Source: Patescibacteria group bacterium
GTDB lineage: Bacteria; Patescibacteriota; Patescibacteriia; UBA1558; GWA2-36-10
Direction: 5' to 3'
Assembly: GCA_018819405.1 (NCBI GenBank)
Contig: JAHJQF010000001.1
Location: 907,377 to 971,376, forward strand
DNA: 64,000 nucleotides
Shown: piece by piece, positions 1 through 64,000 of the stretch
How the letters are laid out: the number at the start of each line of letters is the position of its first letter
Numbering within the stretch: position 1 is the first letter of the stretch
The notes under the pieces: generated by a model
The model's database searches: none
What the model was told of the DNA's origin: nothing
What the model saw: the letters and a program-made list of their open reading frames with translations, nothing else
Position numbers and translations under genes: made by a program

Positions 1-292
1 AAATGAGCAACCCGTATTCAGGATTTTGATGAGCAAACACTCCATCAACATGAGGTACTAGTTTGATAGCTAGTTTTTGAAAACGCCAAAATTCCCTAAG
101 ACGATTTTTGCCGTTTTCTTTGCCCAGAGAATATACAGACACATTGTCAGGTAGGCCTTCTATATTCCCCTTTTCCAGACAAATCACATCCAGATTTTCT
201 ATATTATTAGCCAATTTTTTGACCCAATTAAAACTAAAACCGGCCAAACCATCGTCTTTATCTACCTTTCTAGTAATCATCAGTAGTCTCAT
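1..292 (-). CDS. glycosyltransferase, N-terminal fragment (gene continues beyond window start)
   Basis: Reverse-strand translation from the ATG at 290-292 reads MRLLMITRKVDKDDGLAGFSFNWVKKLANN..., a typical GT4 N-terminus. The frame stays open to the window edge. It is not in the ORF track because it is partial. Confidence 0.5.
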   Translation of the reverse strand, partial: MRLLMITRKVDKDDGLAGFSFNWVKKLANNIENLDVICLEKGNIEGLPDNVSVYSLGKENGKNRLREFWRFQKLAIKLVPHVDGVFAHQNPEYGLLI

Positions 293-419
293 CCCGTTAG
301 AAATTTATTTTGTTAAACTTTTGTAAAAAATAATACCTATTAGCAAATTATTTTATTATCAACTATATAAATAATCATTTATAATTATAACCTATTGCCC
401 CGTGAATTTCTAACGGGAC

Positions 420-580
420 TCATATTTTTTTACCCCGTTGAATAATATTTAAGCTAAACTTAAATATTAAATTTAAATTATTAAAAAATATATCCAACTT
501 TCTAAATTTTATAAATAATAAATAATATATCAAGTACATATTTTACAGTTATTTAAATTTATTCAACGGGGTAAATCTTA
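420..580. repeat. about 150-bp AT-rich element bounded by 13-bp inverted repeats CCCCGTTGAATAA / TTATTCAACGGGG. Paralog at 25003-25145
   Basis: Direct read. Shared internal TAAGC..CTTAAATATTAAATTTAAATTA..AATTTAAATTTA. Confidence 0.7.
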
Positions 581-1265
581 ATTTAAAAACGTTAATAAAA
601 AATTCTATAGCATCTTTGGCGGACAACTTTGATTTTCCTTTTTCTCTATCCAAAAATACCGAAGGTATTTCTTTTATCCTAAAATTATTTTTTTCAGCAA
701 TATATATCATCTCAATCTGAAAAGCATAACCATTGCTTTTTATTTTTTTGTCTTTCAGAAAATCCAAAAACTTTCTATTGTAACACTTGAATCCAGCAGT
801 GACATCCTTTGTATTTAATGACAATATCAATCTAGAAATTGCCATAGCACCATTACTGGTCAAATGACGCCAAGCGTTCCAACCTACAATCTGGCCACCT
901 TTTATTTTTCTAGAAGCGAGCACTATATCAAAATTTTGACTTTGCTCTACCAACTTTATAATATCTTTTGGATTGTGAGAAAAATCAGCATCCATAGATA
1001 TCACAAAATCATATTTTTTTTCTCTAGCAAACTCAAATGCCTCTTGATAGGCTGAACCAAGACCTAGCTTACCAGGACGTTTTTTTAAAAATAAACTATC
1101 ACTATATTTATTTTGCAAATTTTCTACCAGGCCGGCTGTATTGTCTGGAGAATTATCATCAACTATCAAAATATCCAAAGACAAGGACAAATTTTTGATA
1201 GCTATTATCAAATCAGATATATTTTCTTTTTCATTATAGGTTGGTATAACTACCAAGTATTTCAT
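549..1265 (-). CDS. GT2-family glycosyltransferase (polyprenol/dolichol-phosphate mannosyltransferase-like)
   Basis: Has the VVIPTYNEKENI and DADFSH motifs typical of DPM1-like GT2 enzymes. Length 238 aa. Confidence 0.75.
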   Translation of the reverse strand: MKYLVVIPTYNEKENISDLIIAIKNLSLSLDILIVDDNSPDNTAGLVENLQNKYSDSLFLKKRPGKLGLGSAYQEAFEFAREKKYDFVISMDADFSHNPKDIIKLVEQSQNFDIVLASRKIKGGQIVGWNAWRHLTSNGAMAISRLILSLNTKDVTAGFKCYNRKFLDFLKDKKIKSNGYAFQIEMIYIAEKNNFRIKEIPSVFLDREKGKSKLSAKDAIEFFINVFKLRFTPLNKFK

Positions 1266-2458
1266 AACTGATTATTTACTATTTTAAACCAAAAGTCTTT
1301 TACCTGACCAAATGTCCGACCACGACTATAAGTATCGGCAAACTCCTGTTTGATTTTGATACCAATTAATTTTACCAAATCTTCATTATCCAAGAGGTAT
1401 ACTAATTTAGCAGTAGTATTTTCCAAATCATTTATATCCACCAGCCAGCCATTTTGACCATCTTCTATAATAGCTGAAGGACCTAGTGATCTGGATGCCA
1501 AAGTAGGTGTAGCAGACAAACCTGATTCAATAATCACTTTGCCAAAACTCTCACTAACTGACAAGAGAATAGATAAATAAGCGGCTTGGTAATAAACCAA
1601 TAATTCATTATGCTCTTTGGCTCCCAAAAAAAATACCAAATCCTGCAAATCATTTTGATTAACAAAATTTATTAATTTGTCATGCTCTGTGCCCTCGCCA
1701 ACCAAAAGCAAAACAAAATTATTTCTTTTTTCTTTCAGTTCTTTAATGAGCTCCAAAAGGAAAGTGAGATTTTTTTCTGGCACCAGACGACCGACAAAAA
1801 GTATTATTTTTTTATTGGAATATTTATTTTTTATATCGGATATCTGCTGGTTATCTAGGTCCAATACAAATTTTTCCGTATCAACCGGGGTATTAATCAC
1901 CTGTATTTTACTTTCATTAATACCTGAAAAAACCAGCTTTTCCTTTATTTTTTTGTTTACTACCCTGATAGCATCAGCATTTTTGACTGTTTTTTTCTGC
2001 AAAATATTGAAAATGCGATGTTTAAAAGATAAGGCTAACCAGCGTGGATTGTCCCAAAAATCACCGTGAAAATGAAGCTCAAATTTTATTTTGTATTTCT
2101 TTTTTAAAAACATGCCCAAAAGCCCAGTCAAATGAGGATCCTGAGTGTCAACCAAATCATATTTGTTTTTTTTCATCAAATCTTTGGCCAAAACCCAAGC
2201 TTGATACAAAGACAAAAATTTGTTGCCCACTCCATAGACCTGAAGATTGTCAGATAAAATACTGCCGGAATTATTGGTTTTACCCAAGACAATGATATCC
2301 AGACGTTTGAGGCTCTTGGCATACTCTCGATGACGGCTAATAGAGTCCCCACTACTAGAGCTATTTAAGAGCCCAGTATCAAAACTAATCATTAATATTG
2401 AAATGTCTTTCAAATCTATCACCCCATTAGAAATTATTTTTTGCTCTACTTTTTCCAT
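1262..2458 (-). CDS. glycosyltransferase family 4
   Basis: C-terminal GT4 motif (VGEGTEH... ESFGKVIIESGLSATPTLASR). 398 aa. Confidence 0.75.
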   Translation of the reverse strand: MEKVEQKIISNGVIDLKDISILMISFDTGLLNSSSSGDSISRHREYAKSLKRLDIIVLGKTNNSGSILSDNLQVYGVGNKFLSLYQAWVLAKDLMKKNKYDLVDTQDPHLTGLLGMFLKKKYKIKFELHFHGDFWDNPRWLALSFKHRIFNILQKKTVKNADAIRVVNKKIKEKLVFSGINESKIQVINTPVDTEKFVLDLDNQQISDIKNKYSNKKIILFVGRLVPEKNLTFLLELIKELKEKRNNFVLLLVGEGTEHDKLINFVNQNDLQDLVFFLGAKEHNELLVYYQAAYLSILLSVSESFGKVIIESGLSATPTLASRSLGPSAIIEDGQNGWLVDINDLENTTAKLVYLLDNEDLVKLIGIKIKQEFADTYSRGRTFGQVKDFWFKIVNNQL

Positions 2459-2534
2459 AAAGTGGAATATATAATCATTTATTTATTATTTTGCCAATCT
2501 CCCCTGCTAGAGTGAATTTCTAACGGGGTAAATT

Positions 2535-3647
2535 TTATTTAGCAAAAATAGTTATAGTATCTCTGGCTGCCTGATTATAAGAATAATCATAATTAAGCTC
2601 TGAAATAACTTTTGTATAATCTTGGTAAACTTTTTCATCAAGCAGTTCATCAATGGCCCTAGTCATATCCTGATAACTCAATGGATCAAAAGTTCTAATC
2701 TTATCACGCAACCAAGAAAAACCAATTTCACTGGTACTTAGTATTGGCACATTGAGACTGACTGCTTCAAGCATTGAATTGGGGCTGATATCAGTCAGTG
2801 ACGGCCAGACTAGCAGATAGGCATTGGCAATTCTTTTTTTCAAATCCTGACGAGAAAGTTTTTCTTCCATGTGAATATTATCGGCACCAAGCTCAGCAAT
2901 TAAATTTTGTATATCTTTTTTGAGAGGCCCTTCACCAATGAGTACCAAAGTGTATGAATGATCATGAATATCATGAAAGGCTCTGATAAAATTCAATATA
3001 TTATTTTTGTGAATAAAGCGTCCTGAAAAAATTATTTCTTTACTGACTTGCTCTCTGACAATAGCATCTGATAAGACAATTGGATTTTTGATAATAAAAA
3101 GTTTGTTATCTGCTAATTCATAATATTTTTTAAAAATTTCTTTTTGGAAACTAGTAGTAAAAATAATGCCCGTAGCCTGCCTGAAAATAAATCTTATGAT
3201 TTTGAACCTAAAATTTTCTGCTTGCTTATGAATACCTCGTTTATAAAAATCATGTAAAGTAACCAAGGCACCTGTCATATCCAAATATCTTTCCCAAATA
3301 AAATCACCACCGACCCTAATATAAAATGGCTTTTTATAAATACGGCAAAATAAAGCTGTAGGAATACCGGCACTAAAATGATCAAAACTATATATAATAT
3401 CGGCGTTTTTGGCTATTTTTTGAAGCTTTTGAAAATATCTCCAATAATTAAGCAATTTATTGGCTCGTTTTATCCTAAAAACAGGGTAGCCAAAACCACT
3501 GTCAAAATCATACCTAGCCTTGTCAGAATAAGTAAGTACTTCTACTTTGTGCCCCATTTTTATAAATTCTCTGGCAATATTGGGAGCATAAGTAGCTGGG
3601 CCACCAAGCTCTGGCACAAAAATTCCTGTTGCTATCACTATTTTCAC
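2535..3647 (-). CDS. glycosyltransferase (GT4-like), GTG start
   Basis: N-terminus MKIVIATGIFVPELGGPATYAPN. GT-B fold signature. 370 aa. Confidence 0.65.
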   Translation of the reverse strand: MKIVIATGIFVPELGGPATYAPNIAREFIKMGHKVEVLTYSDKARYDFDSGFGYPVFRIKRANKLLNYWRYFQKLQKIAKNADIIYSFDHFSAGIPTALFCRIYKKPFYIRVGGDFIWERYLDMTGALVTLHDFYKRGIHKQAENFRFKIIRFIFRQATGIIFTTSFQKEIFKKYYELADNKLFIIKNPIVLSDAIVREQVSKEIIFSGRFIHKNNILNFIRAFHDIHDHSYTLVLIGEGPLKKDIQNLIAELGADNIHMEEKLSRQDLKKRIANAYLLVWPSLTDISPNSMLEAVSLNVPILSTSEIGFSWLRDKIRTFDPLSYQDMTRAIDELLDEKVYQDYTKVISELNYDYSYNQAARDTITIFAK

Positions 3648-3678
3648 CCCGTTAGAAATTAATTATTAAATTTATCCT

Positions 3679-3767
3679 TTTGTCATTGCGAGGATCCGCC
3701 AGCTGGCGGAGACGAAGCAATCTACAAGCTTTTAGATTGCCACGCCCTTCGGGCTCGCAATGACAAA
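3679..3767. repeat. 89-bp palindromic element with perfect 14-bp terminal inverted repeats (TTTGTCATTGCGAG / CTCGCAATGACAAA), abutting the GIY-YIG stop codon
   Basis: Terminal inverted repeats (TIRs) read directly. Inner CCGCCAGCTGGCGG hairpin. Conserved core AATCTACAAGCTTTTAGATT, shared with the repeats at 19981-20184. Confidence 0.7.
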
Positions 3768-3769
3768 TA

Positions 3770-4057
3770 TTACAATTTATTATATAAATTAGCCCAATTT
3801 TTATTATATTTTTCTATTAAATCAATCTTTTTCTGTCTTGACCCCGCTTTAATTTGCTTTTCTCTAGATATAGCTTCATAAGCATCTTCATATATTTCAT
3901 AATATACTAATTTATTGATACTATATCGTGATGTAAATGATTTATTATCTAGTTTTTCTTTATGTTGCCATACTCTAACAATTAAATCATTTGTTACTCC
4001 TGTATATAATGTACCCTGTTTATGATTAGCCAAAATATAAACAAAATATTGTCTCAT
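3770..4057 (-). CDS. GIY-YIG nuclease family protein (small, about 95 aa)
   Basis: YFVYILANHKQGTLYTGVTNDLIVRVWQHK = GIY...YIG motif. Confidence 0.8.
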   Translation of the reverse strand: MRQYFVYILANHKQGTLYTGVTNDLIVRVWQHKEKLDNKSFTSRYSINKLVYYEIYEDAYEAISREKQIKAGSRQKKIDLIEKYNKNWANLYNKL

Positions 4058-4083
4058 CGCTTTTCTTCATATTTAATTGTAAA

Positions 4084-5232
4084 TTATTTTCCCAACATTC
4101 TTTGATAAACTCTATCCATCTGACTAGCTACTTTATCCCAAGAATATTTTTCTTTTACTAATTCCTGACCACGCTGGACAATTGATTTGTAAAGCTCTGG
4201 ATTTTTGACATATTTAGATACTGCCTCGGCAATGGAAGCCGGATTTCTGACTTCACAAAATAATCCAGTTTGACCGTCTTGTAAAAAATCAGGAATACCA
4301 CCGACTCTAGTAGCAATGATGGGCGTACCAACTGCCATAGCTTCTACAAAAGAATTACCAAAGCCTTCAGACAATGACGGACGACAAAAAATATCAGCTG
4401 ACTCTACATAAGGCGGTAATTTTTTGTAATCGGTATAGCCCATAAACAAAACATTGTCAGTGACTTTTTTTTCAACAGCCAAATTACGAAGTTTTTGCTC
4501 ATCAGGTCCAGAACCAAAAATAACAAGCTTAGTATTGATACCCATTTTGTAAACCAGAAAATGAACAGCTTTTATCAAATCATCTATTCCATTTTTTAAA
4601 ACCAATCTAGAGGTGGTGACAATCATAGTCTGATCAATCTGCACTCCTAGTTCCTCTCTAATCTTGGCAATACCGTCTTGATCAAGAGTGTTTTTGAAAA
4701 CATTCAAGTCAGCCGCATTTGGCACGAGTAATATTTCACCTTTATTACCCATCCGGCGTGATCTTTCGCCAAGCCACTTGGAAATTACCTGAGTTACTTT
4801 TGGTTCACGATAAATACGTTTGTAATAATAATCCCAAAACCAAGTTCTTTTTCTCAAAAATGCGTCACTGTCTCCGCTCTGCAAGGTAAGTAGATATGGG
4901 ACTTTTGTGTTATACTTAAAAAGTAAAGCTGCCAGACCGGCATAAAAAGCCATCATAGACCAGGCAAAATCAAATTTTATAATTCTATTCAAATTGATAG
5001 CATAAATAGTTGCCCTGAAAGGATAAATATATTTGTCCCATTTTTTACCATTACCAATACGACGGACATTAATATTGCCAATTTTTTCTTCTTTGGACCA
5101 AGTAGCATCAAACTGATTGGTAATCATATAATACTCATAATTTGGCAACCTATCAGTAATTTCTTTAATTGCTACTTCTGCTCCGCCAACATATGGATGG
5201 TAGGCCAGAGAAAAAATAAGAATTTTCTTCAT
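4084..5232 (-). CDS. glycosyltransferase family 4
   Basis: EGFGNSFVEAMAVGTPIIATRVGGIPD motif. Confidence 0.8.
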   Translation of the reverse strand: MKKILIFSLAYHPYVGGAEVAIKEITDRLPNYEYYMITNQFDATWSKEEKIGNINVRRIGNGKKWDKYIYPFRATIYAINLNRIIKFDFAWSMMAFYAGLAALLFKYNTKVPYLLTLQSGDSDAFLRKRTWFWDYYYKRIYREPKVTQVISKWLGERSRRMGNKGEILLVPNAADLNVFKNTLDQDGIAKIREELGVQIDQTMIVTTSRLVLKNGIDDLIKAVHFLVYKMGINTKLVIFGSGPDEQKLRNLAVEKKVTDNVLFMGYTDYKKLPPYVESADIFCRPSLSEGFGNSFVEAMAVGTPIIATRVGGIPDFLQDGQTGLFCEVRNPASIAEAVSKYVKNPELYKSIVQRGQELVKEKYSWDKVASQMDRVYQRMLGK

Positions 5233-5303
5233 AAAACGCTTGCTTTAGACTAATAAATACTATAAAATTATACCAGTATTTACAAAATAAATCAACCAAA
5301 AAA

Positions 5304-6515
5304 ATGACTAAAATTAGCGAAAATGCTAAAAATACACCACATTTAGAAGGCAAAAAAATCCTATATTTGGTCACCCAGACCAAATGGGGCGGTGCCCAAA
5401 AATATGTCCTGCAAATGGCTGGCTATTTCAAAAAGCACAATGAAATACACATTGCCCATGGGAAAAGCTCTACTGATGACCAAAGATTTTTAAATAGTGC
5501 CAAAAAGCTGGACATCAAAACAATAGAACTACCATATCTGGTCAGAAATATAGATTTGAGCAAAGACTATCTAGCAATGATAGACATTTATAAATTACTC
5601 AATAAGGAACAGTACGAAATCATACATCTCAATAGTTCCAAAACCGGACTACTCGGCGCATTAGCTGCCAGACTATACGCTAGCAATCCAATCAACACAA
5701 AAATAAGAGTTGTTTATACTGCCCATGGTTTTGTCTTCAATGAGCCACTTTCCAAAACCAGAAAAAAACTCTACAGATTTTCTGAAAAATTTTCTACTGC
5801 TATCCAAAATGTCATAATTACCGTTTCAGATTATGACAAAGCAAGCGCCATAGAAAACAAAATCACTCCTGACGCTAAGATGATTACTATTCATAATGGA
5901 CTTGATTTTGACAAATACAATTTTTATGAAAAAAAAGAAGCCCTAAAAAAACTGAGCCTGAATCCTGACAAAAAATATTTTGGTACTATTGCCAGTTTTT
6001 ATCCGACCAAAGGCTATCAATATCTGATAGAGGCTATCAAAATGCTACTGGCCAAAGATTCACCTATTATAAAAAATTATAACTGGGCACTAATTGGTGA
6101 CGGACCAGAAATGGAAAATATAAAAAAATTGGCCAAAGACCAGGGTGTAGAAAATTATATAAAATTTTTGGGACAAATTGATAATGCCTATAAATATCTT
6201 CCTGCTTTTGATATTTTTGTTCTGCCATCAGTCAAAGAGGGTCTGCCATTTACAATTTTGGAAGCTGGATTGGCCCAAGTACCTACTATCGCTAGCCGAG
6301 TAGGTGGAATATCTGAAATAATTACTGATCAAAAAACAGGTCTGCTTGTCAGCCCAGCCGATCCCCTATCACTGGTTGAGTCCATGGAAAAAATGTCATC
6401 TGACAATGAATTGGCCAATAACATAGCTCATCAAAATTATCAGAATATAAAAAACAATTTTAACCTTACAAATACTCTGGAAAAAACAGAAAAAATATAC
6501 TTAGGATTGTTCTAA
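5304..6515 (+). CDS. glycosyltransferase family 4
   Basis: KEGLPFTILEAGLAQVPTIASRVGGISEII motif. Only plus-strand gene in this cluster. Confidence 0.8.
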   Translation: MTKISENAKNTPHLEGKKILYLVTQTKWGGAQKYVLQMAGYFKKHNEIHIAHGKSSTDDQRFLNSAKKLDIKTIELPYLVRNIDLSKDYLAMIDIYKLLNKEQYEIIHLNSSKTGLLGALAARLYASNPINTKIRVVYTAHGFVFNEPLSKTRKKLYRFSEKFSTAIQNVIITVSDYDKASAIENKITPDAKMITIHNGLDFDKYNFYEKKEALKKLSLNPDKKYFGTIASFYPTKGYQYLIEAIKMLLAKDSPIIKNYNWALIGDGPEMENIKKLAKDQGVENYIKFLGQIDNAYKYLPAFDIFVLPSVKEGLPFTILEAGLAQVPTIASRVGGISEIITDQKTGLLVSPADPLSLVESMEKMSSDNELANNIAHQNYQNIKNNFNLTNTLEKTEKIYLGLF

Positions 6516-6575
6516 TTTGACAAGTAAATAAGCTATGACTTATAATGAATTAACCTAAATAATTAACAAAAAACT

Positions 6576-7025
6576 ATGAAGAAGAAAAGTGAGATTACTA
6601 ATCAACAGATACTAAAGGCCATACAAGTATTGGATAAAAAGGTCAACAAAAATAGCGCAAATCTTGATAAATTAGCTGGTGCTATTAATATTTTTGCCGA
6701 CGACAACGAAGGACGTTTCAATGGCATTGACCAGCGTTTTGAGAAAATAGACCAACGTTTTGAGAAAATAGACCAGCGTTTTGAGAAAATAGACCAACGT
6801 TTTGAGAAAATAGACCAACGGCTCAATAAAATTGAAACAACAATGGTCAGCAAAGAATATTTGGACGAAAAACTACTTGATCTAAAAGGCGATCTAATAG
6901 TCACCATCCGAAAAGAAGATAAAAAATTGGGTACTTTAGTAAAAATTTTGGAAAATAAAAAGGTAATATCAAAAAAAGAAACTCAAACTATTATGTCACT
7001 AGAGCCTTTTCCCAACAATACTTAA
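6576..7025 (+). CDS. coiled-coil repeat protein (5x FEKIDQR heptad)
   Basis: The 21-bp tandem DNA repeat GACCAGCGTTTTGAGAAAATA at 6729-6833 encodes IDQRFEK x5. Confidence 0.5.
   Translation: MKKKSEITNQQILKAIQVLDKKVNKNSANLDKLAGAINIFADDNEGRFNGIDQRFEKIDQRFEKIDQRFEKIDQRFEKIDQRLNKIETTMVSKEYLDEKLLDLKGDLIVTIRKEDKKLGTLVKILENKKVISKKETQTIMSLEPFPNNT
6729..6833 (+). repeat. 5 tandem copies of a 21-bp repeat inside the CDS
   Basis: Direct reading: gaccagcgttttgagaaaata / gaccaacgttttgagaaaata ... Confidence 0.9.
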
Positions 7026-7026
7026 A

Positions 7027-9489
7027 CTATTTTAAATATAATTTTTTAATCTCCTCTGCATACAGCGGATCCAATACGCGAAGTCTGCCCAAATACTGGG
7101 CAGATTTTTCTTCTTGGCCAAGCTGATGATAATAGAGGGCTAGCTTGGCCAAAAAATTACTCTGAGCTGGATACTTTATCAAAGACTCTTCCAATAAATC
7201 TATACCCTCATCTAAATAAGCAAAGGAAACATAGACATCAGCCAATTGACCCAAGTGAGCAGATACCTTTATATCAGCGTCTAAGGGCGTGTTTTTTAAT
7301 ACCTGTGTATAAAACTGAGCTAGATTTTCTTCCATTTGAGCTACCAACTGACTAGCCGCCTCCAAATCCCCTGCATACAAATAAGCTACAAGTAAATGAA
7401 AGTATGACTCAAATATATATGGCGACATATCTCTAGCTCTCTCAAATTGAGCTACAGCCTCAGGATAATTACCAACCCCTATATAGGAATTACCCAGAGC
7501 ATAATATAATCTAGTTCTGCTTGGGCTATATGGTAATACTTTGTTTATAAAATCTATATTTTTCTGATTATACAAAGGATTGATTTCATAACCTGCCTTT
7601 AGATACAGATTTATCAAAAAACTATCAGAACGCACACTGGCCGGCTGGCTCTGCCAATTTAATAGCAATTGCTCTTCGGCTAAATTCAGTGCCTTTTGTC
7701 TGTCATTAATATAGATATTATCTTTAGACAAAAGATTTTCCACATATTCCCCATAAAGCTGTCTACCTTCAAACTTCCCAAGATAATACTTATTTATATG
7801 CTCTATAAAATCCAAATGATTTTGATAGGAAAATGAAAAAACGTCTTGATAACGCATTTTACTAAAAACTGTAAAAAAATTACGATTGGCCATAGCTCTT
7901 GGCACAGTCAGATAAACACCGAGTGAAATCACCAAAATAAAAACCAATATAGCGGGCAAATATGGTCGCCTCTTGGGAAATTGCAAATCAAAATTTATTT
8001 TATTTTCTTTGTGGCTAATAAAAATAATAATTGCCAAAAATAATACCAATGGTATATAACTGTTTAGGCTGTCAAACACAAAAAAGTTTTGTACCAAATA
8101 AGCAATAATCAAAGAACTAAAAAGCAAAAAAGTTTGAATATCATTGGTTTTTTTGTAATAAAGATATAAAGATTTAAAAGCAAAAATAAAAATAGACAAA
8201 TATGCCAGTAGGCCAAGCAAACCTCCGCTTATAGCGTATTGAATAAATATATTATGAGGCCTATCAAACCAAACTCTGGAATCAGACTCTCTAAGTATTT
8301 CTGTAGGAAAATATTTATTAAAAACTTTGTAATAATTTTCTTCCCCCCAACCCAAAACAGGCTTTTCAACTAGGCCATGCAGAGATGCACTCCAAGTCAA
8401 AATACGAGATTGGGTTGTTGTATCATTGATAGATATACTGGCAATTCTTCCTAAAGTAGGAGTTTGCTGTATATATTTGCTATCCCGTGACACAAAAAAT
8501 ACAGTGGTCATCACCAGCAACAACAATAAAGATAAGGCTGATATTCTTTTATATTGCGTGGAAACTTTTTTTGATAAAAGTAAAAAAAATAAAACAAACA
8601 AAACAGCCAACCCCAACCCCACTATCACTCCTCTGGTTTGACTATAAAATATGGCCAGAAAATTTAAAAAAGCTATTACCAGAAAATAATATTTACTACT
8701 TATTTTTTTTATTTTTTTATCCTGATAATAACAATTTATATTCAGAAATATCTGAGGTATTATAAAAAACATAGCCATCATAAAATTTTTCAAAAAGGAA
8801 AAAATATTACTATCCGATCCAACGATATTGCTAAAAAGAGAAAATATCAACAATATATCTAAAATATAAAAACTGACCAACTCAAAACGCAAAATACTCA
8901 ACCTCTCTTTTAGAAAAAAATACAGGGCAAAGAAAAAATGAAATAAAGCATAAGTAGCTAGATATGCAGGATTACCAAAAAAAGCTGATACTCTACCAGA
9001 CTCTTGAGCAAAGAAAAAACCAAAATTAAAAAATTGACCAAGGGCTACAAAAGAAACCAAAAATGAGACAAAGACTGTAGTCCGAAGCAAAAGCAACCAG
9101 CCTTTTTTGCGATAATATAAGCCCAAAATCACAACAAAAAACGCCAAAAGATGATAAAGAGTAACCAGACCATCCATCCTTTCATAATTACTCCAAAAAC
9201 TAAAAAGAAAATCCCTATTTATTAGACTGGAAACTGTCAAAATAAATGCCAAGACTAAATAAGCTACTAAGATATTACTTTTAAGTGGTTTATATTTTTT
9301 TGGTTGGCGTATAAAAAGAAAAAGATAAAGACCGAGAATAACTGTAACCATTATTCTAAACAAAAAATTGCGTGGTCCAATAAAAGGAAAATAAAAATCA
9401 CTACTTATAAACAAAGGCAAAAAGAAAATAATCGGCATTAGTAATTTAATAACCTTTTCAATCATATTATCCAAATTTTTTACTAACAT
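7027..9489 (-). CDS. O-antigen ligase/Wzy-like polytopic membrane protein with C-terminal TPR repeats
   Basis: 820 aa. Many TM helices. Wzy_C-like loop (SQTRGVIVG). C-terminal TPR-like YY..A...G repeats. Confidence 0.6.
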   Translation of the reverse strand: MLVKNLDNMIEKVIKLLMPIIFFLPLFISSDFYFPFIGPRNFLFRIMVTVILGLYLFLFIRQPKKYKPLKSNILVAYLVLAFILTVSSLINRDFLFSFWSNYERMDGLVTLYHLLAFFVVILGLYYRKKGWLLLLRTTVFVSFLVSFVALGQFFNFGFFFAQESGRVSAFFGNPAYLATYALFHFFFALYFFLKERLSILRFELVSFYILDILLIFSLFSNIVGSDSNIFSFLKNFMMAMFFIIPQIFLNINCYYQDKKIKKISSKYYFLVIAFLNFLAIFYSQTRGVIVGLGLAVLFVLFFLLLSKKVSTQYKRISALSLLLLLVMTTVFFVSRDSKYIQQTPTLGRIASISINDTTTQSRILTWSASLHGLVEKPVLGWGEENYYKVFNKYFPTEILRESDSRVWFDRPHNIFIQYAISGGLLGLLAYLSIFIFAFKSLYLYYKKTNDIQTFLLFSSLIIAYLVQNFFVFDSLNSYIPLVLFLAIIIFISHKENKINFDLQFPKRRPYLPAILVFILVISLGVYLTVPRAMANRNFFTVFSKMRYQDVFSFSYQNHLDFIEHINKYYLGKFEGRQLYGEYVENLLSKDNIYINDRQKALNLAEEQLLLNWQSQPASVRSDSFLINLYLKAGYEINPLYNQKNIDFINKVLPYSPSRTRLYYALGNSYIGVGNYPEAVAQFERARDMSPYIFESYFHLLVAYLYAGDLEAASQLVAQMEENLAQFYTQVLKNTPLDADIKVSAHLGQLADVYVSFAYLDEGIDLLEESLIKYPAQSNFLAKLALYYHQLGQEEKSAQYLGRLRVLDPLYAEEIKKLYLK

Positions 9490-9606
9490 AATTCTATAAA
9501 TTATTCATTAGCCCACTCCTTAGATCTTCCTCTATTTTTATCAAACCCATTAAACATGTTTCTATGTTTTATAGATAATTTTATCTAATAAAGATATGAT
9601 ATAGTA

Positions 9607-11589
9607 CTAATCTATTTTATCTAATAAAAGATCTACTATACCCTGATCATCTTCACCAGGTAAAAATCCTCTATCAACCGCCTTTTGGTAGTAATCATAG
9701 GCCAATTCTATATCTCCCAAAAATATATAAATTTTAGCTAAGTACCAATAGCCATAATAAAGCTCTGGATCATCATTAATAATTTTTTCCATTAAACTTT
9801 TAGCTTCATCAATTCTTTCCTCTTGTATTAAATAATTAAAATACAAAAAATTGAGTTCTTGTTTTTTGTCACTGACTTGACTAGCTCTAGCAAAAACCGA
9901 TTCTATTTTTTTTGTTCTGTCTTCAAAAATATTTAAAATAATATTTACCCGCAACAAAAATAAATAATCAAAAGTATTGTTTGGATTATAGTTTTGCAAA
10001 TTATTATCTACTCTTTCTTCTAAAGAATACAACAAACTTACATAGTCTTCTTTTTGCTCTGCACTGACGCTAGCTCCTATCCAATATTTTATATAGTCTC
10101 TAACTATCTCTCTATGCATTGGCCCCATGGAATCCAAACTATCTTCTGTCAGCTCCATGGCCTCTACAATATTTCGATACTGAATTAACACCCTGACTTT
10201 ATCATCAAGACGATTGGCTTGATAAGTTTTGATATTACCATAAAAAAGTGACCACAATGAAAATACTATTAGTAATAAAGCCAAAATATTTACTAACCAT
10301 ATCTTTGTCTGCGACATCTCTATCTCATTTTGTTTGTGACCATAGCTAGCATAAACTACAAAAGCCAAAGATAAAAATAACCAAAAATAAAAAGCTGGAT
10401 GTAAAAAGGAAAAAAATAATTGAGCTAGTATAGAAATTACCAAAGCCAAAAGTAAACTAAAAAATATTTTATATTGCGATTGCTTTATTTCTCTAATTAA
10501 CTTGATAATAGCTAAAACAAAAATAGATAAAAAAGAAGCAACACCCAAAATACCCAAGCCCACTAAAATATCCAAATAATAGTTATGAGCTGAATCAAAA
10601 AAAGTGTCCCCCCAACCACGACGCAAAAATTCTGCCTTGTAATGCAGATGAAAAGCTGTAGAAAAATTAGCAAAACCCCAACCCAGAGGTCTTTCCTTGA
10701 AAGATTCTAGAGCAATATCAGCTGCCAAAATACGATTAGAGACTGTTTCCCCAAGATTTTTTATATCTGAAAGATTATTTACAATGGGAATATTTTTTAT
10801 CAAAACATTTTCTGGTGAAAATATACCTCCCAAAACCAAAAATATGCCAATGATGATAATTCCCAAAAAGGAAAACTTAATCTGTTTGTTTTTGGCTATA
10901 AAGATATAAAACAAAGAAAACACAGCAAGCCCTAAAACCAAAGACAAAAATGGTCCTCTGCTACCTGAAACAAAAATACCCAATATTGATAAAAAGGCTA
11001 AGGCATAGGCGCTATATCTTTCCCATTTTATCTTGGTTAAAAAAGAAAACAAAATACTAAACCAAAATAAAAATAAAGAATATTCACCAAAATATATTGG
11101 ATTGCCTAGAGTACCAGAGACTCTAGATACTCCCAATGTTTGAGCTTCATAAAATCCTTTTAGTAGTACAAAAATAGAAACTACCAAAAGAGAACGCAAA
11201 AAGATGTACCAGTCTTTCTCACCAAATATAGTAATCAGTAAAATAGTAAAAATAAAATAATGCAGCAAGGAAAATAGGCCATCCATTCGCTCGTGACCAC
11301 CCCAAAAACTAAAATTCCAATCTACTCCAAAATAAGAGACTATTATAGCTAATAGTAAAAACAAAGAAGCACTAATAGTAAAAAAATTAAAGCACGGTAA
11401 ATATTCTTTGTATTTTAAAACTAAAATTAAATAAAAAATAAAAGCCAAATCTACTAAAACCCTAAAATAAATAACTTTTGTAAAGATAAAAGGAAAAATA
11501 ACTTTAGCATCCACTATCAAAGGCATCGCTAATATAGCAAATAGTAAAATTTTTATTAGCAAAAGAATTTTTTGCTTATTAAACATCAA
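9607..11589 (-). CDS. O-antigen ligase/Wzy-like membrane protein with C-terminal TPR (paralog)
   Basis: 660 aa. Same architecture (GSRGPFLSL loop, TPR tail). Confidence 0.6.
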   Translation of the reverse strand: MMFNKQKILLLIKILLFAILAMPLIVDAKVIFPFIFTKVIYFRVLVDLAFIFYLILVLKYKEYLPCFNFFTISASLFLLLAIIVSYFGVDWNFSFWGGHERMDGLFSLLHYFIFTILLITIFGEKDWYIFLRSLLVVSIFVLLKGFYEAQTLGVSRVSGTLGNPIYFGEYSLFLFWFSILFSFLTKIKWERYSAYALAFLSILGIFVSGSRGPFLSLVLGLAVFSLFYIFIAKNKQIKFSFLGIIIIGIFLVLGGIFSPENVLIKNIPIVNNLSDIKNLGETVSNRILAADIALESFKERPLGWGFANFSTAFHLHYKAEFLRRGWGDTFFDSAHNYYLDILVGLGILGVASFLSIFVLAIIKLIREIKQSQYKIFFSLLLALVISILAQLFFSFLHPAFYFWLFLSLAFVVYASYGHKQNEIEMSQTKIWLVNILALLLIVFSLWSLFYGNIKTYQANRLDDKVRVLIQYRNIVEAMELTEDSLDSMGPMHREIVRDYIKYWIGASVSAEQKEDYVSLLYSLEERVDNNLQNYNPNNTFDYLFLLRVNIILNIFEDRTKKIESVFARASQVSDKKQELNFLYFNYLIQEERIDEAKSLMEKIINDDPELYYGYWYLAKIYIFLGDIELAYDYYQKAVDRGFLPGEDDQGIVDLLLDKID

Positions 11590-11593
11590 AAAA

Positions 11594-12268
11594 TTATTTT
11601 AATTTATCTTCTAATTCATCTATAAATACTTGAAACTGTGGATAATTATCTACTAAACTTTCATAAATATCCAAAGCTCCTTGGTAATCACCCGTATCTT
11701 TTAAATAACCAGCCTTCAATTGTAATAATGGCGCTTTTTCTACAGCTCTGGCCAAGGCTCTGTCCAATAAACCAATTATCTCTTCTGGACTTTTATCCAA
11801 TTTATAACGATATAAATCAAATAATCTCTTATTGGTATCAAATTCTGCTGGGCTTATATCAAGGGCTCTCAAATATTGCTCTTCTGCCAAAGCATAATCC
11901 CCTAAAATCTCATAAATAAGGCCTATATTATTTATAGGCAAAATATTAGTGTCGCCTGCCAAATCTTCTGCCTTTTTATAAGCTTCTATGGCATATTGAT
12001 AATCCTGATTATCTTTGGTCACGTCTGCTATTGATTTCCAGGAAAAACCCATTTTGATAAAGTGCCCAATAGCCTCCTCTTCATTATATGAGGAGTTATT
12101 AAGTTCTTTTAGCTCTGCTATAGATTCTGTCGTCCTATCATCGCCTGATAACTCGATAATACGCTGCTCCCCTATAATTCCACTGTCTCTATCTCTGATT
12201 ATAAAAAATACCATTAATACAGCCACTATTAATACTAACAATATAAATCCTATTTTTTTCATACTCAT
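11594..12268 (-). CDS. TPR-repeat protein with N-terminal TM anchor
   Basis: 224 aa. N-terminal hydrophobic helix, TPR-like repeats. Confidence 0.45.
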   Translation of the reverse strand: MSMKKIGFILLVLIVAVLMVFFIIRDRDSGIIGEQRIIELSGDDRTTESIAELKELNNSSYNEEEAIGHFIKMGFSWKSIADVTKDNQDYQYAIEAYKKAEDLAGDTNILPINNIGLIYEILGDYALAEEQYLRALDISPAEFDTNKRLFDLYRYKLDKSPEEIIGLLDRALARAVEKAPLLQLKAGYLKDTGDYQGALDIYESLVDNYPQFQVFIDELEDKLK

Positions 12269-12279
12269 AATTAAATTAA

Positions 12280-14472
12280 TTATAATTTTATATTATTTTG
12301 TTCCAAAAAAGCTTTCGCTTCCTCTACTAAGCTTGGATCAATTTCCACTGCCTTATATATATATTCCACTACTTTATCTTCATTGCCAATGGCTACATAC
12401 ACAGCCGCCAACCTAGCATACCAATCCGCGCTATCTGGTTCACGCTGTATCAACAACTCATATAAAGGCACTATTTTTTCATATTCTTCAAGTTCAGCGT
12501 ATATGTCAATCAAAAACAATATATTATTTTTCTTACTTAGTTCAAAACCTAAATCAATGGCTTGTTCAAAAAAAAGTGCTGCCTGAGACAAATCATCCTT
12601 AGCAAATAAAACAGCTCCCAAGAGCCAGTGTGGTTCGGCCAACATATCATCCTGTTTTATCAAATCACGCAGTACATTCTCCGCTTCATCTATTCTCTGT
12701 AAAGATAATAAATATCTGGACTCAAGAAAAACTACATACTGATGATCATTATTAAAAGTTTTAGCCTTTTCTAAGTGCTCTAAAGCTTTTTCAAAATAAA
12801 TATTACCTGCTCCATATTCCCCTTTATCGCCATAAAGTCTAGCTAACCAAAAATTTATCAAATAATTATCCCCCAAACTATTATTTTTGTCTTCTAAAAC
12901 TAAAATTAAATCATCAGTTATTTCAGATAGATCTACTACAGATCTTAAGCTTCTATCAAATTTTAATAAGTCTACAGATACATGAATGGATTGCTCCCAA
13001 TCATAAGAACCTTTATACTCCAAAGCATTTTTTGCCTGGCTCTGCCATTTTACAATCTCACCAGTTTCCGCATAATTTCTGACGGCGAGTAAATTATTGG
13101 ACATTTTTAATGTGCTACAGCTCCAAAATAAGGACAATACTGCGAGGCATAGTAAGATTGCACCTAAAAAATTCTTATACACATTCTTCCTAAATTCTTT
13201 TTTCTCTCCTTGCCCATACTGTAATCCAGCTAAAAGAATAGTCAACCCCCATAAAGTATTTGATGTCTCCGCAACAAACATAGCTTGAATTATGTAAGCC
13301 ACACCAACTGATACCATCAGAATAAACAAAAATTTATTTTCCTTAAAAATAAGAGTATAAATTCTTTTGAATACCAATATTATAATAAACAAAACTGACA
13401 ACATTGCAAAGATACCACCAGAGACCATAACTTCTAAAAATTCGTTGTGGGGTATATCCCAAACAGTTTCTCCTAAGCCATAATCCAAAAAATCGGGGTT
13501 GTAAAATTTATCAAAAGTATGTTGAAAATTACTAAGCCCCCAACCCATAATAGGCCTATTCAAAAATCCCTGCCAAGCTATATCCCAAGCCATAAGTCGG
13601 GTATTGGCTCCTAAACTGTCTACTGATAAATTAAAAATTTGAGCTATAGTGGCTGGGAGATGCTGTCTGACCGTACTACCCCATGGAGAATAAAGATAAG
13701 CTACTATACTAACCATTATTAATAATGCCGCTATTCCTACCGTCTTTATCTTTTTATTTTTAAAAAGCAATATACAGCCAATAAATAAAAATAATAGCGC
13801 TACAAAAAAAGCTAATACAGCGCCTCTGGAACCAGAAGCAAAGATAGTCGGTACACTGAATATAAGATTCAAATAATAAAAGTATTGCCAATTTTTGGAA
13901 TATTTATCTTTGAATATAGCCAAACAAATTAATAAGATAAAACTCCACAAATAAGAAGCTAAGAATATAGAATTACCAAATATTCCATTTAAACGACTGT
14001 ATCCTCCAACTACTATGCCCTCAAACAAAGGGATCATAGGCCCCAACCAAGCAATGATAATAGATAAAAACCCAACCACTGCTATGATCCTGAAAATCCT
14101 AATCCAGTCTTGAATAACAAAAAATTGCCTGAGTAATAAATAATAAATATAAAAATGAATGAGTATTATAAATCCGTTTGCCCGAACCATGGTACCAAAA
14201 AATGCTCTTTCTACATCAAAAGCAAAAATACTCGACAATAAAAATATACCAAATAAAATAGAAATGGATATATCCAATCTATCAAATGATCTAATTTCTA
14301 ATTCCTTTCTTCTCAAAAAATCTATAACAACTAAAACCACAATAATATCAACTAAAATAACAAACAAAATCGTCTTGCCAAAATGCCAGGGCTGGAACGT
14401 AAAAGAAGTAAAAACAAGCGGCAAAATGGCCGGTATTAGAAGTAAATAGTTTCTTATTTTCTCTAAATTCAT
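12280..14472 (-). CDS. O-antigen ligase/Wzy-like membrane protein with C-terminal TPR (paralog)
   Basis: 730 aa. GSRGAVLAF loop. TPR tail. Confidence 0.6.
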   Translation of the reverse strand: MNLEKIRNYLLLIPAILPLVFTSFTFQPWHFGKTILFVILVDIIVVLVVIDFLRRKELEIRSFDRLDISISILFGIFLLSSIFAFDVERAFFGTMVRANGFIILIHFYIYYLLLRQFFVIQDWIRIFRIIAVVGFLSIIIAWLGPMIPLFEGIVVGGYSRLNGIFGNSIFLASYLWSFILLICLAIFKDKYSKNWQYFYYLNLIFSVPTIFASGSRGAVLAFFVALLFLFIGCILLFKNKKIKTVGIAALLIMVSIVAYLYSPWGSTVRQHLPATIAQIFNLSVDSLGANTRLMAWDIAWQGFLNRPIMGWGLSNFQHTFDKFYNPDFLDYGLGETVWDIPHNEFLEVMVSGGIFAMLSVLFIIILVFKRIYTLIFKENKFLFILMVSVGVAYIIQAMFVAETSNTLWGLTILLAGLQYGQGEKKEFRKNVYKNFLGAILLCLAVLSLFWSCSTLKMSNNLLAVRNYAETGEIVKWQSQAKNALEYKGSYDWEQSIHVSVDLLKFDRSLRSVVDLSEITDDLILVLEDKNNSLGDNYLINFWLARLYGDKGEYGAGNIYFEKALEHLEKAKTFNNDHQYVVFLESRYLLSLQRIDEAENVLRDLIKQDDMLAEPHWLLGAVLFAKDDLSQAALFFEQAIDLGFELSKKNNILFLIDIYAELEEYEKIVPLYELLIQREPDSADWYARLAAVYVAIGNEDKVVEYIYKAVEIDPSLVEEAKAFLEQNNIKL

Positions 14473-14504
14473 AACTATATAATAGCTTAAAATAAGACAA
14501 AAAT

Positions 14505-14540
14505 AAAGCCCCGCCCTCGTAAGAGGGCGGGGCTTTTATC
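14505..14540. terminator. bidirectional intrinsic terminator (AAAGCCCCGCCCTC gtaa GAGGGCGGGGCTTT)
   Basis: Perfect 14-bp stem with an A-run upstream and a T-run downstream. Follows the stop of the 1203-aa gene. Confidence 0.8.
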
Positions 14541-14571
14541 TAGCAACCTAGATACTAAAACTTGGCTAAAA

Positions 14572-17500
14572 TTAGTAAGTCAAAGTATAAGGTGTTAGAG
14601 GTAATGAATTGACAGTAGTGATTGAAGAAGTCACACCATCAGTCCATATAACATCGCCAGCTTCTAAACTAATAGACAAGCTATCAGTTGAAGCAGCGTC
14701 GTTGGTGTCTAAGGTTACCCAGAAGGTCTTAGAAGCACCAGCAGTAATCTCAACATCAATGAAAGTGCTAATGCCTGTATCACTAAAGTTTTGATTAGAT
14801 CCACCACCAAAATTGGTTGTAGCTAAAGCTGTAGTGGCTAGACTGTCTTTATAGATAGTCAAAGCTCGGGTAGTAGCAGCTGGGATTGAAATACCAGTCT
14901 GATCCATACCAACATTCATAGTCTCTATAGTGGCTGAATAAGCTCCTACGTTAGAACTATTTGTTACTACAAACTTGGCTACTGTTTTACCAGTACCACC
15001 TGTGCTTGCACCTGATGGAGAATCAGAGGCAAAGGTAGCTGTTAGTTTGGTTCTGTATACTGTCATTTGGTTAGTAGTGACATCAGCATCTGGAGAAGCT
15101 GAGAAGTCCAAAGTACCACCAGTTAACTCAGTACCAGAACCAACGCCGAAGGCTGTGACGCCCTCATTGCCACTACTGTAGTTGGCCAAAATAGCCAAAG
15201 TGTGTGTGGAAGCAGAAACCGCACCGTCGCTATATGGTGAAACGTCAGCTTTCACAGTAACTATAACAGTAGAAGAAACTGGGATATTGATATCCAAACT
15301 ACTAAATGTGGCATGAACATAAGTAGATGTAGCACTGGTAGTGTCTAACTGCACAGTATTACCAACCTGCTCACCACCAACATAAAGTTTTAGGTTCTTC
15401 AAAGTACCAGTAGCAGCATCAGAAACATTGTCGCTGATTACCAATTCAGTAATATTGACAGCTTCTGAAGCATCGGCGGTCAATCTAAACTTGGCTACTT
15501 CATAACCAGTAGCACCCATGACCAATTGCTGGGCAATGGCTGTATCTGGATCAGCAGTAATGGTCAAATTACCAGCAGCGGCAATATAACCATTTTGCAA
15601 ATTTGTATCAGTTGAATAGCTAGCATCAGCAGAGGTGTTAACACCAGTAGCTGTGATAGAATCCACTATGATGACTGGACTCAAAACTGTAGCCGAGTCT
15701 TGGACTGATGATTTAATGTCAGCATAAACATCAACTACATATTGTTCGCCAGAAGCGATTCTGACAGCTGGGCTTGGTGAGAATGAATATGAAGTGGCTG
15801 TACCACCGGCATTCAAATTACCAATGGTTGTACCCAATTGAGTGCTGCTATGCATCAACTTCAAGTTTTGGAAGTTGTCTCCCATTTGAGAAACAGCTGA
15901 AGCATCCAACATAGCAATTTGAGTGACATCAACAGCTTCACCAGAACCAGCGGTGATGGTGAATGAAGCAATCTTTGCTCCAGTAGCACCAGCTACACCA
16001 GTTGGATTGCTTGAGCTCTTGTCACCAAAGGCTGTATTTTCAGCTACAGAGACTGTACCTGATTTGACAGTCAATAGACGGCCAGCTTGAGCAGTGGTGC
16101 TCAAAGAAGTCAAAGTTGACTGACCAACAGCATTGGATGAACCAGCTTGCAAGTCGATCCTATAAGTATCATTTACGCCAACTGTAGAATCGCTGGTATC
16201 AGCTACTACAGTAACATATTTATACTCACCATTTGGTACTACAAAAGTATTACCAAAACTATAGGTGGTTGAATCAGTACCGTCATCGCACTTCAAAGTG
16301 GAGTCAGTAGTACCGATCTGTGAACCATCCAATAACAATTTTACATTGTCTAAATAACTAACAGCATCAGAACTATAACAATCAATTGTTAAGCTCTCAA
16401 CCTTTACATCCTCGCCAGCAGCATAAAAGCTGTATTTGGCAAGTGTAACTCCACTGGCAGCATCAGCAATGTTGCCTGATGGCGAGTCAGTGGCCAGACC
16501 AACAGTAATGGTTCCACTATCAATAGTGGTACCAGAACCTGTGGTTGGTTGTACTACACCAAAGGCAGTAATAGTGCCAGTGATTGTGAAGGTATTAAAT
16601 ACACCATATTCAGTGTCATAGACTGAAACGTCTGATGATTTCTGAATAGTGAATTTAAAGGTGCGACCAGCACCGCCCATCATATCACCACGTAAAATCA
16701 AAACTTTAGTTTGACCTGAAGTGATTGTTAATGGATCACCAGATAAGTCAAAGACAACTGAGTTGTCAGCGCCAATTTCAACTGTACTACCAACTTGAAC
16801 ACCAGCTACTTCTAACTTCAAATTTTGAATATCAGTAGAAGCAATAGTGCCCACCATAGTCATTCTGATGCGACTTATTTCCATATCCTGATCAGTAGCT
16901 GTCAAATTCATCCTCCAAAGCTCTCTATTGGCTTCGTCGGCTTTAACAGTTGTTGGATAAGTTTTATAAGATGTAGCATGTACATGACCTAGGTCAGCTA
17001 CAGCGGTTGTTTCCATGACATTACCTGTCAATGGAAAACTACCATTAATAGCACCACCGGCAGTAACTACATCTGAAGCGCTATTAAGACCAAAAGCAAT
17101 GGTTTTGCCAGCTACTACAGAAGTAGAGCCTCTGGCCAAATCACCCTTCAAAGTAATAACTTTACTTGAACCAGCAGGCACTGTAAATAGACCGGCTGAA
17201 TTACTGAAAGTAACTACTTTATCACTGAATGAAGTGTACTCAGCTAAACGAGTATCACCTTCATATAGATACAAAGTGCCTAAGTCAGCATCAGAAGCAA
17301 TTCCAGTACGAGTAAACTTAAGAGTGTTTACTTGTGAAGCTTCAGATCCAGCAGTAAATTTTACTGTTGTAAATGGAATTAAAGCTTGTGGATATTCATT
17401 GGCTGTACTATCAGATAAAATCTGACTAGCTCCTGGGGTGTTGTACAAAGCAACACTTACGTCACCACCAATAACTACTGGAGGTTGTGATGTTTCGCCT

Positions 17501-18183
17501 GGCATATAGCCTGACAAAGCGGCTTCTTCACCGGTGATAGATTCACCAGTTGAATAACCTGATACGCTTGATACTGTGACAGCATTGCTGTATACGAAGC
17601 CATTGGCTTCAAAAGCATCTCCGTCAGCAAATGGTCTGACCATTCCACCTTCTACATAATAGTAGTCACTGCCCATTTTGAGCAATGTACCATCTGGATA
17701 GGTGTTTGATAAGTCAGAACCTGAAGTGTAGCTTGATGAAAAGTAGCCTGGAATAGCATCCAAAACTCTTGTATACCAAGTTGCACCGTATAGTGTTTCA
17801 GCTACTTCAGCAGTTGGAATCCAGTGTAGTACTCCGCCTGGACTTACTGCGTAAATTTTAGCTGTATTAGAGTGGGTGATTAGTTTAGTACCTGGTCTAT
17901 AGGTAACAGCACCACCATCTTGATACATATCCAATTCTGAAACTGGAACTCTGACAACATCGTCAAAGTTTGCGTACCAAGTGTAGTATGTCTTCTGATC
18001 TGGGAAGACATATTTCATGCCGTCTGAACCAATGTAGTAAACAGCAGCACCTGAAACTCCTTCTAGAGCAAGCAGTGAGCCTGCTCCATAGTTACCTTCT
18101 GCCTTTACGGTTAATCCACCAAGGGACCATAGGACAGTGGTAACCACTAAAGAAAACACCAATAATTTTTTTACTAAGCTCAT
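14572..18183 (-). CDS. large secreted T/S/G/A-rich repetitive surface protein (adhesin/S-layer-like)
   Basis: 1203 aa. N-terminal signal peptide MSLVKKLLVFSLVVTTVLWSLGGLTVKA. Low-complexity beta-rich repeats. Good SD (AAAAGGAG) upstream. Confidence 0.6.
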   Translation of the reverse strand: MSLVKKLLVFSLVVTTVLWSLGGLTVKAEGNYGAGSLLALEGVSGAAVYYIGSDGMKYVFPDQKTYYTWYANFDDVVRVPVSELDMYQDGGAVTYRPGTKLITHSNTAKIYAVSPGGVLHWIPTAEVAETLYGATWYTRVLDAIPGYFSSSYTSGSDLSNTYPDGTLLKMGSDYYYVEGGMVRPFADGDAFEANGFVYSNAVTVSSVSGYSTGESITGEEAALSGYMPGETSQPPVVIGGDVSVALYNTPGASQILSDSTANEYPQALIPFTTVKFTAGSEASQVNTLKFTRTGIASDADLGTLYLYEGDTRLAEYTSFSDKVVTFSNSAGLFTVPAGSSKVITLKGDLARGSTSVVAGKTIAFGLNSASDVVTAGGAINGSFPLTGNVMETTAVADLGHVHATSYKTYPTTVKADEANRELWRMNLTATDQDMEISRIRMTMVGTIASTDIQNLKLEVAGVQVGSTVEIGADNSVVFDLSGDPLTITSGQTKVLILRGDMMGGAGRTFKFTIQKSSDVSVYDTEYGVFNTFTITGTITAFGVVQPTTGSGTTIDSGTITVGLATDSPSGNIADAASGVTLAKYSFYAAGEDVKVESLTIDCYSSDAVSYLDNVKLLLDGSQIGTTDSTLKCDDGTDSTTYSFGNTFVVPNGEYKYVTVVADTSDSTVGVNDTYRIDLQAGSSNAVGQSTLTSLSTTAQAGRLLTVKSGTVSVAENTAFGDKSSSNPTGVAGATGAKIASFTITAGSGEAVDVTQIAMLDASAVSQMGDNFQNLKLMHSSTQLGTTIGNLNAGGTATSYSFSPSPAVRIASGEQYVVDVYADIKSSVQDSATVLSPVIIVDSITATGVNTSADASYSTDTNLQNGYIAAAGNLTITADPDTAIAQQLVMGATGYEVAKFRLTADASEAVNITELVISDNVSDAATGTLKNLKLYVGGEQVGNTVQLDTTSATSTYVHATFSSLDINIPVSSTVIVTVKADVSPYSDGAVSASTHTLAILANYSSGNEGVTAFGVGSGTELTGGTLDFSASPDADVTTNQMTVYRTKLTATFASDSPSGASTGGTGKTVAKFVVTNSSNVGAYSATIETMNVGMDQTGISIPAATTRALTIYKDSLATTALATTNFGGGSNQNFSDTGISTFIDVEITAGASKTFWVTLDTNDAASTDSLSISLEAGDVIWTDGVTSSITTVNSLPLTPYTLTY

Positions 18184-18387
18184 TTGTTTTCTCCTTTTAA
18201 AAGTTCTCTAGATACCATCTTAACCGTTGAATTATAGACACCCTCTGTACGCGATATATCAGCGGGCTAAAACCATTGACTTTAGCGCCCACGGCATGTG
18301 CCATGCCGACCTTTCTGGTCAACTAAAGTAATAGGCCTACAAATCAAACTGGAAAAAATAAATTATCTAGGAACACTAATTAAATTT

Positions 18388-18414
18388 CCCAATAAGCGTA
18401 CGTACGCTTATGGG
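18388..18414. promoter_or_regulatory. near-perfect 26/27-bp palindrome CCCAATAAGCGTACGTACGCTTATGGG in the 5' region of the surface-protein gene
   Basis: Read directly. Candidate operator or RNA hairpin. Confidence 0.4.
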
Positions 18415-18598
18415 ATACAAACCCTAATTCGCGCGCGATTAGCGATAAGTTAGGGATATCAAACTTCTGTTTTAAAAAATCTGATACCCACAACCTATCG
18501 CGACGCGTCCTACGTGGACACAGGCAAATATAGGGTTTATGTAAGTTATTTAGCTCGGACTCGACTAAGCCTAAGCTTTGTTAATTATTAATATTGAA

Positions 18599-19972
18599 TT
18601 AGTAAAGTTCGTTATCAGTCACAGCCTGTTTGGGATCCAAAAGTGGATCTACCTTTATAGCCGAGGCTTGCAAATCAGTATTTATCTCCGGAGTTTGAGG
18701 CACATCATCTGATTTGGTTTCAGTCTCTGAGTCATTTTCATCTGTACTAGATGTGTTGTCATCACTTGTTTCAAGTAAATCTGCTCCCAAGATATTATTA
18801 TTATTTATGGCATCCTCAATTTCTTTTAATACCACTTCTGCTCTTTGATATTCTTCTTTTATTTGAGCAATCATTTCATAAGCATTGCGCAAAAATCCAT
18901 CTTCTAGCAAAGCTTTGGCCTCATCAAGTATCAAAGCTACTTCTTCTGAATTATTAATATCTAGCCTTTCCAGCTCACCACTAGCTTGATTGACAGCCAT
19001 ATTTTCTTTTTTCAAAGTGGAGCCATCTTCAGCTCCGGCTACCTCAGCCATTTGCTTTACAGTATCAACTTCTTGGCTAGTTTCATCTATTTCTGAAGCA
19101 ATTATTCCTTTGACTAAATTTTTGACTGATTCAGCATCTTTTTCACTGGTAGTATTATGATTGGTGTTGCCAACAAATTCACTGGTAGTAGTCTCATTGT
19201 TTATATTATTTTCAACATCAGTCTTGTCCTGCTCAGCATGACTAGCGGCCAATACTTCTTCGTGAACTTCCAGAGCTAGAGCAACCGCTTTGTCTTTGGA
19301 CACCTTATTGGCTGCTTGTGCACTATTGAGAGCATCGGAAATATTTTGGTCAGCTGAGGCAACTTCTTTTTTCTTTTTTAGATTGTTATCAACTTCTTTA
19401 CTAGCATCAGTGACTTTTTTTACCAATTCCACTACTTCTAGAGGTTTTTTTTCTTCTTTGGCTATTTTTAGTGAGCTATCAACTGCTACCACATCTTTGG
19501 TAAAATGAATCACAGCTTGTTTGATAGCTTTTTCTTGTTTTTCTGGAGTGCTATTTTCAGAGCCCAATATTTTATCAATTTCATTCAAACGCTCATTAAT
19601 ATGTTTGATATAGATTTCAGTTTCTTTGATTGGACTAAAAGTCAAAGTAATTTCGGCTTTTTCTATAGATCTCTTGATTGGCCAAAAAGCCTGACCTGGC
19701 ACAGAAGCCTGAGCAGTGTAGCTAACACCTGTACCCATCACTATGATCAAAAAAACCGCTACCGCTCTACTAAAAGAAGGAGCCAACTTATTTAAAAGTC
19801 TGGAAGCAAACAAATCCAGCTTTTCCTTGCGGTCCAGCTTTTGTGCCTGCATCAGTCTGTTTTGAGAAGCTATTTCTGACAACAGATCAAATTTGGTTGT
19901 GGACTCCCATCTCTTATCCGGTTGAATGGACTTGAGATTTCTAATGTGGGAGATTTTTTTAGTTAAACTCAT
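18599..19972 (-). CDS. membrane-anchored putative anti-sigma factor (DUF5667-like), acidic C-terminal tail
   Basis: 457 aa. Cytoplasmic N-terminus, single TM (AVAVFLIIVMGTGV), then a periplasmic domain. Sits immediately downstream of the ECF sigma gene. Confidence 0.4.
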   Translation of the reverse strand: MSLTKKISHIRNLKSIQPDKRWESTTKFDLLSEIASQNRLMQAQKLDRKEKLDLFASRLLNKLAPSFSRAVAVFLIIVMGTGVSYTAQASVPGQAFWPIKRSIEKAEITLTFSPIKETEIYIKHINERLNEIDKILGSENSTPEKQEKAIKQAVIHFTKDVVAVDSSLKIAKEEKKPLEVVELVKKVTDASKEVDNNLKKKKEVASADQNISDALNSAQAANKVSKDKAVALALEVHEEVLAASHAEQDKTDVENNINNETTTSEFVGNTNHNTTSEKDAESVKNLVKGIIASEIDETSQEVDTVKQMAEVAGAEDGSTLKKENMAVNQASGELERLDINNSEEVALILDEAKALLEDGFLRNAYEMIAQIKEEYQRAEVVLKEIEDAINNNNILGADLLETSDDNTSSTDENDSETETKSDDVPQTPEINTDLQASAIKVDPLLDPKQAVTDNELY

Positions 19973-19980
19973 AGTTTTTA

Positions 19981-20184
19981 TGCGCGATTATTTTATTCAC
20001 TCCTTGTCATTCCGGACTCGCTCCGGAATCTACAAACTTTTAGTTTCCCGCTTGCGCGAGAATGACGAGAAGAGGTTAGCGATTATTTTATGCACTCCTT
20101 GTCATTCCGGACTCGCTCCGGAATCTACAAACTTTTAGTTTCCCGCTTGCGCGAGAATGACGAGAAGAGGTTAGCGATTATTTT
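19981..20184. repeat. about 2.2 tandem copies of a 95-bp structured repeat (CACTCCTTGTCATTCCGGACTCGCTCCGGAATCTACAAACTTTTAGTTTCCCGCTTGCGCGAGAATGACGAGAAGAGGTTAGCGATTATTTT)
   Basis: Exact 95-bp period (19998 and 20093). Internal hairpins. Family member of the element at 3679-3767. Overlaps the last 4 codons of the sigma gene. Confidence 0.85.
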
Positions 20185-20755
20185 TTTCTTGGATAATTTG
20201 CTTTAGCTTGTTTAGAGCCCGATGTAGTGTCACCCTGATATTATTTTTGTCTTTCTGCATTACATCAGATATATCATCAATGGAAAGATCTTCTATATAT
20301 CTTAATATCAAGACTTCTTGATATTCAGGTTTTAGCTTGCGAATCTCTTGGAGTAGGACAGCAGCATCAATGGATTTGTCAACTTCAGTGGTGATACTTT
20401 TGCTCATATCAGCTAATTCACTAATATATTCTAGGGGTAATTCTTGACTATTAGATGCTCTATAATGATCAACTACTGAATTACGAGCTATTCTGAATAT
20501 AAAGGCCTGAAAACTTTTGATATTTTTTTTATCTACCAAATGTTGCCAGACTTTAAGGAAAACCTCTTGAGTCAAATCTTCAGCCAACTGTCTATTAGTT
20601 ACCTTTATATAGATAAATCTATATATGTTTTTTACGTATTTATCGTAAAAAAAACCGAAAGCCTCTGAGTCACCAGATTTGAGCCTTAAAAAAGCTATTT
20701 TTTCTTGTAAACTACTACGTAATGTCTTCATAGATATAGACGCAAAAATAGCCAA
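20171..20755 (-). CDS. ECF-type sigma-70 family RNA polymerase sigma factor
   Basis: Region 2 (YRFIYIKVTNRQLAEDLTQEVFLKVW) and region 4 (LILRYIEDLSIDDISDVM...VTLHRALNKL). Confidence 0.8.
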   Translation of the reverse strand: MAIFASISMKTLRSSLQEKIAFLRLKSGDSEAFGFFYDKYVKNIYRFIYIKVTNRQLAEDLTQEVFLKVWQHLVDKKNIKSFQAFIFRIARNSVVDHYRASNSQELPLEYISELADMSKSITTEVDKSIDAAVLLQEIRKLKPEYQEVLILRYIEDLSIDDISDVMQKDKNNIRVTLHRALNKLKQIIQEKNNR

Positions 20756-21010
20756 AATATTACACCAAGCCGAGGCTTGATAATTTTGGATTTTGCTAGC
20801 TTTATTTATTGGCTAATATTAGCAAAAATAAGCTGTAACTTAATAATTATCGCGCTTGATTTTACTTGAGCTTTAGTAAAAATTTAGATCAAATCCCACC
20901 GATTATAACACTTTTTATACCTACTGTAAAGGTATAAAATCAATATATTCAGGCTTTTTCTGATAAAATCATTGACTCTAGATTTTAGTAACTTTTTACT
21001 CTAAAAATAG

Positions 21011-21019
21011 TTATCCACA
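21011..21019 (+). promoter_or_regulatory. perfect DnaA box TTATCCACA
   Basis: Direct read. Confidence 0.6.
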
Positions 21020-21095
21020 CCTAGTAAAATTGTCTTTCTCCTTACAAGACTACCGACTTATTTATAGTTTTATTTACAGTTTAGATAATCCAAAC

Positions 21096-21104
21096 TTATC
21101 CACA
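21096..21104 (+). promoter_or_regulatory. perfect DnaA box TTATCCACA (second copy)
   Basis: Direct read. Confidence 0.6.
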
Positions 21105-21144
21105 TTTTTGATAAAAGGTGTAGAATAGTGTATACTTAAATTGT

Positions 21145-21162
21145 ATTAATAAGCTTATTAAT
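21145..21162. promoter_or_regulatory. perfect 18-bp palindrome ATTAATAAGCTTATTAAT 12 bp upstream of the HTH gene start (candidate operator)
   Basis: Direct read. Confidence 0.5.
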
Positions 21163-21173
21163 AAGCTAAAGAT

Positions 21174-21485
21174 ATGGAAAATATAATTCGTATATCTGTA
21201 TCTGTGGCCGCCCGACTCTTTGGGGTTTCCTCCAAAACCATCCGACAAACTATCAAAAATGAAGAGCTTCGCTACATTGTAGTCAATGGTCGCTACAAGC
21301 TTAATTTTATTTCTCTGGTAGAATGGTCTCAAAAATCTACCAGACGCAAAAACCAACTAGCCAAAGAAGGTATTGGTCAATATATAGATAAATGGAAAAT
21401 GTCCAATAAAAAATTTAGCCCCAATCCTAAACTGGCTCTGACTAAACAAAATAAAAAAGATAAGCCCGAAAAACTATCGCCCTAG
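21174..21485 (+). CDS. small HTH DNA-binding protein (excisionase/MerR-like HTH_17)
   Basis: ISVSVAARLFGVSSKTIRQ helix-turn-helix. Chosen over the overlapping antisense ORF 21096..21356. Confidence 0.35.
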   Translation: MENIIRISVSVAARLFGVSSKTIRQTIKNEELRYIVVNGRYKLNFISLVEWSQKSTRRKNQLAKEGIGQYIDKWKMSNKKFSPNPKLALTKQNKKDKPEKLSP

Positions 21486-21512
21486 TACAATTTTTTTGAT
21501 ATAATATTATTT

Positions 21513-22364
21513 ATGGAATGGTTTATATATTCAATTAGCTCAATGCTGCTATTTAGCGGTATGACAGGGCTTTACAAACTCCCTACGTATAAAAATCAAA
21601 GCCGACTAGCTACTACATTTTGGATGATGGGCTTTATTTTTTTATGGGCTATTATGATATTCAATAAATTAGCCTTTAGCGTAAACCCAGAAATTTTATT
21701 TTTTGCTCTACTCTGGGGCTGTAGCTTTGCCACCCTTACTGCAATTCAGATATATCTTTTGTCTCGAATAGAAATAAACACCCTTTTTCCTATAAACACT
21801 ATCCTCAGTATGATTTTTGTAGTTGCCTTTGGACTTTTGGTCTTTGCAGAAAAAATTTCTATACTACAGGGTCTAGGCATTAGTATTGCCATAGTCACTC
21901 TGTATTTTTTCCTATTTAGCAGTAGAGGAGCAAAATATTCCCGAGGAACTCTAAAATTTGGTCTAGTGATGATTTTTCTATCAGTATTTTCCAAGGTAGT
22001 CCAAAAAATTGCCGTAGACCATGTCATTGATATAAAAATTTTGATAATATACCAATTTTTATTTGCCAGTTTATTCTTATTGCTAGCCAATATAATGTAC
22101 CACCGAAAATCTTGGGCAAAAAAAATATTTTCTAGGTCATACAAATCAGGGTTAATGATATCAATACCGGCCTTTTTTGGAAATTGGGCTATTATGCATG
22201 CCTTAGCAAAAGGCCCCTTCACACTAGTATATTCTATACATTCTTTTTATATATTTGGTGGATCAATTATTGGCTATTTCTTTTTTAAAGAAAAACTCAC
22301 CAAATACAAAATAAGTTTATTATTTCTGGCTATTTTAGCAATTATATTTATTAGAATTGGCTAA
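21513..22364 (+). CDS. EamA/DMT-like polytopic membrane transporter
   Basis: 283 aa, about 10 TM helices. Confidence 0.45.
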   Translation: MEWFIYSISSMLLFSGMTGLYKLPTYKNQSRLATTFWMMGFIFLWAIMIFNKLAFSVNPEILFFALLWGCSFATLTAIQIYLLSRIEINTLFPINTILSMIFVVAFGLLVFAEKISILQGLGISIAIVTLYFFLFSSRGAKYSRGTLKFGLVMIFLSVFSKVVQKIAVDHVIDIKILIIYQFLFASLFLLLANIMYHRKSWAKKIFSRSYKSGLMISIPAFFGNWAIMHALAKGPFTLVYSIHSFYIFGGSIIGYFFFKEKLTKYKISLLFLAILAIIFIRIG

Positions 22365-22370
22365 ACAAAA

Positions 22371-22410
22371 AACAACCCGACGTATAACCCGTCGGGTTGT
22401 TTTTTTTATT
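22371..22410. terminator. bidirectional intrinsic terminator (AACAACCCGACG...CGTCGGGTTGTTTTTTTTATT)
   Basis: Stem plus T-run between convergent genes. Confidence 0.8.
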
Positions 22411-23494
22411 ATAAACTAAGATTAATATCTATTTCTTGATTATCCCGCAATACTTTAATTATCACCTGATCCCCAGGGCGATAATTTTGTAATATAGAAG
22501 TCAGGCTCCTGGTACTTGTAATAATATCATTATTGACGGCTACTAGCTGATCATTTACTTTTAGACCGGCTTTTTGACCTGGTAGATTATAGGTCAAGGC
22601 AGTTTGCCCAGGATTATATATCAAAACCCCTTTTCTATTAAAACCGCTGTTGTTTTCCATATCCAAATAGCTAATACCCGCTATCACTCTTTCTGTACCA
22701 TTTAGCAAATTTTTGATAGCCTGTTTTAGATATTCGGCTGGAATAAGCAAAGAATCTTCACCTATTTTATATACCAAGCCCAAAAGCTCTCCATTCATAT
22801 TAAAATAAGGTGCCCCCATACTAGCTTTTGAATCAGCTATTTTTAGATAATAATCTATTGAGTCAGTAGACAAGTATTTATTTAAAATAAAATGATTACT
22901 ACTTAAAGTACTGACATAAAAAGCGTGATCAATACTAGTTGGTATATCTATATTACTAAAAAGTGTTTCCCCTACCTTGGCGTCATCTGTAAACTGAAAA
23001 TTGACCGGACTAAGCAGATTGCCATCAATCTTTATAAAAACGACTCCCGAAAATTTATCTTCTTTTAGATCAACAATATCGTAAATCCTATCTCCTAAGA
23101 CCACTTTAGCTTGGCTGTTTTTGACTACTTGGTTGGTAGTCATCAACCAGCCGTCAGAAGTCACCACTATCGCTGAACCCAAAAAATCAGCTTGGGAAAA
23201 AACCGGCTCACCAACAGCGGCAATTGGCTGGACTGCCTTATACACTCCAGCTACGTTGGCTGATTGTTTTTTGGCAAAATTGGTCAACGGTTGCTCCAAA
23301 TTGATTTTTATATCAGTTGGCGTATTTGATGAATTAAAATAATTGACAGAATTTGCTGGTAAAAAATAATTGGCCACCAAATAACCACCAAAACCAGCTA
23401 TTAATCCCACAAAAACTGCCCAAAAAGTCAGATTAAATAAAGATGGCGGACGATTGGTAGTAGGCCTTTCAAAATGCTTTGTTTTCTCTTCCAT
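22409..23494 (-). CDS. HtrA/DegP-like trypsin-fold + PDZ protein, membrane-anchored, catalytic residues apparently substituted
   Basis: N-terminal TM. Core aligns by eye to HtrA. TNQVV aligns to TNNHV (His to Gln). DIVDLK carries the Asp. ASMGAPYF aligns to GNSGGPL (Ser to Met). C-terminal PDZ domain. Confidence 0.45.
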   Translation of the reverse strand: MEEKTKHFERPTTNRPPSLFNLTFWAVFVGLIAGFGGYLVANYFLPANSVNYFNSSNTPTDIKINLEQPLTNFAKKQSANVAGVYKAVQPIAAVGEPVFSQADFLGSAIVVTSDGWLMTTNQVVKNSQAKVVLGDRIYDIVDLKEDKFSGVVFIKIDGNLLSPVNFQFTDDAKVGETLFSNIDIPTSIDHAFYVSTLSSNHFILNKYLSTDSIDYYLKIADSKASMGAPYFNMNGELLGLVYKIGEDSLLIPAEYLKQAIKNLLNGTERVIAGISYLDMENNSGFNRKGVLIYNPGQTALTYNLPGQKAGLKVNDQLVAVNNDIITSTRSLTSILQNYRPGDQVIIKVLRDNQEIDINLSL

Positions 23495-23501
23495 ACTTAA
23501 A

Positions 23502-24224
23502 TTATCTTAGCGAAGTAATTAATAAAAGTGTCACTGACAGCATAAATAAGCCCAAATATAGCTTAAAATACTTCAATTGATTGGCTGTGTTATCTATTAT
23601 AAAGAAAAACCACAAAGTTGCAATAGTGCCGGTCACATAAAAACTAAGTGGGGCAAAATATAAAGCAAAGCTCAGCTGAGCTGACAAAAAGGCAGCAAAA
23701 AAAGCATAATACCAATTAAAATCTTCTCTGGTCCTTATAATCTCCAGAGACCAAAAAAATGACGCCAAAAATACAACTACCAAAGCATAAAGAGCTGGAA
23801 AATTTACAAAAATTATCAGCGAATAAAGACTGGCGGACAAAAACCAGAAAGATAAATAATAGAAAAATTTGTTGACAGCTAAATACTCCCTACTTTGTAT
23901 ATCTTTTATATCTCTAAAATATTTTTTTAAAATATGCCACACCAGAAGCCAGGCCGCAGATAAGATAAAAGATAAAACATAACGTAAAGCATCTGAATCT
24001 AAAATAATTAAAAACAAAAACTGAGAAATATAAGCCACCAGTAGATTTAGCCACAACAATTTAAAATTAAAAAATCTAGACCTAGCCAATATACGTCCGA
24101 CAAATAATATAGACAAACATGAAATCGCAACAAACCACCAAATACCATCTTGATTTTTAAAAAACAACCAAAAAGTAAATAAGATTACTAGCGGACTAAA
24201 AAATGGTGCTAAATATCTAAACAT
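23502..24224 (-). CDS. hypothetical polytopic membrane protein
   Basis: 240 aa, hydrophobic. Confidence 0.4.
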   Translation of the reverse strand: MFRYLAPFFSPLVILFTFWLFFKNQDGIWWFVAISCLSILFVGRILARSRFFNFKLLWLNLLVAYISQFLFLIILDSDALRYVLSFILSAAWLLVWHILKKYFRDIKDIQSREYLAVNKFFYYLSFWFLSASLYSLIIFVNFPALYALVVVFLASFFWSLEIIRTREDFNWYYAFFAAFLSAQLSFALYFAPLSFYVTGTIATLWFFFIIDNTANQLKYFKLYLGLFMLSVTLLLITSLR

Positions 24225-24651
24225 TTGATAAAATATTTCTTAGATTTTCTATTTCTACTGACAACTGTGGCAAAGCAGTTGATATCTCCAATAAATTTTC
24301 TTGCGCCAAAGTCTTCATCTGCACCTGATTAGTCAAAAGATAATTCTCCCAAGCGTCTATAGCCAAAAATAATTTGATATGCACCTGACCGATATCTTTG
24401 TTGTTTGAGCGAAAATCCAAAAGATCCTGCTTGGTCTGAGAAATATTCTCCAAAGATGGATCTTGCGATATTCTGGTCAACCACGGTCTGATATGCTCTG
24501 CATAATCCTCAACTGAAACCAAAGGCGGCAAATTTTCTATTTTATTGTTAAAAACTTGTCCACTTTCGTGCGTAACTAAAACAATAATCAGCCCAGCGGC
24601 CATAAAAAATAAAAATAATATAAAAACTTTTTTTGTTTTTGAAAATTTCAT
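24217..24651 (-). CDS. hypothetical protein with N-terminal TM
   Basis: 144 aa. Confidence 0.4.
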   Translation of the reverse strand: MKFSKTKKVFILFLFFMAAGLIIVLVTHESGQVFNNKIENLPPLVSVEDYAEHIRPWLTRISQDPSLENISQTKQDLLDFRSNNKDIGQVHIKLFLAIDAWENYLLTNQVQMKTLAQENLLEISTALPQLSVEIENLRNILSNV

Positions 24652-24684
24652 AATTTCGTACCCTTATTATACCTTGTCAGGTTT

Positions 24685-25002
24685 TTAAAATAAAGACTCA
24701 TTATTTAGCTTGTCCCAAGACTCTGATGACTCCTGCCACTGGTATATTTCCAAATGAGAAACAAATTCATCTTCAGAATATACATAATCAACTGTAATAG
24801 CTGAACCCGGTCGGTTGGAATAGCTGGTTTTTTTATCCAACACTTTTGGCCGAGTTACAAATTTGACCATCATTTTTCCGCTTGGACCTGAAAATTCAAT
24901 AACCTCTACTGTACCAGGAGCCAAATCCTCCTGATATTCATTTTCAAAACCAAAAGTTTGTCTTATTTGTATTTTTAACTCCTTCCAACGATCTTTGGTC
25001 AT
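24685..25002 (-). CDS. hypothetical protein
   Basis: 105 aa. Confidence 0.35.
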   Translation of the reverse strand: MTKDRWKELKIQIRQTFGFENEYQEDLAPGTVEVIEFSGPSGKMMVKFVTRPKVLDKKTSYSNRPGSAITVDYVYSEDEFVSHLEIYQWQESSESWDKLNNESLF

Positions 25003-25145
25003 ATATTTACCCCGTTAAATAATATTAAGCCATTAGCTTAATATTAAATTTAAATTAAACAAATATTTTATTAATATAATTTTTATTTTTTATATATAAA
25101 TACATAATAATATAACTAAAATTTAAATTTATTTAACGGGGTGAA
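25003..25145. repeat. about 135-bp AT-rich element bounded by inverted repeats CCCCGTTAAATAA / TTATTTAACGGGG
   Basis: Direct read. Confidence 0.7.
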
Positions 25146-25597
25146 AATTTAATAATATCACCTTTTTTTATTCCTAAAGAATCTATGGTTCCAGCTGGTA
25201 ACTCCATAACCTTGTCTACTTCTAAAACCGGATAATATCTCCTGAGTTCAAAATCATTGGCCACCGCCGGCATATTTTTTTCATAATCTACAATTGTCTG
25301 ATTATCAATCCATAAAAGATCAATATCAAATTTCATGCCTTTCATCCAAAATGCTGGTTTGCTTTTTTCCGGAAAGATAAATAGCATTGCCTGATTGTCG
25401 GCCAAAAAATCACGCCCAGCTAGACCCAATCGGCGACTTTGATTGTCGCTGGCAATCTCCAGATCAAAGGCTTGGCCGGCTATATAAGCTTTGGGCAAAT
25501 TTTCTTCTGACTTATCAGAATCAGACCAATAGTATATACCAACCACAAAAAAGATAAACAAAAACCACAAAATACTAATTTTTTTCATCAGCTCCAT
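25133..25597 (-). CDS. DUF192 domain protein
   Basis: GLAGRDFLADNQAMLFIFPEKSKPAFWMKGMKFDIDLLWID matches DUF192/COG1430. Confidence 0.55.
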   Translation of the reverse strand: MELMKKISILWFLFIFFVVGIYYWSDSDKSEENLPKAYIAGQAFDLEIASDNQSRRLGLAGRDFLADNQAMLFIFPEKSKPAFWMKGMKFDIDLLWIDNQTIVDYEKNMPAVANDFELRRYYPVLEVDKVMELPAGTIDSLGIKKGDIIKFSPR

Positions 25598-26663
25598 TCA
25601 ATTTATAATTTAACCAGCTTGATAATATAAACATAAGAGCCAATATCATAAACAAAGCTCCTATTTTTGCTTTGGTAGTAAAGACAATTGATATCAAACC
25701 AAAACAGAGACTAACTACTATAAAAAATAAAACTACCTGCTTTTGAGAAAATCCAGATCTAAGTAAACGAAAATGTAAATGATCTTGATCACCCTGCCAA
25801 ATTGCTTGTTTTCTTTTTAGCCTTCTAATAATAACCCAAAAGATATCCAAAACTGGCAAACCCATGACTAAAAGTGCAGTAGCAATTTTGCTGCCCGATA
25901 TTATAGATAAAACTCCCAAAGCAAAGCCTATAAAAGTACTACCGCCTTCCCCCAAAAATATTTTGGCTGGATGCCAATTGAAAATCAAAAATCCAAAAAT
26001 AGATCCGCCCAAAGCCAAAGACAATATAGAAGTAGTAGAGCCGACTACATCCCAAGAAAGACTAACAATAAAAATTACTAAACTGGCTATCAGACCAATA
26101 CTTGACGCCAGACCATCTATACCGTCTAAAAGCTTGGTCGTATAAGTAATACCCAAAAGCCAGATAAATGTCAGAACAATAGGTATAAAATCCAAAGGAA
26201 ATATATACTCCAAATATAAAATCCCACCAGCTGGATTGGTAATATAGGCAATTTTTAAGCCAGCCAGCACTATCAATAAACAAGCCAAAATAGGCCCCAA
26301 AATACTAATATAGGGTGGTAGAGACATCTTATCATCCAAAAAGCCTCCTAGAGCCAAAATAAGGCCTGAAATAAGGAAAATCCAGACTAAATTCATGTCC
26401 ATACGAGGATCTAGAAGCTGGCCTTTTTGCCATAAAATCAAAACAGTCAAAACAAAAGCTATATAAACAGCCATACCTCCCAAAAGAGGTATGGGTTTTT
26501 GATGTATCTTTCTTTCCAAATGTGGCCTATCTAAAATATTAAATCTATTGGCTAAAAATATAAACAGTCTGGAAAATATAAAAGATAGCACAAAAGATAA
26601 AAAGAAAACGAAAAAAAATTTTTCAATATTAACTGGCATTATTTTTGGATAAATAAGTATCAA
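25575..26663 (-). CDS. MraY/WecA-family polyprenyl-phosphate N-acetylhexosamine-1-phosphate transferase
   Basis: Ten TM helices. DDKMSLPP and GLDGLASSIGLIASL motifs. Confidence 0.7.
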   Translation of the reverse strand: MILIYPKIMPVNIEKFFFVFFLSFVLSFIFSRLFIFLANRFNILDRPHLERKIHQKPIPLLGGMAVYIAFVLTVLILWQKGQLLDPRMDMNLVWIFLISGLILALGGFLDDKMSLPPYISILGPILACLLIVLAGLKIAYITNPAGGILYLEYIFPLDFIPIVLTFIWLLGITYTTKLLDGIDGLASSIGLIASLVIFIVSLSWDVVGSTTSILSLALGGSIFGFLIFNWHPAKIFLGEGGSTFIGFALGVLSIISGSKIATALLVMGLPVLDIFWVIIRRLKRKQAIWQGDQDHLHFRLLRSGFSQKQVVLFFIVVSLCFGLISIVFTTKAKIGALFMILALMFILSSWLNYKLNGADEKN

Positions 26664-27015
26664 GTATAGCTGTAGCCGAATGCTTATCTATATCTTTTTT
26701 GACTCCCATCCTCTCATATAGCTTGGAAGTCATCTGCTCATCAATTGTTTCCACAGGAATATCCAAATCATTTCTTAAAGTATCAACAAAATTTTGAGTA
26801 ATCTCCAATCTGTCGTTGTGCTGCCCCGACAAGCTATGTGGCAAACCAACTACCACTATATCTATATTTTCTGCCTTGATAATATCTTTTATATTTTGCA
26901 AAATATTTTGGCTATTTTCTAGAATCTTAAAAGGCAAGGCTGGCCCCAGCTCATCAGCAAGCGCCAGACCTAATCTCTTATCTCCATAGTCAATGCCCAA
27001 AAGTCTTTTTTGCAT
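26629..27015 (-). CDS. ruvX: Holliday junction resolvase-like RuvX/YqgF
   Basis: LLGIDYGDKRLGLALAD N-terminal motif. Confidence 0.8.
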   Translation of the reverse strand: MQKRLLGIDYGDKRLGLALADELGPALPFKILENSQNILQNIKDIIKAENIDIVVVGLPHSLSGQHNDRLEITQNFVDTLRNDLDIPVETIDEQMTSKLYERMGVKKDIDKHSATAILDTYLSKNNAS

Positions 27016-27019
27016 TATA

Positions 27020-27766
27020 TCATTCGGTAATAATAATAGGCCCGTCTTTGGTCACAGCTACTGTGTGCTCAAAATGGGCAGTCATAGTTTTATCTTTTGA
27101 TACAACATCCCATCTATTTGGGTGAGTAGTAACCTGACCATCTCCTCCCAATATAATCATTGGTTCAATAGCAATGACCAAACCTGCAAACATTTTTTCT
27201 GTTTTTCTACCAGGATTAAAATTGGGAACTGTCGGGTCTTCATGAATCTCACGACCGACACCATGTCCCGCCAAATCTCGCACTATACCATATCCATATG
27301 GCTTTATAAATTTTTCAATCGCTTTACCAATATCGGAAATATAGCCACCTACCTTTACCTGCTCTATACCAATGTCCAGTGCTTTTTTGGTAGCAAATAA
27401 AAGTCTTTCTGATTCCGGACTGACCCTAGCTACTCCGACAGTCAAAGCTGTATCAGTATATAAATTTCTATATTTCATACCAATATCCAAACCTACCAAA
27501 TCTCCTTCTGCAAAAGGTGTGTCATTTGGAATACCGTGGACTACTGTACTGTTTACAGAAACACACAAAGCAGCCGGAAAACCATGATAATTTTTAAAAG
27601 CCGGAATACCACCGGCTTTGTGGATCAAGTCCTCGGCCAGTTTATTCAAATTTTTGCCAGTCTGACCAACTTTAGTTTCTCTGGCCAACTGTCTTAATAT
27701 ATCTCCTAGTATTTTTCCGCCCTGACGAAGAATTTTTATTTCTTCAGGACTTTTCTGATCCAACAT
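27020..27766 (-). CDS. map: methionine aminopeptidase type I
   Basis: Pita-bread motifs VHGIPNDTPFAEGDLVGLDIG. 248 aa. Confidence 0.9.
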   Translation of the reverse strand: MLDQKSPEEIKILRQGGKILGDILRQLARETKVGQTGKNLNKLAEDLIHKAGGIPAFKNYHGFPAALCVSVNSTVVHGIPNDTPFAEGDLVGLDIGMKYRNLYTDTALTVGVARVSPESERLLFATKKALDIGIEQVKVGGYISDIGKAIEKFIKPYGYGIVRDLAGHGVGREIHEDPTVPNFNPGRKTEKMFAGLVIAIEPMIILGGDGQVTTHPNRWDVVSKDKTMTAHFEHTVAVTKDGPIIITE

Positions 27767-28406
27767 ATTTTTTCAAATAGTTTAATATATCTTGAGATAA
27801 CATTTCAATTGGCTTTTCACCATCAAAAACTTTTAGTTTACCTTGTTTGGAATAATAAGCCAAAAGCTGCTCTGTCTGGTCACGATAAATTGCCAATCTT
27901 TTTTTGACTACATCTTCTTTATCATCTTCTCTTTGAAATAATTCTCCCTGACAAATATCACAAATATCACCTTGACTAGAAGGTTTGTATTCAGTATGAA
28001 ATACATGACCTTCACGGCAAATACGCCTGCCCGAAATACGACGGATTGCTTCATTATCGGATATATCAATACTAAAAACCATATCTACACCACAACTATC
28101 ATCCAGAGCTTTGGCTTGAACCAAATTTCTAGGAAAACCATCCAGCAAAAAACCACGTAAACAACTCGGTGCATTAAGCTGACCTAAAACTAGATTGATG
28201 ACATGTTCATCAGGGACCAGGTCTCCTCTGTCCATAATAACTTCTATTTTTTTGCCCATTTCACTACCCTTTTCTACCACATCACGCAAGACCTGACTAG
28301 TTGAAATAGCTGGAACACCCAAAAAATCAGTAATTACTTTGGTTTGGGTGCTTTTTCCGGAAGCCTGAGGACCCATTAAAACTATTTTTTTTAAGTTCTT
28401 TTCCAT
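27744..28406 (-). CDS. adk: adenylate kinase with zinc lid
   Basis: P-loop GPQASGKSTQ. Cys4 lid CREG...CDIC. Confidence 0.9.
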   Translation of the reverse strand: MEKNLKKIVLMGPQASGKSTQTKVITDFLGVPAISTSQVLRDVVEKGSEMGKKIEVIMDRGDLVPDEHVINLVLGQLNAPSCLRGFLLDGFPRNLVQAKALDDSCGVDMVFSIDISDNEAIRRISGRRICREGHVFHTEYKPSSQGDICDICQGELFQREDDKEDVVKKRLAIYRDQTEQLLAYYSKQGKLKVFDGEKPIEMLSQDILNYLKKYVGSEKS

Positions 28407-28471
28407 ATATTTATTTTACCTTTACCAACCAAAATTATAACAAATAAAGGCTTCTAAAGCAAAGTCCTAAT

Positions 28472-28516
28472 AAAAAAACAACCTTCGAGGTTAATCTAAC
28501 CTCGAAGGTTGTTTTA
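28472..28516. terminator. hairpin terminator after secY (AACCTTCGAGGTT-n5-AACCTCGAAGGTT plus T-run). Same hairpin recurs at 42026-42067
   Basis: Direct read. Confidence 0.7.
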
Positions 28517-28524
28517 TACTATTT

Positions 28525-29802
28525 TTAAAATCCTTCGTAATCTCTCATTACCAATTGAGCATCAATTTGTTTTACTGTCTCAATAACTACAGCGACTGTA
28601 ATCAACAAGCTAGTGCCGCCGATAGACAAAGTGGCAATGCCGGTCAAAGGTCCGACAATCAAAGGAAGTATAGCTATCAGACCCAAAAATATAGCCCCAG
28701 CCAAAACAATCTTCAACATGACAGAGTTTAAATAATCAGAAGTATAACGTCCTGGACGAATGCCCGGTATAAAACCTCCCTGTTTCTGCAAATTTTCTGC
28801 AATCTGAGTTGGTTTGAATATTACTGAAGTATAAAAGAAAGTAAATAATACAACCATTATAAAATAGAACACTCCATAAAAAAGACCATTGGCAAACAAA
28901 TCTTTTATCCATAGAGAAGAGCTGGCTATCCAAGCAACCTGTGATCTCTCAAAAAATTGAGCAACCATTGGCGGAAATATAATAACTGAAATAGCAAAAA
29001 TGATTGGGATGACTCCGGCTTGGTTTACGCGAAGTGGTAAATGAGTATTTACTCCTCCCACATTTCTCTGACCGACCACGTGTCTAGCATAAGACACTGG
29101 GATATTTCTAGTACCTTCAGTAATAATAACAATAGCGGCAATGGTTATCAAAGAGATAATAACAAAAACCAATAAACTTAATACCATGGTATTGTCAAAG
29201 GCAATAAAAGTATTCCTGATGGACTGCGGTAAGCTACTCACAATACCAGCAAAAATAATCAGTGATATGCCATTACCAATATGACGTTCAGTAATAAGCT
29301 CACCTAACCACATCAAAAATATAGTGCCAGCCGTAATAATAATTATAGTAGTTATCAATTGAAAAGCAGTAATATCTGCCAAAAGTCTGCCCTGAGTCTG
29401 GTTGGAAATAAGTCTAATAAATGAATAACCCTGTATAGCAGCCAAAGGTATAGTAAGCATCCTTGTCCATTGGTTTATTTTTTGTGATCCGGCTTCTCCT
29501 TCTTTTTGGATAGCTTCTAATTTTGGTACAATCATAACCAGAAGCTGAAATATAATTGAGGCCGTAATATAAGGACCAACCCCAAGCATAACTACAGAAA
29601 AATTCTGCATGGCACCGCCTGAAAACAAATCAAGCATACCCAAAACCTGATTGCCCTGGAAATACTGCTCCAAATCACTGGCATTAATACCAGGCACAGG
29701 AATATGAGCAGCAATTCTAAAAACAACCAACAGGGCTAAAACATAAAAAATACTGTTTCTGACATCTTTGGCCTTCCAAATTTGTTGTAGTTTAGCTAAC
29801 AT
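28525..29802 (-). CDS. secY: preprotein translocase SecY
   Basis: 425 aa, 10 TM, conserved SecY blocks. Confidence 0.9.
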   Translation of the reverse strand: MLAKLQQIWKAKDVRNSIFYVLALLVVFRIAAHIPVPGINASDLEQYFQGNQVLGMLDLFSGGAMQNFSVVMLGVGPYITASIIFQLLVMIVPKLEAIQKEGEAGSQKINQWTRMLTIPLAAIQGYSFIRLISNQTQGRLLADITAFQLITTIIIITAGTIFLMWLGELITERHIGNGISLIIFAGIVSSLPQSIRNTFIAFDNTMVLSLLVFVIISLITIAAIVIITEGTRNIPVSYARHVVGQRNVGGVNTHLPLRVNQAGVIPIIFAISVIIFPPMVAQFFERSQVAWIASSSLWIKDLFANGLFYGVFYFIMVVLFTFFYTSVIFKPTQIAENLQKQGGFIPGIRPGRYTSDYLNSVMLKIVLAGAIFLGLIAILPLIVGPLTGIATLSIGGTSLLITVAVVIETVKQIDAQLVMRDYEGF

Positions 29803-29807
29803 ATTTT

Positions 29808-29845
29808 TAGTTTAAAGTTTAAAGTTAGAAAGTTTCAAAATTATT
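29808..29845. repeat. AAAGTTT-repeat element between L15 and secY
   Basis: tagtttaaagtttaaagttagaaagtttcaaaatt. Confidence 0.6.
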
Positions 29846-30353
29846 TATTTTTTTCATCTTTAGAGACACCCTCATCTTTTGGCTTTTCAACTTTTGAACT
29901 TTTTAACTTTCCAACTATTATGGCTTTACCGCCGGCTGACTCAATCTTTTCTTTGGCACTTTGAGAAAAAGCATTAGCTTCTACTGTCAAATTTTTGGTG
30001 AGTTTACCAGAAGATAATATTTTAATACCTTTGTCAATATTTTCTACAATTCCGGCTTTTAATATTGCCCTATCGTTGACAGTCTGACCATTTTTGAAAG
30101 CCTTCTCCAAATCACCAATATTTACTGTAGCCATTGATTTGTAGATTGACTTAAATCCACGTACTTTTGGAATACGAAGCAAATAGCTCTTGATACTTCT
30201 ACCAGCTATACCTGCCCTTCCGCCTGAACGCGCCTTTTGGCCTTTCAAACCTTTTCCTGAATAAGTTCCTAAACCAGAAGAATTACCGCGTCCCAGTCTT
30301 CTCTTGGGCTTACGATTGGCTTTTGGTTTTTCTAAATTATGCAGACTCAACAT
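29841..30353 (-). CDS. rplO: 50S ribosomal protein L15 (C-terminally extended)
   Basis: KRRLGRGNSSGLGTYSGKGLKGQKARSG. Confidence 0.85.
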   Translation of the reverse strand: MLSLHNLEKPKANRKPKRRLGRGNSSGLGTYSGKGLKGQKARSGGRAGIAGRSIKSYLLRIPKVRGFKSIYKSMATVNIGDLEKAFKNGQTVNDRAILKAGIVENIDKGIKILSSGKLTKNLTVEANAFSQSAKEKIESAGGKAIIVGKLKSSKVEKPKDEGVSKDEKNK

Positions 30354-30355
30354 AG

Positions 30356-31075
30356 TTATTTATTGATTTTATCTTTTTTAACTGGCTTATGATTATCAGT
30401 TTTTCTTACTTCATTTTTATTATCAATTACCTTGACTGACCTCTTCCTAGAAGCATCAACAGCTTTTGGTACAAATGATTGCAGTGCCTCGATAGTAGCT
30501 TTAGCATTGTTTATTTTGTTGTTGGTGCCCAAAATTTTGGCAACTACATCTTTGATACCAGCCAACTCCAAAACAATACGAACAACACCACCAGCTTTGA
30601 TACCACTACCAGCTTTAGCTGGTCTAATCATTATATTGGCCGAATTTTGTCTGATATTTACCTGATGAGGAATAGTGCCTTCTATAATAGGTACTTCAAA
30701 CATATTTTTTCTGGCTTTGGAGACAGCTTTGGAAATTGCCTGAGATACATCCACTCCCTTGGCAATACCAACGCCTACTTTACCTTTTTTATCACCAATA
30801 ATCATAGTGGCCCTAAACTTCATACGTTTGCCACCAGCCATTACACGAGTAACACGAGCCAAGTCAACTATCTTCTGTTCAAAATCATCAGCCGGCTTGT
30901 CTGACCTCTTTCTGGTCTTTGGGCCACGTTTATTACCGAAGTTTCGTTTACCACGATTAGCCCCTCTTTTATCTGAACCAACAAAATTTTGACCTCTAGA
31001 TTCAGGCTGACTCTTTTTTTCTATTGTTTGATTACCCTCGACTTTACTCGGGGTCTTTGATTTATCATCTACCAT
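30356..31075 (-). CDS. rpsE: 30S ribosomal protein S5 with about 70-aa N-terminal extension. No L30 gene between S5 and L15
   Basis: S5 core LARVTRVMAGGKRMKF...GTIPHQV. Confidence 0.85.
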   Translation of the reverse strand: MVDDKSKTPSKVEGNQTIEKKSQPESRGQNFVGSDKRGANRGKRNFGNKRGPKTRKRSDKPADDFEQKIVDLARVTRVMAGGKRMKFRATMIIGDKKGKVGVGIAKGVDVSQAISKAVSKARKNMFEVPIIEGTIPHQVNIRQNSANIMIRPAKAGSGIKAGGVVRIVLELAGIKDVVAKILGTNNKINNAKATIEALQSFVPKAVDASRKRSVKVIDNKNEVRKTDNHKPVKKDKINK

Positions 31076-31078
31076 ATT

Positions 31079-31435
31079 TTAAAATTTTACACCTGATTTT
31101 CTGATGCCTTCAGCTAGAGCCTTGACTCTACCATGATATTTATAAGCACCTTTATCAAAAACTATTTTATCAATTTTTTTGTCCATCAATTTTTTGCCAA
31201 TAGCTTCACCTACCAAAGCAGCTTTTTCAGTCTTATTACCCTTGGCCTTGATTTCTTTATCACTGATAGCCGTCAAAGTCTTGCCAGCTATATCATCAAT
31301 AGCTTGAGCACTAATGTGCATCAAACTTCTAAAAACTGACAATCGTGGTTTTTCTGGAGTACCTGTCATTTTGACACGAGTACGACGCTGTCTTCTGATA
31401 AATTTATCTTTTTTTAATTTGGCTTTATCTTTCAT
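31079..31435 (-). CDS. rplR: 50S ribosomal protein L18
   Basis: Order and sequence. Confidence 0.85.
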   Translation of the reverse strand: MKDKAKLKKDKFIRRQRRTRVKMTGTPEKPRLSVFRSLMHISAQAIDDIAGKTLTAISDKEIKAKGNKTEKAALVGEAIGKKLMDKKIDKIVFDKGAYKYHGRVKALAEGIRKSGVKF

Positions 31436-31547
31436 CCCGTTAGAAATTACTTTTGTAAAATATCTAATTGTTCTTTATATATTATCTAAATATACTTTTC
31501 CTAATTTATTACTCCCGTTGTCTATCATCTAATTTCTATAGGGAATA

Positions 31548-32102
31548 TTATGATTTGACAACCTTACCAGCTTTTCTTCTGATTTGCTCGTCAACATACT
31601 TTATACCCTTTCCTTTATAAGGTTCTGGTTTTTTAATTGATCTGATTTCTGCCGCAGTCTGCCCAACTAACTGTTTATCAATTCCAATAATTTTAATCCG
31701 GTTTTTCTCTACTTCGGCACTAATCCTTTCTGGCAACGGATAATTTACCGGGTGAGAAAAGCCTACATTTAAAACAAGATTTTTACCCTGCAAAGCCACC
31801 TTGAAACCAACTCCATTTATTTCCAGTTCTTTAGAAAAACCTTCAGTAACTCCTAATACTGCATTTTGTACCAAAGTACGACTCAGGCCCCAAAGAGCTT
31901 TTTCTTGTCCGGAATCAGGATTGTTTACAGAAAAAATTATCTGGTCATTTTCTGATTTGACTGAAACGCCTTTTGGCAAATCAACACTCAAGTTGCCCTT
32001 TGGGCCCTTGATTGCTACTTGGGCATTACCCAAATCATTGGTGCTAACCTTTACTTCTACACCTTTGGTTATTTCAATTGGTTTTTTTCCTACTCTTGAC
32101 AT
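31548..32102 (-). CDS. rplF: 50S ribosomal protein L6
   Basis: Sequence and position. Confidence 0.9.
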   Translation of the reverse strand: MSRVGKKPIEITKGVEVKVSTNDLGNAQVAIKGPKGNLSVDLPKGVSVKSENDQIIFSVNNPDSGQEKALWGLSRTLVQNAVLGVTEGFSKELEINGVGFKVALQGKNLVLNVGFSHPVNYPLPERISAEVEKNRIKIIGIDKQLVGQTAAEIRSIKKPEPYKGKGIKYVDEQIRRKAGKVVKS

Positions 32103-32107
32103 AAAAT

Positions 32108-32186
32108 TTAGTTTAAAGTTTAAAGTTTAAAGTTTCAAGTTCATATTATACAAATCTTTGAACTTTTAACTTAGAACTTTTTACTA
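32108..32186. repeat. AAAGTTT-repeat element between S8 and L6. On the mRNA strand it contains an extended -10 TGTATAAT
   Basis: agtttaaagtttaaagtttaaagtttcaagttcatattatacaaatctttgaacttttaac. Confidence 0.6.
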
Positions 32187-32573
32187 CCATATTTCACACA
32201 TTAATTCTCCACCAATATTTTGGCGTCTAGCTTCTTTGTTGGTCATAATACCTTTGGAAGTTGATAGTATAGCGATACCATAACCGTTTAATACATGTGG
32301 CAATTCTTTACCAGAAGCATAAATACGTTGTCCCGGCTTAGAAATCTTTTTGATGTGACGAATAGTCGGGCCATGATTGGTATATTTTAATTCAATATTT
32401 AACTCATCAAATTTGCCGTTTTTTACTTTGGATACTTTGCCAATATAATTTTCTGATTCTAAAATTTTGGCAACATTAAATTTCAAATTTGAGTAAGGCA
32501 AAACCACCTCTGGCTTTTTGACTGCCACGGCATTCCTGATTCTTGTTAGCATGTCTGCAATAGGATCTGTCAT
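32184..32573 (-). CDS. rpsH: 30S ribosomal protein S8
   Basis: Sequence and position. Confidence 0.9.
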   Translation of the reverse strand: MTDPIADMLTRIRNAVAVKKPEVVLPYSNLKFNVAKILESENYIGKVSKVKNGKFDELNIELKYTNHGPTIRHIKKISKPGQRIYASGKELPHVLNGYGIAILSTSKGIMTNKEARRQNIGGELMCEIW

Positions 32574-32592
32574 GTTATTTTATTTAAATTAA

Positions 32593-32778
32593 TTACCAAC
32601 TTGATTTTTTAATACCTGGGATTTCTCCCTTGTCAGCCAACTCTCTAAAACAAATACGGCATAAATCAAATTTTCTCATATAAGAACGTTGTTTACCACA
32701 TCGCCAACAGCGTCTGACGACACGTGTAGAATATTTTGGCTTTTTTTTGGATTTTACAATTTGTGCTTCTGTTGCCAT
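32593..32778 (-). CDS. rpsZ: 30S ribosomal protein S14 type Z (zinc-binding)
   Basis: CWRCGKQRSYMRKFDLCRICFRE. Confidence 0.85.
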   Translation of the reverse strand: MATEAQIVKSKKKPKYSTRVVRRCWRCGKQRSYMRKFDLCRICFRELADKGEIPGIKKSSW

Positions 32779-32783
32779 AGTGA

Positions 32784-33338
32784 TTATTTTTTCTTATCTT
32801 TTTTAAAAGGAAATCCCAAGGCTCTCAATAGCGCTAGATTATCCTGATTATTTTTAGCGTTACTGACTACTGTCAGTTCCATACCATGAGTTCTATCTAC
32901 ATCATCCATACTAATTTCCGGAAAAACAATGTGTTCTTTAAAACCAATGGTATAGTTACCGTGATTATCAAAACCTTTTTTCAAATCCAAACCATAGAAA
33001 TCTCTAATTCTAGGCAAGGTAATGTTGACCAGTCTTTCTAAAAAATCATACATTCTGTCTCCACGTAAAGTTACTTTAGTGCCAACTACCATTCCTTCAC
33101 GAACTTTAAAGTTGGAGATAGCCTTGCGAGCCTTATTTTTAATTGGTTTTTGTCCAGAGATTCTTTCCAAAATAGAAGTGGCAATATCAATCCATTGCTT
33201 ATCTTGAGTAGCACGTCCAATACCAATATTGAGAACTACCTTTTCTACCTTAGGCACAGCCATAATATTTTTTAGGCCTAGAGTATTTTTGAGTTCACTT
33301 CTGATCTCTTTGTTATATTTTTCTTTTAAATAAGCCAT
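32784..33338 (-). CDS. rplE: 50S ribosomal protein L5
   Basis: Sequence and position. Confidence 0.9.
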   Translation of the reverse strand: MAYLKEKYNKEIRSELKNTLGLKNIMAVPKVEKVVLNIGIGRATQDKQWIDIATSILERISGQKPIKNKARKAISNFKVREGMVVGTKVTLRGDRMYDFLERLVNITLPRIRDFYGLDLKKGFDNHGNYTIGFKEHIVFPEISMDDVDRTHGMELTVVSNAKNNQDNLALLRALGFPFKKDKKK

Positions 33339-33346
33339 ATATCAAA

Positions 33347-33667
33347 TTAATCAATTACTTCTTTACATTTTTTACAAAATCTAGCCTTGGCTTTTCTGTT
33401 TTCACCAAGTTTTACGCCTACTTTGGAGGCTTTGTTGCACTTTGGACAAATCAACATTATATTGCTCAAATCAAGAGGGCCATTAAACTGAATACGTTGA
33501 CCTTTTTCTCCTTTTTTTTGAGAACGAATATGTTTGTACATTACATTTATACCTTCAACGACAATCTTTTTCATTTCTGGCAAAATTTGAATAACCTTGC
33601 CGGTTTTACCTTTGTCTTTGCCGGTAGTTACTTGTACTTTATCATTTACTTTTATCTTGATATCCAT
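33347..33667 (-). CDS. rplX: 50S ribosomal protein L24 (KOW) with C-terminal Cys4 zinc-ribbon tail
   Basis: KOW N-terminus. CPKC...CKKC tail. Confidence 0.8.
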   Translation of the reverse strand: MDIKIKVNDKVQVTTGKDKGKTGKVIQILPEMKKIVVEGINVMYKHIRSQKKGEKGQRIQFNGPLDLSNIMLICPKCNKASKVGVKLGENRKAKARFCKKCKEVID

Positions 33668-33671
33668 ATTT

Positions 33672-34043
33672 TTATAATACCTCCGGTGCCAAGGAAATAA
33701 GTTTGGTATATCCTTTGGCTCTTAATTCACGAGCAACTGGTCCAAAAATACGAGTTCCTTTTAGCTCTTTATTTTTTTTATCTACAATAACTACAGCGTT
33801 ATCATCAAAACGGATATAAATACCGCTAGGACGACGTATTTCTTTTCTCTGTCTGACAATCACTGCGTGTAAAACCTGACCTTTTTTGACGGCGCTATGT
33901 GGCTGAGCGGATTTCACAGTAATAGTAATTAGATCACCAATACGGGCATATCTTTTTTTATAACCACCTAAAACCCTGATGCACTGTACCAATTTTGCAC
34001 CAGAATTATCAGCAACCTTTAACATGGATCTCTCTTGAATCAT
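33672..34043 (-). CDS. rplN: 50S ribosomal protein L14
   Basis: [17 protein letters not shown]. Confidence 0.9.
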
Positions 34044-34053
34044 ATCAGTATTG

Positions 34054-34302
34054 TTATTTTACTTTTTTAATAACACGCCATCTTTTGTCTTTGGAAAGTG
34101 GACGACATTCTTCTATCACAACTTTATCACCTGTTTTGTACTCATTTTTTTCATCATGAGCCTTGTATTTCTTGGATGACTTATATTGTTTTTTATACTT
34201 ACTGTGAGTTTTGATACTGGTGACAAGCACTACGACAGTTTTGTCCATCTTGTCACTCATTATCTCTCCTTCCAGCTTTCTTTTAGTTATTTTTTTATCC
34301 AT
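34054..34302 (-). CDS. rpsQ: 30S ribosomal protein S17
   Basis: [18 protein letters not shown]...[13 protein letters not shown]. Confidence 0.85.
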
Positions 34303-34313
34303 ATCTTAAAATA

Positions 34314-34550
34314 TTATTTCTTTTCCTCTGACACTTCTTCTTTGGCTGGAGCAACATTTTTACCCAACCTTTTTTCATTTAAAACAGTCAAAATCTTGGC
34401 AATATCTTGTTTGGCAACCCTCAAATCTCTGACTTTTTTCAATTGATTGTTGGCAATAGAAAATCTAAACTCACGGGTTTTGTTGCGCAGCTCTGCTAAT
34501 TTTTCATTTAGCTTAGCATTATCCAATTTTCTTAATTCTTTGATTTTCAT
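34314..34550 (-). CDS. rpmC: 50S ribosomal protein L29 (true start at the internal Met MKIKELRKL)
   Basis: L29 N-terminus. The ORF track start lies 21 codons upstream in non-homologous sequence. Confidence 0.8.
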   Translation of the reverse strand: MKIKELRKLDNAKLNEKLAELRNKTREFRFSIANNQLKKVRDLRVAKQDIAKILTVLNEKRLGKNVAPAKEEVSEEKK

Positions 34551-34627
34551 CCTGTTAGAAATTATAGTGAAATTAACTCTTTGTCCTTTATTTTTAGCCC
34601 CGCCAGTAAACATAAATTTCTAACGGG
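34551..34627. repeat. inverted pair of the CCCGTTAGAAAT-family motif (CCTGTTAGAAATT ... AAATTTCTAACGGG) filling the L16-L29 intergenic gap
   Basis: Direct read. Confidence 0.7.
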
Positions 34628-34637
34628 ATTCATGATT

Positions 34638-35054
34638 TTATATTAATTCTTTGCTTACAAATTTAGTCTTGACCGACAATTTATAACCAGCCAATTGCAT
34701 TGCTCTACGAGCAGTGGCCTCATCAACACCTTTCATCTCAAACATAACAGTACCTGGTTTGACTACAGCAATATAATGGTCAACTGCGCCTTTACCTTTA
34801 CCCATTGGCATTTCATTACCTTTGGCCGTAATAGGCTTGTCTGGAAAAATGCGAATATATATTTCTCCACCACGTTGGATATGACCTACCATGGCACGAC
34901 GGGCAGATTCAATTTGACGGGCTGTAACCCAACCAGTAGTCAAGCTCTTTAATCCGTATTCGCCAAAAGAAACCTTGGTCATTCGCGTTGCTTTGCCCTT
35001 GACCTTGTCTCCTCTTTGCCATTTTCTGTGTTTTACTTTCTTTGGTGCTAACAT
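34638..35054 (-). CDS. rplP: 50S ribosomal protein L16
   Basis: Sequence. Confidence 0.9.
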
Positions 35055-35078
35055 AATTATACTAAAATTACTCTAAAA

Positions 35079-35834
35079 TTATTTCTTTTCTTTGCTTTTC
35101 CTTACGCCAGGCTTTTCCATAGATTGAACTTCAAATTTTGCCCCAAAAAGCTTGGCGCTCTTGGTAGGCACTTTGACCTTAGAGTCTGTCTTTGCTTTTT
35201 TGTCAAAGTATTCCCCTTTATAAATCCATACTTTAATACCAATTGCTCCATACATAGTCCTGGCTACACCACGACTATAATCAATGTTTGATCTCAAAGT
35301 CTGAAGAGGAATTTTTCCATCTACCAATTTTTCTCTTCTGGCAATATCAACACCATTCAACCTTCCGGCTACCATGATTTTTACTCCTTTAGCTCCGGCT
35401 TTCATGACTTTGTCAATATTTTGCTTCATTACTCTACGGAATGGTATACGTTTTTCAATATCATTTCTGATAGAATCTACCACTACGTTGGCTGATAGAT
35501 TTGGTACAGAAACTTCAGTAATGTTGATATTTAATTTAATATTCTTGTCCAAAAATTTGTCTCTGATCTTTTTCTTCAAATCTTCAATACCACTACCGCC
35601 ACGTCCGATTATTAACCCTGGCTTGGCAGCTGAGACATTGATAGTGAGTTCTCCACGGTTTCTTTCTATATCAATACGGTCAATAGAGGCATCTCTCAAA
35701 GTAACCTTCAAAAACTTTCTGATAGTAATATCCTCTTCCAAAAATTTGGCAAAATCACGACCAGCATACCAGCGAGATCTCCATTTCTCACTCATGCCCA
35801 GACGAAATACTGTTGGATTTATTTTTTTTCCCAT
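35079..35834 (-). CDS. rpsC: 30S ribosomal protein S3
   Basis: KH domain, sequence. Confidence 0.9.
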   Translation of the reverse strand: MGKKINPTVFRLGMSEKWRSRWYAGRDFAKFLEEDITIRKFLKVTLRDASIDRIDIERNRGELTINVSAAKPGLIIGRGGSGIEDLKKKIRDKFLDKNIKLNINITEVSVPNLSANVVVDSIRNDIEKRIPFRRVMKQNIDKVMKAGAKGVKIMVAGRLNGVDIARREKLVDGKIPLQTLRSNIDYSRGVARTMYGAIGIKVWIYKGEYFDKKAKTDSKVKVPTKSAKLFGAKFEVQSMEKPGVRKSKEKK

Positions 35835-35838
35835 ACTA

Positions 35839-36363
35839 TTAACCTTTTTTTACTTTACTATTATCTTTGGCCTTACCCATTTTGGTTTCTTTGAATGATT
35901 TCTTTTCTTCTTTTGGCTTGGCGCTCTTTTTATTATCAACTTTAGTTGTTGGTTTCTTATCAGTTTTTGTCAGATCAACAGTCTCAACTTCTTCTTTCTT
36001 TTTGTCTTTTAGAGTTGCTTTGACACCTTCTTTGGTGACAAGCATAATCTCTACATGAGAAGAATGTTTTTTATATGGATGAGCGCGTCCAAAAGCCGCT
36101 GGCTTCCAACGTTTCAAATCAACACCTTGATTTACAATGATGCTTTTGATACGTAAATCTTCTTCCTTTACATCGTATCTATCAATAGCGTTGGCTACTG
36201 CTGATTTTAGAAGCTTACTGATTATAGGAGCTGATCTTTTAAATGTAACCGGTAATTTCTCAAAAGCTTCAGTGACAGTTAAGCCACGTACAAGATCAGC
36301 CACCAAACGCATTTTCTTTGGTGAAATCCTGACATGTTTCAATTTTGCTTTTACTTCAACCAT
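35839..36363 (-). CDS. rplV: 50S ribosomal protein L22 with K-rich C-terminal extension
   Basis: Sequence. Confidence 0.85.
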   Translation of the reverse strand: MVEVKAKLKHVRISPKKMRLVADLVRGLTVTEAFEKLPVTFKRSAPIISKLLKSAVANAIDRYDVKEEDLRIKSIIVNQGVDLKRWKPAAFGRAHPYKKHSSHVEIMLVTKEGVKATLKDKKKEEVETVDLTKTDKKPTTKVDNKKSAKPKEEKKSFKETKMGKAKDNSKVKKG

Positions 36364-36392
36364 ATTTGTATATTGTCTTTTTTAAAATTATT

Positions 36393-36677
36393 TTATTTGG
36401 CCTTGGACTGTGTCTTTGCCATTTTACCACCATGAGAAATAAATTTTCTGGTTGGAGAAAATTCTCCCAAATGATGACCGACCATATTTTCTATTACATA
36501 AACATTTATATGATCCTTGCCATTATGGACTGCGAAAGTAAAACCTACCATCTCAGGAGTAATAACTGAAGACCTTGACCAAGTTTTAATTGGTTTAGTG
36601 CTTTCTGGTTTTTTGCCCTCTAATTTTTTGAGCAATTTGGGATCAGTAAATGGTCCTTTTTTTAAACTTCTTGACAT
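36393..36677 (-). CDS. rpsS: 30S ribosomal protein S19
   Basis: Sequence. Confidence 0.9.
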
Positions 36678-36684
36678 AACTTAT

Positions 36685-37539
36685 TTAATTTACTTTTCTA
36701 CGAGTCTTTGATGGACGACGTTTTACAATTAAATGATCGGAAAGCCTATTTTTCTTTCTTGTCTTGACACCATAGGCTGGTTTACCTTTGTAGGTTTTAG
36801 GATGTTTCATACCAATTGGGTTACTTCCTTCACCACCACCATGAGGGTGATCTACCGGATTCATAACCTTACCACGAACAGTTGGTTTGATACCCATATG
36901 ACGTTTACGTCCAGCTTTACCTACTCTTACATTTCTGGCTTCTGGATTACTCGGCACACCAATAGTGGCCATACAGTCTGCCGATACAAATCTGACCTCA
37001 CCACTTGGCATTTTGAGTTGTGCTTTGCCTTCAAAAATAGCCATCAGCACCAATCCATTACCAGCGCTTCTAGCCAACTGACCGCCTTTGGCTGGTGACA
37101 TTTCTACATTATAGACAGTCGTACCAGTTGGTATATTTTTCAAATTTAATCTATTACCTATTTTGATACTAATTTTCTTTTGTGAAGAGATTACTTTATC
37201 GCCGACTTTCAAACCATCGGGGGCTAAAATATATCTTCTTTCGCCATCTGGATAAAGCACCAAGGCAATATTAGCATTTCTGTTTGGGTCATACTCCAAA
37301 TGTTCTACTTTGGCTGGCATATCAAATTTTTCTCTCTTGAAATCAACCAATCTAATCATCCTTTTGGCTCCGCCGCCTTTGTGCCTAACTGAAATTTTGC
37401 CCTGGTTGTTACGTCCAGAATATTTTTTTCTTTTGGTAACCAAATATCTCTCAGGACGTTTCTTGGATAATTCCTTATTGATTACTACGCTAGTCCTACG
37501 ACGAGCTGGAGTGGTTGGTTTGTAAACTTTAATTGGCAT
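36685..37539 (-). CDS. rplB: 50S ribosomal protein L2
   Basis: Sequence. Confidence 0.9.
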
Positions 37540-37550
37540 GATTAGATATA

Positions 37551-37997
37551 TTAAATTCCTTCATAAAGCTTGATACTGTCACCTTTTTTCAAAGTAACAA
37601 TAGCTTTTTTTGTGTCACTTTTGCGACCAAATTTTCGACCAAAGCGGACACTCTTACCTTTTTGATTAACAATATTTACGCTTACCGGAATTACTCCATA
37701 AGCTTCTTCAATTGCTTTTTTTATTTGTACTTTGTTGGAAAATCCGGCTACTTCAAAAGTATATTTGTTTAAAGATGCACCAATAGTAGCTTTTTCAGAA
37801 ATAACGGGTTTAATAAGTACACGATAGGCAGCCTTGGCAACTTTATTGTCAACAGCCCTAGCTACTTTACCAATATCTTTTTTGACATTGTCACTTTTTT
37901 TGACAACCGTCTTTTTTTCTGGTTTTTTATCAGCCTCTTTTTTGGCTTCGGTATTTTTTTTATTAAATAATCCCATATTATTTCTTGTAATGCTCAA
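37551..37997 (-). CDS. rplW: 50S ribosomal protein L23 (K-rich N-terminal extension. True start may be the Met at 37976)
   Basis: Core [14 protein letters not shown]. Confidence 0.8.
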
Positions 37998-38616
37998 CCA
38001 CTTTTTTTAGTAGCTCCTTATTAACAATCAAATATTCTCTTTTTAACAAATCAACAACATTTAAACTGCCAAAATTGATAGTGTCTACTTTAGTCAAATT
38101 CTTAGCAGCCTTAACTAAATTTTCCTGAGCGTTTTTGGTAATTACTAATACTGATTTTCCTTTGATAGGCAGTGCATCCAAGGAAGATTTCAGACTCTTG
38201 GTCTTGGCTTCTGGTAAATTATATGAATCTACCAAAACTAATTTTTCATTTTTTACCTTATCAGATAAAACCATTGCCAAAGCTTTGCTTTTTACTTTCT
38301 TATTCACTTTGACGGAAAAATTACGTTCTTTAGTAGGACCAAAAGTGATACCACCACCTACCCACAACGGGGAACGGATAGAACCGTGACGAGCACGACC
38401 AGTGCCTTTTTGACGCCATGGTTTTTTACCACCACCTCTGACTTCAGCTCTACCTTTGGTATGAGCCAAAACCTGACGAGCGTTTTTCTCTTGGGCAATT
38501 ACCACTTCCTGAACCAAAACCGGATCCAATTCTAATCCAAACAATGCTGGATCAAGTGACTCGGTACCAACTTCTTTTCCTTTGAAATCGTATAATTTTA
38601 CTTTAATATCTGCCAT
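37978..38616 (-). CDS. rplD: 50S ribosomal protein L4
   Basis: Sequence. Confidence 0.85.
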   Translation of the reverse strand: MADIKVKLYDFKGKEVGTESLDPALFGLELDPVLVQEVVIAQEKNARQVLAHTKGRAEVRGGGKKPWRQKGTGRARHGSIRSPLWVGGGITFGPTKERNFSVKVNKKVKSKALAMVLSDKVKNEKLVLVDSYNLPEAKTKSLKSSLDALPIKGKSVLVITKNAQENLVKAAKNLTKVDTINFGSLNVVDLLKREYLIVNKELLKKVVEHYKK

Positions 38617-38642
38617 ATTATTATCCTGAATTTATTGAAGGA

Positions 38643-39506
38643 TTATTTCTTTTCCCCCTCGACTTCGCTCAGGGTCTTTGATTCTTTATTTTCTGCTATA
38701 TTATCAGCCTGAATTTTAGTTGAAGGTTCTTCTTCGGCCTTTGGTTCTTCCCCTTCGGTCTTGCTCGGGGTTTCTGATTTTACTTCTTTTGGTTTATCCT
38801 CAGCTAGTTTATCTTCTTTGACTTCACTATCCTGTTTAGCCTCAACTGGCTGTTCTTTAACTTCTTCTTTGACAGCCTTTGATTCTGCAAATTTGATATC
38901 ACCATCAGCTAAAATAAATACTAAAGCATTTCTTCCACCTGGAACTGCTCCTTTTATATATAAAAGGTTTTTATCATTATCTACTTCTACCAACTCTAGA
39001 TTAGCTACGGTCACTGTATCACCACCCATACGACCACCCATACGAGTACCTTTAAAAACTCTAGCTGAATCAGTGGCGCCGATAGAACCTGGCATCCTCA
39101 ATTGGTCTTTATGACCATGACTAGCTGGTGAACCGTGAAAACCATGACGCTTAACAACGCCTTGGAAGCCTTTTCCTTTGGATGTAGAAGTAATTTTCAA
39201 TTTATCACCAGCTTCAAAGCTAGTAAGATCTATTACTTTGCCTCTTTCAAAACCTTCTGCATTTTCTAACCTAAATTCTTTCAAGTATCTAAAAGTATTT
39301 AAACCTTTTAGATGACCTGCCATTGGTTTATTTGCTTTTTTCTTGGTGCCAAAGCCTAACTGAACAGCTTGATAGCCGTCCTTTTCACCTTTTACCTGGA
39401 CAACTGTACATGGTCCAGCTTCTACTACAGTGACTGGGACAACACGGCCGTCTTGGCTAAACTTTTGGCTCATATTCAATTTTTTTCCTAAAATAAACTT
39501 GGCCAT
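38643..39506 (-). CDS. rplC: 50S ribosomal protein L3 with about 80-aa acidic/lysine-rich C-terminal extension
   Basis: Sequence. Confidence 0.85.
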   Translation of the reverse strand: MAKFILGKKLNMSQKFSQDGRVVPVTVVEAGPCTVVQVKGEKDGYQAVQLGFGTKKKANKPMAGHLKGLNTFRYLKEFRLENAEGFERGKVIDLTSFEAGDKLKITSTSKGKGFQGVVKRHGFHGSPASHGHKDQLRMPGSIGATDSARVFKGTRMGGRMGGDTVTVANLELVEVDNDKNLLYIKGAVPGGRNALVFILADGDIKFAESKAVKEEVKEQPVEAKQDSEVKEDKLAEDKPKEVKSETPSKTEGEEPKAEEEPSTKIQADNIAENKESKTLSEVEGEKK

Positions 39507-39730
39507 ATAATTTAATCTTTGTTAAATAAAATCGCGACTTTATTCTCAAAAAATTTAAGGACAAAATCGCGACTACTATACAAAATGATAGTAAATTGTC
39601 TGATTTGTTTATTTTGCGATTTTTAATCCTTCTAGAACACTATATCTATCTGTGTACTTCCTTAATAATAGGGTTGCACGGACAAATATAATTTTCTTAA
39701 TTTCGTTACACCCCGAGCGAAGTCGAGGGG

Positions 39731-40069
39731 TTACATTTTTATTTCTAAATCTACACCAGCTGGCAAATTCAAATTTTGCAAAGCATCAATAGTCTGTGAG
39801 GTTGGGTTGATTATATCCAGCAGCCTCTTATGAACCCTCATTTCATATTGGTCACGAGCATCTTTGTGGACAAAAGTTGATCTAAGCACTGTAAACTTTT
39901 TCTTTTCAGTTGGCAGTGGGATAGGACCAATCACTTTTGCACCACTACGATCAACAGTATCAATAATAGTCTTGGTAGACTGATCAATGATTTTGTGGTC
40001 ATAGGCTCTGATTTTGATACGAATCCTAGACTGAATTTCTTCTTTTACTTCTTTATCTTTGGCTGACAT
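39731..40069 (-). CDS. rpsJ: 30S ribosomal protein S10
   Basis: Sequence. Confidence 0.9.
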
Positions 40070-40113
40070 TTAATTTGTACGAATTAAATTTACTTAAATG
40101 GACAATTTTATAA

Positions 40114-40140
40114 CCCAGCCCCTCGCGAGGGGCTGGGAAA
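40114..40140 (-). terminator. GC palindrome CCCAGCCCCTCGCGAGGGGCTGGG after tuf / in the S10 leader
   Basis: Perfect 10-bp stem. Weak U-run on the minus strand. Confidence 0.6.
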
Positions 40141-40146
40141 ATAAAT

Positions 40147-41334
40147 TTACTTTAAAATTTTGGTTACTACAGCAGCACCAACAGTACGTCCGCCTTCGCG
40201 GATAGCAAACTTGGATTTTTCTTCCAAAGCTACTGGAGCTATCAATTTGATCTTCAAATTGATAGTATCTCCTGGCATAACCATCTCAGTACCTTCTGGT
40301 AATTCAACTTCACCGGTTACATCAGTAGTACGGATATAAAACTGTGGCTTGTATCCTTTGAAAAATGGAGTGTGACGTCCACCTTCTTCTTTACTCAAGA
40401 TATAAGCTTCAGCTTCAAATTCAGTGTGAGGAGTGATAGAACCTGGTTTGGCCAAAACTTGTCCACGTTGTATTTCATCTTTTTTGGTACCACGTAACAA
40501 AATTCCAGCATTGTCTCCTGCCCTACCTTCTTCCAACTGCTTATTAAACATCTCAATACCAGTAACAACAGTCTTGCTAGTGTCTTGTAGACCGACCATT
40601 TCAACTTCGTCATTTAGTTTGACAACTCCTCTTTCAATACGTCCGGTAACTACAGTACCACGACCTTCAATTGAAAAGATGTCTTCAATAGGCATTAAGA
40701 ATGCGTGTTCAGTATCACGTTTTGGTTCTGGGATATACTCATCCAAAGATTTGATCAAATCCAAAATTGGTTTTGAATCATCACCTGATGGATTTTCCAA
40801 GGCTTTCAAAGCGGTACCTCTGATAATTGGAGTTTCATCGCCTGGGAATTCATATTTCTTTAACAAATCTCTAATTTCTTCCTCAACTAGATCTACGAGT
40901 TCTGGATCATCAACTTGGTCCATTTTGTTCAAAAATACAACAATGTATGGGACACCAACCTGACGAGCAAGTAAAATATGTTCTCTAGTCTGAGGCATTG
41001 GACCATCAGCAGCTGATACTACCAAAATAGCACCATCCATCTGAGCGGCACCAGTAATCATGTTTTTGACATAGTCAGCGTGACCTGGACAGTCTACGTG
41101 AGCGTAATGTCTTTTTTCTGACTCATACTCAACATGAGCAGTGGCAATAGTAATACCACGTTCTCTTTCTTCAGGAGCATTATCAATCTGATCAACGTCC
41201 TTTTGCTGAGCAACACCACCATGAGCGGCTAATACCTTCAAAATGGCGGCAGTCAGGGTAGTTTTACCGTGGTCTACGTGACCAATAGTACCCACATTTA
41301 TGTGTGGCTTTTCTCTTTTAAAAGCTTCTGCCAT
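40147..41334 (-). CDS. tuf: elongation factor Tu (start at [18 protein letters not shown]-track start is an upstream TTG)
   Basis: [11 protein letters not shown]-loop. Full EF-Tu. Confidence 0.9.
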
Positions 41335-41435
41335 TTTTATTCTTTCTCCTATGATAGCCCCCCGCAAAAATGTGGGGTTTGTGAGCCAGCTATCTTGATT
41401 AAAATTACTTAATTATCGTTATTTAAAACACACAG

Positions 41436-41464
41436 ATTATAGCACTGTTTTTTGATTTTGGCAA
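41436..41464 (-). promoter_or_regulatory. sigma70-type promoter TTGCCA-17-TATAAT for tuf
   Basis: Direct read on the minus strand. Confidence 0.6.
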
Positions 41465-41521
41465 GCCCCTAAGCGCAGTATATCTATTTTTTTGTTATAT
41501 TGACTAATATTAGCAAAAAAA

Positions 41522-41887
41522 CTAGTCAACTGGCTCTATATAATACCTATCATCATCACCCACTGCTGACTTATCAACAGTAGTTTTGTCATCAGTATTT
41601 TCTGGCTTTTTTTCATCCTTTCTTAGAGTGTCCACACGGAAATTTTCCAGGCTATAGTCATCTAAGTGCTCTTGAGAAGCTTTCCAGACGGCAATGTCAC
41701 GATTTATCTTGTCCAAAAGCTCGTCTTCAGACAATCCTTTGACTGATGACGGACCAGCCAACAAAGCCTCATATTCTTTGACGGTCATGATTACATAGGG
41801 TTCATGGTTGTCTGACAAAACAATAACTTTGTCACCGGTTTTGGCCGCTAGTTCCAAAACTTTGTCTATTTGTTTGTAATTTGGCAT
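41522..41887 (-). CDS. hypothetical protein, N-terminal Phd/YefM-antitoxin-like fold, acidic C-terminus
   Basis: KVIVLSDNHEPYVIMTVKEYEALL resembles the YefM/Phd N-domain. Weak. Confidence 0.3.
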   Translation of the reverse strand: MPNYKQIDKVLELAAKTGDKVIVLSDNHEPYVIMTVKEYEALLAGPSSVKGLSEDELLDKINRDIAVWKASQEHLDDYSLENFRVDTLRKDEKKPENTDDKTTVDKSAVGDDDRYYIEPVD

Positions 41888-41894
41888 ATATTTT

Positions 41895-41972
41895 CAGTTT
41901 AAAGTTTGAAAGTTATAAAATTTAAAGTCATTTTTTCTACTTTTTAACTTTGAACTTTTTAACTTTTTACTG
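41895..41972. repeat. AT-rich AAAGTTT/AACTTT repeat element. Family with 29808-29845 and 32108-32186
   Basis: Direct read. Confidence 0.6.
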
Positions 41973-42025
41973 ATTAAAGTGCTAGTATTTTATAGTAAAA
42001 TTAAGGCTTTTGTCAAATTTTAATC

Positions 42026-42067
42026 TAACCTTCGAGGTTAGATTTAACCTCGAAGGTTGCTTTTTTC
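42026..42067 (+). terminator. hairpin AACCTTCGAGGTT-n6-AACCTCGAAGGTT plus T-run. Insulates the promoter at 42070
   Basis: Near-identical to the secY terminator at 28472-28516. Confidence 0.65.
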
Positions 42068-42069
42068 TA

Positions 42070-42098
42070 TTGACAAAATAATAAATATGTGATATAAT
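42070..42098 (+). promoter_or_regulatory. consensus sigma70 promoter TTGACA-17-TATAAT
   Basis: Perfect hexamers and spacing. Confidence 0.7.
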
Positions 42099-42324
42099 AT
42101 TACATTACTATAAAAAGTTCTTTAAAAGTGGGATTTCCCAGGTACAAACTTGGAGGTTGGAGAGCAGATAAACTAGCTAGATTTTATTGGGTCTCTACTC
42201 AACAATTTCAGCCTAATTATCTGGTCTAAGCTGGCTTCGGCCAAAAGCTAGACATCTCTCCTCCAAATTTGTGCCTGGAAAAATACTCCTGGTACAGCTC
42301 AACCCATCCAAGGAAGGAAACGCC

Positions 42325-42471
42325 ATGTTGGTACTGGCTTACTGCCTCTGCAAGCAGGCTCCCCGAGCCGCGGCCAAGGTCTCCTACCTGATGCTCTGCA
42401 CCATGGTCGGCCCGACCCTGATTCTCCTGTCCGCCATGATCGCAGGGATGATCTACTCCCTGCACCTCTAA
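42325..42471 (+). CDS. 48-aa hydrophobic Cys-rich peptide (MLVLAYCLCKQAPRAAAKVSYLMLCTMVGPTLILLSAMIAGMIYSLHL) with strong SD AAGGAAGGAAA
   Basis: SD 6 nt upstream. One predicted TM helix. GC-rich codons. Confidence 0.4.
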   Translation: MLVLAYCLCKQAPRAAAKVSYLMLCTMVGPTLILLSAMIAGMIYSLHL

Positions 42472-42586
42472 AGATCTGAACACAACACCAACACCCGCCA
42501 GGATCCCACCTTTCAAAGACCTATCTCGAATAGGCCCCCTCCTAAGTCTATAAAAAATTATAGATTTGGGAGGGATATAATAAGGC

Positions 42587-42625
42587 CCGGTAATTATTTA
42601 CCGGTCTTTATTTTATTTTTAAAAA
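42587..42625 (+). terminator. intrinsic terminator CCGGTAA ttat TTACCGG plus long T-run
   Basis: Direct read. Confidence 0.75.
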
Positions 42626-42678
42626 AATATATAATAAAATTAGTTCTTTCCACCACCCACACCTGAGGAGGTGAAACC

Positions 42679-42879
42679 ATGCTGGGCATAAAACAAAAAC
42701 AATGTTTAATCGAAGGCCTGACAAGGCAAATCCGAGAAATTCGTATCAAAAAAATAACTAATCCAGTACAGATAGAAAAAATTATCCTGTACGCTATGCA
42801 AATGCGCCGAGAAAATATAATAAATGATTTCCAAGAAATCGGCACAACCAACGCTGAATTATTATCCTGGCTACCCTAA
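42679..42879 (+). CDS. 66-aa hypothetical protein with strong SD (GAGGAGGTGA)
   Basis: SD. Followed by the terminator at 42922-42962. Confidence 0.5.
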   Translation: MLGIKQKQCLIEGLTRQIREIRIKKITNPVQIEKIILYAMQMRRENIINDFQEIGTTNAELLSWLP

Positions 42880-42921
42880 GGAGAAAGGCCTAAACATGTT
42901 ACCAACAACCTAAAACCACCT

Positions 42922-42962
42922 ACTTCACGGAAGATTGGGTGGTTTTATATTTGAAGATATCT
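42922..42962 (+). terminator. intrinsic terminator AAAACCACC...GGTGGTTTT plus T-run
   Basis: Direct read. Confidence 0.7.
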
Positions 42963-42984
42963 TAAATAAAATAACTTTTATTAG

Positions 42985-43013
42985 TTGACAAAAACTATAC
43001 AATATACTATGAT
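42985..43013 (+). promoter_or_regulatory. sigma70 promoter TTGACA-17-TATGAT. Downstream near-palindrome TGTCAATTGATA in the leader
   Basis: Direct read. Confidence 0.6.
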
Positions 43014-43069
43014 AACTCTCTGTAATGTTCCCTGTCAATTGATAACCTCAGACTCAAAGGAGTGAGTTC

Positions 43070-43480
43070 ATGCCACTTGAATTTCAGCTTTTGTCACTGA
43101 TTGAGCTACGCCAATACGTGGCTCAGCTCAACGAAAATTCTCATCCCGGGTTTGTGTTTCGTATCTTGGTACAGTGTCTGTGCCAGATAAAGGCCGGTGC
43201 TTGCTGGCCACAAATTGGCACGACCCAAGTCGACATGCAGACGCTGATGCGCGTCTGTCACAAAAACCAGGTGAGACGTGAACTTCAGGCCATCCTGGCC
43301 AAAAATGAGTACACACCGCTGAATTTTGATGACGCGGAAAAACTGAGCTGCATCATGGAGGAGATCCAGCAATGTCACATCAATTGGAATGATCTTCCTG
43401 TATCTGAGAATGTATTGAGACAAATCATCAATATGGCCGCTTGCGGCTATGAACACTGCAATCAGCAAAAAATGGCCTGA
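43070..43480 (+). CDS. 136-aa Cys-rich hypothetical protein (about 50% GC), SD AAGGAG
   Basis: Good RBS. Own promoter and terminator. No recognisable domain. Confidence 0.55.
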   Translation: MPLEFQLLSLIELRQYVAQLNENSHPGFVFRILVQCLCQIKAGACWPQIGTTQVDMQTLMRVCHKNQVRRELQAILAKNEYTPLNFDDAEKLSCIMEEIQQCHINWNDLPVSENVLRQIINMAACGYEHCNQQKMA

Positions 43481-43482
43481 GT

Positions 43483-43530
43483 CTCGCCCCGCCGAACGCT
43501 ATCAAGCGTGAGGCGGGGTTTCTTTTTTAT
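43483..43530 (+). terminator. intrinsic terminator CTCGCCCCGCC...GGCGGGGTTTCTTTTTTATTTT
   Basis: Direct read. Confidence 0.8.
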
Positions 43531-43689
43531 TTTAATTTTTGAGTAAAGACTTTTTGTAATACTTTTCAAAATTACTTTCAGCAAAAAAATCCCAGCCTCT
43601 TAGCCATATTTTTATTTTTCTTTTTAGCATAAACATATATTTTAATTAGCTATAATATACAACGAAAAAATAAAATAAAAGTAACAAAA

Positions 43690-43713
43690 AAGGAGCGGAC
43701 TGATGCCCGCTCC
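43690..43713 (-). terminator. terminator hairpin GGAGCGG..CCGCTCC plus T-run (minus strand) after cdd
   Basis: Direct read. Confidence 0.6.
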
Positions 43714-43724
43714 CGACCGAATCC

Positions 43725-44237
43725 TCACCTGAGGGTGAAAACATGAGGCAAAAGCACCCCGATACTTGCCCGAAAAACAAAGCCCTCGGTGTTGACCGAC
43801 AGAATCGGCACTCTATTGTCGCCGTTGCAGTGCTCGCTGATAATCTGACGACAATCGCCACATGATGTGACCATACTACTGACATTAATCTTGCCCAGAT
43901 CAATGTCTTTGGGTGTCAGATTGAACTCACGATCAGCAGTCGCACCAGCCAAAACCAACATCCTAATATTGAGTTGTCCGCTGACTACCATGGCCGCTAG
44001 AGCTGAACGCTCGGCATGAGTGACTTTGTAGTGGGCGTACTCCACATTGCATCCGTAAAAAACGACGTTACTCTGACTGACCAGAGCACAGCCCACCTTG
44101 AAACCGGAATACGGAGCATAGGCATTACGCCTAGCATTGATAGCCTGCTGAACCAGGCCACGCCCGTCTGCTGACGACATGTCAGAAAAATGGAAAATTT
44201 CCACATCCCCGACCCGATGAATCTTGCTTGCCTGCAT
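43725..44237 (-). CDS. cdd: cytidine deaminase (start at MQASKIHRV with SD GAGGAGG)
   Basis: NAYAPYSGFKVGCAL, GCNVEYAHY, HAERSAL, SCGDCRQII zinc-ligand motifs. About 50% GC. Confidence 0.8.
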   Translation of the reverse strand: MQASKIHRVGDVEIFHFSDMSSADGRGLVQQAINARRNAYAPYSGFKVGCALVSQSNVVFYGCNVEYAHYKVTHAERSALAAMVVSGQLNIRMLVLAGATADREFNLTPKDIDLGKINVSSMVTSCGDCRQIISEHCNGDNRVPILSVNTEGFVFRASIGVLLPHVFTLR

Positions 44238-44320
44238 GACTAGCCTCCTCGTTTGTGCCATATACCTCTGGACAGAACTAAACTGGCTATAAATTAGCAA
44301 TAAAATATTTTTCTGTCAAA

Positions 44321-44349
44321 CCGCGTTAGAAAAATTTTTTCTAACGCGG
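44321..44349. repeat. palindrome CCGCGTTAGAAAAA/TTTTTTCTAACGCGG (CCCGTTAGAAAT-family variant)
   Basis: Direct read. Confidence 0.7.
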
Positions 44350-44350
44350 T

Positions 44351-44405
44351 AAACAAAAAACCCAGTCCTTCCTGCCTACCGATAGGCAAAGCACGAAGAA
44401 CTGGG
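44351..44405 (-). terminator. fusA terminator (CCCAGTCCTTC...GAAGAACTGGG plus U-run on minus strand)
   Basis: Direct read. Confidence 0.7.
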
Positions 44406-44419
44406 TAAATTTATATAAT

Positions 44420-46513
44420 CTAATTTTTCTTAATTATCTCTTCAGCAACATTGTGAGGCACCTGAGCATATTTTTTGAACTCCATAGAATAACTAGCTCG
44501 TCCCTGAGTCATAGATCTTAGAGCGGTAGCATAACCAAACATCTCAGATAGTGGCACTTCGGCATCAATAACCTTGGCACCAGCTCTATCGCTCATTTCA
44601 TGAACCTGTCCTCTCTTGGAATTCAAATCACCAATCACATCGCCCATGTATTGTTCGGGAGTGACTACTTCTACCGCCATGACTGGCTCTAAAATAACCG
44701 GGGTAGCTTTTTTGAAAGCTTCTTTAAAAGCCATTGAACCAGCTACTTTAAAAGCAGCTTCAGAAGAGTCAACATCATGGTAACTTCCATCATAAACAGC
44801 TACTTTAACATCTTGTATTTGATAACCAGCCAATATTCCGTTGTCCATGGTTTCTTTGATACCTTTTTCAATAGCCGGAATATATTCTTTTGGAATAACG
44901 CCACCTTTGATTTCTTCTTCAAACTCAAATCCAGTACCTCTTTCAAGTGGTTCCAATCTCAACCAACAATGACCATACTGACCACGACCACCAGATTGTT
45001 TGATATATTTTCCTTCTGCCTCGGCAGTAGCCGTAATGGTTTCTTTGTAAGCGACTTGTGGGGCACCGACATTGGCCTCAACCGAAAACTCACGCTTCAT
45101 ACGATCCACAATAATATCCAAATGAAGCTCTCCCATACCACCAATAATAGTTTGATTTGTTTCTTCATCTGATCGGACAGTAAAGGTTGGGTCTTCTTCG
45201 GCTAATTTTGCCAGAGCCATACCCATCTTTTCTTGATCAGCTTTGGTTTTTGGTTCAACTGCCACATGAATAACTGGTTCTGGGAAATCCATACTTTCAA
45301 GGACTACTTCTCTTTTTTCATCACAAAGAGTCTGACCAGTAGTTGTATCTTTTAGGCCAACAACAGCTACGATATCACCAGTAAATATTTCAGATACTTC
45401 TTCACGAGAGTTGGCGTGCATTCTAAGAATTCTTCCAATCCTCTCTCTTTTCTCGGTATTGGCATTAAAAACATAAGAGCCGGATTTTAATGTACCAGAA
45501 TAAACTCTTACAAAAGTCAGTTTACCAACATAAGGATCAGTCGCCACTTTAAAAGCCAAACCTACAAAAGGATCCTCATCTTTAGCCAAGACCGTGATAT
45601 GATTTTCTTCATTTCTTGGTTCGTGTCCGACAATTTCTGGTACATCAAGTGGAGATGGTAAATACGCAACAATGGCATCTAGCAAAAACTGAACTCCTTT
45701 GTTTTTTAAAGCTGAACCGACAAAAACTGGCACAATCTTGTTGCCAATAACGGCCTGTCTCAAAACTTTTTTCAAATCTTCAATAGCTGGTTCTTCTCCG
45801 CCAAGATATTTTTCCATCAAGGCTTCATCGTTTTCTACAATCGCTTCAATAAGTTTTCCACGGAATTCTTCTACCTTATCTTTCATGTCAGCTGGTACTT
45901 CACGTTTTTCAAATTGTTTACCGTCTTCATCAAGATAATACCAAGCTTCTCTTTCTAAAAGATTGATAATGCCTTCAAAAGTTTCAGCTGCTCCAATTGG
46001 CAACTGCATTGGATGGGCAGATTTTGTCAATCTATCATGAATAGTTTTTAAATCATAATAAAAATCCGCACCCATTCTATCCATCTTGTTTACAAAGGCT
46101 AGGCGGGGCACATGATATTTGTCAGCCTGTCTCCAGACAGTCTCCGACTGTGGTTCTACTCCAGCTACTCCATCAAAAACAATCACACCACCATCAAGCA
46201 CGCGCAATGATCTTTCTACTTCTACAGTAAAATCTACGTGACCTGGGGTATCAATAATATTGATATTGGCTTTGTCACCACCCAACCAGTCAGGTAAATT
46301 CCAAAAACAAGTAGTCGCGGCAGAAGTAATGGTAATACCTCTTTCCTTTTCCTGTTCCATCCAATCCATTTCAGCTTGCCCTTCATGGACTTCACCGATT
46401 TTATGTTTTTTTCCTGTATAAAAAAGAATACGCTCCGTCACGGTAGTCTTACCAGCATCAATATGAGCAATAATTCCAATGTTTCTTATTTTTTCAAGTG
46501 GATGTCGAGGCAT
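44420..46513 (-). CDS. fusA: elongation factor G
   Basis: AHIDAGKTT, full-length EF-G. Confidence 0.95.
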
Positions 46514-46587
46514 AGTTTTGTTTACAACTTAGATTTTTTAAAAAATAAAAGGCGGCTAAAGCGCCTAATATTTAAATTAATAACTGT

Positions 46588-47052
46588 TTAGGCGAAGTGA
46601 GCAAAAGCTTTGTTTGATTCGGCCATACGTTGCACATCTTCACGTTTTTTCATAGCAGCACCCTCACCGCCGGCAGCAGCAATAAGCTCTTCACCTAAGC
46701 GGACAGCCATGGAAGCTCCTTTTCTAGCTTTGGCAGCTTCAATGAGCCAACGATGTGCTAAAGTCATTTTTCTATCGCCAGTCACTACTATTGGTACTTG
46801 ATAGTTAGCGCCACCAATACGCTTACCTTTTACTTCTAGGTTTGGGGAAATATTTCTAATAGCAGCATCATAAATAGCTATAGGGTCTTGTTTGGTTTTT
46901 TTTGATATATGTTCAAAAGCTCCATAAACTACTTTTTGAGCTGTGGTTTTTTTACCACGTTCCATGATCTTGTTTATCAGCTTGGCAATATCTAATCTCT
47001 GAAATTTTGGATCTGGATTGATAGGTCTTTTTGGTGCTGGTTTTCCTCTCAT
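46588..47052 (-). CDS. rpsG: 30S ribosomal protein S7
   Basis: Sequence. Confidence 0.9.
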   Translation of the reverse strand: MRGKPAPKRPINPDPKFQRLDIAKLINKIMERGKKTTAQKVVYGAFEHISKKTKQDPIAIYDAAIRNISPNLEVKGKRIGGANYQVPIVVTGDRKMTLAHRWLIEAAKARKGASMAVRLGEELIAAAGGEGAAMKKREDVQRMAESNKAFAHFA

Positions 47053-47083
47053 AATTTTATAATGATTTTATCAAAATATTAAT

Positions 47084-47512
47084 TTATTTTTTAGCTGCTC
47101 TTTCTCTTTTGGCGCCATAAATTGAGCGACCTTGCTTTCTATTGGCTACGCCCTGAGTATCAAAAATACCACGAACAATATGATAACGGACACCTGGCAA
47201 ATCTTTTACCCTACCGCCGCGAATCATAACAATACTGTGCTCCTGCAAATTGTGGCCTTCACCTGGAATATAAGCAGTCACTTCCATACCATTTGACAAT
47301 CTAACCCTGGCAATTTTTCGAAGAGCTGAGTTTGGTTTCTTAGGTGTTGTGGTAGTAACTTTTAAACATACTCCACGTTTAAAAGGAGAGCCTTGTGGCA
47401 TTTCTCTTTTTCTTCTTTTCAAACTATTTAAAACAGTTTTTAAAGCCGGGGTAGTGCCCTTGGCCTTTTGCTGTTTTCTAGGTTTTTTGATTAATTGATT
47501 TACTGTTGGCAT
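47084..47512 (-). CDS. rpsL: 30S ribosomal protein S12
   Basis: [14 protein letters not shown]. Confidence 0.95.
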
Positions 47513-47546
47513 ATTTAACTTAAAAAATAAAAAATACGACTGTTCT

Positions 47547-47576
47547 TCCCGCGTAGCGGGATCCCGCTACGCGGGA
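47547..47576. promoter_or_regulatory. perfect 30-bp GC palindrome TCCCGCGTAGCGGGA|TCCCGCTACGCGGGA in the rpsL leader, followed by a U-run on the mRNA strand (attenuator/terminator or operator)
   Basis: Direct read. Confidence 0.6.
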
Positions 47577-47638
47577 AAAGTCCCCAATAAAATAGCATAA
47601 AAAAATATATAAGTCAAGAATAATAGCCAAAATTAATA

Positions 47639-47681
47639 CCCCTCCCCCTTAGATTTTGTGAATCTTTGGAGGAGGGGCGGG
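47639..47681 (-). terminator. hairpin CCCCTCCCCC...GGAGGAGGGG after the GC-rich lipoprotein gene
   Basis: Direct read, one mismatch. Confidence 0.5.
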
Positions 47682-47706
47682 TTTCAGGCCCTAATGAGAG
47701 ACCTGA

Positions 47707-48360
47707 CTAGTCGATCAGGACGTAGTCGGTGATGTCGCCGTTGTAGACATCGCGGACCTTGATATTGTCCTCATCCCAGGCTCCGACAAAGGTCGGAGGC
47801 GTGCCGAACTGAGTGTTGTTGCGCACTTCAAACCAGGCGTACTCGCCGCGAGTAGTCCAGGTCGGGTAATCCCCTCCGATCTTGACGTGATCACCGAATG
47901 GCACACCATTCGATTCTCCCGTGTAGCCCCAAGGATAGCCCGGCTCAGTGCTGTAGACAGCCCCTAAACCACTGTCGACGAGAGTCCAGCCATTGACATC
48001 GCTGGTGGTCACGGTGAAAGGTAGCTGGTAGCCCCGAGCTTCGCCAGAAGGATAGACCTTCTGGTAAAACATCACTGCCCAGTAGCCAGTGGCGTAACCG
48101 TAGGGCGAACGGGAGCGAGTCAGAATGATTGTGTCAGGATCGGCAGTTTTCAGAACGGACTGAATACCCTGCCAGGTCGAACTGTCCTCCGCACTCCGAG
48201 AGGCCACGTTCATGACATCCTCGAAGCCGCCGCTCTGGTTGGTCGCGTTGACCTGATCGACGATCGAGGTCTCCGGAGCCGTGGTCTGGTCCATGTTGCT
48301 GCAGCCGGTCAGCCAGGCGAGGCAAACCAGCATTAAAGTGATTGCGATGATTCGCTTCAT
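47707..48360 (-). CDS. GC-rich (about 58%) lipoprotein (lipobox LTGCS), unknown function
   Basis: Signal peptide MKRIIAITLMLVCLAWLTGCSN. Protein-like composition. GC content strongly atypical for the genome. Confidence 0.6.
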   Translation of the reverse strand: MKRIIAITLMLVCLAWLTGCSNMDQTTAPETSIVDQVNATNQSGGFEDVMNVASRSAEDSSTWQGIQSVLKTADPDTIILTRSRSPYGYATGYWAVMFYQKVYPSGEARGYQLPFTVTTSDVNGWTLVDSGLGAVYSTEPGYPWGYTGESNGVPFGDHVKIGGDYPTWTTRGEYAWFEVRNNTQFGTPPTFVGAWDEDNIKVRDVYNGDITDYVLID

Positions 48361-48640
48361 GGTTAGACTTCTCCTTGTCTCAGATACAATAGTTTTGCCT
48401 CATTGAGGCGCTTCGAAAAACTGCAGGTGTGAATACACTGCTGTTCATGCTCTTACGGGTAGCGCAACCCCCCTTAACGCTTTTTAACTCCTTTACAAGG
48501 CAAATCAATTTCCATGTTCAAGGCAAGTTGTCGAGCAAAAGTTGCGTGAAATCTATAAATTAATCCTGTGACCAGGAAAAAATGCAACGAACTTTTACAA
48601 ACAATTATAAAAAATACACTAAAAATAAATTCTTGTCAAT

Positions 48641-48673
48641 AAAAAGAGCCCCCGCAGCATAAGCCGTGGGGGC
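48641..48673 (-). terminator. GC hairpin terminator (GCCCCCGCAGC...GCCGTGGGGGC plus U-run)
   Basis: Direct read. Confidence 0.6.
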
Positions 48674-48716
48674 CTGTCGATCACTCTACGACCACGTGAG
48701 GCCAATGCGGCCTGGG

Positions 48717-48827
48717 TCAGGCGATCGTCACCTCGCTCGCCGTCGTCTTCTTGACGGTCTTCTTCTTGGTAGCCTTCTTGGCGACCATCTTCATCTGCAT
48801 CTGGACACTGGGTCTTCGTCGATTCAT
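48717..48827 (-). CDS. 36-aa lysine-rich peptide MNRRRPSVQMQMKMVAKKATKKKTVKKTTASEVTIA with SD AAGGAGGA
   Basis: Strong SD 8 nt upstream. Flanked by terminators on both sides. The upstream 43 codons of the track ORF are AT-rich non-coding-like. Confidence 0.45.
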   Translation of the reverse strand: MNRRRPSVQMQMKMVAKKATKKKTVKKTTASEVTIA

Positions 48828-48929
48828 ATTGGGAATCCTCCTTATGGTATCACAATGACAGACAAATGTGCTGACTATGATAGCCAGCACGCGAGTATAT
48901 TTATAATAACATAAGCAAAAAAAACAAAC

Positions 48930-49006
48930 AATAAAAAAGAGCCCCCGCGGAAGCACCTCACTGGGCGCGATACTGAGATCGCGTGCAGAGGGTGCCCCGC
49001 GGGGGC
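48930..49006 (-). terminator. compound GC hairpin terminator (GCCCCCGCGG...CCGCGGGGGC) plus U-run
   Basis: Direct read. Confidence 0.6.
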
Positions 49007-49082
49007 CAGCAGCCTGATTGGCCAGCTTGGCGATGGGCGTATAGCCCGTGAAGACGCTGGCGACAGGCCGAAGCGCGTCACC

Positions 49083-49175
49083 TTACTGGGTCTCCAGCCC
49101 AGGGGTGACAGGCGTGGTCATCGGAGGCGCGTCGGACGCCTCGGCAGGAACATCGGGCAGGGTCCAGAAGAGCAT
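49083..49175 (-). CDS. 30-aa peptide MLFWTLPDVPAEASDAPPMTTPVTPGLETQ (SD GGAAAGGAG). Start overlaps the upstream stop (ATGATG)
   Basis: Paralogous N-terminus to 49175..49330. Confidence 0.3.
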   Translation of the reverse strand: MLFWTLPDVPAEASDAPPMTTPVTPGLETQ

Positions 49176-49330
49176 CATCGCTCCTTTCCGGCAACTGCCG
49201 AAGGTTGTCTGTAGCGCTCGGTCCATACGCCGGCCTCAACGGCGCGGTACCACCTGTGGCACGAACTGTTTCCGACGAGCTTAGTCGCCGGGTTCGCACC
49301 CGAATCGTCGGGAAGGAGCCAGTAGAGCAC
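49175..49330 (-). CDS. 51-aa peptide (GTG start) VLYWLLPDDSGANPATKLVG... (SD GAAAGGAG)
   Basis: DNA around the start about 80% identical to the next ORF start. The SD region is also palindromic, so it may be RNA structure instead. Confidence 0.25.
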   Translation of the reverse strand: MLYWLLPDDSGANPATKLVGNSSCHRWYRAVEAGVWTERYRQPSAVAGKER

Positions 49331-49415
49331 TGCTTCTCCTTTCGACTGGTTGTGTAGCTCCGAAGTGGAGCTACATGGTGCGGCTAGCTAGCCGCCGGGG
49401 CGCTGGCGCCCAGGT

Positions 49416-49523
49416 CTAGCTGCCGCGCCGCCGGCCGCGGACGTCGGTCGTGGAGGTGTTGCCCATGAGCACGAAATAGTTCGTGTAAGTGGCGACCGGA
49501 CGGCCGCGGATGTGGATCGACAT
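49416..49523 (-). CDS. 35-aa peptide MSIHIRGRPVATYTNYFVLMGNTSTTDVRGRRRGS (SD GGGAGGA). Member of the M-x-I-R-x-R-G-R-P short-ORF family
   Basis: SD 6 nt upstream. DNA about 80% identical over the first 10 codons to 54092..54136. Confidence 0.4.
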   Translation of the reverse strand: MSIHIRGRPVATYTNYFVLMGNTSTTDVRGRRRGS

Positions 49524-49678
49524 TGGGATCCTCCCGTCGTTGCATCATGGCAGGTTTTGTCCAGACTAGCTGGACGCTACATCCCACTTGGGGATACCAT
49601 TTTCCGTTGCTTAGACTTGTTGCGTATTCACTAGGAAATGATCGGGCGACTAAAAATATTTTTTAATCACGATTTTGT

Positions 49679-49706
49679 ATTATAGCACAAATAAAAAATT
49701 TGTCAA
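49679..49706 (-). promoter_or_regulatory. sigma70 promoter TTGACA-16-TATAAT whose -35 is embedded in the palindrome TTTGTCA-n8-TGACAAA (49699-49720)
   Basis: Direct read on the minus strand. Confidence 0.65.
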
Positions 49707-49739
49707 GAGCCCCTGACAAACCTTTTAAAAATACCAAAA

Positions 49740-50378
49740 ATGGGTATTTTATATAAATCTAGAAATAAAATTGATAAAAAAGTCAAAAATATGCCCAAAA
49801 ATATTAATGTTCATAAAATTATCCAAAATTATCAAAACTATCAATATCCAAGGCCCATTTATAGTAAATTTACGCTTAAATTCGTCAAAATGAGCTGGCA
49901 AAAAGGCAAAAAGCACTTTGGAGCCATCAAGTGGTGGAATAGGTATAAGATTAAAAACTCCCAATATAAGATTGACTAATATCAAATAAAACAAAAATAT
50001 AAAAACTAGATTATCAATAGGCAAAAACTTGAGCAAAAAATTAGCAATTATTATAAATAAAGCTACATTAATAAAGTTGGAAAGCGGACCAGCCAGTGAC
50101 ACAAAAGCATCTCCCCAACGACGCCAACGAAGATTATAAGTATTGACCGGTACTGGTTTGCCCCAACCAAAACCGGCGAAAAGGAGCATCAAGGTACCCA
50201 AAAACTCCATATGAGCCAAAGGATTGAGAGTCAAACGACCATTTTGACTAGGGGTATTGTCTCCCAAATAATGAGCCGCCAAAGCATGAGCAAACTCATG
50301 AATAGTTAAAGCATATATAATAGATAAAATAACTATTAAAAATATTTTTGGATCGCTAAATAATGTGGAAATTAACAT
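49740..50378 (-). CDS. M50-family site-2 protease (HEFAH zinc motif), AT-rich native gene
   Basis: HEFAHALAAH. Multi-TM. Confidence 0.7.
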
Positions 50379-50467
50379 ATATTATTGACAAAATTATAAA
50401 TTGATGGTAGCATAATCAAAGCTTAATAATAGTATTATAGCCTAATTAACATAGAAATTCAAAGTAT

Positions 50468-50659
50468 ATGGCCAAAGTATGTGAAATTTGTAATAGAGGT
50501 AAACTAAGTGCTAATACCCGCAGTCATTCCAATATTGCTAGCAAGAGAACCATGAAGCTGAATTTGCAATCCAAAAAAATTGGCAACAGCAAAATGACTG
50601 TTTGCACTTCTTGTTTGAAAACTCTAAACAAACTTAGAAAAAATCAAACTATAAAATAA
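50468..50659 (+). CDS. rpmB: 50S ribosomal protein L28
   Basis: MAKVCEICNRGKLSANTRSHSNIASKR. Confidence 0.85.
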   Translation: MAKVCEICNRGKLSANTRSHSNIASKRTMKLNLQSKKIGNSKMTVCTSCLKTLNKLRKNQTIK

Positions 50660-50673
50660 ATTATTTTTTTCAA

Positions 50674-50712
50674 CCGTCCCCTCATAGCAGGGGGCGGTTT
50701 TTTAATTTTTTG
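50674..50712 (+). terminator. rpmB terminator (CCGTCCCC..GGGGCGG plus T-run)
   Basis: Direct read. Confidence 0.7.
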
Positions 50713-50765
50713 AATAAAAATAAAGCGGGCGCCTGATGACATACATGATGCAAAAGTGGCGCCCG
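50712..50765 (-). terminator. terminator of the GC-rich gene (GCGGGCGCC...GGCGCCCG plus U-run)
   Basis: Direct read. Confidence 0.6.
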
Positions 50766-50785
50766 GAAAAGGGTCTTGGGCCAAA

Positions 50786-51085
50786 CTACCTGCTACTAGC
50801 GCAGGCCATGACGATCTTCTTGATCAGTCTCCTGACAGGGTGAGCCCTGATCAGCTCATCGCCGATGATCTGGTAGTGTCTTCCCTCACCATGAGGATCG
50901 AGATAGACCAGACGGGTCCGCGTATCCCAGATGGGCCAAGGTTGGCCTGCTCTGCGCAGACGACCGGTCGAGACATAGTCTCTTCCATCATAGCTCTGCT
51001 CTTCCACCAGTTCAACCGATGAAAAATTGTTGGGAAAAGGCACCCAACGGCGTCCGTCAATCGTCGCCCCAGCTTGTTTCGACAC
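50786..51085 (-). CDS. GC-rich (about 55%) hypothetical protein, about 100 aa, GTG start with SD GGAGG
   Basis: SD plus GTG. Own terminator. No recognisable domain. Confidence 0.4.
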   Translation of the reverse strand: MSKQAGATIDGRRWVPFPNNFSSVELVEEQSYDGRDYVSTGRLRRAGQPWPIWDTRTRLVYLDPHGEGRHYQIIGDELIRAHPVRRLIKKIVMACASSR

Positions 51086-51486
51086 AAGTAACCTCCAGTG
51101 TTTGTTTGGGCCAATATATGTGGCTGATAAAGCCACGGGATGAACAAAATATATTTTACAATACCACTCTTTGCAATTTTGGTCAATTATAAAAACCCCT
51201 GGCCTAAACTCGGGGTAAAAACAAAAAGGCGTTGTTATAGTTTGAAAAACTAATAAAACACCTTTTTGCTAGCCATTTTGTTGCATGAATTTGTGCCTTA
51301 GTAATTAATGACTATTGTAGCTTTGCTTTTTTATATGTATAACCCCTTTGTAAAAGGGTGGTGCTCGCAGACTAAAGGCCCCAGCCCAAGACAATATAAA
51401 GCACCAAGGCAATAATGTTGTAGAGTTACATATGTTAAAAAGAAGCTACATTTATAATATAACATCTTTTAAAAATCATTGCAAAA

Positions 51487-51513
51487 CCCGTTAGAAATAT
51501 TATTTCTAACGGG
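51487..51513. repeat. perfect palindrome CCCGTTAGAAAT att ATTTCTAACGGG
   Basis: Direct read. Confidence 0.8.
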
Positions 51514-51521
51514 TCAAAAAC

Positions 51522-51551
51522 AAACCAAAAAAAGAGCTAGACTTAGCTCTT
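51522..51551 (-). terminator. ndk terminator (AGAGCTAgactTAGCTCT plus U-run)
   Basis: Direct read. Confidence 0.7.
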
Positions 51552-51584
51552 TTTAAATTGATTATTTTAAAACTCGTCGAGAGA

Positions 51585-52094
51585 TTATTTTTCCAACAGT
51601 GTATGCCTAGTATAATCAGGCTGATGATCACATAATTCAAAATCCTGAAACCAATAACTTATCTCCATCTTAGCTTCTTCTACGCTTGAAGAGGCGTGAA
51701 TGAGATTAAAAACTGCTTTGTTGCTTTTGTCAGCATGAGAAAAAGACAAGTGAGCATAATCACCTCTGATAGTACCTGGAGCCGCACTTTTTGGCTCAGT
51801 CTCTCCGACCATCTTGCGTACAATGGTCACTGCCTCCACGCCTTCGATAGCAATGGCTACTACTGGTCCGGAAGTAATCATCTCCACCATCATATCTCTT
51901 ACTTTTTGTCCGCGTCTCTTTGCCAAATCTTCACTATAATGTTTGAGGGCAGTATCTTGATCAGACAGGACAAGTTTTAGTCCGGCAATTTTGAGTCCAG
52001 TTCTTTCAAAACGATGTAGTATTTCCCCTATCAAGCCTCTGTTGATAGCATCGGGTTTGAGTAATATTAAACTTCTTTCTAATTTATCATTCAT
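51585..52094 (-). CDS. ndk: nucleoside diphosphate kinase (C-terminally extended)
   Basis: LILLKPDAINRGLIGEIL... Confidence 0.85.
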   Translation of the reverse strand: MNDKLERSLILLKPDAINRGLIGEILHRFERTGLKIAGLKLVLSDQDTALKHYSEDLAKRRGQKVRDMMVEMITSGPVVAIAIEGVEAVTIVRKMVGETEPKSAAPGTIRGDYAHLSFSHADKSNKAVFNLIHASSSVEEAKMEISYWFQDFELCDHQPDYTRHTLLEK

Positions 52095-52115
52095 ATTTAC
52101 AAATTTATAAAATAA

Positions 52116-52496
52116 TTATTTAGCCATTTTCTTTTTAACTTCTGCCACTACTTCCGATGGGGTAATATTTGCCTTGACTAAATAGCCAACTGACCCCAAC
52201 TCTTTACCACGCTCAATATCCTCATCCTGCCCTAGGTTGGTCAACAACATTACAGGAATATCTTTGGTAGCGGCATCCTCCTTGAGAGATTTCAAAACTG
52301 AAAAACCATCCATCTTTGGCATAATAATATCAAGTAAAATAAAATCCGGATGAATAGTTTTGGCTTTTTCCAAACCGTCTGCTCCATCAAGAGCCTTGGT
52401 CAAATCAAAGCCTTCGTTGTTAAACTTTACTTCATACATATTGGCGAGCATTTCCTCGTCCTCAATAAGCAAAATTTTTGTTTTATTATCTGCCAT
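52116..52496 (-). CDS. single-domain response regulator (CheY-like receiver). Start at MADNKTKILLIEDEE
   Basis: DEEM...LDIIMPKMDG...K receiver residues. The upstream 41 codons of the track ORF run into GC-rich terminator hairpins. Confidence 0.75.
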   Translation of the reverse strand: MADNKTKILLIEDEEMLANMYEVKFNNEGFDLTKALDGADGLEKAKTIHPDFILLDIIMPKMDGFSVLKSLKEDAATKDIPVMLLTNLGQDEDIERGKELGSVGYLVKANITPSEVVAEVKKKMAK

Positions 52497-52560
52497 AACG
52501 CTTAAAAATTTAATGTTTATGCCTATATTATATGCTAAGTGAATATAAAAATCAAGGTAA

Positions 52561-52592
52561 TAAAAAGAGGGGGCAACGCACGCGCTGCCCCC
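52561..52592 (-). terminator. terminator GGGGGCAACGCACGCGCTGCCCCC plus U-run for the GC-rich lipoprotein gene
   Basis: Direct read. Confidence 0.65.
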
Positions 52593-52672
52593 TGGCGAGC
52601 GTCCCATCTTTGGGTTCAATTGGGGCAGTGTCTGCCCCTTTTATAGCTCGCTGAGACCCGCCGGTTTTGGTG

Positions 52673-53167
52673 TTAGGCCGCCATCAGGCGGCCAGGCCTA
52701 TTGCCGGGCGGGACGTCTTCCCTGCCGCCGTAATGGCCGAGGATGGAGCTCTTGTTCATCGTCACCTGGTAGTAGTCCCAGATGGCATCACCGGCCGAAG
52801 CCGACACACACAGTGCGCTCAGTGAGCTGGGAATCTTGATATATACCGGATCCAGATTGCTGACGACGCTGGAGCTCTTGTAGTAGAGCCCAACGGCATC
52901 ACCGGCCGAAGCCGCCACACACAGTGCGCTCATGTTACAGGACTCGTTGATCTTCTTCAGGACGACGGTCGTAGTGTTCGCCGTCGTGTCCATGTGATTG
53001 GCGATCGCCACGGCGATGTCCGTGCCGTCGGTGACCGCATACCACAGGTCGTTCTTCGCGTAACTGACCTGGCTGGCCATCGCGCCGCAAGCAAGCAGCA
53101 TGATGACGGCCACCAGAGCCAGAGCGGCGCCCATCATCAGACGCGAGGGTCCACGAATGTGATGCAT
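52673..53167 (-). CDS. GC-rich (about 62%) lipoprotein with internal duplicated motif SALCV(A/S)ASAGDA(V/I)..YY
   Basis: Signal peptide and lipobox ALALVAVIMLLACGAMA. SD GGGAGGAAG. Confidence 0.55.
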   Translation of the reverse strand: MHHIRGPSRLMMGAALALVAVIMLLACGAMASQVSYAKNDLWYAVTDGTDIAVAIANHMDTTANTTTVVLKKINESCNMSALCVAASAGDAVGLYYKSSSVVSNLDPVYIKIPSSLSALCVSASAGDAIWDYYQVTMNKSSILGHYGGREDVPPGNRPGRLMAA

Positions 53168-53409
53168 GTCTTCCTCCCTGAATGGGGACTAAAATGACTA
53201 CCTAAGGTAGCCGGCGAATGATACTCGGTTAAAAAACCTCCTTGGCTTTTGGTCTCACTATAATGAGTATACTTCCATAGGAAATATACTCGTGAAATTG
53301 TACAATACATATTTGAACATACAATATTTTGTAAATTCTGTCAATAACTATAAAAAATTCTACCCTGACCCAAGCTACTAAGTTTTATAGCTAATCTTCA
53401 TCACTTTTG

Positions 53410-53467
53410 GATAAAATCTATAAAAGAAAACCGGGCGAAACTCACTATGTGAAGCTTGTCTCGCCCG
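53410..53467 (-). terminator. cassette unit-1 terminator (CCGGGCGA..TCGCCCGG plus U-run)
   Basis: Direct read. Confidence 0.6.
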
Positions 53468-53661
53468 GTCAGGTGGTTGGCCCGAAGGCCACCGGATCGC
53501 TGTGCGATCATTTTTTGAGCCATTGGGCTCGAAGAAAAGAATATTGGGATTTTTGGAGATGGGCCTTGAGTCGCTTAAGTGCCCGGTCAGTTGGCCCGAT
53601 TACTCTGGCCGAGCTAAAGGTGGAATCGAAGCTTCATCGGCGACCTCGCTGGTCAGGCGGT

Positions 53662-53739
53662 TCATGCGGCCTTCGTGGCTGTACGGCGACGCAGCTCGGC
53701 GACGGTCTCCCTCGGGGGTCCAGTGTTTCGAATCTTCAT
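53662..53739 (-). CDS. 25-aa peptide MKIRNTGPPRETVAELRRRTATKAA (SD GGAAGGAG). Short-ORF family member
   Basis: SD 7 nt upstream. RBS region homologous to 49524-49545 and 54137-54160. Confidence 0.35.
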   Translation of the reverse strand: MKIRNTGPPRETVAELRRRTATKAA

Positions 53740-53876
53740 GATCAGACTCCTTCCTCGAGTCGCTTCAGAAAATTCCCGCCAAAATTAGCGGCATAGGAGA
53801 TGTGGCTCCTTCCAATATCGGCTGGGCTCCTGCCCTCCCCTATAGACCAACAGATCTAGCGAGAACGGCTGTTTTT

Positions 53877-53905
53877 ATGATACCAAGTGCCCTAAAATTA
53901 GTCAA
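53877..53905 (-). promoter_or_regulatory. sigma70 promoter TTGACT-17-TATCAT inside the conserved ATTGACTAATTT box
   Basis: Direct read. Confidence 0.55.
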
Positions 53906-53915
53906 TATAATAATC

Positions 53916-53969
53916 TAAACAAAAAAATACCGGACAAAACTCGCTCTTGGAGCTAAGTCTTGCCCGGCT
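53916..53969 (-). terminator. cassette unit-2 terminator (CCGGACAA..CTTGCCCGG plus U-run)
   Basis: Homologous to 53430-53467. Confidence 0.55.
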
Positions 53970-54091
53970 TGCATCGCTGTAGATAGTCTCACCTGACCCC
54001 AGGTAATATTCCCCTACGAGGGGATCGTGAGAGTTGACTGGTTCGTAAGCGAAGGTCATCCTCTCCAACTAACGCTGGGAACTTTAGGAAG

Positions 54092-54136
54092 TCAGGCGTT
54101 GTCCCCGATGGGACGTCCACGGATGCGGATAGCCAC
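54092..54136 (-). CDS. 14-aa peptide (GTG) MAIRIRGRPIGDNA (SD GAAAGGAG). Truncated paralog of 49416..49523
   Basis: 17/20-nt identity with the start of 49416..49523. Confidence 0.3.
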   Translation of the reverse strand: MAIRIRGRPIGDNA

Positions 54137-54204
54137 GATATGGCTCCTTTCGTCGAGTCACTTCATACGTCGTTCCCACCATTACTGGCAGGAGTGGCTC
54201 TCTT

Positions 54205-54233
54205 AAGATATCAATCGCTATTAAATTAGTCAA
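54205..54233 (-). promoter_or_regulatory. promoter TTGACT-17-TATCTT (ATTGACTAATTT box, second copy)
   Basis: Direct read. Confidence 0.4.
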
Positions 54234-54239
54234 TAAATT

Positions 54240-55037
54240 TTAAAAACTAAAACTAATAGTACCTAAGTCCTGAGTATTTTCTATTTCACACCCTACTTTT
54301 TTCAATCTTTCTATTGCTTCCTGATGCGGGTGGCCAAATTTATTGTCCAAGCCAGATTGAATAATACAAAATTCGGGCTGTACAGCCTGCAAAAACTCTA
54401 GTGATGAAGAATATTTACTACCATGATGGCCGACTTTTAGATACTGGGAATTTAAATCAAAACCACCGGACAATAACTTTTGTTCCCCTTCTATTGGCAA
54501 ATCTCCCATCAATAAAACATTTTTATCTTTATAGCTTAGTTTTATAACTACTGAGTTTTCATTGAAATCTTCATGCCAGTAGTCAGCTAAAAGAACCCTA
54601 AAATATAAATCATCGGAAAACATAAAACTCTCGCCTGCTTGTACAATTTGTGGTTGGATATTATTTTCTTGTAATTTTTGGGTAAAGATATTATACAAAA
54701 AATGATCGGGCTGGTGATTACTCACCAAAACATGTTTTACTTCGTACTTTTCTAAAAGCTCTACAAAACCCATCATATGATCATCATGCCAATGAGTAAT
54801 AATCAAATAATCAATCGTGTCCTCCCACCAAGGAAGTTTGTCGGCCATTTGGGACAAGAGCAGATTGTCCGGCCCGCCGTCTATCAAAATATTTTGACCA
54901 TCAGGAGTACGAATTAAAATTGCATCACCTTGCCCAACATCCAAAAAATTAATCGCTAGTTTATTTTCTATTCTATAAAAAGAAAAAAATAAAGCTGACA
55001 AAATTATTAGGGTTATAAAAAATATTGTTTTATTCAT
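54240..55037 (-). CDS. ComEC C-terminal metallo-beta-lactamase domain protein (separate ORF with N-terminal TM)
   Basis: THWHDDHMMG motif, GHHGSKYSS. Confidence 0.75.
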   Translation of the reverse strand: MNKTIFFITLIILSALFFSFYRIENKLAINFLDVGQGDAILIRTPDGQNILIDGGPDNLLLSQMADKLPWWEDTIDYLIITHWHDDHMMGFVELLEKYEVKHVLVSNHQPDHFLYNIFTQKLQENNIQPQIVQAGESFMFSDDLYFRVLLADYWHEDFNENSVVIKLSYKDKNVLLMGDLPIEGEQKLLSGGFDLNSQYLKVGHHGSKYSSSLEFLQAVQPEFCIIQSGLDNKFGHPHQEAIERLKKVGCEIENTQDLGTISFSF

Positions 55038-55069
55038 ATGTTTATATAAATTAACCCACTATACCAAAT

Positions 55070-55182
55070 TTATATTTGTCATCCTGAACTTGTTTCAGGA
55101 TCTCCGATTGGAGATGCCGAAATACCCGCCTGCCATGACTACTGTCAGGCATGTCGGGCAGGAATTCGGCATAACAAAAATA
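55070..55182. repeat. structured GC-richer element (TTTGTCATCC plus hairpin ATCCTGAActtgTTCAGGAT ...) immediately 3' of the second GIY-YIG gene
   Basis: Same architecture as 3679-3767. Confidence 0.5.
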
Positions 55183-55473
55183 TCACAAAAAATCATCGCT
55201 AATATCCTCCCATTTTTTATTAACCGATTCCACTAAATTGTTCTTCCAATCTCTATGCCAATTTTTTAATTGTTTTTCTCTACAAATAGCATCATGCATA
55301 TGCTGATATACCTCATAATAAACCAGCTTTATAACATTATATGGCTTAGTAAAACCAATAATATCTTTATTTTTGTGTTGTTTTATCCTATTTATTAAAT
55401 CGCCAGTGACACCAATATACATAACATTATTATTTTGATTAGTTAAAATATAAACATAATATTCTTTATTCAT
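55183..55473 (-). CDS. GIY-YIG nuclease family protein (paralog of 3770..4057)
   Basis: YYVYILTNQNNNVMYIGVTGDLINRIKQHK. Confidence 0.8.
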   Translation of the reverse strand: MNKEYYVYILTNQNNNVMYIGVTGDLINRIKQHKNKDIIGFTKPYNVIKLVYYEVYQHMHDAICREKQLKNWHRDWKNNLVESVNKKWEDISDDFL

Positions 55474-56782
55474 AATTTTGAGGCTTAATTATAAAAGTCA
55501 AAATAAACATAAAACAAAGAAAAAAAATCATATAAAAACTACTGAAATCTTGTACTTCAATATAAGCCCTGGGTAATTGGGAAAGATAAAAAGATAAGAC
55601 AACAATTATCTTTAAAATAATAAAAAGCGGCCAAGCTAATAATTTTGCCAAAAATGGCCAAAAACCAAACCCCGCTAAAAACAGACTAAATACCAAAACC
55701 AATGGCAAAAAGGGCAAAATCAAAAAATTAGCCAAGGGCGCTACAATTGACACAATACCAAAATAATAAACAATCAAAGGCCAGGTAAATATTTGAGCGG
55801 CTAGGGTCACAGACATTACTTCTCTCAACTTAAATTTTTGGGGTACAAAAAACAAAACTTTCTGGAAAAATTTTACATAATAAAGCAAACCCAAGACTGC
55901 CAAAAATGACAATTGAAAACCTATATCATATAAAAGTAAATATGGATTGAGTAAGACAAATATATCAGCAGCCAAAACAAGGCTATATATAGATTCTGTA
56001 TCCCTGCCCAAAAAAGGCCCTAACATTAATATAGATAGCATCAAACTGGCTCGAACTGCCGAAGCTGGAAATCCTATCAAATATAAATATAAAAATAATA
56101 TTAAAATTAAAAACCAAAAGGCTTTTTTTCTAGACAAACCAATAGCAAACAAAAAACTCCTGACTAGCCAAACTATAATAGCCATATGCAGTCCGGAAAT
56201 AGCTACCACATGACTCAGGCCCACTTGAGCAAAAATATTTCTGGTATCACCAGGTATTTCCCGACGACTGGCCAGAAGCATAGCCTTGGCTAGTGATGAA
56301 GCCGGCTCACGAAGATAAATGTCAAGATTTTTCCAAAAATAATTTTTGGCTTGAAAAATATAAAAAGAAATACCTTTATCTTGAGAAATATATTTTACCT
56401 TTGGACGAAAACAAGTAGCATATATATTGTCCTTGGCTAAATATTTATCATAAAAAAATGTTTTGCCTTCATCATCCTCTATTGGCTCTGGTTTGTAAAC
56501 TTTGCCTGATAGTTCTAAAACATCACCATAATAATACTCTGGATACAAAGGAATATAGACTAAAATATTTCCGGAAAAATTATCTAAATCCAAAGGCTCT
56601 ACTAATATATTCCAACCATCTATCTTTTTGTCGGTATTTATTACTTTAGCTTTAAAACTATAAAAATTATCAAAAATAAAACCGGGATTATTTTCCCGAT
56701 TGTCAAAATATAGCAACCAAACAAAATTGAGTGCCAAAAAAATAAAACTAACCCCTAAAAAGCCTTGGCTTTTGCTCATCAA
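55466..56782 (-). CDS. comEC: ComEC N-terminal (DUF4131/OB) plus competence membrane domain
   Basis: GLSHVVAISGLHMAII and SFLAV motifs. Stop overlaps the GIY-YIG start. Confidence 0.75.
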   Translation of the reverse strand: MMSKSQGFLGVSFIFLALNFVWLLYFDNRENNPGFIFDNFYSFKAKVINTDKKIDGWNILVEPLDLDNFSGNILVYIPLYPEYYYGDVLELSGKVYKPEPIEDDEGKTFFYDKYLAKDNIYATCFRPKVKYISQDKGISFYIFQAKNYFWKNLDIYLREPASSLAKAMLLASRREIPGDTRNIFAQVGLSHVVAISGLHMAIIVWLVRSFLFAIGLSRKKAFWFLILILFLYLYLIGFPASAVRASLMLSILMLGPFLGRDTESIYSLVLAADIFVLLNPYLLLYDIGFQLSFLAVLGLLYYVKFFQKVLFFVPQKFKLREVMSVTLAAQIFTWPLIVYYFGIVSIVAPLANFLILPFLPLVLVFSLFLAGFGFWPFLAKLLAWPLFIILKIIVVLSFYLSQLPRAYIEVQDFSSFYMIFFLCFMFILTFIIKPQNYE

Positions 56783-56903
56783 AATCGCTTAATTCTTCTG
56801 AACTATATTTAAACCTATTTTAAAAAATTTGTCAAAAATTAACCTGTGCCGGCCTCTTGACCCTAAGCTCGAGACCGAAGGGACATAGACCGAGAAATCA
56901 AAA

Positions 56904-58394
56904 TCAATAAGACAAAATACTCGGCTCTAAAGGCAAATATGGAAGCATATAAGAATTGAAAAATATATCACCTGATGACCATATAATATTACCATTTCTA
57001 TCTTCAGAAATTGGCTGATCGTCAGTCAATAATCTAGCACTCAACTTGGCTGAACTATCTAGATTATCTACTTTGACAAGCAATGAAATTTCATTTCCTT
57101 TGTCTGATATTTTTATTGGGTTTTGTATGTCTGACTTTATTATTATTTTGTTATTTTCTATTACTATATCAGCTATATATGGTTCATCATCAATTAAAAC
57201 ATCTACCCGACTAATATCCAAACCATATTTATCTACAGCAAAAGTTAATTTATTTAACTCCAAACTATCAACACCTCTAGCTGTTAATTTCATTCTATAA
57301 AGCTCGTTCCAACCTTGGGAAAGTCTTTTATTTTGATCTGGTGAATTGATTTGTAAAAAGTAGTCCCGACTATCAACTGTGCTTAAATACAAATCTTTAT
57401 GGAGACTCAAATCCTGACCAGAGACTGAGCCAGTAGCGCTGACATTTTTTAGATAAAATTTGTATTGACCAGTCGGTAGAGCCAAAGTGTGCAAATCAAA
57501 ATACTCCAAACCATTGTTTTGTATAAAAATCGGTTTGTTTAAATAAAAGATTATATCTGATGATTGATCATCGAGACTAGCTTGGGATAGAAGCTGACCA
57601 TCTTTTAGTAAAACAAAGTCAGCTTTATCTATAGTCCGAGTATCTCCAAGGGCTTCATAAGCTACTATTACTTTATAAACATCAAAAGTTTCACTATCAG
57701 TAGTCAATGAAAATCTAGATAACTGCTGGGGTATATTAGTATTTATCAAAAAATTGTTGTCAATATATTGATTACTAGCCAGTATCTGGCCTTTTTCTAC
57801 AAAAGATATCAAACCACTCTGAACAGGGAATTGTCCGTCAGGAGTAAATAAATGCTCCTGATAACTCAAGAAAACATCCCAATCATTTTCAATACTTAAT
57901 TGCAAAACATCGCCAGTATTTACTACATTATTATTTGGTAATAAAAATCTAAACAAATTTTGACCTTTTTTAAGAGGATAATCTTCAAGGTCAAAATATA
58001 TATGTCCACTCTGATCAATTTCCTTTACTTCACCCAATTGCATACCATCATGGAAAATTTTAAGATCGTCTATAAGGCTAAGGTCATACAAACCATCAAC
58101 TCTTACTTCTAATTTTTGCAAAGAAATATTATCTTTTTCTGTTTCAATAATAAAATCAAAAACCGAAAAATTGTTGGCCTGATAAACTATTTTTTTGTCT
58201 GCTGTGTTAGCTAAAACTTTGGCTGAGAGTCTAGCCGAGTCTACACCATAAGCACCGGAGACCGGACCTTCTTTGAGGCTGAGGGAAAAAACAAAAACAA
58301 AAATAGCCATCAATAATAAAGATAAATACACTTTAAAATTTGTGACTTTTTTTTGTCTGTATGTTTCTGGTGTGGGTCCTAGATGCTCAAACAT
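56904..58394 (-). CDS. hypothetical membrane-anchored exported protein
   Basis: 496 aa, N-terminal TM. Confidence 0.4.
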   Translation of the reverse strand: MFEHLGPTPETYRQKKVTNFKVYLSLLLMAIFVFVFSLSLKEGPVSGAYGVDSARLSAKVLANTADKKIVYQANNFSVFDFIIETEKDNISLQKLEVRVDGLYDLSLIDDLKIFHDGMQLGEVKEIDQSGHIYFDLEDYPLKKGQNLFRFLLPNNNVVNTGDVLQLSIENDWDVFLSYQEHLFTPDGQFPVQSGLISFVEKGQILASNQYIDNNFLINTNIPQQLSRFSLTTDSETFDVYKVIVAYEALGDTRTIDKADFVLLKDGQLLSQASLDDQSSDIIFYLNKPIFIQNNGLEYFDLHTLALPTGQYKFYLKNVSATGSVSGQDLSLHKDLYLSTVDSRDYFLQINSPDQNKRLSQGWNELYRMKLTARGVDSLELNKLTFAVDKYGLDISRVDVLIDDEPYIADIVIENNKIIIKSDIQNPIKISDKGNEISLLVKVDNLDSSAKLSARLLTDDQPISEDRNGNIIWSSGDIFFNSYMLPYLPLEPSILSY

Positions 58395-58431
58395 ATATCA
58401 TATTATAGCACAAAATATACACAAAAACTAC

Positions 58432-59517
58432 TTATATTTTGACGTCTGATTCCAACTTGGCTTTTATAAAAGGCATCAAATCACCATCTAATACCTTATC
58501 TGGATCAGTGGATTCAAAACCAGTTCGATGATCTTTTACCATTTTATAAGGATGTAAAACATAAGAACGAATCTGATTACCCCAAGCAGCTTCTGTATAT
58601 TCACCTTTTAGAGATTTTTTTTCTTCATCTTTTTCGGCTTCAAAATATTTTTGCAGCTTGCTCCTGAGGTGGCTCATTGCCTGTTTTTTATTTTGCATCT
58701 GTGAGCGCTCATTTTGACATGAAACCACAATACCAGTCGGTAAATGAGTGATACGAACAGCACTGTCACTTTTATTGACTGACTGGCCACCATGCCCTGA
58801 AGCTCTAAAAGTGTCTATCTTTAGATCATCTTCATTAATAATAAAATCAACTTCTGATAACTCAGGTAATACTTCCACCATAGCAAAGGAAGTGTGACGA
58901 GCATGATCAGCATCATAAGGCGAAAGTCTAACTAATCTATGCACACCAGCCTCATTTTTTATATACCCATAGGTCTGTGGACCATCTATTTTAAAAGTAA
59001 CACTTTTTACACCAGCCTCGGCACCAGCCGAACGGAATAAAATATTTGTTTTCCAATCTTTTTGCTCGGCTAATCTAAAATACATACGCTCCAGCATAGC
59101 TGCCCAATCTTGAGCGTCCACTCCCCCGGCTCCAGCGTTGATAGTCAATATCGCTGGAAAATTATCATACTTTCCTGACAAATAAAGCTCGTCTGACAGA
59201 TCTATATATTTTTTTTCTAGGTCATCAAAACCAGAACTTATGTCTTTGATCAAACTAGCCGCATCTTTATCCTTTACTAAAGACATCAGACTATCCACAG
59301 CTTGGGACAACTCCTGCCAATCGTGTATAGAATTTTCCAAAAAACTAGCTTTAGTACTAATATTCCTAGCCCTGTCTTGATCAGACCAAAAATCAGGAGC
59401 TGACATATAAATTTTTAATTCTTCCAAATCTTTTTTCTTCTTGTCTAAAGACAGGATAGACAAGGCCTTATCTATCTTTATTTTAAGTTCTTCTATTTTT
59501 TGACGGAGTTCTTCCAC
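58432..59517 (-). CDS. prfB: peptide chain release factor 2, uninterrupted (no programmed frameshift)
   Basis: GGQ motif. SPY (SPF-type) tripeptide. 361 aa in one frame. Confidence 0.85.
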   Translation of the reverse strand: MEELRQKIEELKIKIDKALSILSLDKKKKDLEELKIYMSAPDFWSDQDRARNISTKASFLENSIHDWQELSQAVDSLMSLVKDKDAASLIKDISSGFDDLEKKYIDLSDELYLSGKYDNFPAILTINAGAGGVDAQDWAAMLERMYFRLAEQKDWKTNILFRSAGAEAGVKSVTFKIDGPQTYGYIKNEAGVHRLVRLSPYDADHARHTSFAMVEVLPELSEVDFIINEDDLKIDTFRASGHGGQSVNKSDSAVRITHLPTGIVVSCQNERSQMQNKKQAMSHLRSKLQKYFEAEKDEEKKSLKGEYTEAAWGNQIRSYVLHPYKMVKDHRTGFESTDPDKVLDGDLMPFIKAKLESDVKI

Positions 59518-59521
59518 AATA

Positions 59522-59866
59522 TTATTGACACAGCTGGTTGATTAGCGCATCTCTAGCTTCGGGGTCACAAAACACTTCAATTGCAAAATCATTCTGACTA
59601 GCATTGGAGTTATTTATAGGTACTATTCCCGCTGCCCTTTCTTTAAAGGGATCCAATAGAGGATCAAAAATTTTAATATAGTCTTTTAAGACTGGGGTAA
59701 AATAAATTATACCCGCAATAATCGGACCCCAGATTACCAAAAATTTTAAAAATCCAAAAATAGTATTCCAGATAAATTTTTTCTCAATTCTGTGCAATCT
59801 CTGATCAAGCCTTGCTAAGGTTTCTTTATTTTCTATTATTGCTTTTTTAAGCTCTTCATCAATCAT
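59522..59866 (-). CDS. hypothetical membrane protein
   Basis: 114 aa, one TM. Confidence 0.35.
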   Translation of the reverse strand: MIDEELKKAIIENKETLARLDQRLHRIEKKFIWNTIFGFLKFLVIWGPIIAGIIYFTPVLKDYIKIFDPLLDPFKERAAGIVPINNSNASQNDFAIEVFCDPEARDALINQLCQ

Positions 59867-59949
59867 ATGATGTCAAAATTAATATTTAAATTCTCTTAAA
59901 TTATAACAAAAAAACAGCAATTAGTTAACTGCCGTCTTTTTGGGGATTT

Positions 59950-60510
59950 TTACCAAAGTTTATACCATTTTTTATGTTTTTTTAACAAATTGGAGGATAA
60001 AAAATGTTTTTTCCTTTTAAAATGTCTGATGATTATAAATAACAAATTATATATTCCCAGTAAAAGTAAAATACCAAAAAATACTCCTACAAAAACTGCT
60101 TCCTTGGTCCAATAAAAAAATGACTTTGTAACATAGACAGTGGTTGGAATCTTGAGTCCGGAAAAAGCATTGAAACTTTTTTTATCCAAAGCCTTAGTAA
60201 GAACAGAGATATTGGTATATTTTAGACCTTCGGGACTATTTTTGAAATCTACAGACAAAGCAACACGACTAATCTCTTCTGGGTAAAGTTCCATTTCTTG
60301 TACATTAAACACAAAATTATCCTTATAATCATCAGTATAAATATAAACTACTATGGGTTCTTCTGATATATTTTGGATATCAATATAGCTATCACCCACC
60401 GAAGGATAAAACATTTCCAGAGACGAAGGACTAACTGAAATTCCGACTGCCTGACAAGAAAAAGGAAAAATTAAAAATATAAACAAAAAATATTCTATAA
60501 AATTTGTCAT
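59950..60510 (-). CDS. hypothetical exported protein with C-terminal TM and basic tail
   Basis: Signal peptide. C-terminal TM plus KRKKH. Confidence 0.35.
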   Translation of the reverse strand: MTNFIEYFLFIFLIFPFSCQAVGISVSPSSLEMFYPSVGDSYIDIQNISEEPIVVYIYTDDYKDNFVFNVQEMELYPEEISRVALSVDFKNSPEGLKYTNISVLTKALDKKSFNAFSGLKIPTTVYVTKSFFYWTKEAVFVGVFFGILLLLGIYNLLFIIIRHFKRKKHFLSSNLLKKHKKWYKLW

Positions 60511-60512
60511 AA

Positions 60513-62291
60513 CTATTGGTTAACCGCCCAAAATATCAACTGGCCGTTTTTTTGACCACTAGCTGTGTAGCTACTAGGCACACTCAAACCAACGTTGACA
60601 GGTTGATTTTGAGAAACAGGCAAATTGAGATTATATTCTGTCCAAGTAAAATGATTCAAACTAGTATAATCAGTAAAAATATCCTGACCTATCACACTGG
60701 CTTCAATATATATATCGACATTGCCGGTATTGGACAATGTAAGAATTGTCTCAGACGACTGTCCAGGGTATAAGTCTCCAAAATTTATGTTGGACTGATC
60801 CAGAGAAAAAGCAATAGTGTCATCGTTGTCATTATCCTCTCCTCCGTCTGTCTGGACATTGACACTCAAATCCACTGTCTCTGATATGCCACTGCCAACT
60901 GTCAGATATAACTTGTTGCTCCTTATCCTCTCTATATCATCATCAGACCAGATGGAATAAACACCACCTATTGGCATAGTAACAATTAATTGTCCGGCAC
61001 TATCTGCTTGAAATTGATCCTGACCAATATAAACAGGTGCTTGCGACCAAGGCTGCCAGTTTTGTCCATCATAGTAAGAGGCTTCAATAGTAGCCTGACC
61101 TCCCAATTCTATACGATTACTACTGATTTCTATCTTAGAAGCATAAAGTGGCCAAGCACCATAGCCCCATAAAACTCTTTCATTGCCTGTCAGCTGATAA
61201 TCTGCCACAGCCACGGCTCCACCCAAATCATTGACAAAATATTGCCAGCCATCCATACTTTGAGCTGCCACGCCATCTATAGATGAAACATAAACTCCAT
61301 AAGCACTATTTTCTGTAGTATATTCAAAGTTACAAACACTAGAGGCTGCTTCCAAAAGCTCCAAAACATTTTCAGCTTCCAAATTACTGGCTAGACAAAT
61401 TGTTTGACTAGGCCCTTCTATACGTATATCATGGCCACTTAGTGGTAATTCTTCTTCAGTTATTTCAATATAATTTATTGGGTAGGAGCTATTTGTTAAG
61501 GCCACCAAAGCATAGGCGGTGACCATGGCCGAACCTTGTTCATCGCTAGACATCCATAAAAATGAACCATTGTCTTGTCTTAAGCTTTCCAAAAAAATAA
61601 CTGGATTATTTTCACCCTTTTGCCAAGTATTAGCATCTTCACCCGCCTTATTTAAAGCGCTGATGAGCCAAGCAGTTGATGCCCCGTCTGATTGACTACC
61701 AGCATCATATCCAATACCGCCATCCTCATTCTGCAAACTCCTCAAATAAGCCAAGGCACTCTGTATTTCAGCGCTAGAAGAATTTAAGCCAGTATCCAAA
61801 AGAGCCATCACAGCTGCAGCCGTATCGTTACTATCTGAAGCACCTGTAGTGGCCCAAGACCAACCCCCATCGTTGTTTTGATGACTCAAAATAAAACTTT
61901 TTATTGTTTCTATATTACTTGAATGCCCAACAGAACTCAGAGCCATCAATCCCCAAAAATCATCATTTAAAAGATCTATTGATCCAATTTGTCCGTTGTT
62001 TATATTGGCTTCCAAGGTACTTAATAATGTATTTAGGCTATCTGTCTCCTGACTGCCAACTGCTGCCAAAACTAAAATATTTTTGACTACTGTCATCAAA
62101 TCCTGATTCTCAACCTCTATATAACTAATATCTGGATCAACTACCTGAGCCGCTATCAAAGCTTGAGTAATCCAAGCATTTTGATTTTGACCCTGCAAAT
62201 AAACAACGCTATCATCATATTGGGCAAAAATTAGGTTAGGACTAAATGCCAATAAACAGACTAGAATTAAAAATAAAATTTTATTTTTCAT
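60513..62291 (-). CDS. secreted protein with prenyltransferase/squalene-oxidase-like (alpha/alpha toroid) DGGW repeats
   Basis: Signal peptide. Repeated NDGGWSW / EDGGIGY motifs. Confidence 0.45.
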   Translation of the reverse strand: MKNKILFLILVCLLAFSPNLIFAQYDDSVVYLQGQNQNAWITQALIAAQVVDPDISYIEVENQDLMTVVKNILVLAAVGSQETDSLNTLLSTLEANINNGQIGSIDLLNDDFWGLMALSSVGHSSNIETIKSFILSHQNNDGGWSWATTGASDSNDTAAAVMALLDTGLNSSSAEIQSALAYLRSLQNEDGGIGYDAGSQSDGASTAWLISALNKAGEDANTWQKGENNPVIFLESLRQDNGSFLWMSSDEQGSAMVTAYALVALTNSSYPINYIEITEEELPLSGHDIRIEGPSQTICLASNLEAENVLELLEAASSVCNFEYTTENSAYGVYVSSIDGVAAQSMDGWQYFVNDLGGAVAVADYQLTGNERVLWGYGAWPLYASKIEISSNRIELGGQATIEASYYDGQNWQPWSQAPVYIGQDQFQADSAGQLIVTMPIGGVYSIWSDDDIERIRSNKLYLTVGSGISETVDLSVNVQTDGGEDNDNDDTIAFSLDQSNINFGDLYPGQSSETILTLSNTGNVDIYIEASVIGQDIFTDYTSLNHFTWTEYNLNLPVSQNQPVNVGLSVPSSYTASGQKNGQLIFWAVNQ

Positions 62292-62363
62292 AATTATTTT
62301 ATAAATTATTAATCAAATTTTTCAATGTGGGTAATTTTTTAACTACCCACATTGAGAACCAGA

Positions 62364-62810
62364 CTATCGTTCCTGTTTCGTGATATGAGGACGTGTTCTG
62401 ATATCAAGACACGGTGGCGGGCTGTATCTCCAAACTGTCTGGCCGAAACGGGTAATTCTCATTCGTTGTAAGCAGGAATTAAAAGGCACAACATTTATGG
62501 CTGTCGGTATATATTGTCCGTCAACATACACCTCATAACCATAAAGACCATGCCCCTCAAAATTCGTGATAAACAGTAGCCCACTGAAATCACCCTGGGG
62601 AAAACTCCAATCAGTGTTATGGTCAAACACTAGATCCAAAGATTCGGATTGCATAAAAGCCGCTATACTGCCAGCCATTATAAAATCCTGAATCTGTGCT
62701 TTGGTTTCAGAGGTGTCTGATGCCTCCGGTTCTAAAATTCTACGACCGCAACCGACTAAAGGCGCCGAAAAAAACAACGCCACAAGAGTCAGAAACTTTC
62801 GCCTGTACAT
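62364..62810 (-). CDS. lipoprotein (lipobox LVGC), start at MYRRKF with SD AAGGAGG
   Basis: SD 8 nt upstream. Moderately GC-rich. Long structured 5' leader. Confidence 0.5.
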   Translation of the reverse strand: MYRRKFLTLVALFFSAPLVGCGRRILEPEASDTSETKAQIQDFIMAGSIAAFMQSESLDLVFDHNTDWSFPQGDFSGLLFITNFEGHGLYGYEVYVDGQYIPTAINVVPFNSCLQRMRITRFGQTVWRYSPPPCLDIRTRPHITKQER

Positions 62811-63096
62811 GCCATCTACCTCCTTGAAAAGAACAAACTTTGAAACTATCAAAAAAACTCTCACTAAGGAGAGTGGTGACAAAATTATTAAGCTTTAATA
62901 AATTCATCCTTTTGCTCCTTAGGCAAAGAATAAAACTCAGGTGTCGGACTTGTTCTCCCTACATTGGAGACTTACCGTAGCTAGGACTGCGGAGGATTTG
63001 CACCTCACTTCCCTGATTGAATTGTCAAAGTGAATTTATCTTAACACAGAGTAAAACGATTGACAACTGTCTGTGACCTTATACATTGTTGATAAG

Positions 63097-63348
63097 TTAT
63101 TGGCTAAATTCATCATTACAACTAGCCTGACAGCTTGATTGATCCTCTTGTTCGGACATAATACAAAGTCTAAGACAATTTTCTAAACCAAATTTTCTAG
63201 TAGTCTCGTTAACATAATTTATATTGTCTGCAGGTGTTTCTACATTTTCGGGTATTAAAATAGGGTCATTCCACCAGCCTTTGGATATATATTGATAAAA
63301 TAAAAAGGCTATAATAGCCAATAATATAATCAAAATAGAAATTCTCAT
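63097..63348 (-). CDS. hypothetical small membrane protein with Cys-rich C-terminus
   Basis: 83 aa. Confidence 0.35.
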   Translation of the reverse strand: MRISILIILLAIIAFLFYQYISKGWWNDPILIPENVETPADNINYVNETTRKFGLENCLRLCIMSEQEDQSSCQASCNDEFSQ

Positions 63349-63350
63349 AA

Positions 63351-63815
63351 TTATTTCTTACCCTTCTTTTTTAAGAGCTCGTTTAACTCCTTTTGAAAAG
63401 TCTTGGCATCTTTAAATGACCTATAAACTGAAGCATACCTGATATAAGCCACCTGATCAAAACTTTTTAACCTTTTCATTACTATTTCTCCTATTTGCTT
63501 GGAGGTTATCTCTCCGTGGGCTTTCTTTTGTATGTCCCTTTCTATTTCGTTTATTAATTTATGAAAATCTTCTTCTAAATATTGTCTTTTCTCCAGTGAT
63601 GTTCTCATGCCCCGAATCAACTTGTCTCTACTATAATTTTCACGATGACCATCACGCTTTATTACTGCCAAATCAAGAATTTCCATGTCTTCCATGGTAG
63701 AAAATCTAAACTGACATTTCTGGCAAGCCCGACGGCGACGAATACTAAAACCCCCGCCACCTAAACGGGAGTCTACTACTTTGGTATCTTTTGCATTACA
63801 AACAGGACAATTCAT
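63351..63815 (-). CDS. nrdR: transcriptional repressor NrdR
   Basis: CPVC..CQKC zinc ribbon plus ATP-cone. Confidence 0.85.
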   Translation of the reverse strand: MNCPVCNAKDTKVVDSRLGGGGFSIRRRRACQKCQFRFSTMEDMEILDLAVIKRDGHRENYSRDKLIRGMRTSLEKRQYLEEDFHKLINEIERDIQKKAHGEITSKQIGEIVMKRLKSFDQVAYIRYASVYRSFKDAKTFQKELNELLKKKGKK

Positions 63816-63835
63816 CCAATTAGAAATTCATAGGC

Positions 63836-64000
63836 CTATCGGCCCTTTAATTTTTTTCTTAAAAATGCCGGAATATCAAGCTCCTCTTCTTCTTTAGATT
63901 TTGGCACATCAATGATTTCTTCTTCAGTCTCTTGCTTTGGTTTTTCAAAAGCTCTTTTAACTTTCCTTTCTTCTTCTTTTTTGGCAAAAGCCTCTGGATA
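63836..64000 (-). CDS. ftsZ: cell division protein FtsZ, C-terminal end (partial, continues beyond window)
   Basis: Reverse translation ends ...EEELDIPAFLRKKLKGR*, the conserved FtsZ C-terminal peptide. Confidence 0.6.
   Translation of the reverse strand, partial: YPEAFAKKEEERKVKRAFEKPKQETEEEIIDVPKSKEEEELDIPAFLRKKLKGR

Follow-up and report, generated by a model that had tools for sequence, protein, structure and literature searches.

Organisation of the M50-rpsL interval

The window (the whole stretch of DNA analysed, 64,000 nucleotides) comes from the chromosome of a tiny, AT-rich candidate-phyla host (Patescibacteria, CPR). Between the M50 protease gene and rpsL, in a neighbourhood that includes L28, ndk, a response regulator, a metallo-beta-lactamase-fold protein and ribosomal genes, the minus strand of positions 47520-49740 holds three tandem transcription units, each with a sigma-70-like promoter and an intrinsic terminator (Table 1). 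The promoter, palindrome, ORFs, terminators and lipoprotein of the original prediction were all found in place on this strand, and its view of a cassette-like array is borne out: the data support an array of autonomous, self-contained units inserted between native genes. The rpsL promoter segment that borders the insert lies immediately 3' of the M50 stop codon in two relatives (L004 and L011) and is kept in L005-L009 and L012.

Table 1. Features of the M50-rpsL interval, in the order of transcription (positions in the window)
Feature	Position	Strand	Description
AU-rich hairpin	49692..49727	-	Palindrome TTTGTCA-n8-TGACAAA at 49699-49720; 16 pairs, then T run
Unit 1 promoter	49679..49706	-	TTGACA-16-TGcTATAAT; 12/12 consensus matches, extended -10
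Unit 1 transcript	48933..49672	-	~740 nt, 61-64% GC
ORF35	49416..49523	-	MSIHIRGRPVATYTNYFVLMGNTSTTDVRGRRRGS (MSIHIRGRPV...); SD GGGAGG 6 nt upstream; pI 11.7
ORF51	49175..49330	-	GTG start, VLYWLLPDDSG...; SD AAAGGAG 5 nt upstream
ORF30	49083..49175	-	MLFWTLPDVPAEASDAPPMTTPVTPGLETQ (MLFWTLPD...); SD AAAGGAG inside the 3' end of ORF51
Unit 1 terminator	48941..49007	-	Long GC-rich hairpin with inner hairpin, then T6 (48940-48933)
Unit 2	48645..48931	-	Promoter, leader with hairpin 48890-48868, K-rich ORF, terminator
Unit 2 promoter	48931-48903	-	TTGTTT-17-TGtTATTAT; putative, weak, read from sequence
K-ORF36	48717..48827	-	MNRRRPSVQMQMKMVAKKATKKKTVKKTTASEVTIA; SD AAGGAGG upstream; pI 11.8; GC3 0.81
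Unit 2 terminator	48641..48674	-	GGCCCCC...GCGGGGGC + T5; hairpin 48674-48648; abuts the lipoprotein promoter
Lipoprotein promoter	48611..48639	-	TTGACA-17-TATTTT; 10/12 matches; conserved with L088
Lipoprotein 5' leader	48361..48605	-	245 nt, 41% GC
Lipoprotein gene	47707..48360	-	217 aa; signal peptide, lipobox LTGC, beta-rich mature part
Lipoprotein terminator hairpin	47639..47677	-	CCCCTCCTCC...GGGGGAGGGG; z = -4.8
rpsL promoter and leader hairpin	47546..47617	-	Native; TTGACT-17-TATTTT with TG; downstream border of the insert

The 31-mer of the unit 1 promoter, CTTGACAAATTTTTTATTTGTGCTATAATAC, occurs once in the window and again, with 30/31 positions identical, in L002; with four positions left free it also matches L009 and the phage-like contig L084, and L088 has a similar promoter 3' of M50. 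Its -35 box is overlapped by an AU-rich hairpin containing the palindrome previously proposed as an operator. The palindrome is there, but the operator role is not supported: no such palindrome was found at the homologous promoter of L088 or L002, and the sequence can be taken just as readily for the M50 terminator, which is probably what the hairpin is. In L009, the -35 box that comes next lies in the loop of an analogous terminator. A GC hairpin terminator does follow the unit 1 ORFs; the sequence of its 3' arm plus tail, GCGGGGGCTCTTTTTTATTG, is similar to the terminator of unit 2. The unit 2 promoter is putative because it falls below the scan threshold; the predicted 36-aa lysine-rich ORF is present between the two terminators, and the junction of the unit 2 terminator with the lipoprotein promoter (CTCTTTTTATTGACA) is kept in L088.

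This arrangement recalls integron cassette arrays, in which short, co-oriented, compositionally odd and mostly orphan genes are likewise clustered at a single hot spot and the cassettes end in sequences able to form hairpins. It differs from them by the presence of a promoter in every unit. U tracts follow the island hairpins, which marks them as intrinsic terminators rather than attC sites, and no integrase or attI was found in the syntenic 20 kb.

Composition and translation signals

The interval is 52.6% GC overall versus 36.4% for the window. It had been described as a 2.2-kb stretch at 58-65% GC; the GC-rich blocks are real but the level is not uniform. Blocks of 110-720 nt at 54-64% GC (unit 1 body, 61%; its ORF span, 64%; K-ORF, 54%; lipoprotein CDS, 57%) alternate with host-type AT-rich promoters and terminators, the promoter/leader/terminator spacers having 28-41% GC. 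The sharp contrast might be expected of an assembly chimera that includes DNA of a high-GC organism, but this fine alternation argues against one, as do the same gene order and GC-enriched lipoprotein genes in independent ENA, JGI, Logan and NCBI assemblies, the records of window proteins on long contigs (1,035,872 and 1,035,212 bp) and a relative, at least 90% identical, of a neighbouring island protein on an 847,426-bp contig. Misassembly is excluded because related Patescibacteria (L002, L088 and L092) have the lipoprotein gene between M50 and rpsL as well, behind a conserved promoter and leader. The contaminant alternative named in the original prediction is thus refuted, and we give a chimera practically no credence.

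The true oddity of the locus is the presence of strong-SD, high-GC3 ORFs among SD-less, low-GC3 native genes. As predicted for every unit, each island ORF has a strong SD (5-6 nt, AAGGAG or GGAGG) 5-10 nt before its start, and island GC3 is 0.55-0.92, whereas 52 of the 62 native ORFs are without an SD and native GC3 is 0.12-0.41 (near 0.27). Native genes are SD-poor in L004-L008 and L088 too, and in three other genomes the orthologous lipoprotein genes show the same contrast in GC3 and SD. The anti-SD of 16S rRNA is missing in about half of Parcubacteria (PMC9297842).

A vertically inherited lipoprotein

The 217-aa lipoprotein, whose lipobox was correctly recognised, forms with its relatives a family of five members (P0001, P0002, P0007, P0008 and P0009). 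Neither it nor the peptides had a recognisable function, and database searches and fold comparison agree: the lipoprotein has no relative beyond the signal peptide in Pfam, NCBIfam, PHROG or PDB, and its AF2 model, of low confidence (pLDDT 49.6), gave no significant fold match. It is nonetheless a real, vertically inherited orphan family: pN is 0.35 and pS 0.83 against the L002 orthologue, and its distances are congruent with those of M50 and L28. The first ~190 nt of its leader are conserved with L088 at the nucleotide level and the terminator has a homologous hairpin there. In the leader, an orphan AAAGGAG box (48494-48488) precedes a terminator-like hairpin with U5 (48441-48416), and the lipoprotein leaders of L002, L088 and L092 likewise carry an AAAGGAG box with a hairpin and U run behind it; the leader probably acts as a transcription attenuator.

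These data bear on whether the GC-rich units are recent horizontal gains (phage morons or captured DNA) from a GC-rich, SD-using donor that have not yet ameliorated. GC, GC3 and SD usage depart sharply from the host genome, the distribution at the hot-spot site is patchy among relatives, the unit 1 promoter sequence is shared with a phage-like contig, and the contig with P0008 (55% GC) consists of SD-led orphan genes that overlap tightly and looks like a phage or mobile element. However, searches of 5.8 and 1.8 billion proteins found no homologue in GC-rich taxa, nor was there any match in phage, plasmid and viral collections, and the nature of L090 is only putative. Lipoprotein distances between the window, L088 and L002 parallel M50 distances, and promoter and leader were inherited along with the gene. 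Moreover, a lipoprotein GC3 of 0.50-0.88 persists in four lineages with native GC3 of 0.27-0.43, even though synonymous sites are saturated. A recent transfer is, in our opinion, decidedly unlikely.

The micro-ORFs of units 1 and 2

Unit 1 comprises, in order, a 150-nt leader, ORF35, two strong hairpins, ORF51, ORF30, a 3' UTR and the terminator. The 35-aa ORF and the two coupled ORFs beginning (V/M)L(Y/F)W(L/T)LPD were thus rightly called, coupling being through a TGATG overlap of the ORF30 ATG with the ORF51 stop. ORF51 and ORF30 are similar over their first 8 residues only, and the L[YF]WxLPD motif has no further occurrence in 1.4 Mb of related loci. ORF35 (GC1/2/3 = 0.50/0.56/0.92) has a 14-codon paralogue in the window at 54091-54135, where the I(H/R)IRGRP motif recurs with SD and start codon; the N-terminal 10 codons match it with z = 5.5 and differ mostly at synonymous sites, 3 of the 4 nucleotide differences in the IxIRGRP codons being of this kind. 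In each paralogue pair only the first 8-10 codons are common, a pattern also compatible with regulatory leader peptides or with translation-initiation modules that were duplicated. The core of K-ORF36 aligns in frame with a 27-aa, SD-led ORF of L009 (MIVTSKTNKNTTAKKKNGNFGASAAIT, GC3 0.93), likewise located just upstream of the rpsL promoter; the CDS alignment has z = 6-8 against shuffles and the UTRs are dissimilar.

The high density of SD-led tiny ORFs stressed in the original prediction is not due to chance: the unit 1 body has three such ORFs of at least 25 codons, versus a mean of 0.07 in 3000 dinucleotide shuffles, none of which reached three (P < 1/3000). The third codon position is the most GC-rich phase in ORF35, ORF51 and ORF30. 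The micro-ORFs are probably translated, in view of these SD/ORF statistics, the coupling by TGATG, the phased GC3 and a fold of ORF51 and ORF30 no stronger than that of shuffles (z ~0, like the lipoprotein CDS). They have no homologues in protein collections, which is weak evidence of absence because gene callers skipped such ORFs. The peptides are hydrophilic (GRAVY -0.03 to -0.81), mostly basic and without a transmembrane helix. Membrane toxins were rejected on account of this hydrophilic and mostly basic character.

GC-rich islands of AT-rich genomes are usually structured RNAs, and unit 1 could instead be a large structured non-coding RNA, with ORFs that are by-products of GC content and SD-like boxes that serve as structural or protein/rRNA-binding elements. 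The whole transcript indeed folds 5.5 sd better than shuffles (z = -5.5), with very stable hairpins within and after ORF35, and the micro-ORFs are without protein homologues. In addition, L002 breaks the ORF35 frame while patches (GGGAGG..ATCCAC..CATCCGC..GACGTCC) persist with non-triplet indels, and L009 has an ORF-less transcript of ~530 nt with the same promoter type and an 11-bp closing helix. Yet the excess structure is local (z = -5.3 at 49500-49276 and -3.3 at the terminator, with -4.2 for the terminator hairpin of Table 1), the transcript has no Rfam match even at E <= 5, and its body is not alignable with those of L009, L088 and L002 (z 0.3-1.9). The SD-led ORF count, the GC3 phasing and the TGATG coupling also oppose an RNA function, which we find unlikely. 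Matches between loci fall on coding parts only (the K-ORF core with L009, the ORF35 N-terminus with its paralogue).

Alternatively, ORF35 and its 14-codon paralogue, and maybe ORF51 and ORF30, might be cis-acting regulatory leader peptides. Known attenuators of this kind include Erm/Cat-type leaders and pyrBI-type attenuators, and macrolide-sensing leaders such as ErmDL stall at R-x-R, codons 6-8. By analogy, nascent M-x-I-H/R-I-R-G-R-P, with R-x-R at the same codons, would stall or pace ribosomes and remodel the following hairpins, and so set the level of translation downstream, or of read-through in the direction of the lipoprotein gene. Short upstream ORFs conserved over their first ~9 codons, with mostly synonymous differences in the ORF35 motif, and differing in their tails (35 vs 14 aa; 51 vs 30 aa) are consistent with this. 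So are the pairing of the arm coding ORF35 codons 5-10 with that coding codons 27-32, the 11-bp hairpin that encloses the SD and start codon of ORF51, the 7-codon L002 counterpart with its Pro-Pro-stop end, and the SD-like boxes and terminator hairpins of the lipoprotein leaders in L002, L088 and L092. Against it, a strong terminator closes unit 1 and a separate, conserved promoter serves the lipoprotein gene; no regulated resistance, transport or biosynthetic gene follows; the 54.1-kb paralogue is followed by only ~200 nt and a terminator; and 1.4 Mb of sequence from relatives contain no IRGRP motif. With 83 nt from the ORF35 stop to ORF51, an alternative-pairing design is neither evident nor demonstrated. 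Leader peptides, listed among the options of the original prediction, are a live reading for ORF35, but a rather unlikely, minority one.

A third possibility, that the micro-ORFs are RiPP precursors or small toxins, draws on the succession of small SD-led ORFs, on paralogous N-termini with variable C-termini that superficially resemble leader and core, and on the adjoining M50 metalloprotease gene. But M50 is not part of the cassette because it lies beside rpsL in relatives without an insert as well; it is a housekeeping neighbour. YcaO, radical-SAM, lanthionine-synthetase, ABC-transporter and immunity genes were not found nearby, the common 'leader' has merely 8-10 residues, the peptides are hydrophilic and the ORFs are unconserved in homologous cassettes. 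A RiPP-like or toxin system, unaccompanied by modifying enzyme, transporter or immunity gene, is not borne out and seems to us very improbable.

Turnover at an insertion hot spot

Eight relatives have 94-221 nt between M50 and rpsL; in L005, L006, L007, L008, L009 and L013 the gap is 407-3168 nt and its contents are unrelated, which marks the site as an insertion hot spot. Units built alike from SD-led micro-ORFs are found in L088, L007 and L009. The homologous slot of L088 holds an unrelated 25-aa ORF and the L002 site homologous to ORF35 encodes only MIHPHPP*, with a stop after 7 codons, so that no whole peptide is evidently under purifying selection. The original prediction had named a lack of micro-ORF conservation among homologous cassettes as a refutation, and the cassettes of L088 and L002 do not conserve them. 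Conservation is confined to the K-rich core (in L009) and the ORF35 N-terminus (in the 54.1-kb paralogue and partly L002); at the sequence level, the micro-ORFs appear almost unconserved.

Discussion

We propose, with a probability of about one half, that the interval consists of three tandem, autonomous, lineage-specific accessory units at an insertion-tolerant operon boundary of a CPR chromosome, flanked by the 3' end of the M50 protease gene and by the str operon promoter. Unit 3 would be an ancestral, vertically inherited surface lipoprotein gene with a beta-rich fold and a long leader, probably a transcription attenuator; unit 1, a tricistronic micro-ORF mRNA (35, 51 and 30 aa) whose last two ORFs would be translationally coupled; unit 2, a monocistronic mRNA for a 36-aa lysine-rich peptide. 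Translation of the island ORFs would depend on strong SD sites that native genes of this genome lack, presumably because GC-rich messages fold around start codons.

Such accessory units share features with bacterial small-ORF genes and polycistronic micro-ORF mRNAs, namely SD-led ORFs of 30-51 codons, TGATG coupling, omission by gene callers and a lineage-restricted distribution. They differ by the lack of homology to any described small-protein family, by codon usage and SD dependence foreign to the host, and by very fast turnover between relatives.

In organisation, the units behave like phage 'morons', extra transcription units reportedly found in lambdoid prophages, e.g. HK97 and HK022. 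Morons are autonomous and often encode small lipoproteins. Here as there, short genes with their own sigma-70 promoter and factor-independent terminator, of a composition unlike the surroundings, are inserted between genes directly adjacent in related genomes. In contrast to morons, however, the island lies in the str ribosomal-protein region of a CPR chromosome and not in a prophage, with no flanking phage genes; its lipoprotein unit is vertically inherited and has kept its atypical composition over saturating divergence; and several of its units encode peptides of only 30-51 aa.

The moron-like accessory units would combine a slot whose micro-ORF content turns over fast between relatives with bordering promoter/terminator modules and a lipoprotein that persist. 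Their other products, we infer, are small basic, hydrophilic accessory peptides, which probably act as nucleic-acid- or ribosome-associated or surface-interaction factors rather than as modified-peptide precursors.

Architecture of the array

The host is an AT-rich member of the Patescibacteria (CPR), with a GC content of 36.4% in the window, and the array lies between the stop codon of a Peptidase_M50 gene and the promoter of rpsL. All the elements listed in the original prediction were recovered on the minus strand where it had placed them: unit 1 with three micro-ORFs, unit 2 with the lysine-rich K-ORF36 and unit 3 with the lipoprotein gene. Each ORF, as had been claimed, is preceded at 5-10 nt by a Shine-Dalgarno (SD) sequence, AAGGAG or GGAGG. 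Units 1 and 3 have their own promoter and factor-independent terminator (consensus scans, hairpins followed by T runs); the promoter of unit 2 is putative only. Two descriptions had to be narrowed. The 58-65% GC assigned to the stretch is not uniform: the GC-rich blocks have 54-64%, the interval reaches 52.6% overall, and the promoter, leader and terminator segments that form spacers between the blocks fall to 28-41%. Likewise, the operator palindrome is present at the unit 1 promoter, where the scan also rates it as a terminator-like hairpin of the M50 gene, but L088 and L002, two related loci from other assemblies, do not keep it at their homologous promoters. A contaminating GC-rich fragment joined by misassembly is excluded on two grounds: AT-rich signals of host type alternate with the GC-rich bodies, and there are four independent orthologous loci.

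Features of the array, its leaders in related loci, and other GC-rich or repeated elements of the window
Feature	Position	Strand	Remarks
rpsL	47084-47512	minus	in str/S10/spc ribosomal-protein region: rpsL, rpsG, fusA, tuf, onward
Lipoprotein gene	47707-48360	minus	217 aa, lipobox LTGC
Lipoprotein leader, window	48361-48605	minus	
Lipoprotein leader, L088	9748-10000		
Lipoprotein leader, L002	2072-2278		
Lipoprotein leader, L092	1-154		
K-rich ORF36	48717-48827	minus	own terminator 48674-48641
Unit 1 terminator	49007-48933	minus	long GC hairpin + T6
ORF30	49083-49175	minus	ATG overlaps ORF51 stop as TGATG
ORF51	49175-49330	minus	GTG start
ORF35	49416-49523	minus	
Unit 1 promoter TTGACA-16-TGcTATAAT	49706-49679	minus	perfect consensus match
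Palindrome TTTGTCA-n8-TGACAAA	around -35 box of unit 1 promoter	minus	
Peptidase_M50 gene	49749-50378		Pfam
GC-rich islands	42226-44300; 47520-49740; 50660-51190; 52620-54240		
136-aa ORF	43070-43480	plus	island ORF, conserved in L088
cda	43725-44237		island ORF
~98-aa ORF	50786-51082		island ORF
KKH39_04985, 164-aa lipoprotein-like ORF	52673-53167	minus	SD-led, GC3 0.78
Unit next to the 53925-54240 unit	53400-53925		SD-led 9- and 25-codon ORFs, one MKIRNTGPP...
Micro-ORFs	53.7 and 54.1 kb		island ORFs
Autonomous GC-rich unit	53925-54240	minus	own promoter and terminator; holds ORF14, MAIRIRGRPIGDNA
11-mer TTTCTAACGGG	293-303; 407-417; 2423-2527; 3648-3658; 31436-31446; 34551-34627; 44322-44348; 51487-51513		

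Three further elements of the window were recorded. The rpsL leader contains, just past its promoter, a perfect 14-bp palindromic hairpin, TTCCCGCGTAGCGGGATCCCGCTACGCGGGAA (47546-47577, minus strand), in place of which relatives have other hairpins or none. An 11-mer occurs 12 times with at most one mismatch, against about one expected. Some copies are closely spaced inverted pairs that give hairpins after fusA and ndk, others are inverted pairs at a wider spacing (66-115 nt), and single copies directly precede start codons; the element may be a regulatory or REP/MITE-like repeat. Finally, a cobalamin riboswitch aptamer is found at 62919-63050 on the minus strand (Rfam RF00174, with a score of 35.5 bits that exceeds the gathering threshold).

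An insertion-tolerant boundary between M50 and rpsL

A scan with the M50 protein yielded 80 loci from relatives, in which the order M50-rpsL is conserved. In L004 and L011 the M50 stop codon runs directly into the rpsL promoter, and the gap measures 94-221 nt in eight relatives (L010, L012, L015-L020 region), 407, 552, 924, 1512, 2267 and 3168 nt in L005, L006, L007, L008, L009 and L013, respectively, and 2237 nt in the window. The inserts are mutually unrelated and include short GC-enriched units of RNA-like character, each with a TTGACA promoter and a terminator, as well as prs (L008) and larger genes (L013); that of L007 ends with an SD-led 41-aa Q/R-rich ORF. An analogous 2.3-kb array is found in L009 (10600-12860), with a small membrane ORF, two ORF-less units, a secreted protein and, directly before the rpsL promoter, a 27-aa K/N-rich SD-led ORF. 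One ORF-less transcript of about 530 nt (11258-11790), with a promoter of the unit 1 type and an 11-bp long-range closing helix, is a candidate novel ncRNA with no Rfam match. The M50-rpsL junction is therefore an operon boundary tolerant of insertions, where self-contained mini-units have repeatedly found a place.

An orphan lipoprotein family

The lipoprotein is identical to the NCBI hypothetical protein KKH39_04955 [Patescibacteria group bacterium], which is encoded on a contig of 1.04 Mb. Its N-terminus, MKRIIAITLMLVCLAWLTGC, carries a lipobox (L-T-G-C) of the bacterial lipoprotein pattern [LVI][ASTVI][GAS]C. A word-based search returned the protein itself and a single homologue at 49% identity; a full HMMER profile search against 1.8 billion representative proteins brought three further true members, for a family of five (P0001, P0002, P0007, P0008 and P0009) with E-values from 1e-129 to 3e-25. 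The Cys-containing box is present in 5/5 members, and the mature domain keeps the motifs DPDT(L/I)xL, (A/V)RGYxLPF, EPG, HxKxG and a C-terminal RDxxNGxIxDYVLID. The claim that the lipoprotein has no recognisable function stood up to family, PDB sequence and fold searches: Pfam, NCBIfam, PHROG and PDB sequences held no relative beyond the signal peptide, the NCBIfam and PHROG lipoprotein models matching residues 1-30/70 only, and for all the ORFs Pfam, NCBIfam and PHROGs gave only matches at the level of signal peptides. AlphaFold2 (AF2) models reached pLDDT 38 and 50 from 2- and 5-sequence alignments, the best (49.6) being beta-rich and of low confidence, and Foldseek against PDB returned generic beta-sandwiches, none at E <= 0.001. 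A viral-contig scan with the lipoprotein profile gave nothing. The protein represents a new orphan CPR family, and a role as a factor on the cell surface of an episymbiont is plausible.

The genomic context of the family is largely shared. L088, from an NCBI MAG, is a 138-kb contig fully syntenic with the window, in the order comEC, metallo-beta-lactamase-fold gene, response regulator, ndk, L28, M50, 580 nt, lipoprotein, rpsL, rpsG, fusA. In L002, L001, L003 and L086 (three to four independent assemblies), M50 is followed by a 200-nt element and the lipoprotein gene, past which the same promoter as that of unit 1 drives a GC-rich RNA that runs off the contig; the L002-type contigs stop 340 nt into this homologue of unit 1. 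L092 has a GC-rich lipoprotein gene and then an AT-rich rpsL-type promoter. The sole member outside an AT-rich CPR context lies in L090/L091, on a contig of 55% GC with tightly overlapping SD-led orphan genes (four in L090, 1-1521), whose neighbouring genes remained orphans in family searches; this is possibly a phage or mobile element. The 31-mer of the unit 1 promoter occurs in metagenomes only on L002-type contigs and on one phage-like contig: in L084 (2695-2725) this sequence, TTGACAAAATTTTTATTTGTGCTATAATAC, stands upstream of a gene on an AT-rich contig with tail-fibre-like and portal-like ORFs. Exact-protein look-ups of rpsL and of the protein P0004 gave no further context.

Lipoprotein identities among the window, L088 and L002 are 51/52/43%, those of M50 72/68/64%, and we describe the two rankings as equal; the gene was therefore present in the common ancestor of the three. 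Between the window and L002, pN is 0.35 and pS 0.83 (saturated), and the gene is under purifying selection. The promoter and the first ~190 nt of the 245-nt leader are conserved with L088 at the nucleotide level. All four leaders have an orphan AAAGGAG box, which in the window lacks a usable start codon, followed by a hairpin and a U run, an organization that suggests a candidate transcription attenuator; their alignment is too divergent for covariation.

Unit 1 resembles a small polycistronic mRNA

The 738-nt transcript of unit 1 folds 5.5 sd better than shuffled sequences, and a globally folded non-coding RNA has to be weighed against a messenger. In sliding windows, the excess structure is local: it resides in the terminators and in hairpins that lie inside ORF35 or follow it closely (z -5.3 and -3.3), and the ORF51/ORF30 segment has a fold z of ~0, as in the lipoprotein coding region. 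The unit 1 body contains three SD-led ORFs of at least 25 codons against a mean of 0.07 in 3000 dinucleotide shuffles, 0/3000 of which reached three, and the GC-richest phase of each micro-ORF is the third codon position (GC1/2/3 of 0.50/0.56/0.92 in ORF35). Rfam at gathering thresholds, run on the whole window, gave no match within 47520-49740; at E <= 5 (41.8-54.6 kb), this interval had only chance-level matches (E 1.7-4.9, at no more than about half the gathering score). ARAGORN found no tRNA or tmRNA in the array, and Rfam none of its families in the related inserts of L002 and L004-L010. The local nature of the structure, the SD/ORF statistics, the GC3 phase and the TGATG overlap thus favour a small polycistronic mRNA with structured spacers.

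Conservation of the micro-ORFs

The micro-ORFs of units 1 and 2 are not on record in protein collections (exact look-up), and a word-based search of these gave no candidate relative of ORF51. The motifs IRGRP and LxWxLPD were found by six-frame regex and nhmmer in the window copies and in L002, but nowhere else in 1.4 Mb of related loci. To look for pseudogenes, all island and family proteins were compared with units 1-2 by tblastn, and no match was significant. The prediction had also been made to depend on conservation among homologous cassettes, and this was not found: between M50 and the lipoprotein gene, L088 has a single 250-nt unit with an unrelated SD-led 25-aa ORF, which shares with the window the promoter type and the terminator/promoter junction, but whose body cannot be aligned. 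In this comparison the slot keeps its borders and has its interior replaced.

What conservation there is falls on coding segments. The core of the K-ORF aligns in frame with the K/N-rich ORF of L009 (z = 6-8), while their UTRs cannot be aligned. The 14-codon ORF14 (54091-54135) repeats the SD, the start and the first ten codons of ORF35, 3/4 nucleotide differences in the I-x-I-R-G-R-P codons being synonymous. L002 retains nucleotide patches of ORF35, in which the ORF stops after 7 codons (MIHPHPP). ORF51 and ORF30 share only (V/M)L(Y/F)W(L/T)LPD. The paralogue pairs have only 8-10 N-terminal residues in common, and no orthologues were found. Conservation limited to the N-terminus is compatible with small proteins, with leader peptides and with constraints at the RNA level. 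We rank first the possibility that the micro-ORFs are young small-protein genes derived from duplicated initiation modules, and consider their translation likely.

Regulatory leader peptides are a serious minority reading, and the part of the original prediction that named them keeps some ground: ORF35 has an R-x-R motif at codons 6-8, and SD-sequestering hairpins take in the arm that encodes the motif and the ribosome-binding site that follows, as in Erm/Cat-type leaders. Yet between the micro-ORFs and the lipoprotein gene stand a strong terminator and a separate promoter that is conserved, and there is no obvious regulated target. An antibiotic-sensing leader of the Erm/Cat type was rejected, the downstream ORFs being 51- and 30-aa orphans followed by a terminator, with no resistance gene.

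Comparison with known systems

Among known concepts, the phage moron comes closest, here in a CPR chromosome. Like morons, the array consists of short genes with their own promoter and factor-independent terminator (the promoter of unit 2 being putative), lies between genes that adjoin each other in relatives (L004, L011) and is of atypical composition (island blocks of 54-64% GC against 36% in the window). Unlike them, it is not in a (pro)phage, its flanks being M50, L28, ndk, rpsL, rpsG and fusA, and blastn against phages and plasmids gave no match, nor was there any viral match. "Cassette array" is an apt description. The proposed peptide-based system finds no support beyond the probable translation of the micro-ORFs. 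Around the array lie L28, ndk, a response regulator, a metallo-beta-lactamase-fold protein and ribosomal genes, and Pfam revealed no modifying enzyme, transporter or immunity gene of a RiPP cluster among the neighbours in the window or in syntenic L088; M50 also stands at rpsL in relatives devoid of micro-ORFs or insert. The suggestion of toxins finds no support either: the peptides are hydrophilic (GRAVY -0.03 to -0.81) with no transmembrane stretch, and mostly very basic (pI 9-11.8), ORF30 being acidic. A type I toxin-antitoxin pair was rejected on these properties too, and inside the array the plus strand has no SD-led ORF of at least 25 codons and only weak promoter-like sites (9/12 matches). 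Integron cassettes were also rejected: each unit has a promoter, the hairpins at the ends are followed by U tracts and hence are not attC boundaries, and the syntenic 20-kb locus has no integrase family. For now, the finding amounts to a well-documented curiosity and no new system.

Two kinds of genes in one genome

The part of the finding most worth following up is a dichotomy in SD use and third-position GC (GC3). Among the native ORFs of the window, 52/62 have no SD-like motif and GC3 is 0.12-0.41, whereas every ORF of the GC-rich islands has a 5-6-nt SD and a GC3 of 0.55-0.92. One island ORF, KKH39_04985, whose protein is MBU1203367.1 and which lies about 4 kb upstream of the lipoprotein gene, is absent from syntenic L088; its N-terminus, MHHIRGPS, resembles the IRGRP motif, and two 56-nt direct repeats of 88% identity (52766-52821 and 52877-52932) encode a repeated SALCV(A/S)ASAGDA segment. 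Core genes are SD-poor also in L004-L008 and L088, which fits the reported lack of a detectable anti-SD in about half of the 16S genes of Parcubacteria (PMC9297842); a 16S 3' end, sought in all the loci covered for an anti-SD check, was present in none.

A recent arrival from a GC-rich donor that uses SDs would account for the contrast, but no donor homologue exists in very large databases. In addition, although synonymous divergence is saturated and the phylogeny congruent, the lipoprotein orthologues of four lineages keep a GC3 of 0.71, 0.50, 0.62 and 0.88, next to neighbours with a GC3 of 0.27-0.43 and no SD. The split may instead reflect selection, for structured stable mRNAs that need an SD or for a specialised translation regime, or else continual exchange with a GC-richer mobile pool of the L090 kind. 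It is tempting to speculate that an SD-less, AT-rich CPR genome holds a second "genetic dialect", in which accessory surface-protein and micro-peptide genes are GC3-rich and SD-dependent by selection rather than by recent transfer, the array being one visible piece; we give this about one chance in eight. If true, a distinct translation regime would be possible, through a specialised initiation mode or stress-resistant GC-rich mRNAs, expression might even be tuned to a GC-richer, SD-using partner cell, and slots bounded by promoters and terminators could be exchange points for fast-evolving micro-ORFs. If translated, the micro-ORFs would add to the almost unexplored small-protein repertoire of the CPR, as a compact, moron-like gene addition to a streamlined chromosome, inside its ribosomal-protein region. 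An SD-less, AT-rich core and SD-led, GC3-rich accessory genes coexist in one genome, and the split persists in vertically inherited orthologues; it bears on translation initiation in Parcubacteria and on the way compositional predictors of "genomic islands" are to be read there.

Follow-up and report, generated by a model that had tools for sequence, protein, structure and literature searches.

The variable surface lipoprotein families of Mollicutes (vlp, vsp and vsa) are clustered genes whose 5' region and N-terminus are conserved and whose repeat-containing bodies diverge. Tandem sRNA paralogs such as PrrF1/PrrF2 and OmrA/OmrB conserve the functional RNA body, and dual-function sRNAs such as SgrS/SgrT and RNAIII are also known. 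Leader-peptide attenuators are exemplified by erm, cat and the leaders of amino-acid operons. The defining traits of morons are that they are added DNA of deviating GC content, with a promoter and a terminator of their own (PMC3594210). Promoter reuse in front of unrelated genes has also been documented (PMC3488235, PMC3575422). Here we analyze a 64,000-nt window of Patescibacteria DNA, from an AT-rich host genome, in which a first-pass annotation had described three paralogous cassettes (units 1, 2 and 3).

Lineage-specific cassettes within a conserved gene block

The GC content of the window is 36%, rather than the 30% first assumed, and its GC islands are limited to 42.2-54.2 kb. About 10 GC-rich cassettes are located at 42-54 kb, units 1, 2 and 3 among them, in gaps inside the ComEC-MBL-RR-NDK-L28-M50-S12-S7-EF-G-EF-Tu gene block; this series of cassettes over 12 kb had been missed by the first-pass annotation. 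The block is compact in relatives. Every cassette carries a sigma-70-like promoter of its own, and a terminator hairpin is present in most. The cassette ORFs show in-frame periodicity, their leave-one-out coding scores are positive, and their GC3 is 0.7-0.92, compared to 0.27 in native genes. The cassettes are lineage-specific, foreign in base and codon composition, and wedged between housekeeping genes.

The gene order ComEC-MBL-RR-NDK-...-L28-M50-S12-S7-EF-G is mostly or fully kept in about 12 related genomes. In the 10 relatives examined, the gap between MBL and RR is only about 100-160 nt long and contains the RR promoter; in the window it is 1744 nt long and contains unit 3, unit 2 and a cassette coding for a 164-aa protein. 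The M50-to-S12 gap varies in length, from 94 nt to about 6 kb, and is occupied by lineage-specific promoter/body/terminator units. Units 2 and 3 are carried by one genome only, and an independently assembled Logan contig shows the same arrangement. The region showed no genes of phages or mobile elements.

Units 2 and 3 share their signals but not their bodies

Coordinates are those of the window, and features are on the minus strand unless marked (+). The promoter of unit 3 (54205..54233; TTGACT/17/TATCTT, TG-extended, matching 9/12 consensus positions) starts 7 nt past the stop codon of the MBL-fold gene. A Shine-Dalgarno (SD) sequence, AAAGGAG at 54150-54144, precedes an ORF of 14 codons running from a GTG at 54136 to a TGA at 54092 (VAIRIRGRPIGDNA; SD and ORF together span 54092..54150). 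This is followed by a GC-rich body, or payload (53968..54091), and an intrinsic terminator (53921..53967; CCGGGCAAGAC...GTTTTGTCCGG and then a T run). Unit 2 consists of a promoter (53877..53905; TTGACT/17/TATCAT, TG-extended, 10/12 consensus positions), a leader (53740..53876), an SD (GGAAGGAG at 53754-53747), an ORF of 25 codons (53662..53739; MKIRNTGPPRETVAELRRRTATKAA), a GC-rich body with an AT-rich middle (53469..53661), and an intrinsic terminator (53422..53468). Within its leader are a degenerate duplicate of the -10 box and initial transcribed segment (53819-53785) and, at 53791-53776, a hairpin with a U-rich stretch after it. The positions of all three promoters reported earlier proved correct, as did the ORF lengths (35, 25 and 14 aa in units 1, 2 and 3) and starts (49523, 53739 and 54136).

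The per-codon coding score of the unit 3 ORF is like that of real cassette ORFs, in a sequence too short for significance, and the unit 3 body has no significant coding signal. The coding log-likelihood ratio (LLR) of the unit 2 ORF, 10.6, is below the 95th percentile of shuffles (12.4). Because their coding signal does not rise above shuffles, the products of units 2 and 3 may not be peptides.

Local alignment of unit 2 to unit 3 gave z = 10 against 200 dinucleotide shuffles, all of which it exceeded, so the similarity exceeds chance. Identity is 76% in the promoter, where the -35 box ATTGACTAATTT is exact in two copies as first reported, 63% from the SD to codon 10, and 77% in the terminator, where 37 of 48 aligned columns are identical and a G-C to A-U double change preserves the stem. 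The SD block reads GACTCGACGAAAGGAG in unit 3, and that of unit 2, GACTCGAGGAAGGAG, is shorter by one base; unit 1 lacks the block, although it had been listed as common to all three. The GC-rich bodies (53469-53704 and 53968-54100), however, cannot be aligned either as DNA or in any reading frame, and their DNA score (8.0) is lower than the shuffle mean (9.1), so the signals of these cassettes are related but the cassettes are not. Nor is the divergence saturated, because the promoter spacer, which is functionally loose, is still identical at 11 of 17 positions. Units 2 and 3 are therefore tandem relatives in promoter, start region and terminator only.

Unit 1 and the shared gene-start module

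Unit 1 has a perfect promoter (49679..49706; TTGACA/16/TGcTATAAT, 12/12 consensus positions), which matches a promoter in a related organism at 30 of 31 positions (L003, 3001-3031). Its first ORF, P1 (49416..49523, 35 aa, MSIHIRGRPVATYTNYFVLMGNTSTTDVRGRRRGS), has a GC3 of 0.85-0.95, an internally repeated (I/V)RGR motif (repeat family D18), and a leave-one-out LLR of +11.2 in frame and negative values out of frame. The unit was first drawn at 49400-49740, but it lacks a terminator at 49400 and extends to about 48930 through two further micro-ORFs, P2 (49175..49330, 51 aa, VLYWLLPDD..., with its own SD) and P3 (49083..49178, 31 aa, MMLFWTLPD...), and ends at a terminator at 48930..48954 (hairpin at 48954-48941 and a T run). 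P3 is paralogous to P2 in its SD and first 8 codons (72% identity over 36 nt; repeat family D19) and unrelated in the remainder. Unit 1 is a predicted three-cistron micro-protein operon.

The likeness between units 1 and 3 (z = 6.4, again beyond every one of 200 dinucleotide shuffles) is a single 50-nt block from the SD to codon 10, with 38/50 identical positions and a core of 17/20; the 20-mer ATCCRCATCCGYGGMCGTCC occurs twice where 0 occurrences are expected. Units 1 and 2 have no DNA similarity (z = -0.7, 200 dinucleotide shuffles). The three-copy family is thus only partly confirmed and is narrower than claimed: relatedness holds for the pairs 2/3 and 1/3 and fails for the pair 1/2 and for the bodies, the reported identity of about 80% over the first 10 codons applies to units 1 and 3 and not to units 2 and 3, and the homologous terminators are those of units 2 and 3.

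What repeats is a translation-initiation and N-terminal module, an SD followed by Met-x-Ile-Arg-x-Gly-x-Pro. Across about 1.3 Mb with 5113 SD-preceded starts, this N-terminal motif, which was defined post hoc, is found at 4, and 4/4 are inside these GC islands. The fourth bearer is the cassette at 52568..53344 (promoter 53344-53316, terminator 52593-52568). Its 164-aa ORF (53167-52673; GC3 0.78, with an internal 56-nt repeat) begins MHHIRGPSR and continues into a hydrophobic signal-like segment up to LLAC|G. The protein is an orphan that is also recorded on a JGI contig of 847 kb. Its gene and unit 1 have the start module alone in common. The earlier suggestion that the units are copies of a gene start therefore stands in modified form, as a module that an intact protein, starting at 53167, also bears.

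The other cassettes reuse signals too. The 99-aa cassette (50720..51186; promoter 51186-51158, orphan ORF 51085-50786, and a terminator-like hairpin) has a promoter related to that of the 164-aa cassette, and the promoters of these two and of a lipoprotein cassette are interrelated (z = 7.8 and 4.7, the former for the 164-aa/99-aa pair). The lipoprotein cassette (47640..48639; promoter 48639-48611, 217-aa ORF 48360-47707) is directly upstream of the rpsL promoter in the window and is also upstream of rpsL in the relative L101; in L003 it is in the same neighborhood, just downstream of M50. Its GC3 is 0.71 in the window, 0.88 in L101 and 0.50 in L003, and long residence with maintained GC-richness fits at least as well as recent import. 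Two more GC-rich cassettes span 42070..43530 (+), one with a promoter at 42070-42098 (12/12) and a small hydrophobic ORF at 42271-42471 (GC3 0.78), and the other with a promoter at 42985-43013 and a 136-aa ORF at 43070-43480.

None of the cassettes searched fits a family in Rfam, Pfam, NCBIfam, PHROG or PADLOC. Searches of 5.8 billion sequences with three cassette proteins found no homologs or a handful, phage, plasmid and IMG/VR collections gave zero matches, and no donor of the GC-rich payloads was found in sequence searches. The units had been called undescribed, which is true of these sequences but not of their architecture, since phage morons and promoter reuse are analogs.

Proposed moron-like mini-genes and alternative explanations

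We tentatively favor the view that the units are autonomous chromosomal moron-like mini-gene cassettes, in which reused expression modules surround unrelated payloads; 'moron' is an analogy only, because no phage or mobile-element genes were seen alongside them. Each would comprise a strong sigma-70-type promoter, a leader of 60-150 nt and a strong SD, then a micro-ORF whose first codons read Met-x-Ile-Arg-x-(Arg)-Gly-(Arg)-Pro, and finally a GC-rich tail with an intrinsic terminator after it. Tandem duplication and recombination may have spread these modules through promoter and gene-start reuse, a pattern also seen in P2/P3 and in the promoters of the 164-aa, 99-aa and lipoprotein cassettes. 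Unit interiors would have been replaced or rearranged instead of drifting apart, and a high-GC source may have supplied the payloads. Unit 1 would code for micro-proteins, and units 2 and 3 would either yield Arg-rich peptides of 25 and 14 aa or be decaying members.

A reading of units 2 and 3, perhaps together with the unit 1 leader, as sRNA genes (non-coding or dual-function) with a structured body and an incidental or secondary ORF is unlikely. Units 2 and 3 do run independently from promoter to terminator over 280-480 nt, GC-rich within an AT-rich genome and lacking significant coding signal, and ORF-less promoter/body/terminator units occupy the M50-to-rpsL gap in relatives. However, unrelated bodies in tandem units are the opposite of a conserved functional RNA, and what is conserved is exactly the SD and first codons. 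The folding z-scores (-6.0 for the whole of unit 3, -3.3 for unit 2, and -5.1 for the 5' part of unit 1) do not discriminate RNA from coding sequence, because a coding control folds at z = -3.6. Rfam gave nothing even at E = 10, no antisense complementarity to neighboring genes was found, and the region around the start has no conserved or covarying helix, so the repeated RNA element first proposed was not borne out.

We similarly doubt that the units are non-functional stubs, the 5' ends of former 164-aa-type secreted-protein genes whose bodies were lost to frameshift, deletion or rearrangement. An intact signal-peptide protein with the same N-terminal module, erratic ORF lengths and internal partial duplications in unit 2 would suit such decay; moreover, with one C less in the CCCCC run at codons 8-9, unit 2 would have an ORF of about 52 codons, in a frame that coincides with a local GC3 peak of 0.85. 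Yet the promoters, SDs and terminators remain close to consensus, a compensatory change keeps the terminator pairing, the P1 frame is intact, has a GC3 of about 0.9 and scores positive for coding, and past codon 9 there is no remnant similarity to the 164-aa gene.

It is quite improbable that the short ORFs are regulatory leader peptides, in which translation of, or stalling on, an Arg/Gly/Pro-rich start (R-x-R, G-P-P) would tune the terminator and hence downstream read-through. Conservation of the first 8-9 codons alone with ORF length free, two cistrons downstream in unit 1, the serial arrangement of unit 3, unit 2 and the 164-aa gene on one strand, and the hairpin and U-rich stretch in the unit 2 leader are all compatible with it, as are R-I-R, R-G-R and G-P-P in the short ORFs, which we take to resemble stalling-prone motifs. 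But in units 2 and 3 there is no gene between the short ORF and its own strong terminator, which conflicts with the leader role first proposed for them, and a separate promoter serves the next unit; in unit 1 the short ORF may have such a role. The unit 2 leader hairpin is not kept as a terminator in unit 3, neither alternative-pairing architecture nor covariation was detected, and a 9-residue nascent chain is very short for tunnel-mediated arrest. Of the earlier interpretation, only a part is thus supported.

Finally, it is highly improbable that the units, though repeated, tandem and unlike the genome in composition, are ends or relics of mobile elements (IS, MITE or integron cassette), chance similarities or assembly artefacts, given that unit ends have no terminal inverted or attC-like repeats, the region's ORFs examined include no transposase or integrase, plasmid and phage collections have no match, the similarities exceed every shuffle, the arrangement recurs in the Logan contig, and the 164-aa protein recurs on the JGI contig.

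Comparison with known systems

Like attenuators, the units place a strong SD and a very short ORF ahead of a terminator and conserve few codons, but the transcription units of units 2 and 3 contain no regulated gene and no alternative hairpins were detected in them. They resemble tandem and dual-function sRNAs in that they stand in tandem, are a few hundred nt long, would be transcribed separately and end in terminators, some having a micro-ORF; unlike in tandem sRNAs, the body is the non-conserved part in units 2 and 3. The vlp, vsp and vsa families also come from a surface-attached organism with a small AT-rich genome and share a 5' region before divergent bodies, and the 164-aa protein combines a signal-like N-terminus with an internal repeat. 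Here, however, a signal peptide is found in only 1 of the 4 ORFs that bear the module, N-terminal conservation extends over only about 9 residues, and no homopolymer or inversion switch and no recombinase were seen.

The cassettes also resemble phage morons of the HK97/HK022 type, which are extra DNA between genes adjacent in relatives, with GC content unlike the flanks, their own promoter and terminator, and small genes often coding for membrane, lipo- or secreted proteins. The cassettes differ from them in being chromosomal, among ribosomal and housekeeping genes and not in a prophage, with no phage genes nearby, in having GC content above that of the host and not below it, and in the promoter, start and terminator modules common to several cassettes. 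In this last respect they recall putative mobile promoters, in which highly similar promoters precede unrelated sequences in one genome, as in units 2 and 3 and in the 164-aa, 99-aa and lipoprotein cassettes. Here, though, the reused segment also takes in the SD and the first 8-10 codons, and units 2 and 3 reuse the terminator as well, and so the whole expression shell.

Related expression signals around unrelated interiors

The three GC-rich units on the minus strand (unit 1, about 48930–49706; unit 2, 53422–53905; unit 3, 53921–54233) each have, by consensus scans and folds of the sequence alone, a predicted promoter and a predicted factor-independent terminator of their own. A consensus scan placed the promoters exactly where the first-pass annotation had them; all match the sigma-70 consensus well and include the TG of an extended −10. 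The short ORFs of 35, 25 and 14 amino acids that it described are genuine open frames preceded by strong Shine-Dalgarno (SD) sequences. The end of unit 1 has to be moved from 49400 to a terminator at about 48941–48954. The proposal that the units are paralogs at the DNA level holds for some pairs: in local alignments compared to dinucleotide shuffles, units 2 and 3 are related (z = 10), as are units 1 and 3 (z = 6.4), but units 1 and 2 are not (z = −0.7). It is the expression signals that are related, and not the cassettes as wholes; the features are real, but the family was drawn too broadly.

Units 2 and 3 align in three blocks, namely the promoter (22/29), the segment from the SD to codon 10 (34/54) and the terminator (37/48, with one G-C to A-U compensatory pair). 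Their GC-rich bodies (53469–53704 and 53968–54100) align below shuffle expectation, both as DNA and in all nine frame combinations. Units 1 and 3 are alike in just one stretch of 50 nt, which reaches from the SD to codon 10 and whose core ATCCRCATCCGYGGMCGTCC occurs twice in the window where no occurrence is expected. The start modules can be written as ATCCRCATCCGYGG and GAAAGGAG-N6-8-TGCTCTWCTGG. Because the interiors are unrelated even though the promoter spacer of units 2 and 3, a functionally loose segment, is 11/17 identical, uniform drift after duplication fails to explain the pattern, and we infer that what lies between the conserved signal modules has been replaced or rearranged.

The gene start is also found in the 164-aa cassette (53344–52568). 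A motif that we defined post hoc, M-x(1-3)-I-[HR]-x(0-2)-G-[RP]?-P behind an SD, matches 4 of the 5113 candidate starts in about 1.3 Mb, and all four are in the window: units 1, 2 and 3, and the 164-aa ORF, which begins MHHIRGPSR and continues into a hydrophobic lipobox-like segment. A second case of this pattern lies within unit 1, where the micro-ORFs P2 (49330–49175) and P3 (49178–49083) share an SD and eight codons (72% over 36 nt) and are unrelated in the remainder. We found no conserved or covarying RNA helix spanning the start, and no helix with changes on both sides. An SD-sequestering hairpin common to five start regions was rejected, since the registers differ and covariation is absent.

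Promoters form two groups: A, comprising units 2 and 3, and B, comprising the 164-aa cassette, the 99-aa cassette (51186–50720) and the lipoprotein cassette (48639–47640, with a 217-aa ORF). Within group B, the 164-aa and 99-aa promoters match with z = 7.8. Separately, terminator-like palindromes after EF-G (44317–44359) and after NDK (51482–51524) are 79% identical over 43 nt (CAAACCGCGTTAGAAAAATTTTTTCTAACGCGG...), and are another reused signal module.

A wider set of GC-rich cassettes

The GC content of the window is 36%, and its GC-rich islands (50–63%; 49–57% as whole islands, locally above 60%) are confined to 42.2–54.2 kb. By prediction, nearly all islands are transcribed separately, from AT-rich consensus promoters of their own; a hairpin followed by a T run terminates most of them, and two are on the plus strand. 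On these predictions, about ten GC-rich cassettes in the region are transcribed on their own, and they largely lack detectable relatives. The first-pass annotation recognized three members of this set and missed the wider context; the three-copy family is a minor part of it and is seen in one genome only.

Third-position GC content (GC3) is 0.27 in native genes (EF-G and the M50 peptidase) and 0.7–0.9 in island ORFs: 0.71 in the 217-aa lipoprotein, 0.78 in both the 164-aa protein and a small hydrophobic ORF (42271–42471), 0.81 in a 36-aa Lys-rich ORF (48717–48827), and 0.85–0.95 in micro-ORF P1 of unit 1 (49523–49416). Orphan genes are usually AT-rich, so the cassettes show the opposite bias, which would be unexplained if they were long-resident genes. 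When a codon model was trained on the remaining cassette ORFs, it chose the correct frame for every left-out ORF, including the micro-ORFs of unit 1, and we therefore regard unit 1 as a probable three-cistron operon of micro-proteins (P1, 35 aa; P2, 51 aa; P3, 31 aa). With the same model, no segment of units 2 and 3 rose above the shuffles' 95th percentile; codon for codon, their short ORFs score as real cassette ORFs do, at lengths too short to judge.

In homologue searches with three cassette proteins, the 164-aa and 99-aa proteins are orphans, and the lipoprotein has four distant relatives, making a family of five. Pfam, NCBIfam, PHROG and PADLOC searches with all cassette ORFs and micro-peptides returned only lipoprotein-signal noise. 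The AlphaFold model of the lipoprotein is unusable (pLDDT 38).

Several other features lie in or near the islands. At 42070–42604 (plus strand), a perfect-consensus promoter is followed by a leader of about 190 nt, the very hydrophobic small ORF (48 aa from its ATG, GC3 0.78) and a terminator, which by layout alone is reminiscent of type I toxins. A gene with a cytidine/deoxycytidylate-deaminase fold (43725–44300, minus strand; PF00383, E = 9e-14; GC about 50%, GC3 0.54), with its own terminator, lies among the GC islands in the EF-G-to-EF-Tu gap. We rejected strand-asymmetric hypermutation by this neighboring gene, as island skews are near zero. Between EF-Tu and the islands, a 121-aa ORF (41522–41887, minus strand) has a weak match to Phd/YefM antitoxins (E = 4.7e-5, below the gathering score). 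The 164-aa ORF contains a 56-nt direct repeat (52766–52821 and 52877–52932; 88% identical, 111 nt apart) that codes for SALCV(A/S)ASAGDA twice; mutagenesis of the DGR type was rejected for this repeat because the differences are not adenine-specific.

Expanded gaps between conserved genes

The islands lie among ComEC (55466–56782), an MBL-fold gene (54240–55037), a response regulator (RR), NDK (51585–52094), the M50 peptidase (49749–50378), ribosomal proteins S12 and S7, EF-G (44420–46513) and EF-Tu (40147–41367), all on the minus strand, with L28 on the plus strand; locus tags in this region include KKH39_04955 and KKH39_04970. A Logan contig independently assembles 7.5 kb of the window. Gene order is mostly or wholly kept in about a dozen relatives (Komeilibacteria, Nomurabacteria, Falkowbacteria and other MAGs). 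Ten relatives were examined for the MBL-to-RR gap, and in these it measures about 100–160 nt with the RR promoter inside it. In the window it is 1744 nt and the RR promoter still adjoins RR; ahead of this promoter, 1.7 kb has been inserted, made up of units 3 and 2 and the 164-aa cassette. Similarly, the gap between M50 and S12 (rpsL) is 94 nt in two relatives (L005 and L011), 2237 nt in the window and up to about 6 kb elsewhere. In relatives this gap contains unrelated promoter/body/terminator mini-units, some of them GC-rich, and the interiors of the window cassettes have no match in the relatives' loci or elsewhere in the window.

The short metagenome contig L003, whose M50 protein is 67% identical, has a lipoprotein orthologue followed by a unit with a promoter identical to that of unit 1 at 30 of 31 positions. 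Its leader differs, and GGGAGGGATCC-ATG-ATCCAC-CCGC-ATCCGCCG-TAA gives a 7-codon ORF; the resemblance of this gene start is suggestive, and non-significant by itself. A metagenome scan anchored on the neighboring MBL gene found only relatives at ≤31% identity, and for this reason yielded no orthologues of units 2 and 3.

When the relatives' mini-units were compared all-against-all, the sole weak match was between a Lys-rich micro-ORF region of L010, a locus from a different genus, and the 36-aa ORF of the window. Both micro-ORFs are Lys/Thr-rich: MNRRRPSVQMQMKMVAKKATKKKTVKKTTASEVTIA in the window (48717–48827, minus strand; 36 aa, GC3 0.81) and MIVTSKTNKNTTAKKKNGNFGASAAIT in L010 (12583–12666; 27 aa, GC3 0.93). 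Their DNA is 77% identical over 39 nt (E = 0.002 against a small database), which may reflect low complexity. The L010 ORF is just upstream of the rpsL promoter, and the window ORF is about 1.1 kb upstream, with the lipoprotein cassette between. The rpsL 5' leader of the window contains a perfect 32-nt palindrome (47546–47577; TTCCCGCGTAGCGGGA/TCCCGCTACGCGGGAA) between the S12 promoter and the start codon. In three other relatives, the M50-to-rpsL gap holds ORF-less, relatively GC-rich promoter-to-terminator units of 250–400 nt (L007, 2730–3135; L008, 10830–11125; L006, 10640–10890), which have no Rfam match, are mutually unrelated by BLASTN, and may be lineage-specific sRNAs.

Origin of the GC-rich interiors

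A lipoprotein homologue on contig L102 (42% identity to the window copy) has a GC3 of 0.73, close to its neighbors (0.67–0.70). Another copy, in the AT-rich relative L101 (38% identity to the window copy, GC3 0.88), is directly upstream of the rpsL promoter. That the L102 homologue is as near to the window copy as that of L101 would fit repeated import from a high-GC pool. Recurrence of the lipoprotein by M50/rpsL in three lineages, together with the GC3 of 0.93 in the L010 micro-ORF, would equally fit long residence with GC-richness maintained: GC3 values of 0.8–0.9 persist in positional orthologues upstream of rpsL (the lipoprotein and the Lys-rich micro-ORF, in the window, L101 and L010), in genomes with values of 0.27–0.41.

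L102 (1–1521; ENA ERZ27256828), with L103, is a GC-rich contig whose four small ORFs overlap and are tightly packed; the lipoprotein homologue comes first. None has a PHROG or Pfam match, and a phage origin is suggested only by this compact arrangement. The lipoprotein has no match in INPHARED or IMG/VR, the unit motif and promoter patterns have none in IMG/VR, and the DNA of units 2 and 3 has none in phage or plasmid collections; these searches, with PHROG and Pfam, show no phage link for the interiors.

Interpretation and alternatives

Our tentative reading is that the three units are moron-like mini-gene cassettes made of reused modules, in which expression modules would have been built up around unrelated interiors, with unit 1 coding and units 2 and 3 being either micro-ORF genes or decaying members. 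We consider it unlikely that the units are instead sRNA genes. Their fold z-scores of −3 to −6 favor this, but a coding control folds with z = −3.6, and the bodies are not conserved as in a generic structured sRNA: those of units 2 and 3 are unrelated, and the single compensatory pair is in the terminator. No antisense pairing with targets was found for the units. Rfam searches of the window, the units and one relative's unit at gathering and permissive thresholds gave nothing relevant, with sub-threshold chance matches (E > 0.5) within the units; in the whole window, just one family was hit, the cobalamin riboswitch (RF00174; 62919–63050, minus strand; 35.5 bits, above the gathering score). 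Similarly improbable is that the units are pseudogene stubs of secreted-protein genes, to which the C5 run of unit 2 points, as removal of one base would open a frame of roughly 52 codons with the local GC3 peak.

A bolder and rather doubtful possibility is that the shell of promoter, gene-start and terminator modules is a natural landing pad: its short homologous arms would time and again capture or exchange GC-rich DNA of foreign origin, which is then expressed at once. The source could be DNA imported by the competence apparatus encoded next door, and the lineage would acquire, beside its most highly expressed genes, a set of micro-proteins and surface proteins that is prone to turnover. 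If this were true, the persistently high GC3 of positional orthologues would also need a new explanation.

Leader-peptide attenuators are very unlikely: in units 2 and 3, nothing ahead of the terminator shows coding signal, and no gene follows the short ORF within the unit. In unit 1, P2 and P3 do lie downstream of P1, and the hairpins at 49331–49415 lack a U run. A mobile-element relic or artefact is barely credible, and an integron cassette, MITE or IS end was rejected, with no inverted repeats at the unit ends, no recombinase among the region's ORFs examined and no plasmid match.

Patescibacteria (CPR) have genomes of about 1 Mb, in which little is known of regulation and many lineage-specific genes lack an explanation. 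In the window, the cassettes are inserted singly between essential translation genes, and several have a promoter, gene start or terminator in common while their interiors are unrelated. The moron-like reading, if true, would show concretely how new small genes are gained and switched on in a reduced genome. It would also point to micro-proteins and surface proteins that are candidates for a part in host interaction.

Comparison with known systems

The cassettes differ from mollicute-type variable lipoprotein families, as a hydrophobic signal-like segment is limited to the 164-aa ORF. For a phase-variation switch, we found no homopolymer tracts in the promoter spacers and no invertible repeats. 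Promoter reuse ahead of unrelated genes, as by putative mobile promoters, is documented (PMC3488235, PMC3575422), and the unit 2/3 and 164-aa/99-aa pairs show its pattern of near-identical promoters with non-homologous downstream sequence in the same genome. The identity between the unit 2 and 3 promoters is under the very high similarity of published screens (PMC3575422), so this is a resemblance and not a formal hit.

Phage morons are described as additional DNA that separates genes which would otherwise adjoin, deviates in GC content and has its own promoter and terminator (PMC3594210). Morons reside in phages or prophages, whereas the cassettes are chromosomal with nothing phage-like nearby; the flanks, from ComEC, RR, NDK, L28 and M50 to S12, S7, EF-G and EF-Tu, gave no significant PHROG hits or phage-collection matches. 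In other respects they match this description: the cassettes have their own promoters and terminators, as far as sequence prediction can tell, their GC and GC3 are above those of flanking genes, and they are additions between genes that are adjacent in relatives (the MBL-to-RR and M50-to-S12 gaps). It is this moron-type architecture, together with the documented reuse of promoters, that leads us to the moron-like reading of the three units.

Follow-up and report, generated by a model that had tools for sequence, protein, structure and literature searches.

A putative ssn-SRM cassette at the junction of two comEC genes in a Patescibacteria group bacterium

ComEC, with its OB/DUF4131, Competence and Lactamase_B domains, is found as one polypeptide in many bacteria (PMC6299819). 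In the 64,000-nucleotide stretch of DNA from a Patescibacteria group bacterium analyzed here (the window), the same three domains are spread over two open reading frames (ORFs), and a small GIY-YIG gene with a hairpin-rich tail sits between them. Has a mobile element split comEC at this locus, as a sequence-only reading had proposed, and what is the insert if it has not? Here we report that the tempting reading of a broken gene needs correcting, as comEC is intact, and that the insert probably belongs to a recently described family of single-strand nucleases and their cognate hairpin repeats.

ComEC as two overlapping genes

The three ORFs of the sequence-only reading lie at the coordinates that it gave, and all are on the minus strand (Table 1). 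The upstream ORF, 55466..56782, matches Pfam Competence (E=2.5e-52) and TIGR00360 (2e-28), with DUF4131 at 28.8 bits, under the 31.6-bit cutoff. It is also a 100% match to P0001, annotated as [quoted passage not shown]; as P0001 has 437 aa, the true start of this gene, comEC-N, is probably the ATG at 56779 and not the TTG at 56782. The promoter-like motif 5' of comEC-N is conserved in position and sequence in the related loci L082, L085, L086, L007 and L003. The downstream ORF, 54240..55037, matches Lactamase_B (E=2.6e-18) and aligns with the C-terminal portion of TIGR00361, the model for ComEC, over positions 423-661 of 663 (E=9e-38); its metallo-beta-lactamase (MBL) product has an N-terminal hydrophobic anchor and an HWHDDH motif. 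The two parts score 79 and 130 bits against TIGR00361, each below the 190-bit cutoff.

Table 1. Features of the comEC locus and of related units in the window
Feature	Position	Strand	Basis or remark
Second ssn gene with its own downstream SRM doublet	3681..4057	-	between two glycosyltransferase genes
Gene-less SRM doublets, tandem pair	19984..20188	+	two 95-bp units, 99% identical
ComEC-type MBL gene, separate	54240..55037	-	265 aa; Lactamase_B, TIGR00361
Right copy of ATGAATAAA, the MBL gene start	55029..55037	-	sequence, empty-site comparison
AT-rich 39-nt spacer, doublet to MBL start, right part of insert	55038..55076	-	missing from L082 empty site
SRM-b, TGTCAT-CCTGAACTTGTTTCAGG-ATCTCC, forward on plus strand	55077..55105	+	sequence, ssDNA folding
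SRM-a, TGTTAT-GCCGAA..TTCGGC-ATCTCC, forward on minus strand	55110..55176	-	sequence; further hairpin 55125-55162 nested in loop
ssn, probable Ssn-family nuclease with GIY-YIG as its single domain	55183..55473	-	96 aa; PF01541, homology to gonococcal protein
Left copy of ATGAATAAA, ssn start codon and comEC-N stop (TAA), 8-nt overlap	55465..55473	-	sequence, alignment with empty sites
comEC-N gene (OB/DUF4131 region and competence membrane channel domain)	55466..56779	-	437 aa; Pfam, TIGR00360, P0001
Promoter-like TTGACA-17 nt-TTAAAT, upstream of comEC-N	56807..56835	-	consensus match only

With an insert lying between its two parts, and with the single polypeptide of many other bacteria in mind, one might suppose that comEC once encoded all three domains in one piece and that a mobile GIY-YIG element divided it, leaving it inactivated or newly split. 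The related genomes argue strongly against this. The MBL domain is fused to the channel gene in 0 of 80 related Patescibacteria loci, so that the uninterrupted comEC for which a search had been suggested was not found among them, and a separate MBL ORF lies downstream on the same strand in 46 of the 80. Relatives with the same two-ORF arrangement and no GIY-YIG gene, which the sequence-only reading had itself named as counterevidence, do exist: in the closest ones the MBL ORF overlaps the upstream stop by the identical 8 nt (ATGAATAA). The junction TATGAATAAA recurs in L003, L004, L005, L007, L011 and L082, and CAAAATTATGAATAAATTT is a stretch of this empty comEC-N/MBL junction. The MBL ORF's own Met and hydrophobic N-terminal segment, which had been tied to the insertion, are ancestral and did not arise from it.

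On the question, raised earlier, of residues lost at the junction, a profile alignment places PRK11539 positions 204-461 on residues 166-418 of the comEC-N ORF and positions 483-728 on the MBL ORF from residue 7; these coordinates leave no gap, and no ComEC residue has been lost through the insert. Both parts are conserved between the window and L082 (pN 0.16-0.19 vs pS 0.60-0.64). We therefore regard a comEC cut by the insert as barely conceivable. Judged from these comparisons, the locus is a Patescibacteria competence operon whose ancestral form of ComEC is a pair of overlapping genes, one for the OB region plus channel and one for a membrane-anchored MBL nuclease, and a two-gene ComEC is the norm across the Patescibacteria sampled. 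The channel gene has exactly the "DC" profile of ComEC (DUF4131 and Competence without Lactamase_B; Pimentel and Zhang 2018, PMC6299819), a known and common variant; unlike that profile, the MBL domain is kept here, as the product of a neighboring, overlapping gene that also encodes a membrane anchor. Of the proposed element inserted within comEC, then, the discrete GIY-YIG-plus-hairpin insertion stands, syntenic L082 providing the empty site, while the splitting of comEC by it does not.

An Ssn-family protein and its hairpin repeats

The insert is a 436-bp cassette made up of a 96-aa gene, which we call ssn, and two inverted hairpins. The ORF at 55183..55473 matches GIY-YIG in Pfam (E=1.1e-17), with PF01541 covering residues 5-78 and no second Pfam domain. 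The Ssn family is taken here as the GIY-YIG ssDNA endonucleases of cd10448, single-domain proteins of ~94-100 aa whose genes are accompanied by Ssn-related motifs (SRMs), inverted repeats of 20-50 nt that form hairpins. Chenal et al. (Nat Commun 2025; PMC11893778) described this Ssn-SRM system, including Neisseria SsnA and its NTS repeats. A tblastn comparison with Neisseria gonorrhoeae gave E=8e-22, well within the threshold for SsnA homology used by those authors (tblastn E<1e-10). Identity to the 94-aa gonococcal SsnA-type protein, which serves as the reference here and is not NMV_0044, is 46/90 (51%) without gaps. The gonococcal locus, from a chromosome that PLSDB lists among its plasmids, has a 94-aa ORF with Y6, Y17 and E64 and seven exact NTS repeats within 1.5 kb. 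Y8, Y19 and E66 of the window protein are invariant in 21 sequences and align with these three residues, the catalytic Tyr/Tyr/Glu set that was mutated in Neisseria (PMC11893778). The gene is, by its dN/dS of 0.08-0.17, under strong purifying selection. The only PDB sequence match of the protein is the UPF0213 protein 1zg2 (E=0.0025), and a protein search that started from a homologue flanked by NTS, with Neisseria SsnA as its target, returned environmental proteins only.

Free-standing GIY-YIG homing endonucleases, such as the T4 Seg proteins and I-TevI, share with this gene a GIY-YIG domain, an intergenic insertion and a patchy presence at one site, and an enzyme of that kind could have cut the empty double-stranded junction and been copied in by repair. 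The insertion point is indeed identical in the window, L085, L086 and L167, with near relatives empty. However, such enzymes cut dsDNA and have a long domain for DNA binding, whereas the window protein is a bare 96-aa domain: it scores 20.9 bits against the 56-bit cutoff of TIGR01453, whose members combine GIY-YIG with a C-terminal DNA-binding domain in ~200 aa or more. The characterized homologue neither binds nor cuts dsDNA (PMC11893778), relatives 65-70% identical occur in unrelated gene contexts, and there is no co-conversion in the flanking comEC, where the window remains nearest to the empty L082. On protein size, TIGR01453 score and the published absence of dsDNA activity we rejected a homing endonuclease, which we consider very unlikely.

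The hairpin-rich tail noted earlier between ssn and the MBL gene is real. Two inverted modules of the form GT(C/T)AT, palindrome, ATCTCC lie 3' of ssn, and likewise at the second ssn gene in the window. SRM-a, which opens GTTAT and not GTCAT and has the simple form TGTCATGCCGAATTTATTTCGGCATCTCC in L085 and L086, makes with SRM-b an inverted doublet whose closing sequences are TTTGTTAT/ATGACAAA (55075-55178). As ssDNA this segment folds far better than shuffled sequences on either strand (z=-7.65 minus, -6.47 plus). Most of the 80 metagenomic ssn relatives have an arrangement of GTCAT, palindrome and ATC at their flanks, and near-exact NTS occur in L114, L117 and L143. The published SRM string, HGTCWYN(0-2)YYVSBRHN(0-5)WNVSBRGN(0-2)RNCYNB, matches nowhere in the window and, over 278 kb of ssn loci, only 14 times; it was built from 29 genomes of four phyla, so that the miss is a limit of the string and not of the architecture. 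A looser scan for GTCAT, palindrome and ATC was used in its place, and because this gives 2.6 chance matches per shuffle, GC-rich matches alone were accepted.

As the 3' UTR of ssn, and with RNA folding that also beats shuffles (z=-4.4), the tail might instead be a functional RNA, whether terminator, stabilizer, ribozyme or nuclease guide. Against this, gathering and E-value scans found no Rfam family for it, no T-run stands 3' of the stems, DNA folding is equally good on both strands, the same modules are also seen reversed 5' of ssn genes and in copies that lack a gene, and SsnA shows no RNA binding (PMC11893778). We dropped the RNA element because of the both-strand folding and the SRM match, and hold it to be more improbable still than homing. 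What the evidence points to instead is a likely Ssn-family ssDNA endonuclease, encoded within a 436-bp ssn-SRM cassette at the ancestral comEC-N/MBL overlap.

Filled and empty junctions

The nine bases ATGAATAAA are present at both ends of the cassette, whose first nine bases are thus also the first nine of the MBL gene. Sited in this way exactly at the stop/start overlap, the cassette keeps the comEC-N stop, gives ssn the overlapping start, by an 8-nt overlap that we confirm in the sequence, and leaves the MBL start intact 436 bp further on. The ssn start, overlapping the comEC-N stop, is probably translationally coupled to comEC-N. Many ssn genes natively start with ATGAATAAA, so the 9-mer at the cassette ends may be microhomology. 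A scan for promoter and terminator signals around the tail and the 39-nt spacer found none above chance; as strong hairpins now stand between the MBL gene and the start to which it was once coupled, and no promoter is evident, MBL expression may be altered.

The closest relative, L082, is fully syntenic, with a ComEC-N 76% identical, and is without the cassette. The same junction is filled in the window and in three further lineages (L085, L086 and L167, whose contigs end inside the SRMs, so that the right junctions there are unseen) and empty in their near relatives, L082 and L007 among the empty sites. Taken together these observations lend modest support to the cassette behaving as a unit of gain and loss.

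The same distribution might reflect an old, vertically inherited cassette, domesticated in the competence operon and repeatedly and precisely lost by recombination between the ATGAATAAA copies, without repeated insertion. Strong purifying selection on ssn is consistent with such a history, 9-bp repeats would permit exact deletion, and the copies at this junction form a group (69-76% identical, pS being lower among themselves than to L168). On the other hand, no fewer than three or four exact losses would have to have occurred independently, and in L167 the doublet orientation differs and an extra doublet is present. Synonymous sites are saturated even for the closest hosts (pS 0.56-0.67), which puts the timing of gain versus loss beyond a test by pS, and the identity floor of the ssn family, ~60%, makes protein identity uninformative on the same point. 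We consider domestication with repeated loss possible, if unlikely.

The operon arrangement is suggestive of a link between ssn and competence. If it behaves as its Neisseria homologue SsnA does, the 96-aa protein would bind its cognate SRM hairpin in ssDNA only and cut a few nucleotides 5' of it, and the inverted doublet would present each strand with one forward SRM. In Neisseria, transforming ssDNA is a target of SsnA (PMC11893778); co-expressed with the DNA-uptake channel, ssn might similarly cut incoming SRM-bearing single strands, as SsnA does in meningococcal transformation, although this step is less secure. At 0 of 80 other metagenomic ssn loci is the gene beside comEC, so the linkage could be an accident of the insertion site. 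The neighborhood of ssn and uptake channel nonetheless fits the Neisseria result, and could guide work in transformable Saccharibacteria.

Known systems and other units in the window

Our observations extend the Ssn/SRM system of ssDNA nucleases to the candidate phyla radiation. Like SsnA/NTS, the window has a single-domain GIY-YIG protein of ~95 aa in which the catalytic Tyr/Tyr/Glu set is unchanged, adjacent inverted hairpins built as GTCAT, palindrome, ATC, and gene-less copies elsewhere in the genome. It differs in its Patescibacteria host, absent from PMC11893778; in its repeats, which form a downstream doublet where those of SsnA/NTS flank the gene; in hairpins of GCCGAA and CCTGAA types, missed by the published degenerate string; and in the overlap of ssn with comEC-N, where filled and empty sites can be compared. 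An IS-like nature of ssn-SRM cassettes was only speculated upon in PMC11893778, and the junction described here supplies natural filled and empty sites.

An analogy with RAYT/REPIN was already made in the same paper (PMC11893778). Both systems, RAYT/REP-BIME and ssn-SRM, pair a small nuclease gene with inverted palindromic repeat pairs that also occur without a gene, and recognition of single-strand hairpins is thought to be involved in each; RAYTs, in contrast, are HUH/Y1 transposase relatives and not GIY-YIG proteins, with no sequence relationship. Tentatively, and with more doubt than we attach to domestication, we suggest that ssn-SRM cassettes and gene-less doublets may be a mobile GIY-YIG counterpart of RAYT/REPIN, which would insert in tight operons just 5' of start codons and duplicate 9-15 bp there, and that in this Patescibacteria group the nuclease may have been recruited to the comEC operon to act on single strands entering the channel. 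Direct repeats of 9-15 bp are present at three inserts; repeats of at least 8 nt surround 30% of 46 SRM doublets vs 11% of controls, an excess driven by repeat arrays.

Two further units lie in the window itself. The second ssn gene (3770-4057) encodes 95 aa, 48% identical by tblastn, and is followed by its own inverted SRM doublet at 3681-3765 (TGTCATTGCGAG...CTCGCAATGACA). In the gene-less tandem pair, each 95-bp unit consists of a 15-bp direct repeat (GCGATTATTTTATNC) and then an 80-bp inverted SRM pair, and a third copy of GCGATTATTTTATNC follows the second unit.

The comEC locus and its two-gene arrangement

The comEC locus consists of three consecutive minus-strand ORFs: comEC-N (the OB/DUF4131 and channel gene), a GIY-YIG gene (ssn) whose ATG overlaps the TAA of comEC-N by 8 nt, and a separate ComEC-type metallo-beta-lactamase (MBL) gene. 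A sequence-only reading had noted these ORFs, the overlap and a hairpin-rich tail after ssn, all of which are confirmed by ORF calls, Pfam and folding against shuffles; comEC-N is also 100% identical to a database protein from a Patescibacteria genome (P0001). The tail structure folds much more strongly than shuffles as RNA (z=-4.4) and beats them as ssDNA on both strands (z=-7.65 and -6.47). An Rfam search of the tail matched 0 families, and a promoter/terminator scan around it found nothing above chance.

Features of the window (positions in nt)
Feature	Position	Strand	Details
comEC-N ORF	55466..56782	minus	438 aa; Pfam Competence E=2.5e-52; DUF4131 sub-threshold
ssn (GIY-YIG ORF)	55183..55473	minus	96 aa; GIY-YIG E=1.1e-17
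MBL ORF	54240..55037	minus	265 aa; metallo-beta-lactamase E=2.6e-18
Tail structure	55075-55178		104 nt; multi-hairpin
SRM-a	55110-55176	forward on minus	degenerate GTTAT start; extra hairpin nested in loop
SRM-b	55077-55105	forward on plus	second member of tail doublet
Second ssn + SRM doublet	3681-4057 (gene 3770-4057)	minus	48% identical by tblastn
Gene-less SRM doublets	19984-20188	plus	two tandem 80-bp copies, 99% identical
GC-rich insert	56843-56895	minus	53 nt
Tandem units	53420-54233	minus	two units downstream of MBL gene
164-aa ORF	52673-53167	minus	about 60% GC (genome 36%); signal-peptide-like N-terminus
116-aa ORF	50786-51136	minus	about 55% GC in AT-rich genome
Cobalamin riboswitch aptamer	62919-63050	minus	35.5 bits (gathering score 31.5)

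The same reading took comEC to have been split by the insertion, which proved wrong, as relatives without a GIY-YIG gene have the same two ORFs, the very finding that this reading had named as its refutation. The nearest relative, locus L082 (ComEC-N 76% identical), is syntenic from a release-factor gene through response-regulator and NDK genes and lacks the GIY-YIG gene. There, and in the other closest relatives L003, L005 and L007, the same 8-nt overlap joins the MBL ATG to the stop of the preceding ORF, and the junction TATGAATAAA is common to these four loci, L004 and L011. On the 663-position NCBIfam model TIGR00361 the comEC-N ORF covers 128-345 and the MBL ORF 423-661, while on PRK11539 residues 166-418 of the former match 204-461 and the latter, from residue 7, matches 483-728; the two thus lie on consecutive parts of the ComEC models, and no segment has been lost at the junction.

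Nor was an uninterrupted comEC found in related genomes: in 80 Patescibacteria loci from a species-representative genome scan the channel ORF never continues into an MBL domain (0/80). A separate same-strand MBL ORF lies downstream in 46 of them, overlapping the channel ORF or within about 100 nt of it in 36 of the 46. With few exceptions the best 120 comEC-N homologues, at identities as low as 38%, span 420-510 aa; they carry DUF4131 and/or Competence only. Comparison of the window with L082 shows that purifying selection still acts on both comEC genes (pN 0.16-0.19, pS 0.60-0.64). ComEC proteins to which no lactamase domain is fused are already known as a common profile (PMC6299819). In Saccharibacteria, the cultivated members of Patescibacteria that were tested, natural transformation is mediated by ComEC (PMC10633639).

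The Ssn family and its hairpin modules

The Ssn system was reported by Chenal et al. (Nat Commun 2025; PMC11893778): Neisseria meningitidis SsnA, a 94-aa single-domain GIY-YIG protein (cd10448), binds NTS, a hairpin repeat (CGTCATTCCCGCGMAVGCGGGAATCYRG), exclusively in ssDNA form, cuts a few nt upstream of it and reduces transformation by NTS-bearing DNA; Ssn-related motifs (SRM) lie near 71% of homologues. By tblastn, window Ssn matches a gonococcal chromosome filed in a plasmid collection (E=8e-22), with 51% identity over 90 ungapped residues to a 94-aa ORF with residues Y6, Y17 and E64; within 1.5 kb of that ORF lie seven exact copies of NTS. Y8, Y19 and E66 of window Ssn are invariant in the family alignment, and a dN/dS of 0.08-0.17 indicates strong purifying selection on ssn. 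Judged by sequence, the cassette (ssn plus tail) is of the recently described Ssn/SRM kind, here in a host group new to it. In the plasmid collection, L171 (NZ_CP119140.1) and NZ_CP119142.1, two Neisseria gonorrhoeae records of 2.17 Mb, are evidently chromosomes labelled plasmids, and their ssnA-like ORF is unannotated in the collection's table.

Inverted modules flank ssn in many of 80 metagenomic Ssn relatives (49-64% identical), taking the form TGTCAT-hairpin-ATCTC upstream and GAGAT-hairpin-ATGACA downstream. Under strict perfect-stem detection, at least one module was found in 35 of 65 complete loci; 13 had modules on both sides, and 8, like the window, had nothing but a downstream doublet. 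Near-exact NTS copies occur in relatives L114, L117 and L143. This architecture, together with the SsnA homology, identifies the window tail as an inverted SRM doublet, which would place one correctly oriented motif on each DNA strand. The published degenerate SRM search string matched none of the window hairpin types, a failure of the string and not of the architecture.

The second ssn gene of the window, wedged between two GT4 glycosyltransferase genes, is followed by a GC-rich tail of its own that TGTCATTGCGAG...CTCGCAATGACA closes; in L169/L170 and L136, too, an ssn gene occupies this position, upstream of the glycosyltransferase orthologue. The gene-less doublets are intergenic, between ORFs 18599..19972 and 20171..20755, and each is bounded by a 15-bp direct repeat. 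Four independent assemblies (L001, L085, L086, L167) end inside an SRM doublet right after ssn, which is consistent with the hairpin modules recurring in the samples concerned.

Gain, loss and duplication at the junction

Alignment with empty sites gives an insert of 436 bp with ATGAATAAA at both ends (55465-55473 and 55029-55037). Insertion left comEC-N its Y-E-stop ending and the MBL gene its own ATG, and the old overlapping start is now taken by the GIY-YIG gene. Because many ssn genes natively start with ATGAATAAA or ATGGATAAA, the 9-mer may represent microhomology; when 46 doublets were surveyed for target duplications, repeat arrays confounded the result.

Among the closest Ssn homologues, the genes of P0122 (74% identical), P0125 (73%) and P0123 (69%) directly follow comEC-N at the identical nucleotide position. 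Hosts of comEC-linked ssn fall into three ComEC-N groups: the window (filled) with L082 (empty); L086 and L167 (filled, 86% to each other) with L007 (empty, 79%); and L085 on its own. In L167 an additional SRM doublet, with TATGAATAA repeats as its boundaries, separates ssn from comEC-N, and the downstream doublet has the opposite orientation to that of the window. In comparative terms, the filled and empty junctions, the extra doublet of L167 and the tandem doublets of the window show that ssn/SRM units have been gained, lost and duplicated. Synonymous sites are saturated even for the closest hosts, so both repeated insertion and one old insertion followed by precise losses fit.

Operon context and neighbouring features

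The intact Ssn-family gene lies with comEC-N behind a promoter-like TTGACA-17-TTAAAT that is conserved in relatives. We infer that window Ssn cleaves SRM-bearing ssDNA and, more weakly and by analogy, that it might act on strands imported by ComEC. This competence link may be positional chance, since none of 80 other ssn loci has a comEC neighbour (0/80) and Ssn relatives 65-70% identical lie in unrelated contexts, either following a dUTPase gene or flanked by glycosyltransferase genes. The value of the locus is modest, as a natural example of filled and empty sites and of an operon association with comEC.

The GC-rich insert, immediately 5' of the conserved promoter-like motif, is absent from L082 and not SRM-like. 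In each tandem unit beyond the MBL gene, a promoter-like TTGACT-17-TATCNT (54233-54205 and 53905-53877) is accompanied by GC-rich sequence that folds strongly (906 nt together, z=-7.0) and by a hairpin with a T-run (53942-53920 and 53441-53420); blocks are 77-78% identical to L082. The units matched no Rfam family even at E<=10 and are possibly unknown structured small RNAs. The 164-aa ORF has no Pfam match; L082, L007 and L014 have similar ORFs after their MBL gene, on the same strand, and the opposite-strand gene call at the L082 counterpart is probably spurious. The 116-aa ORF has its own promoter-like and terminator-like signals. No tRNA genes were found in the 64-kb window, and its sole Rfam match is the Cobalamin riboswitch aptamer.
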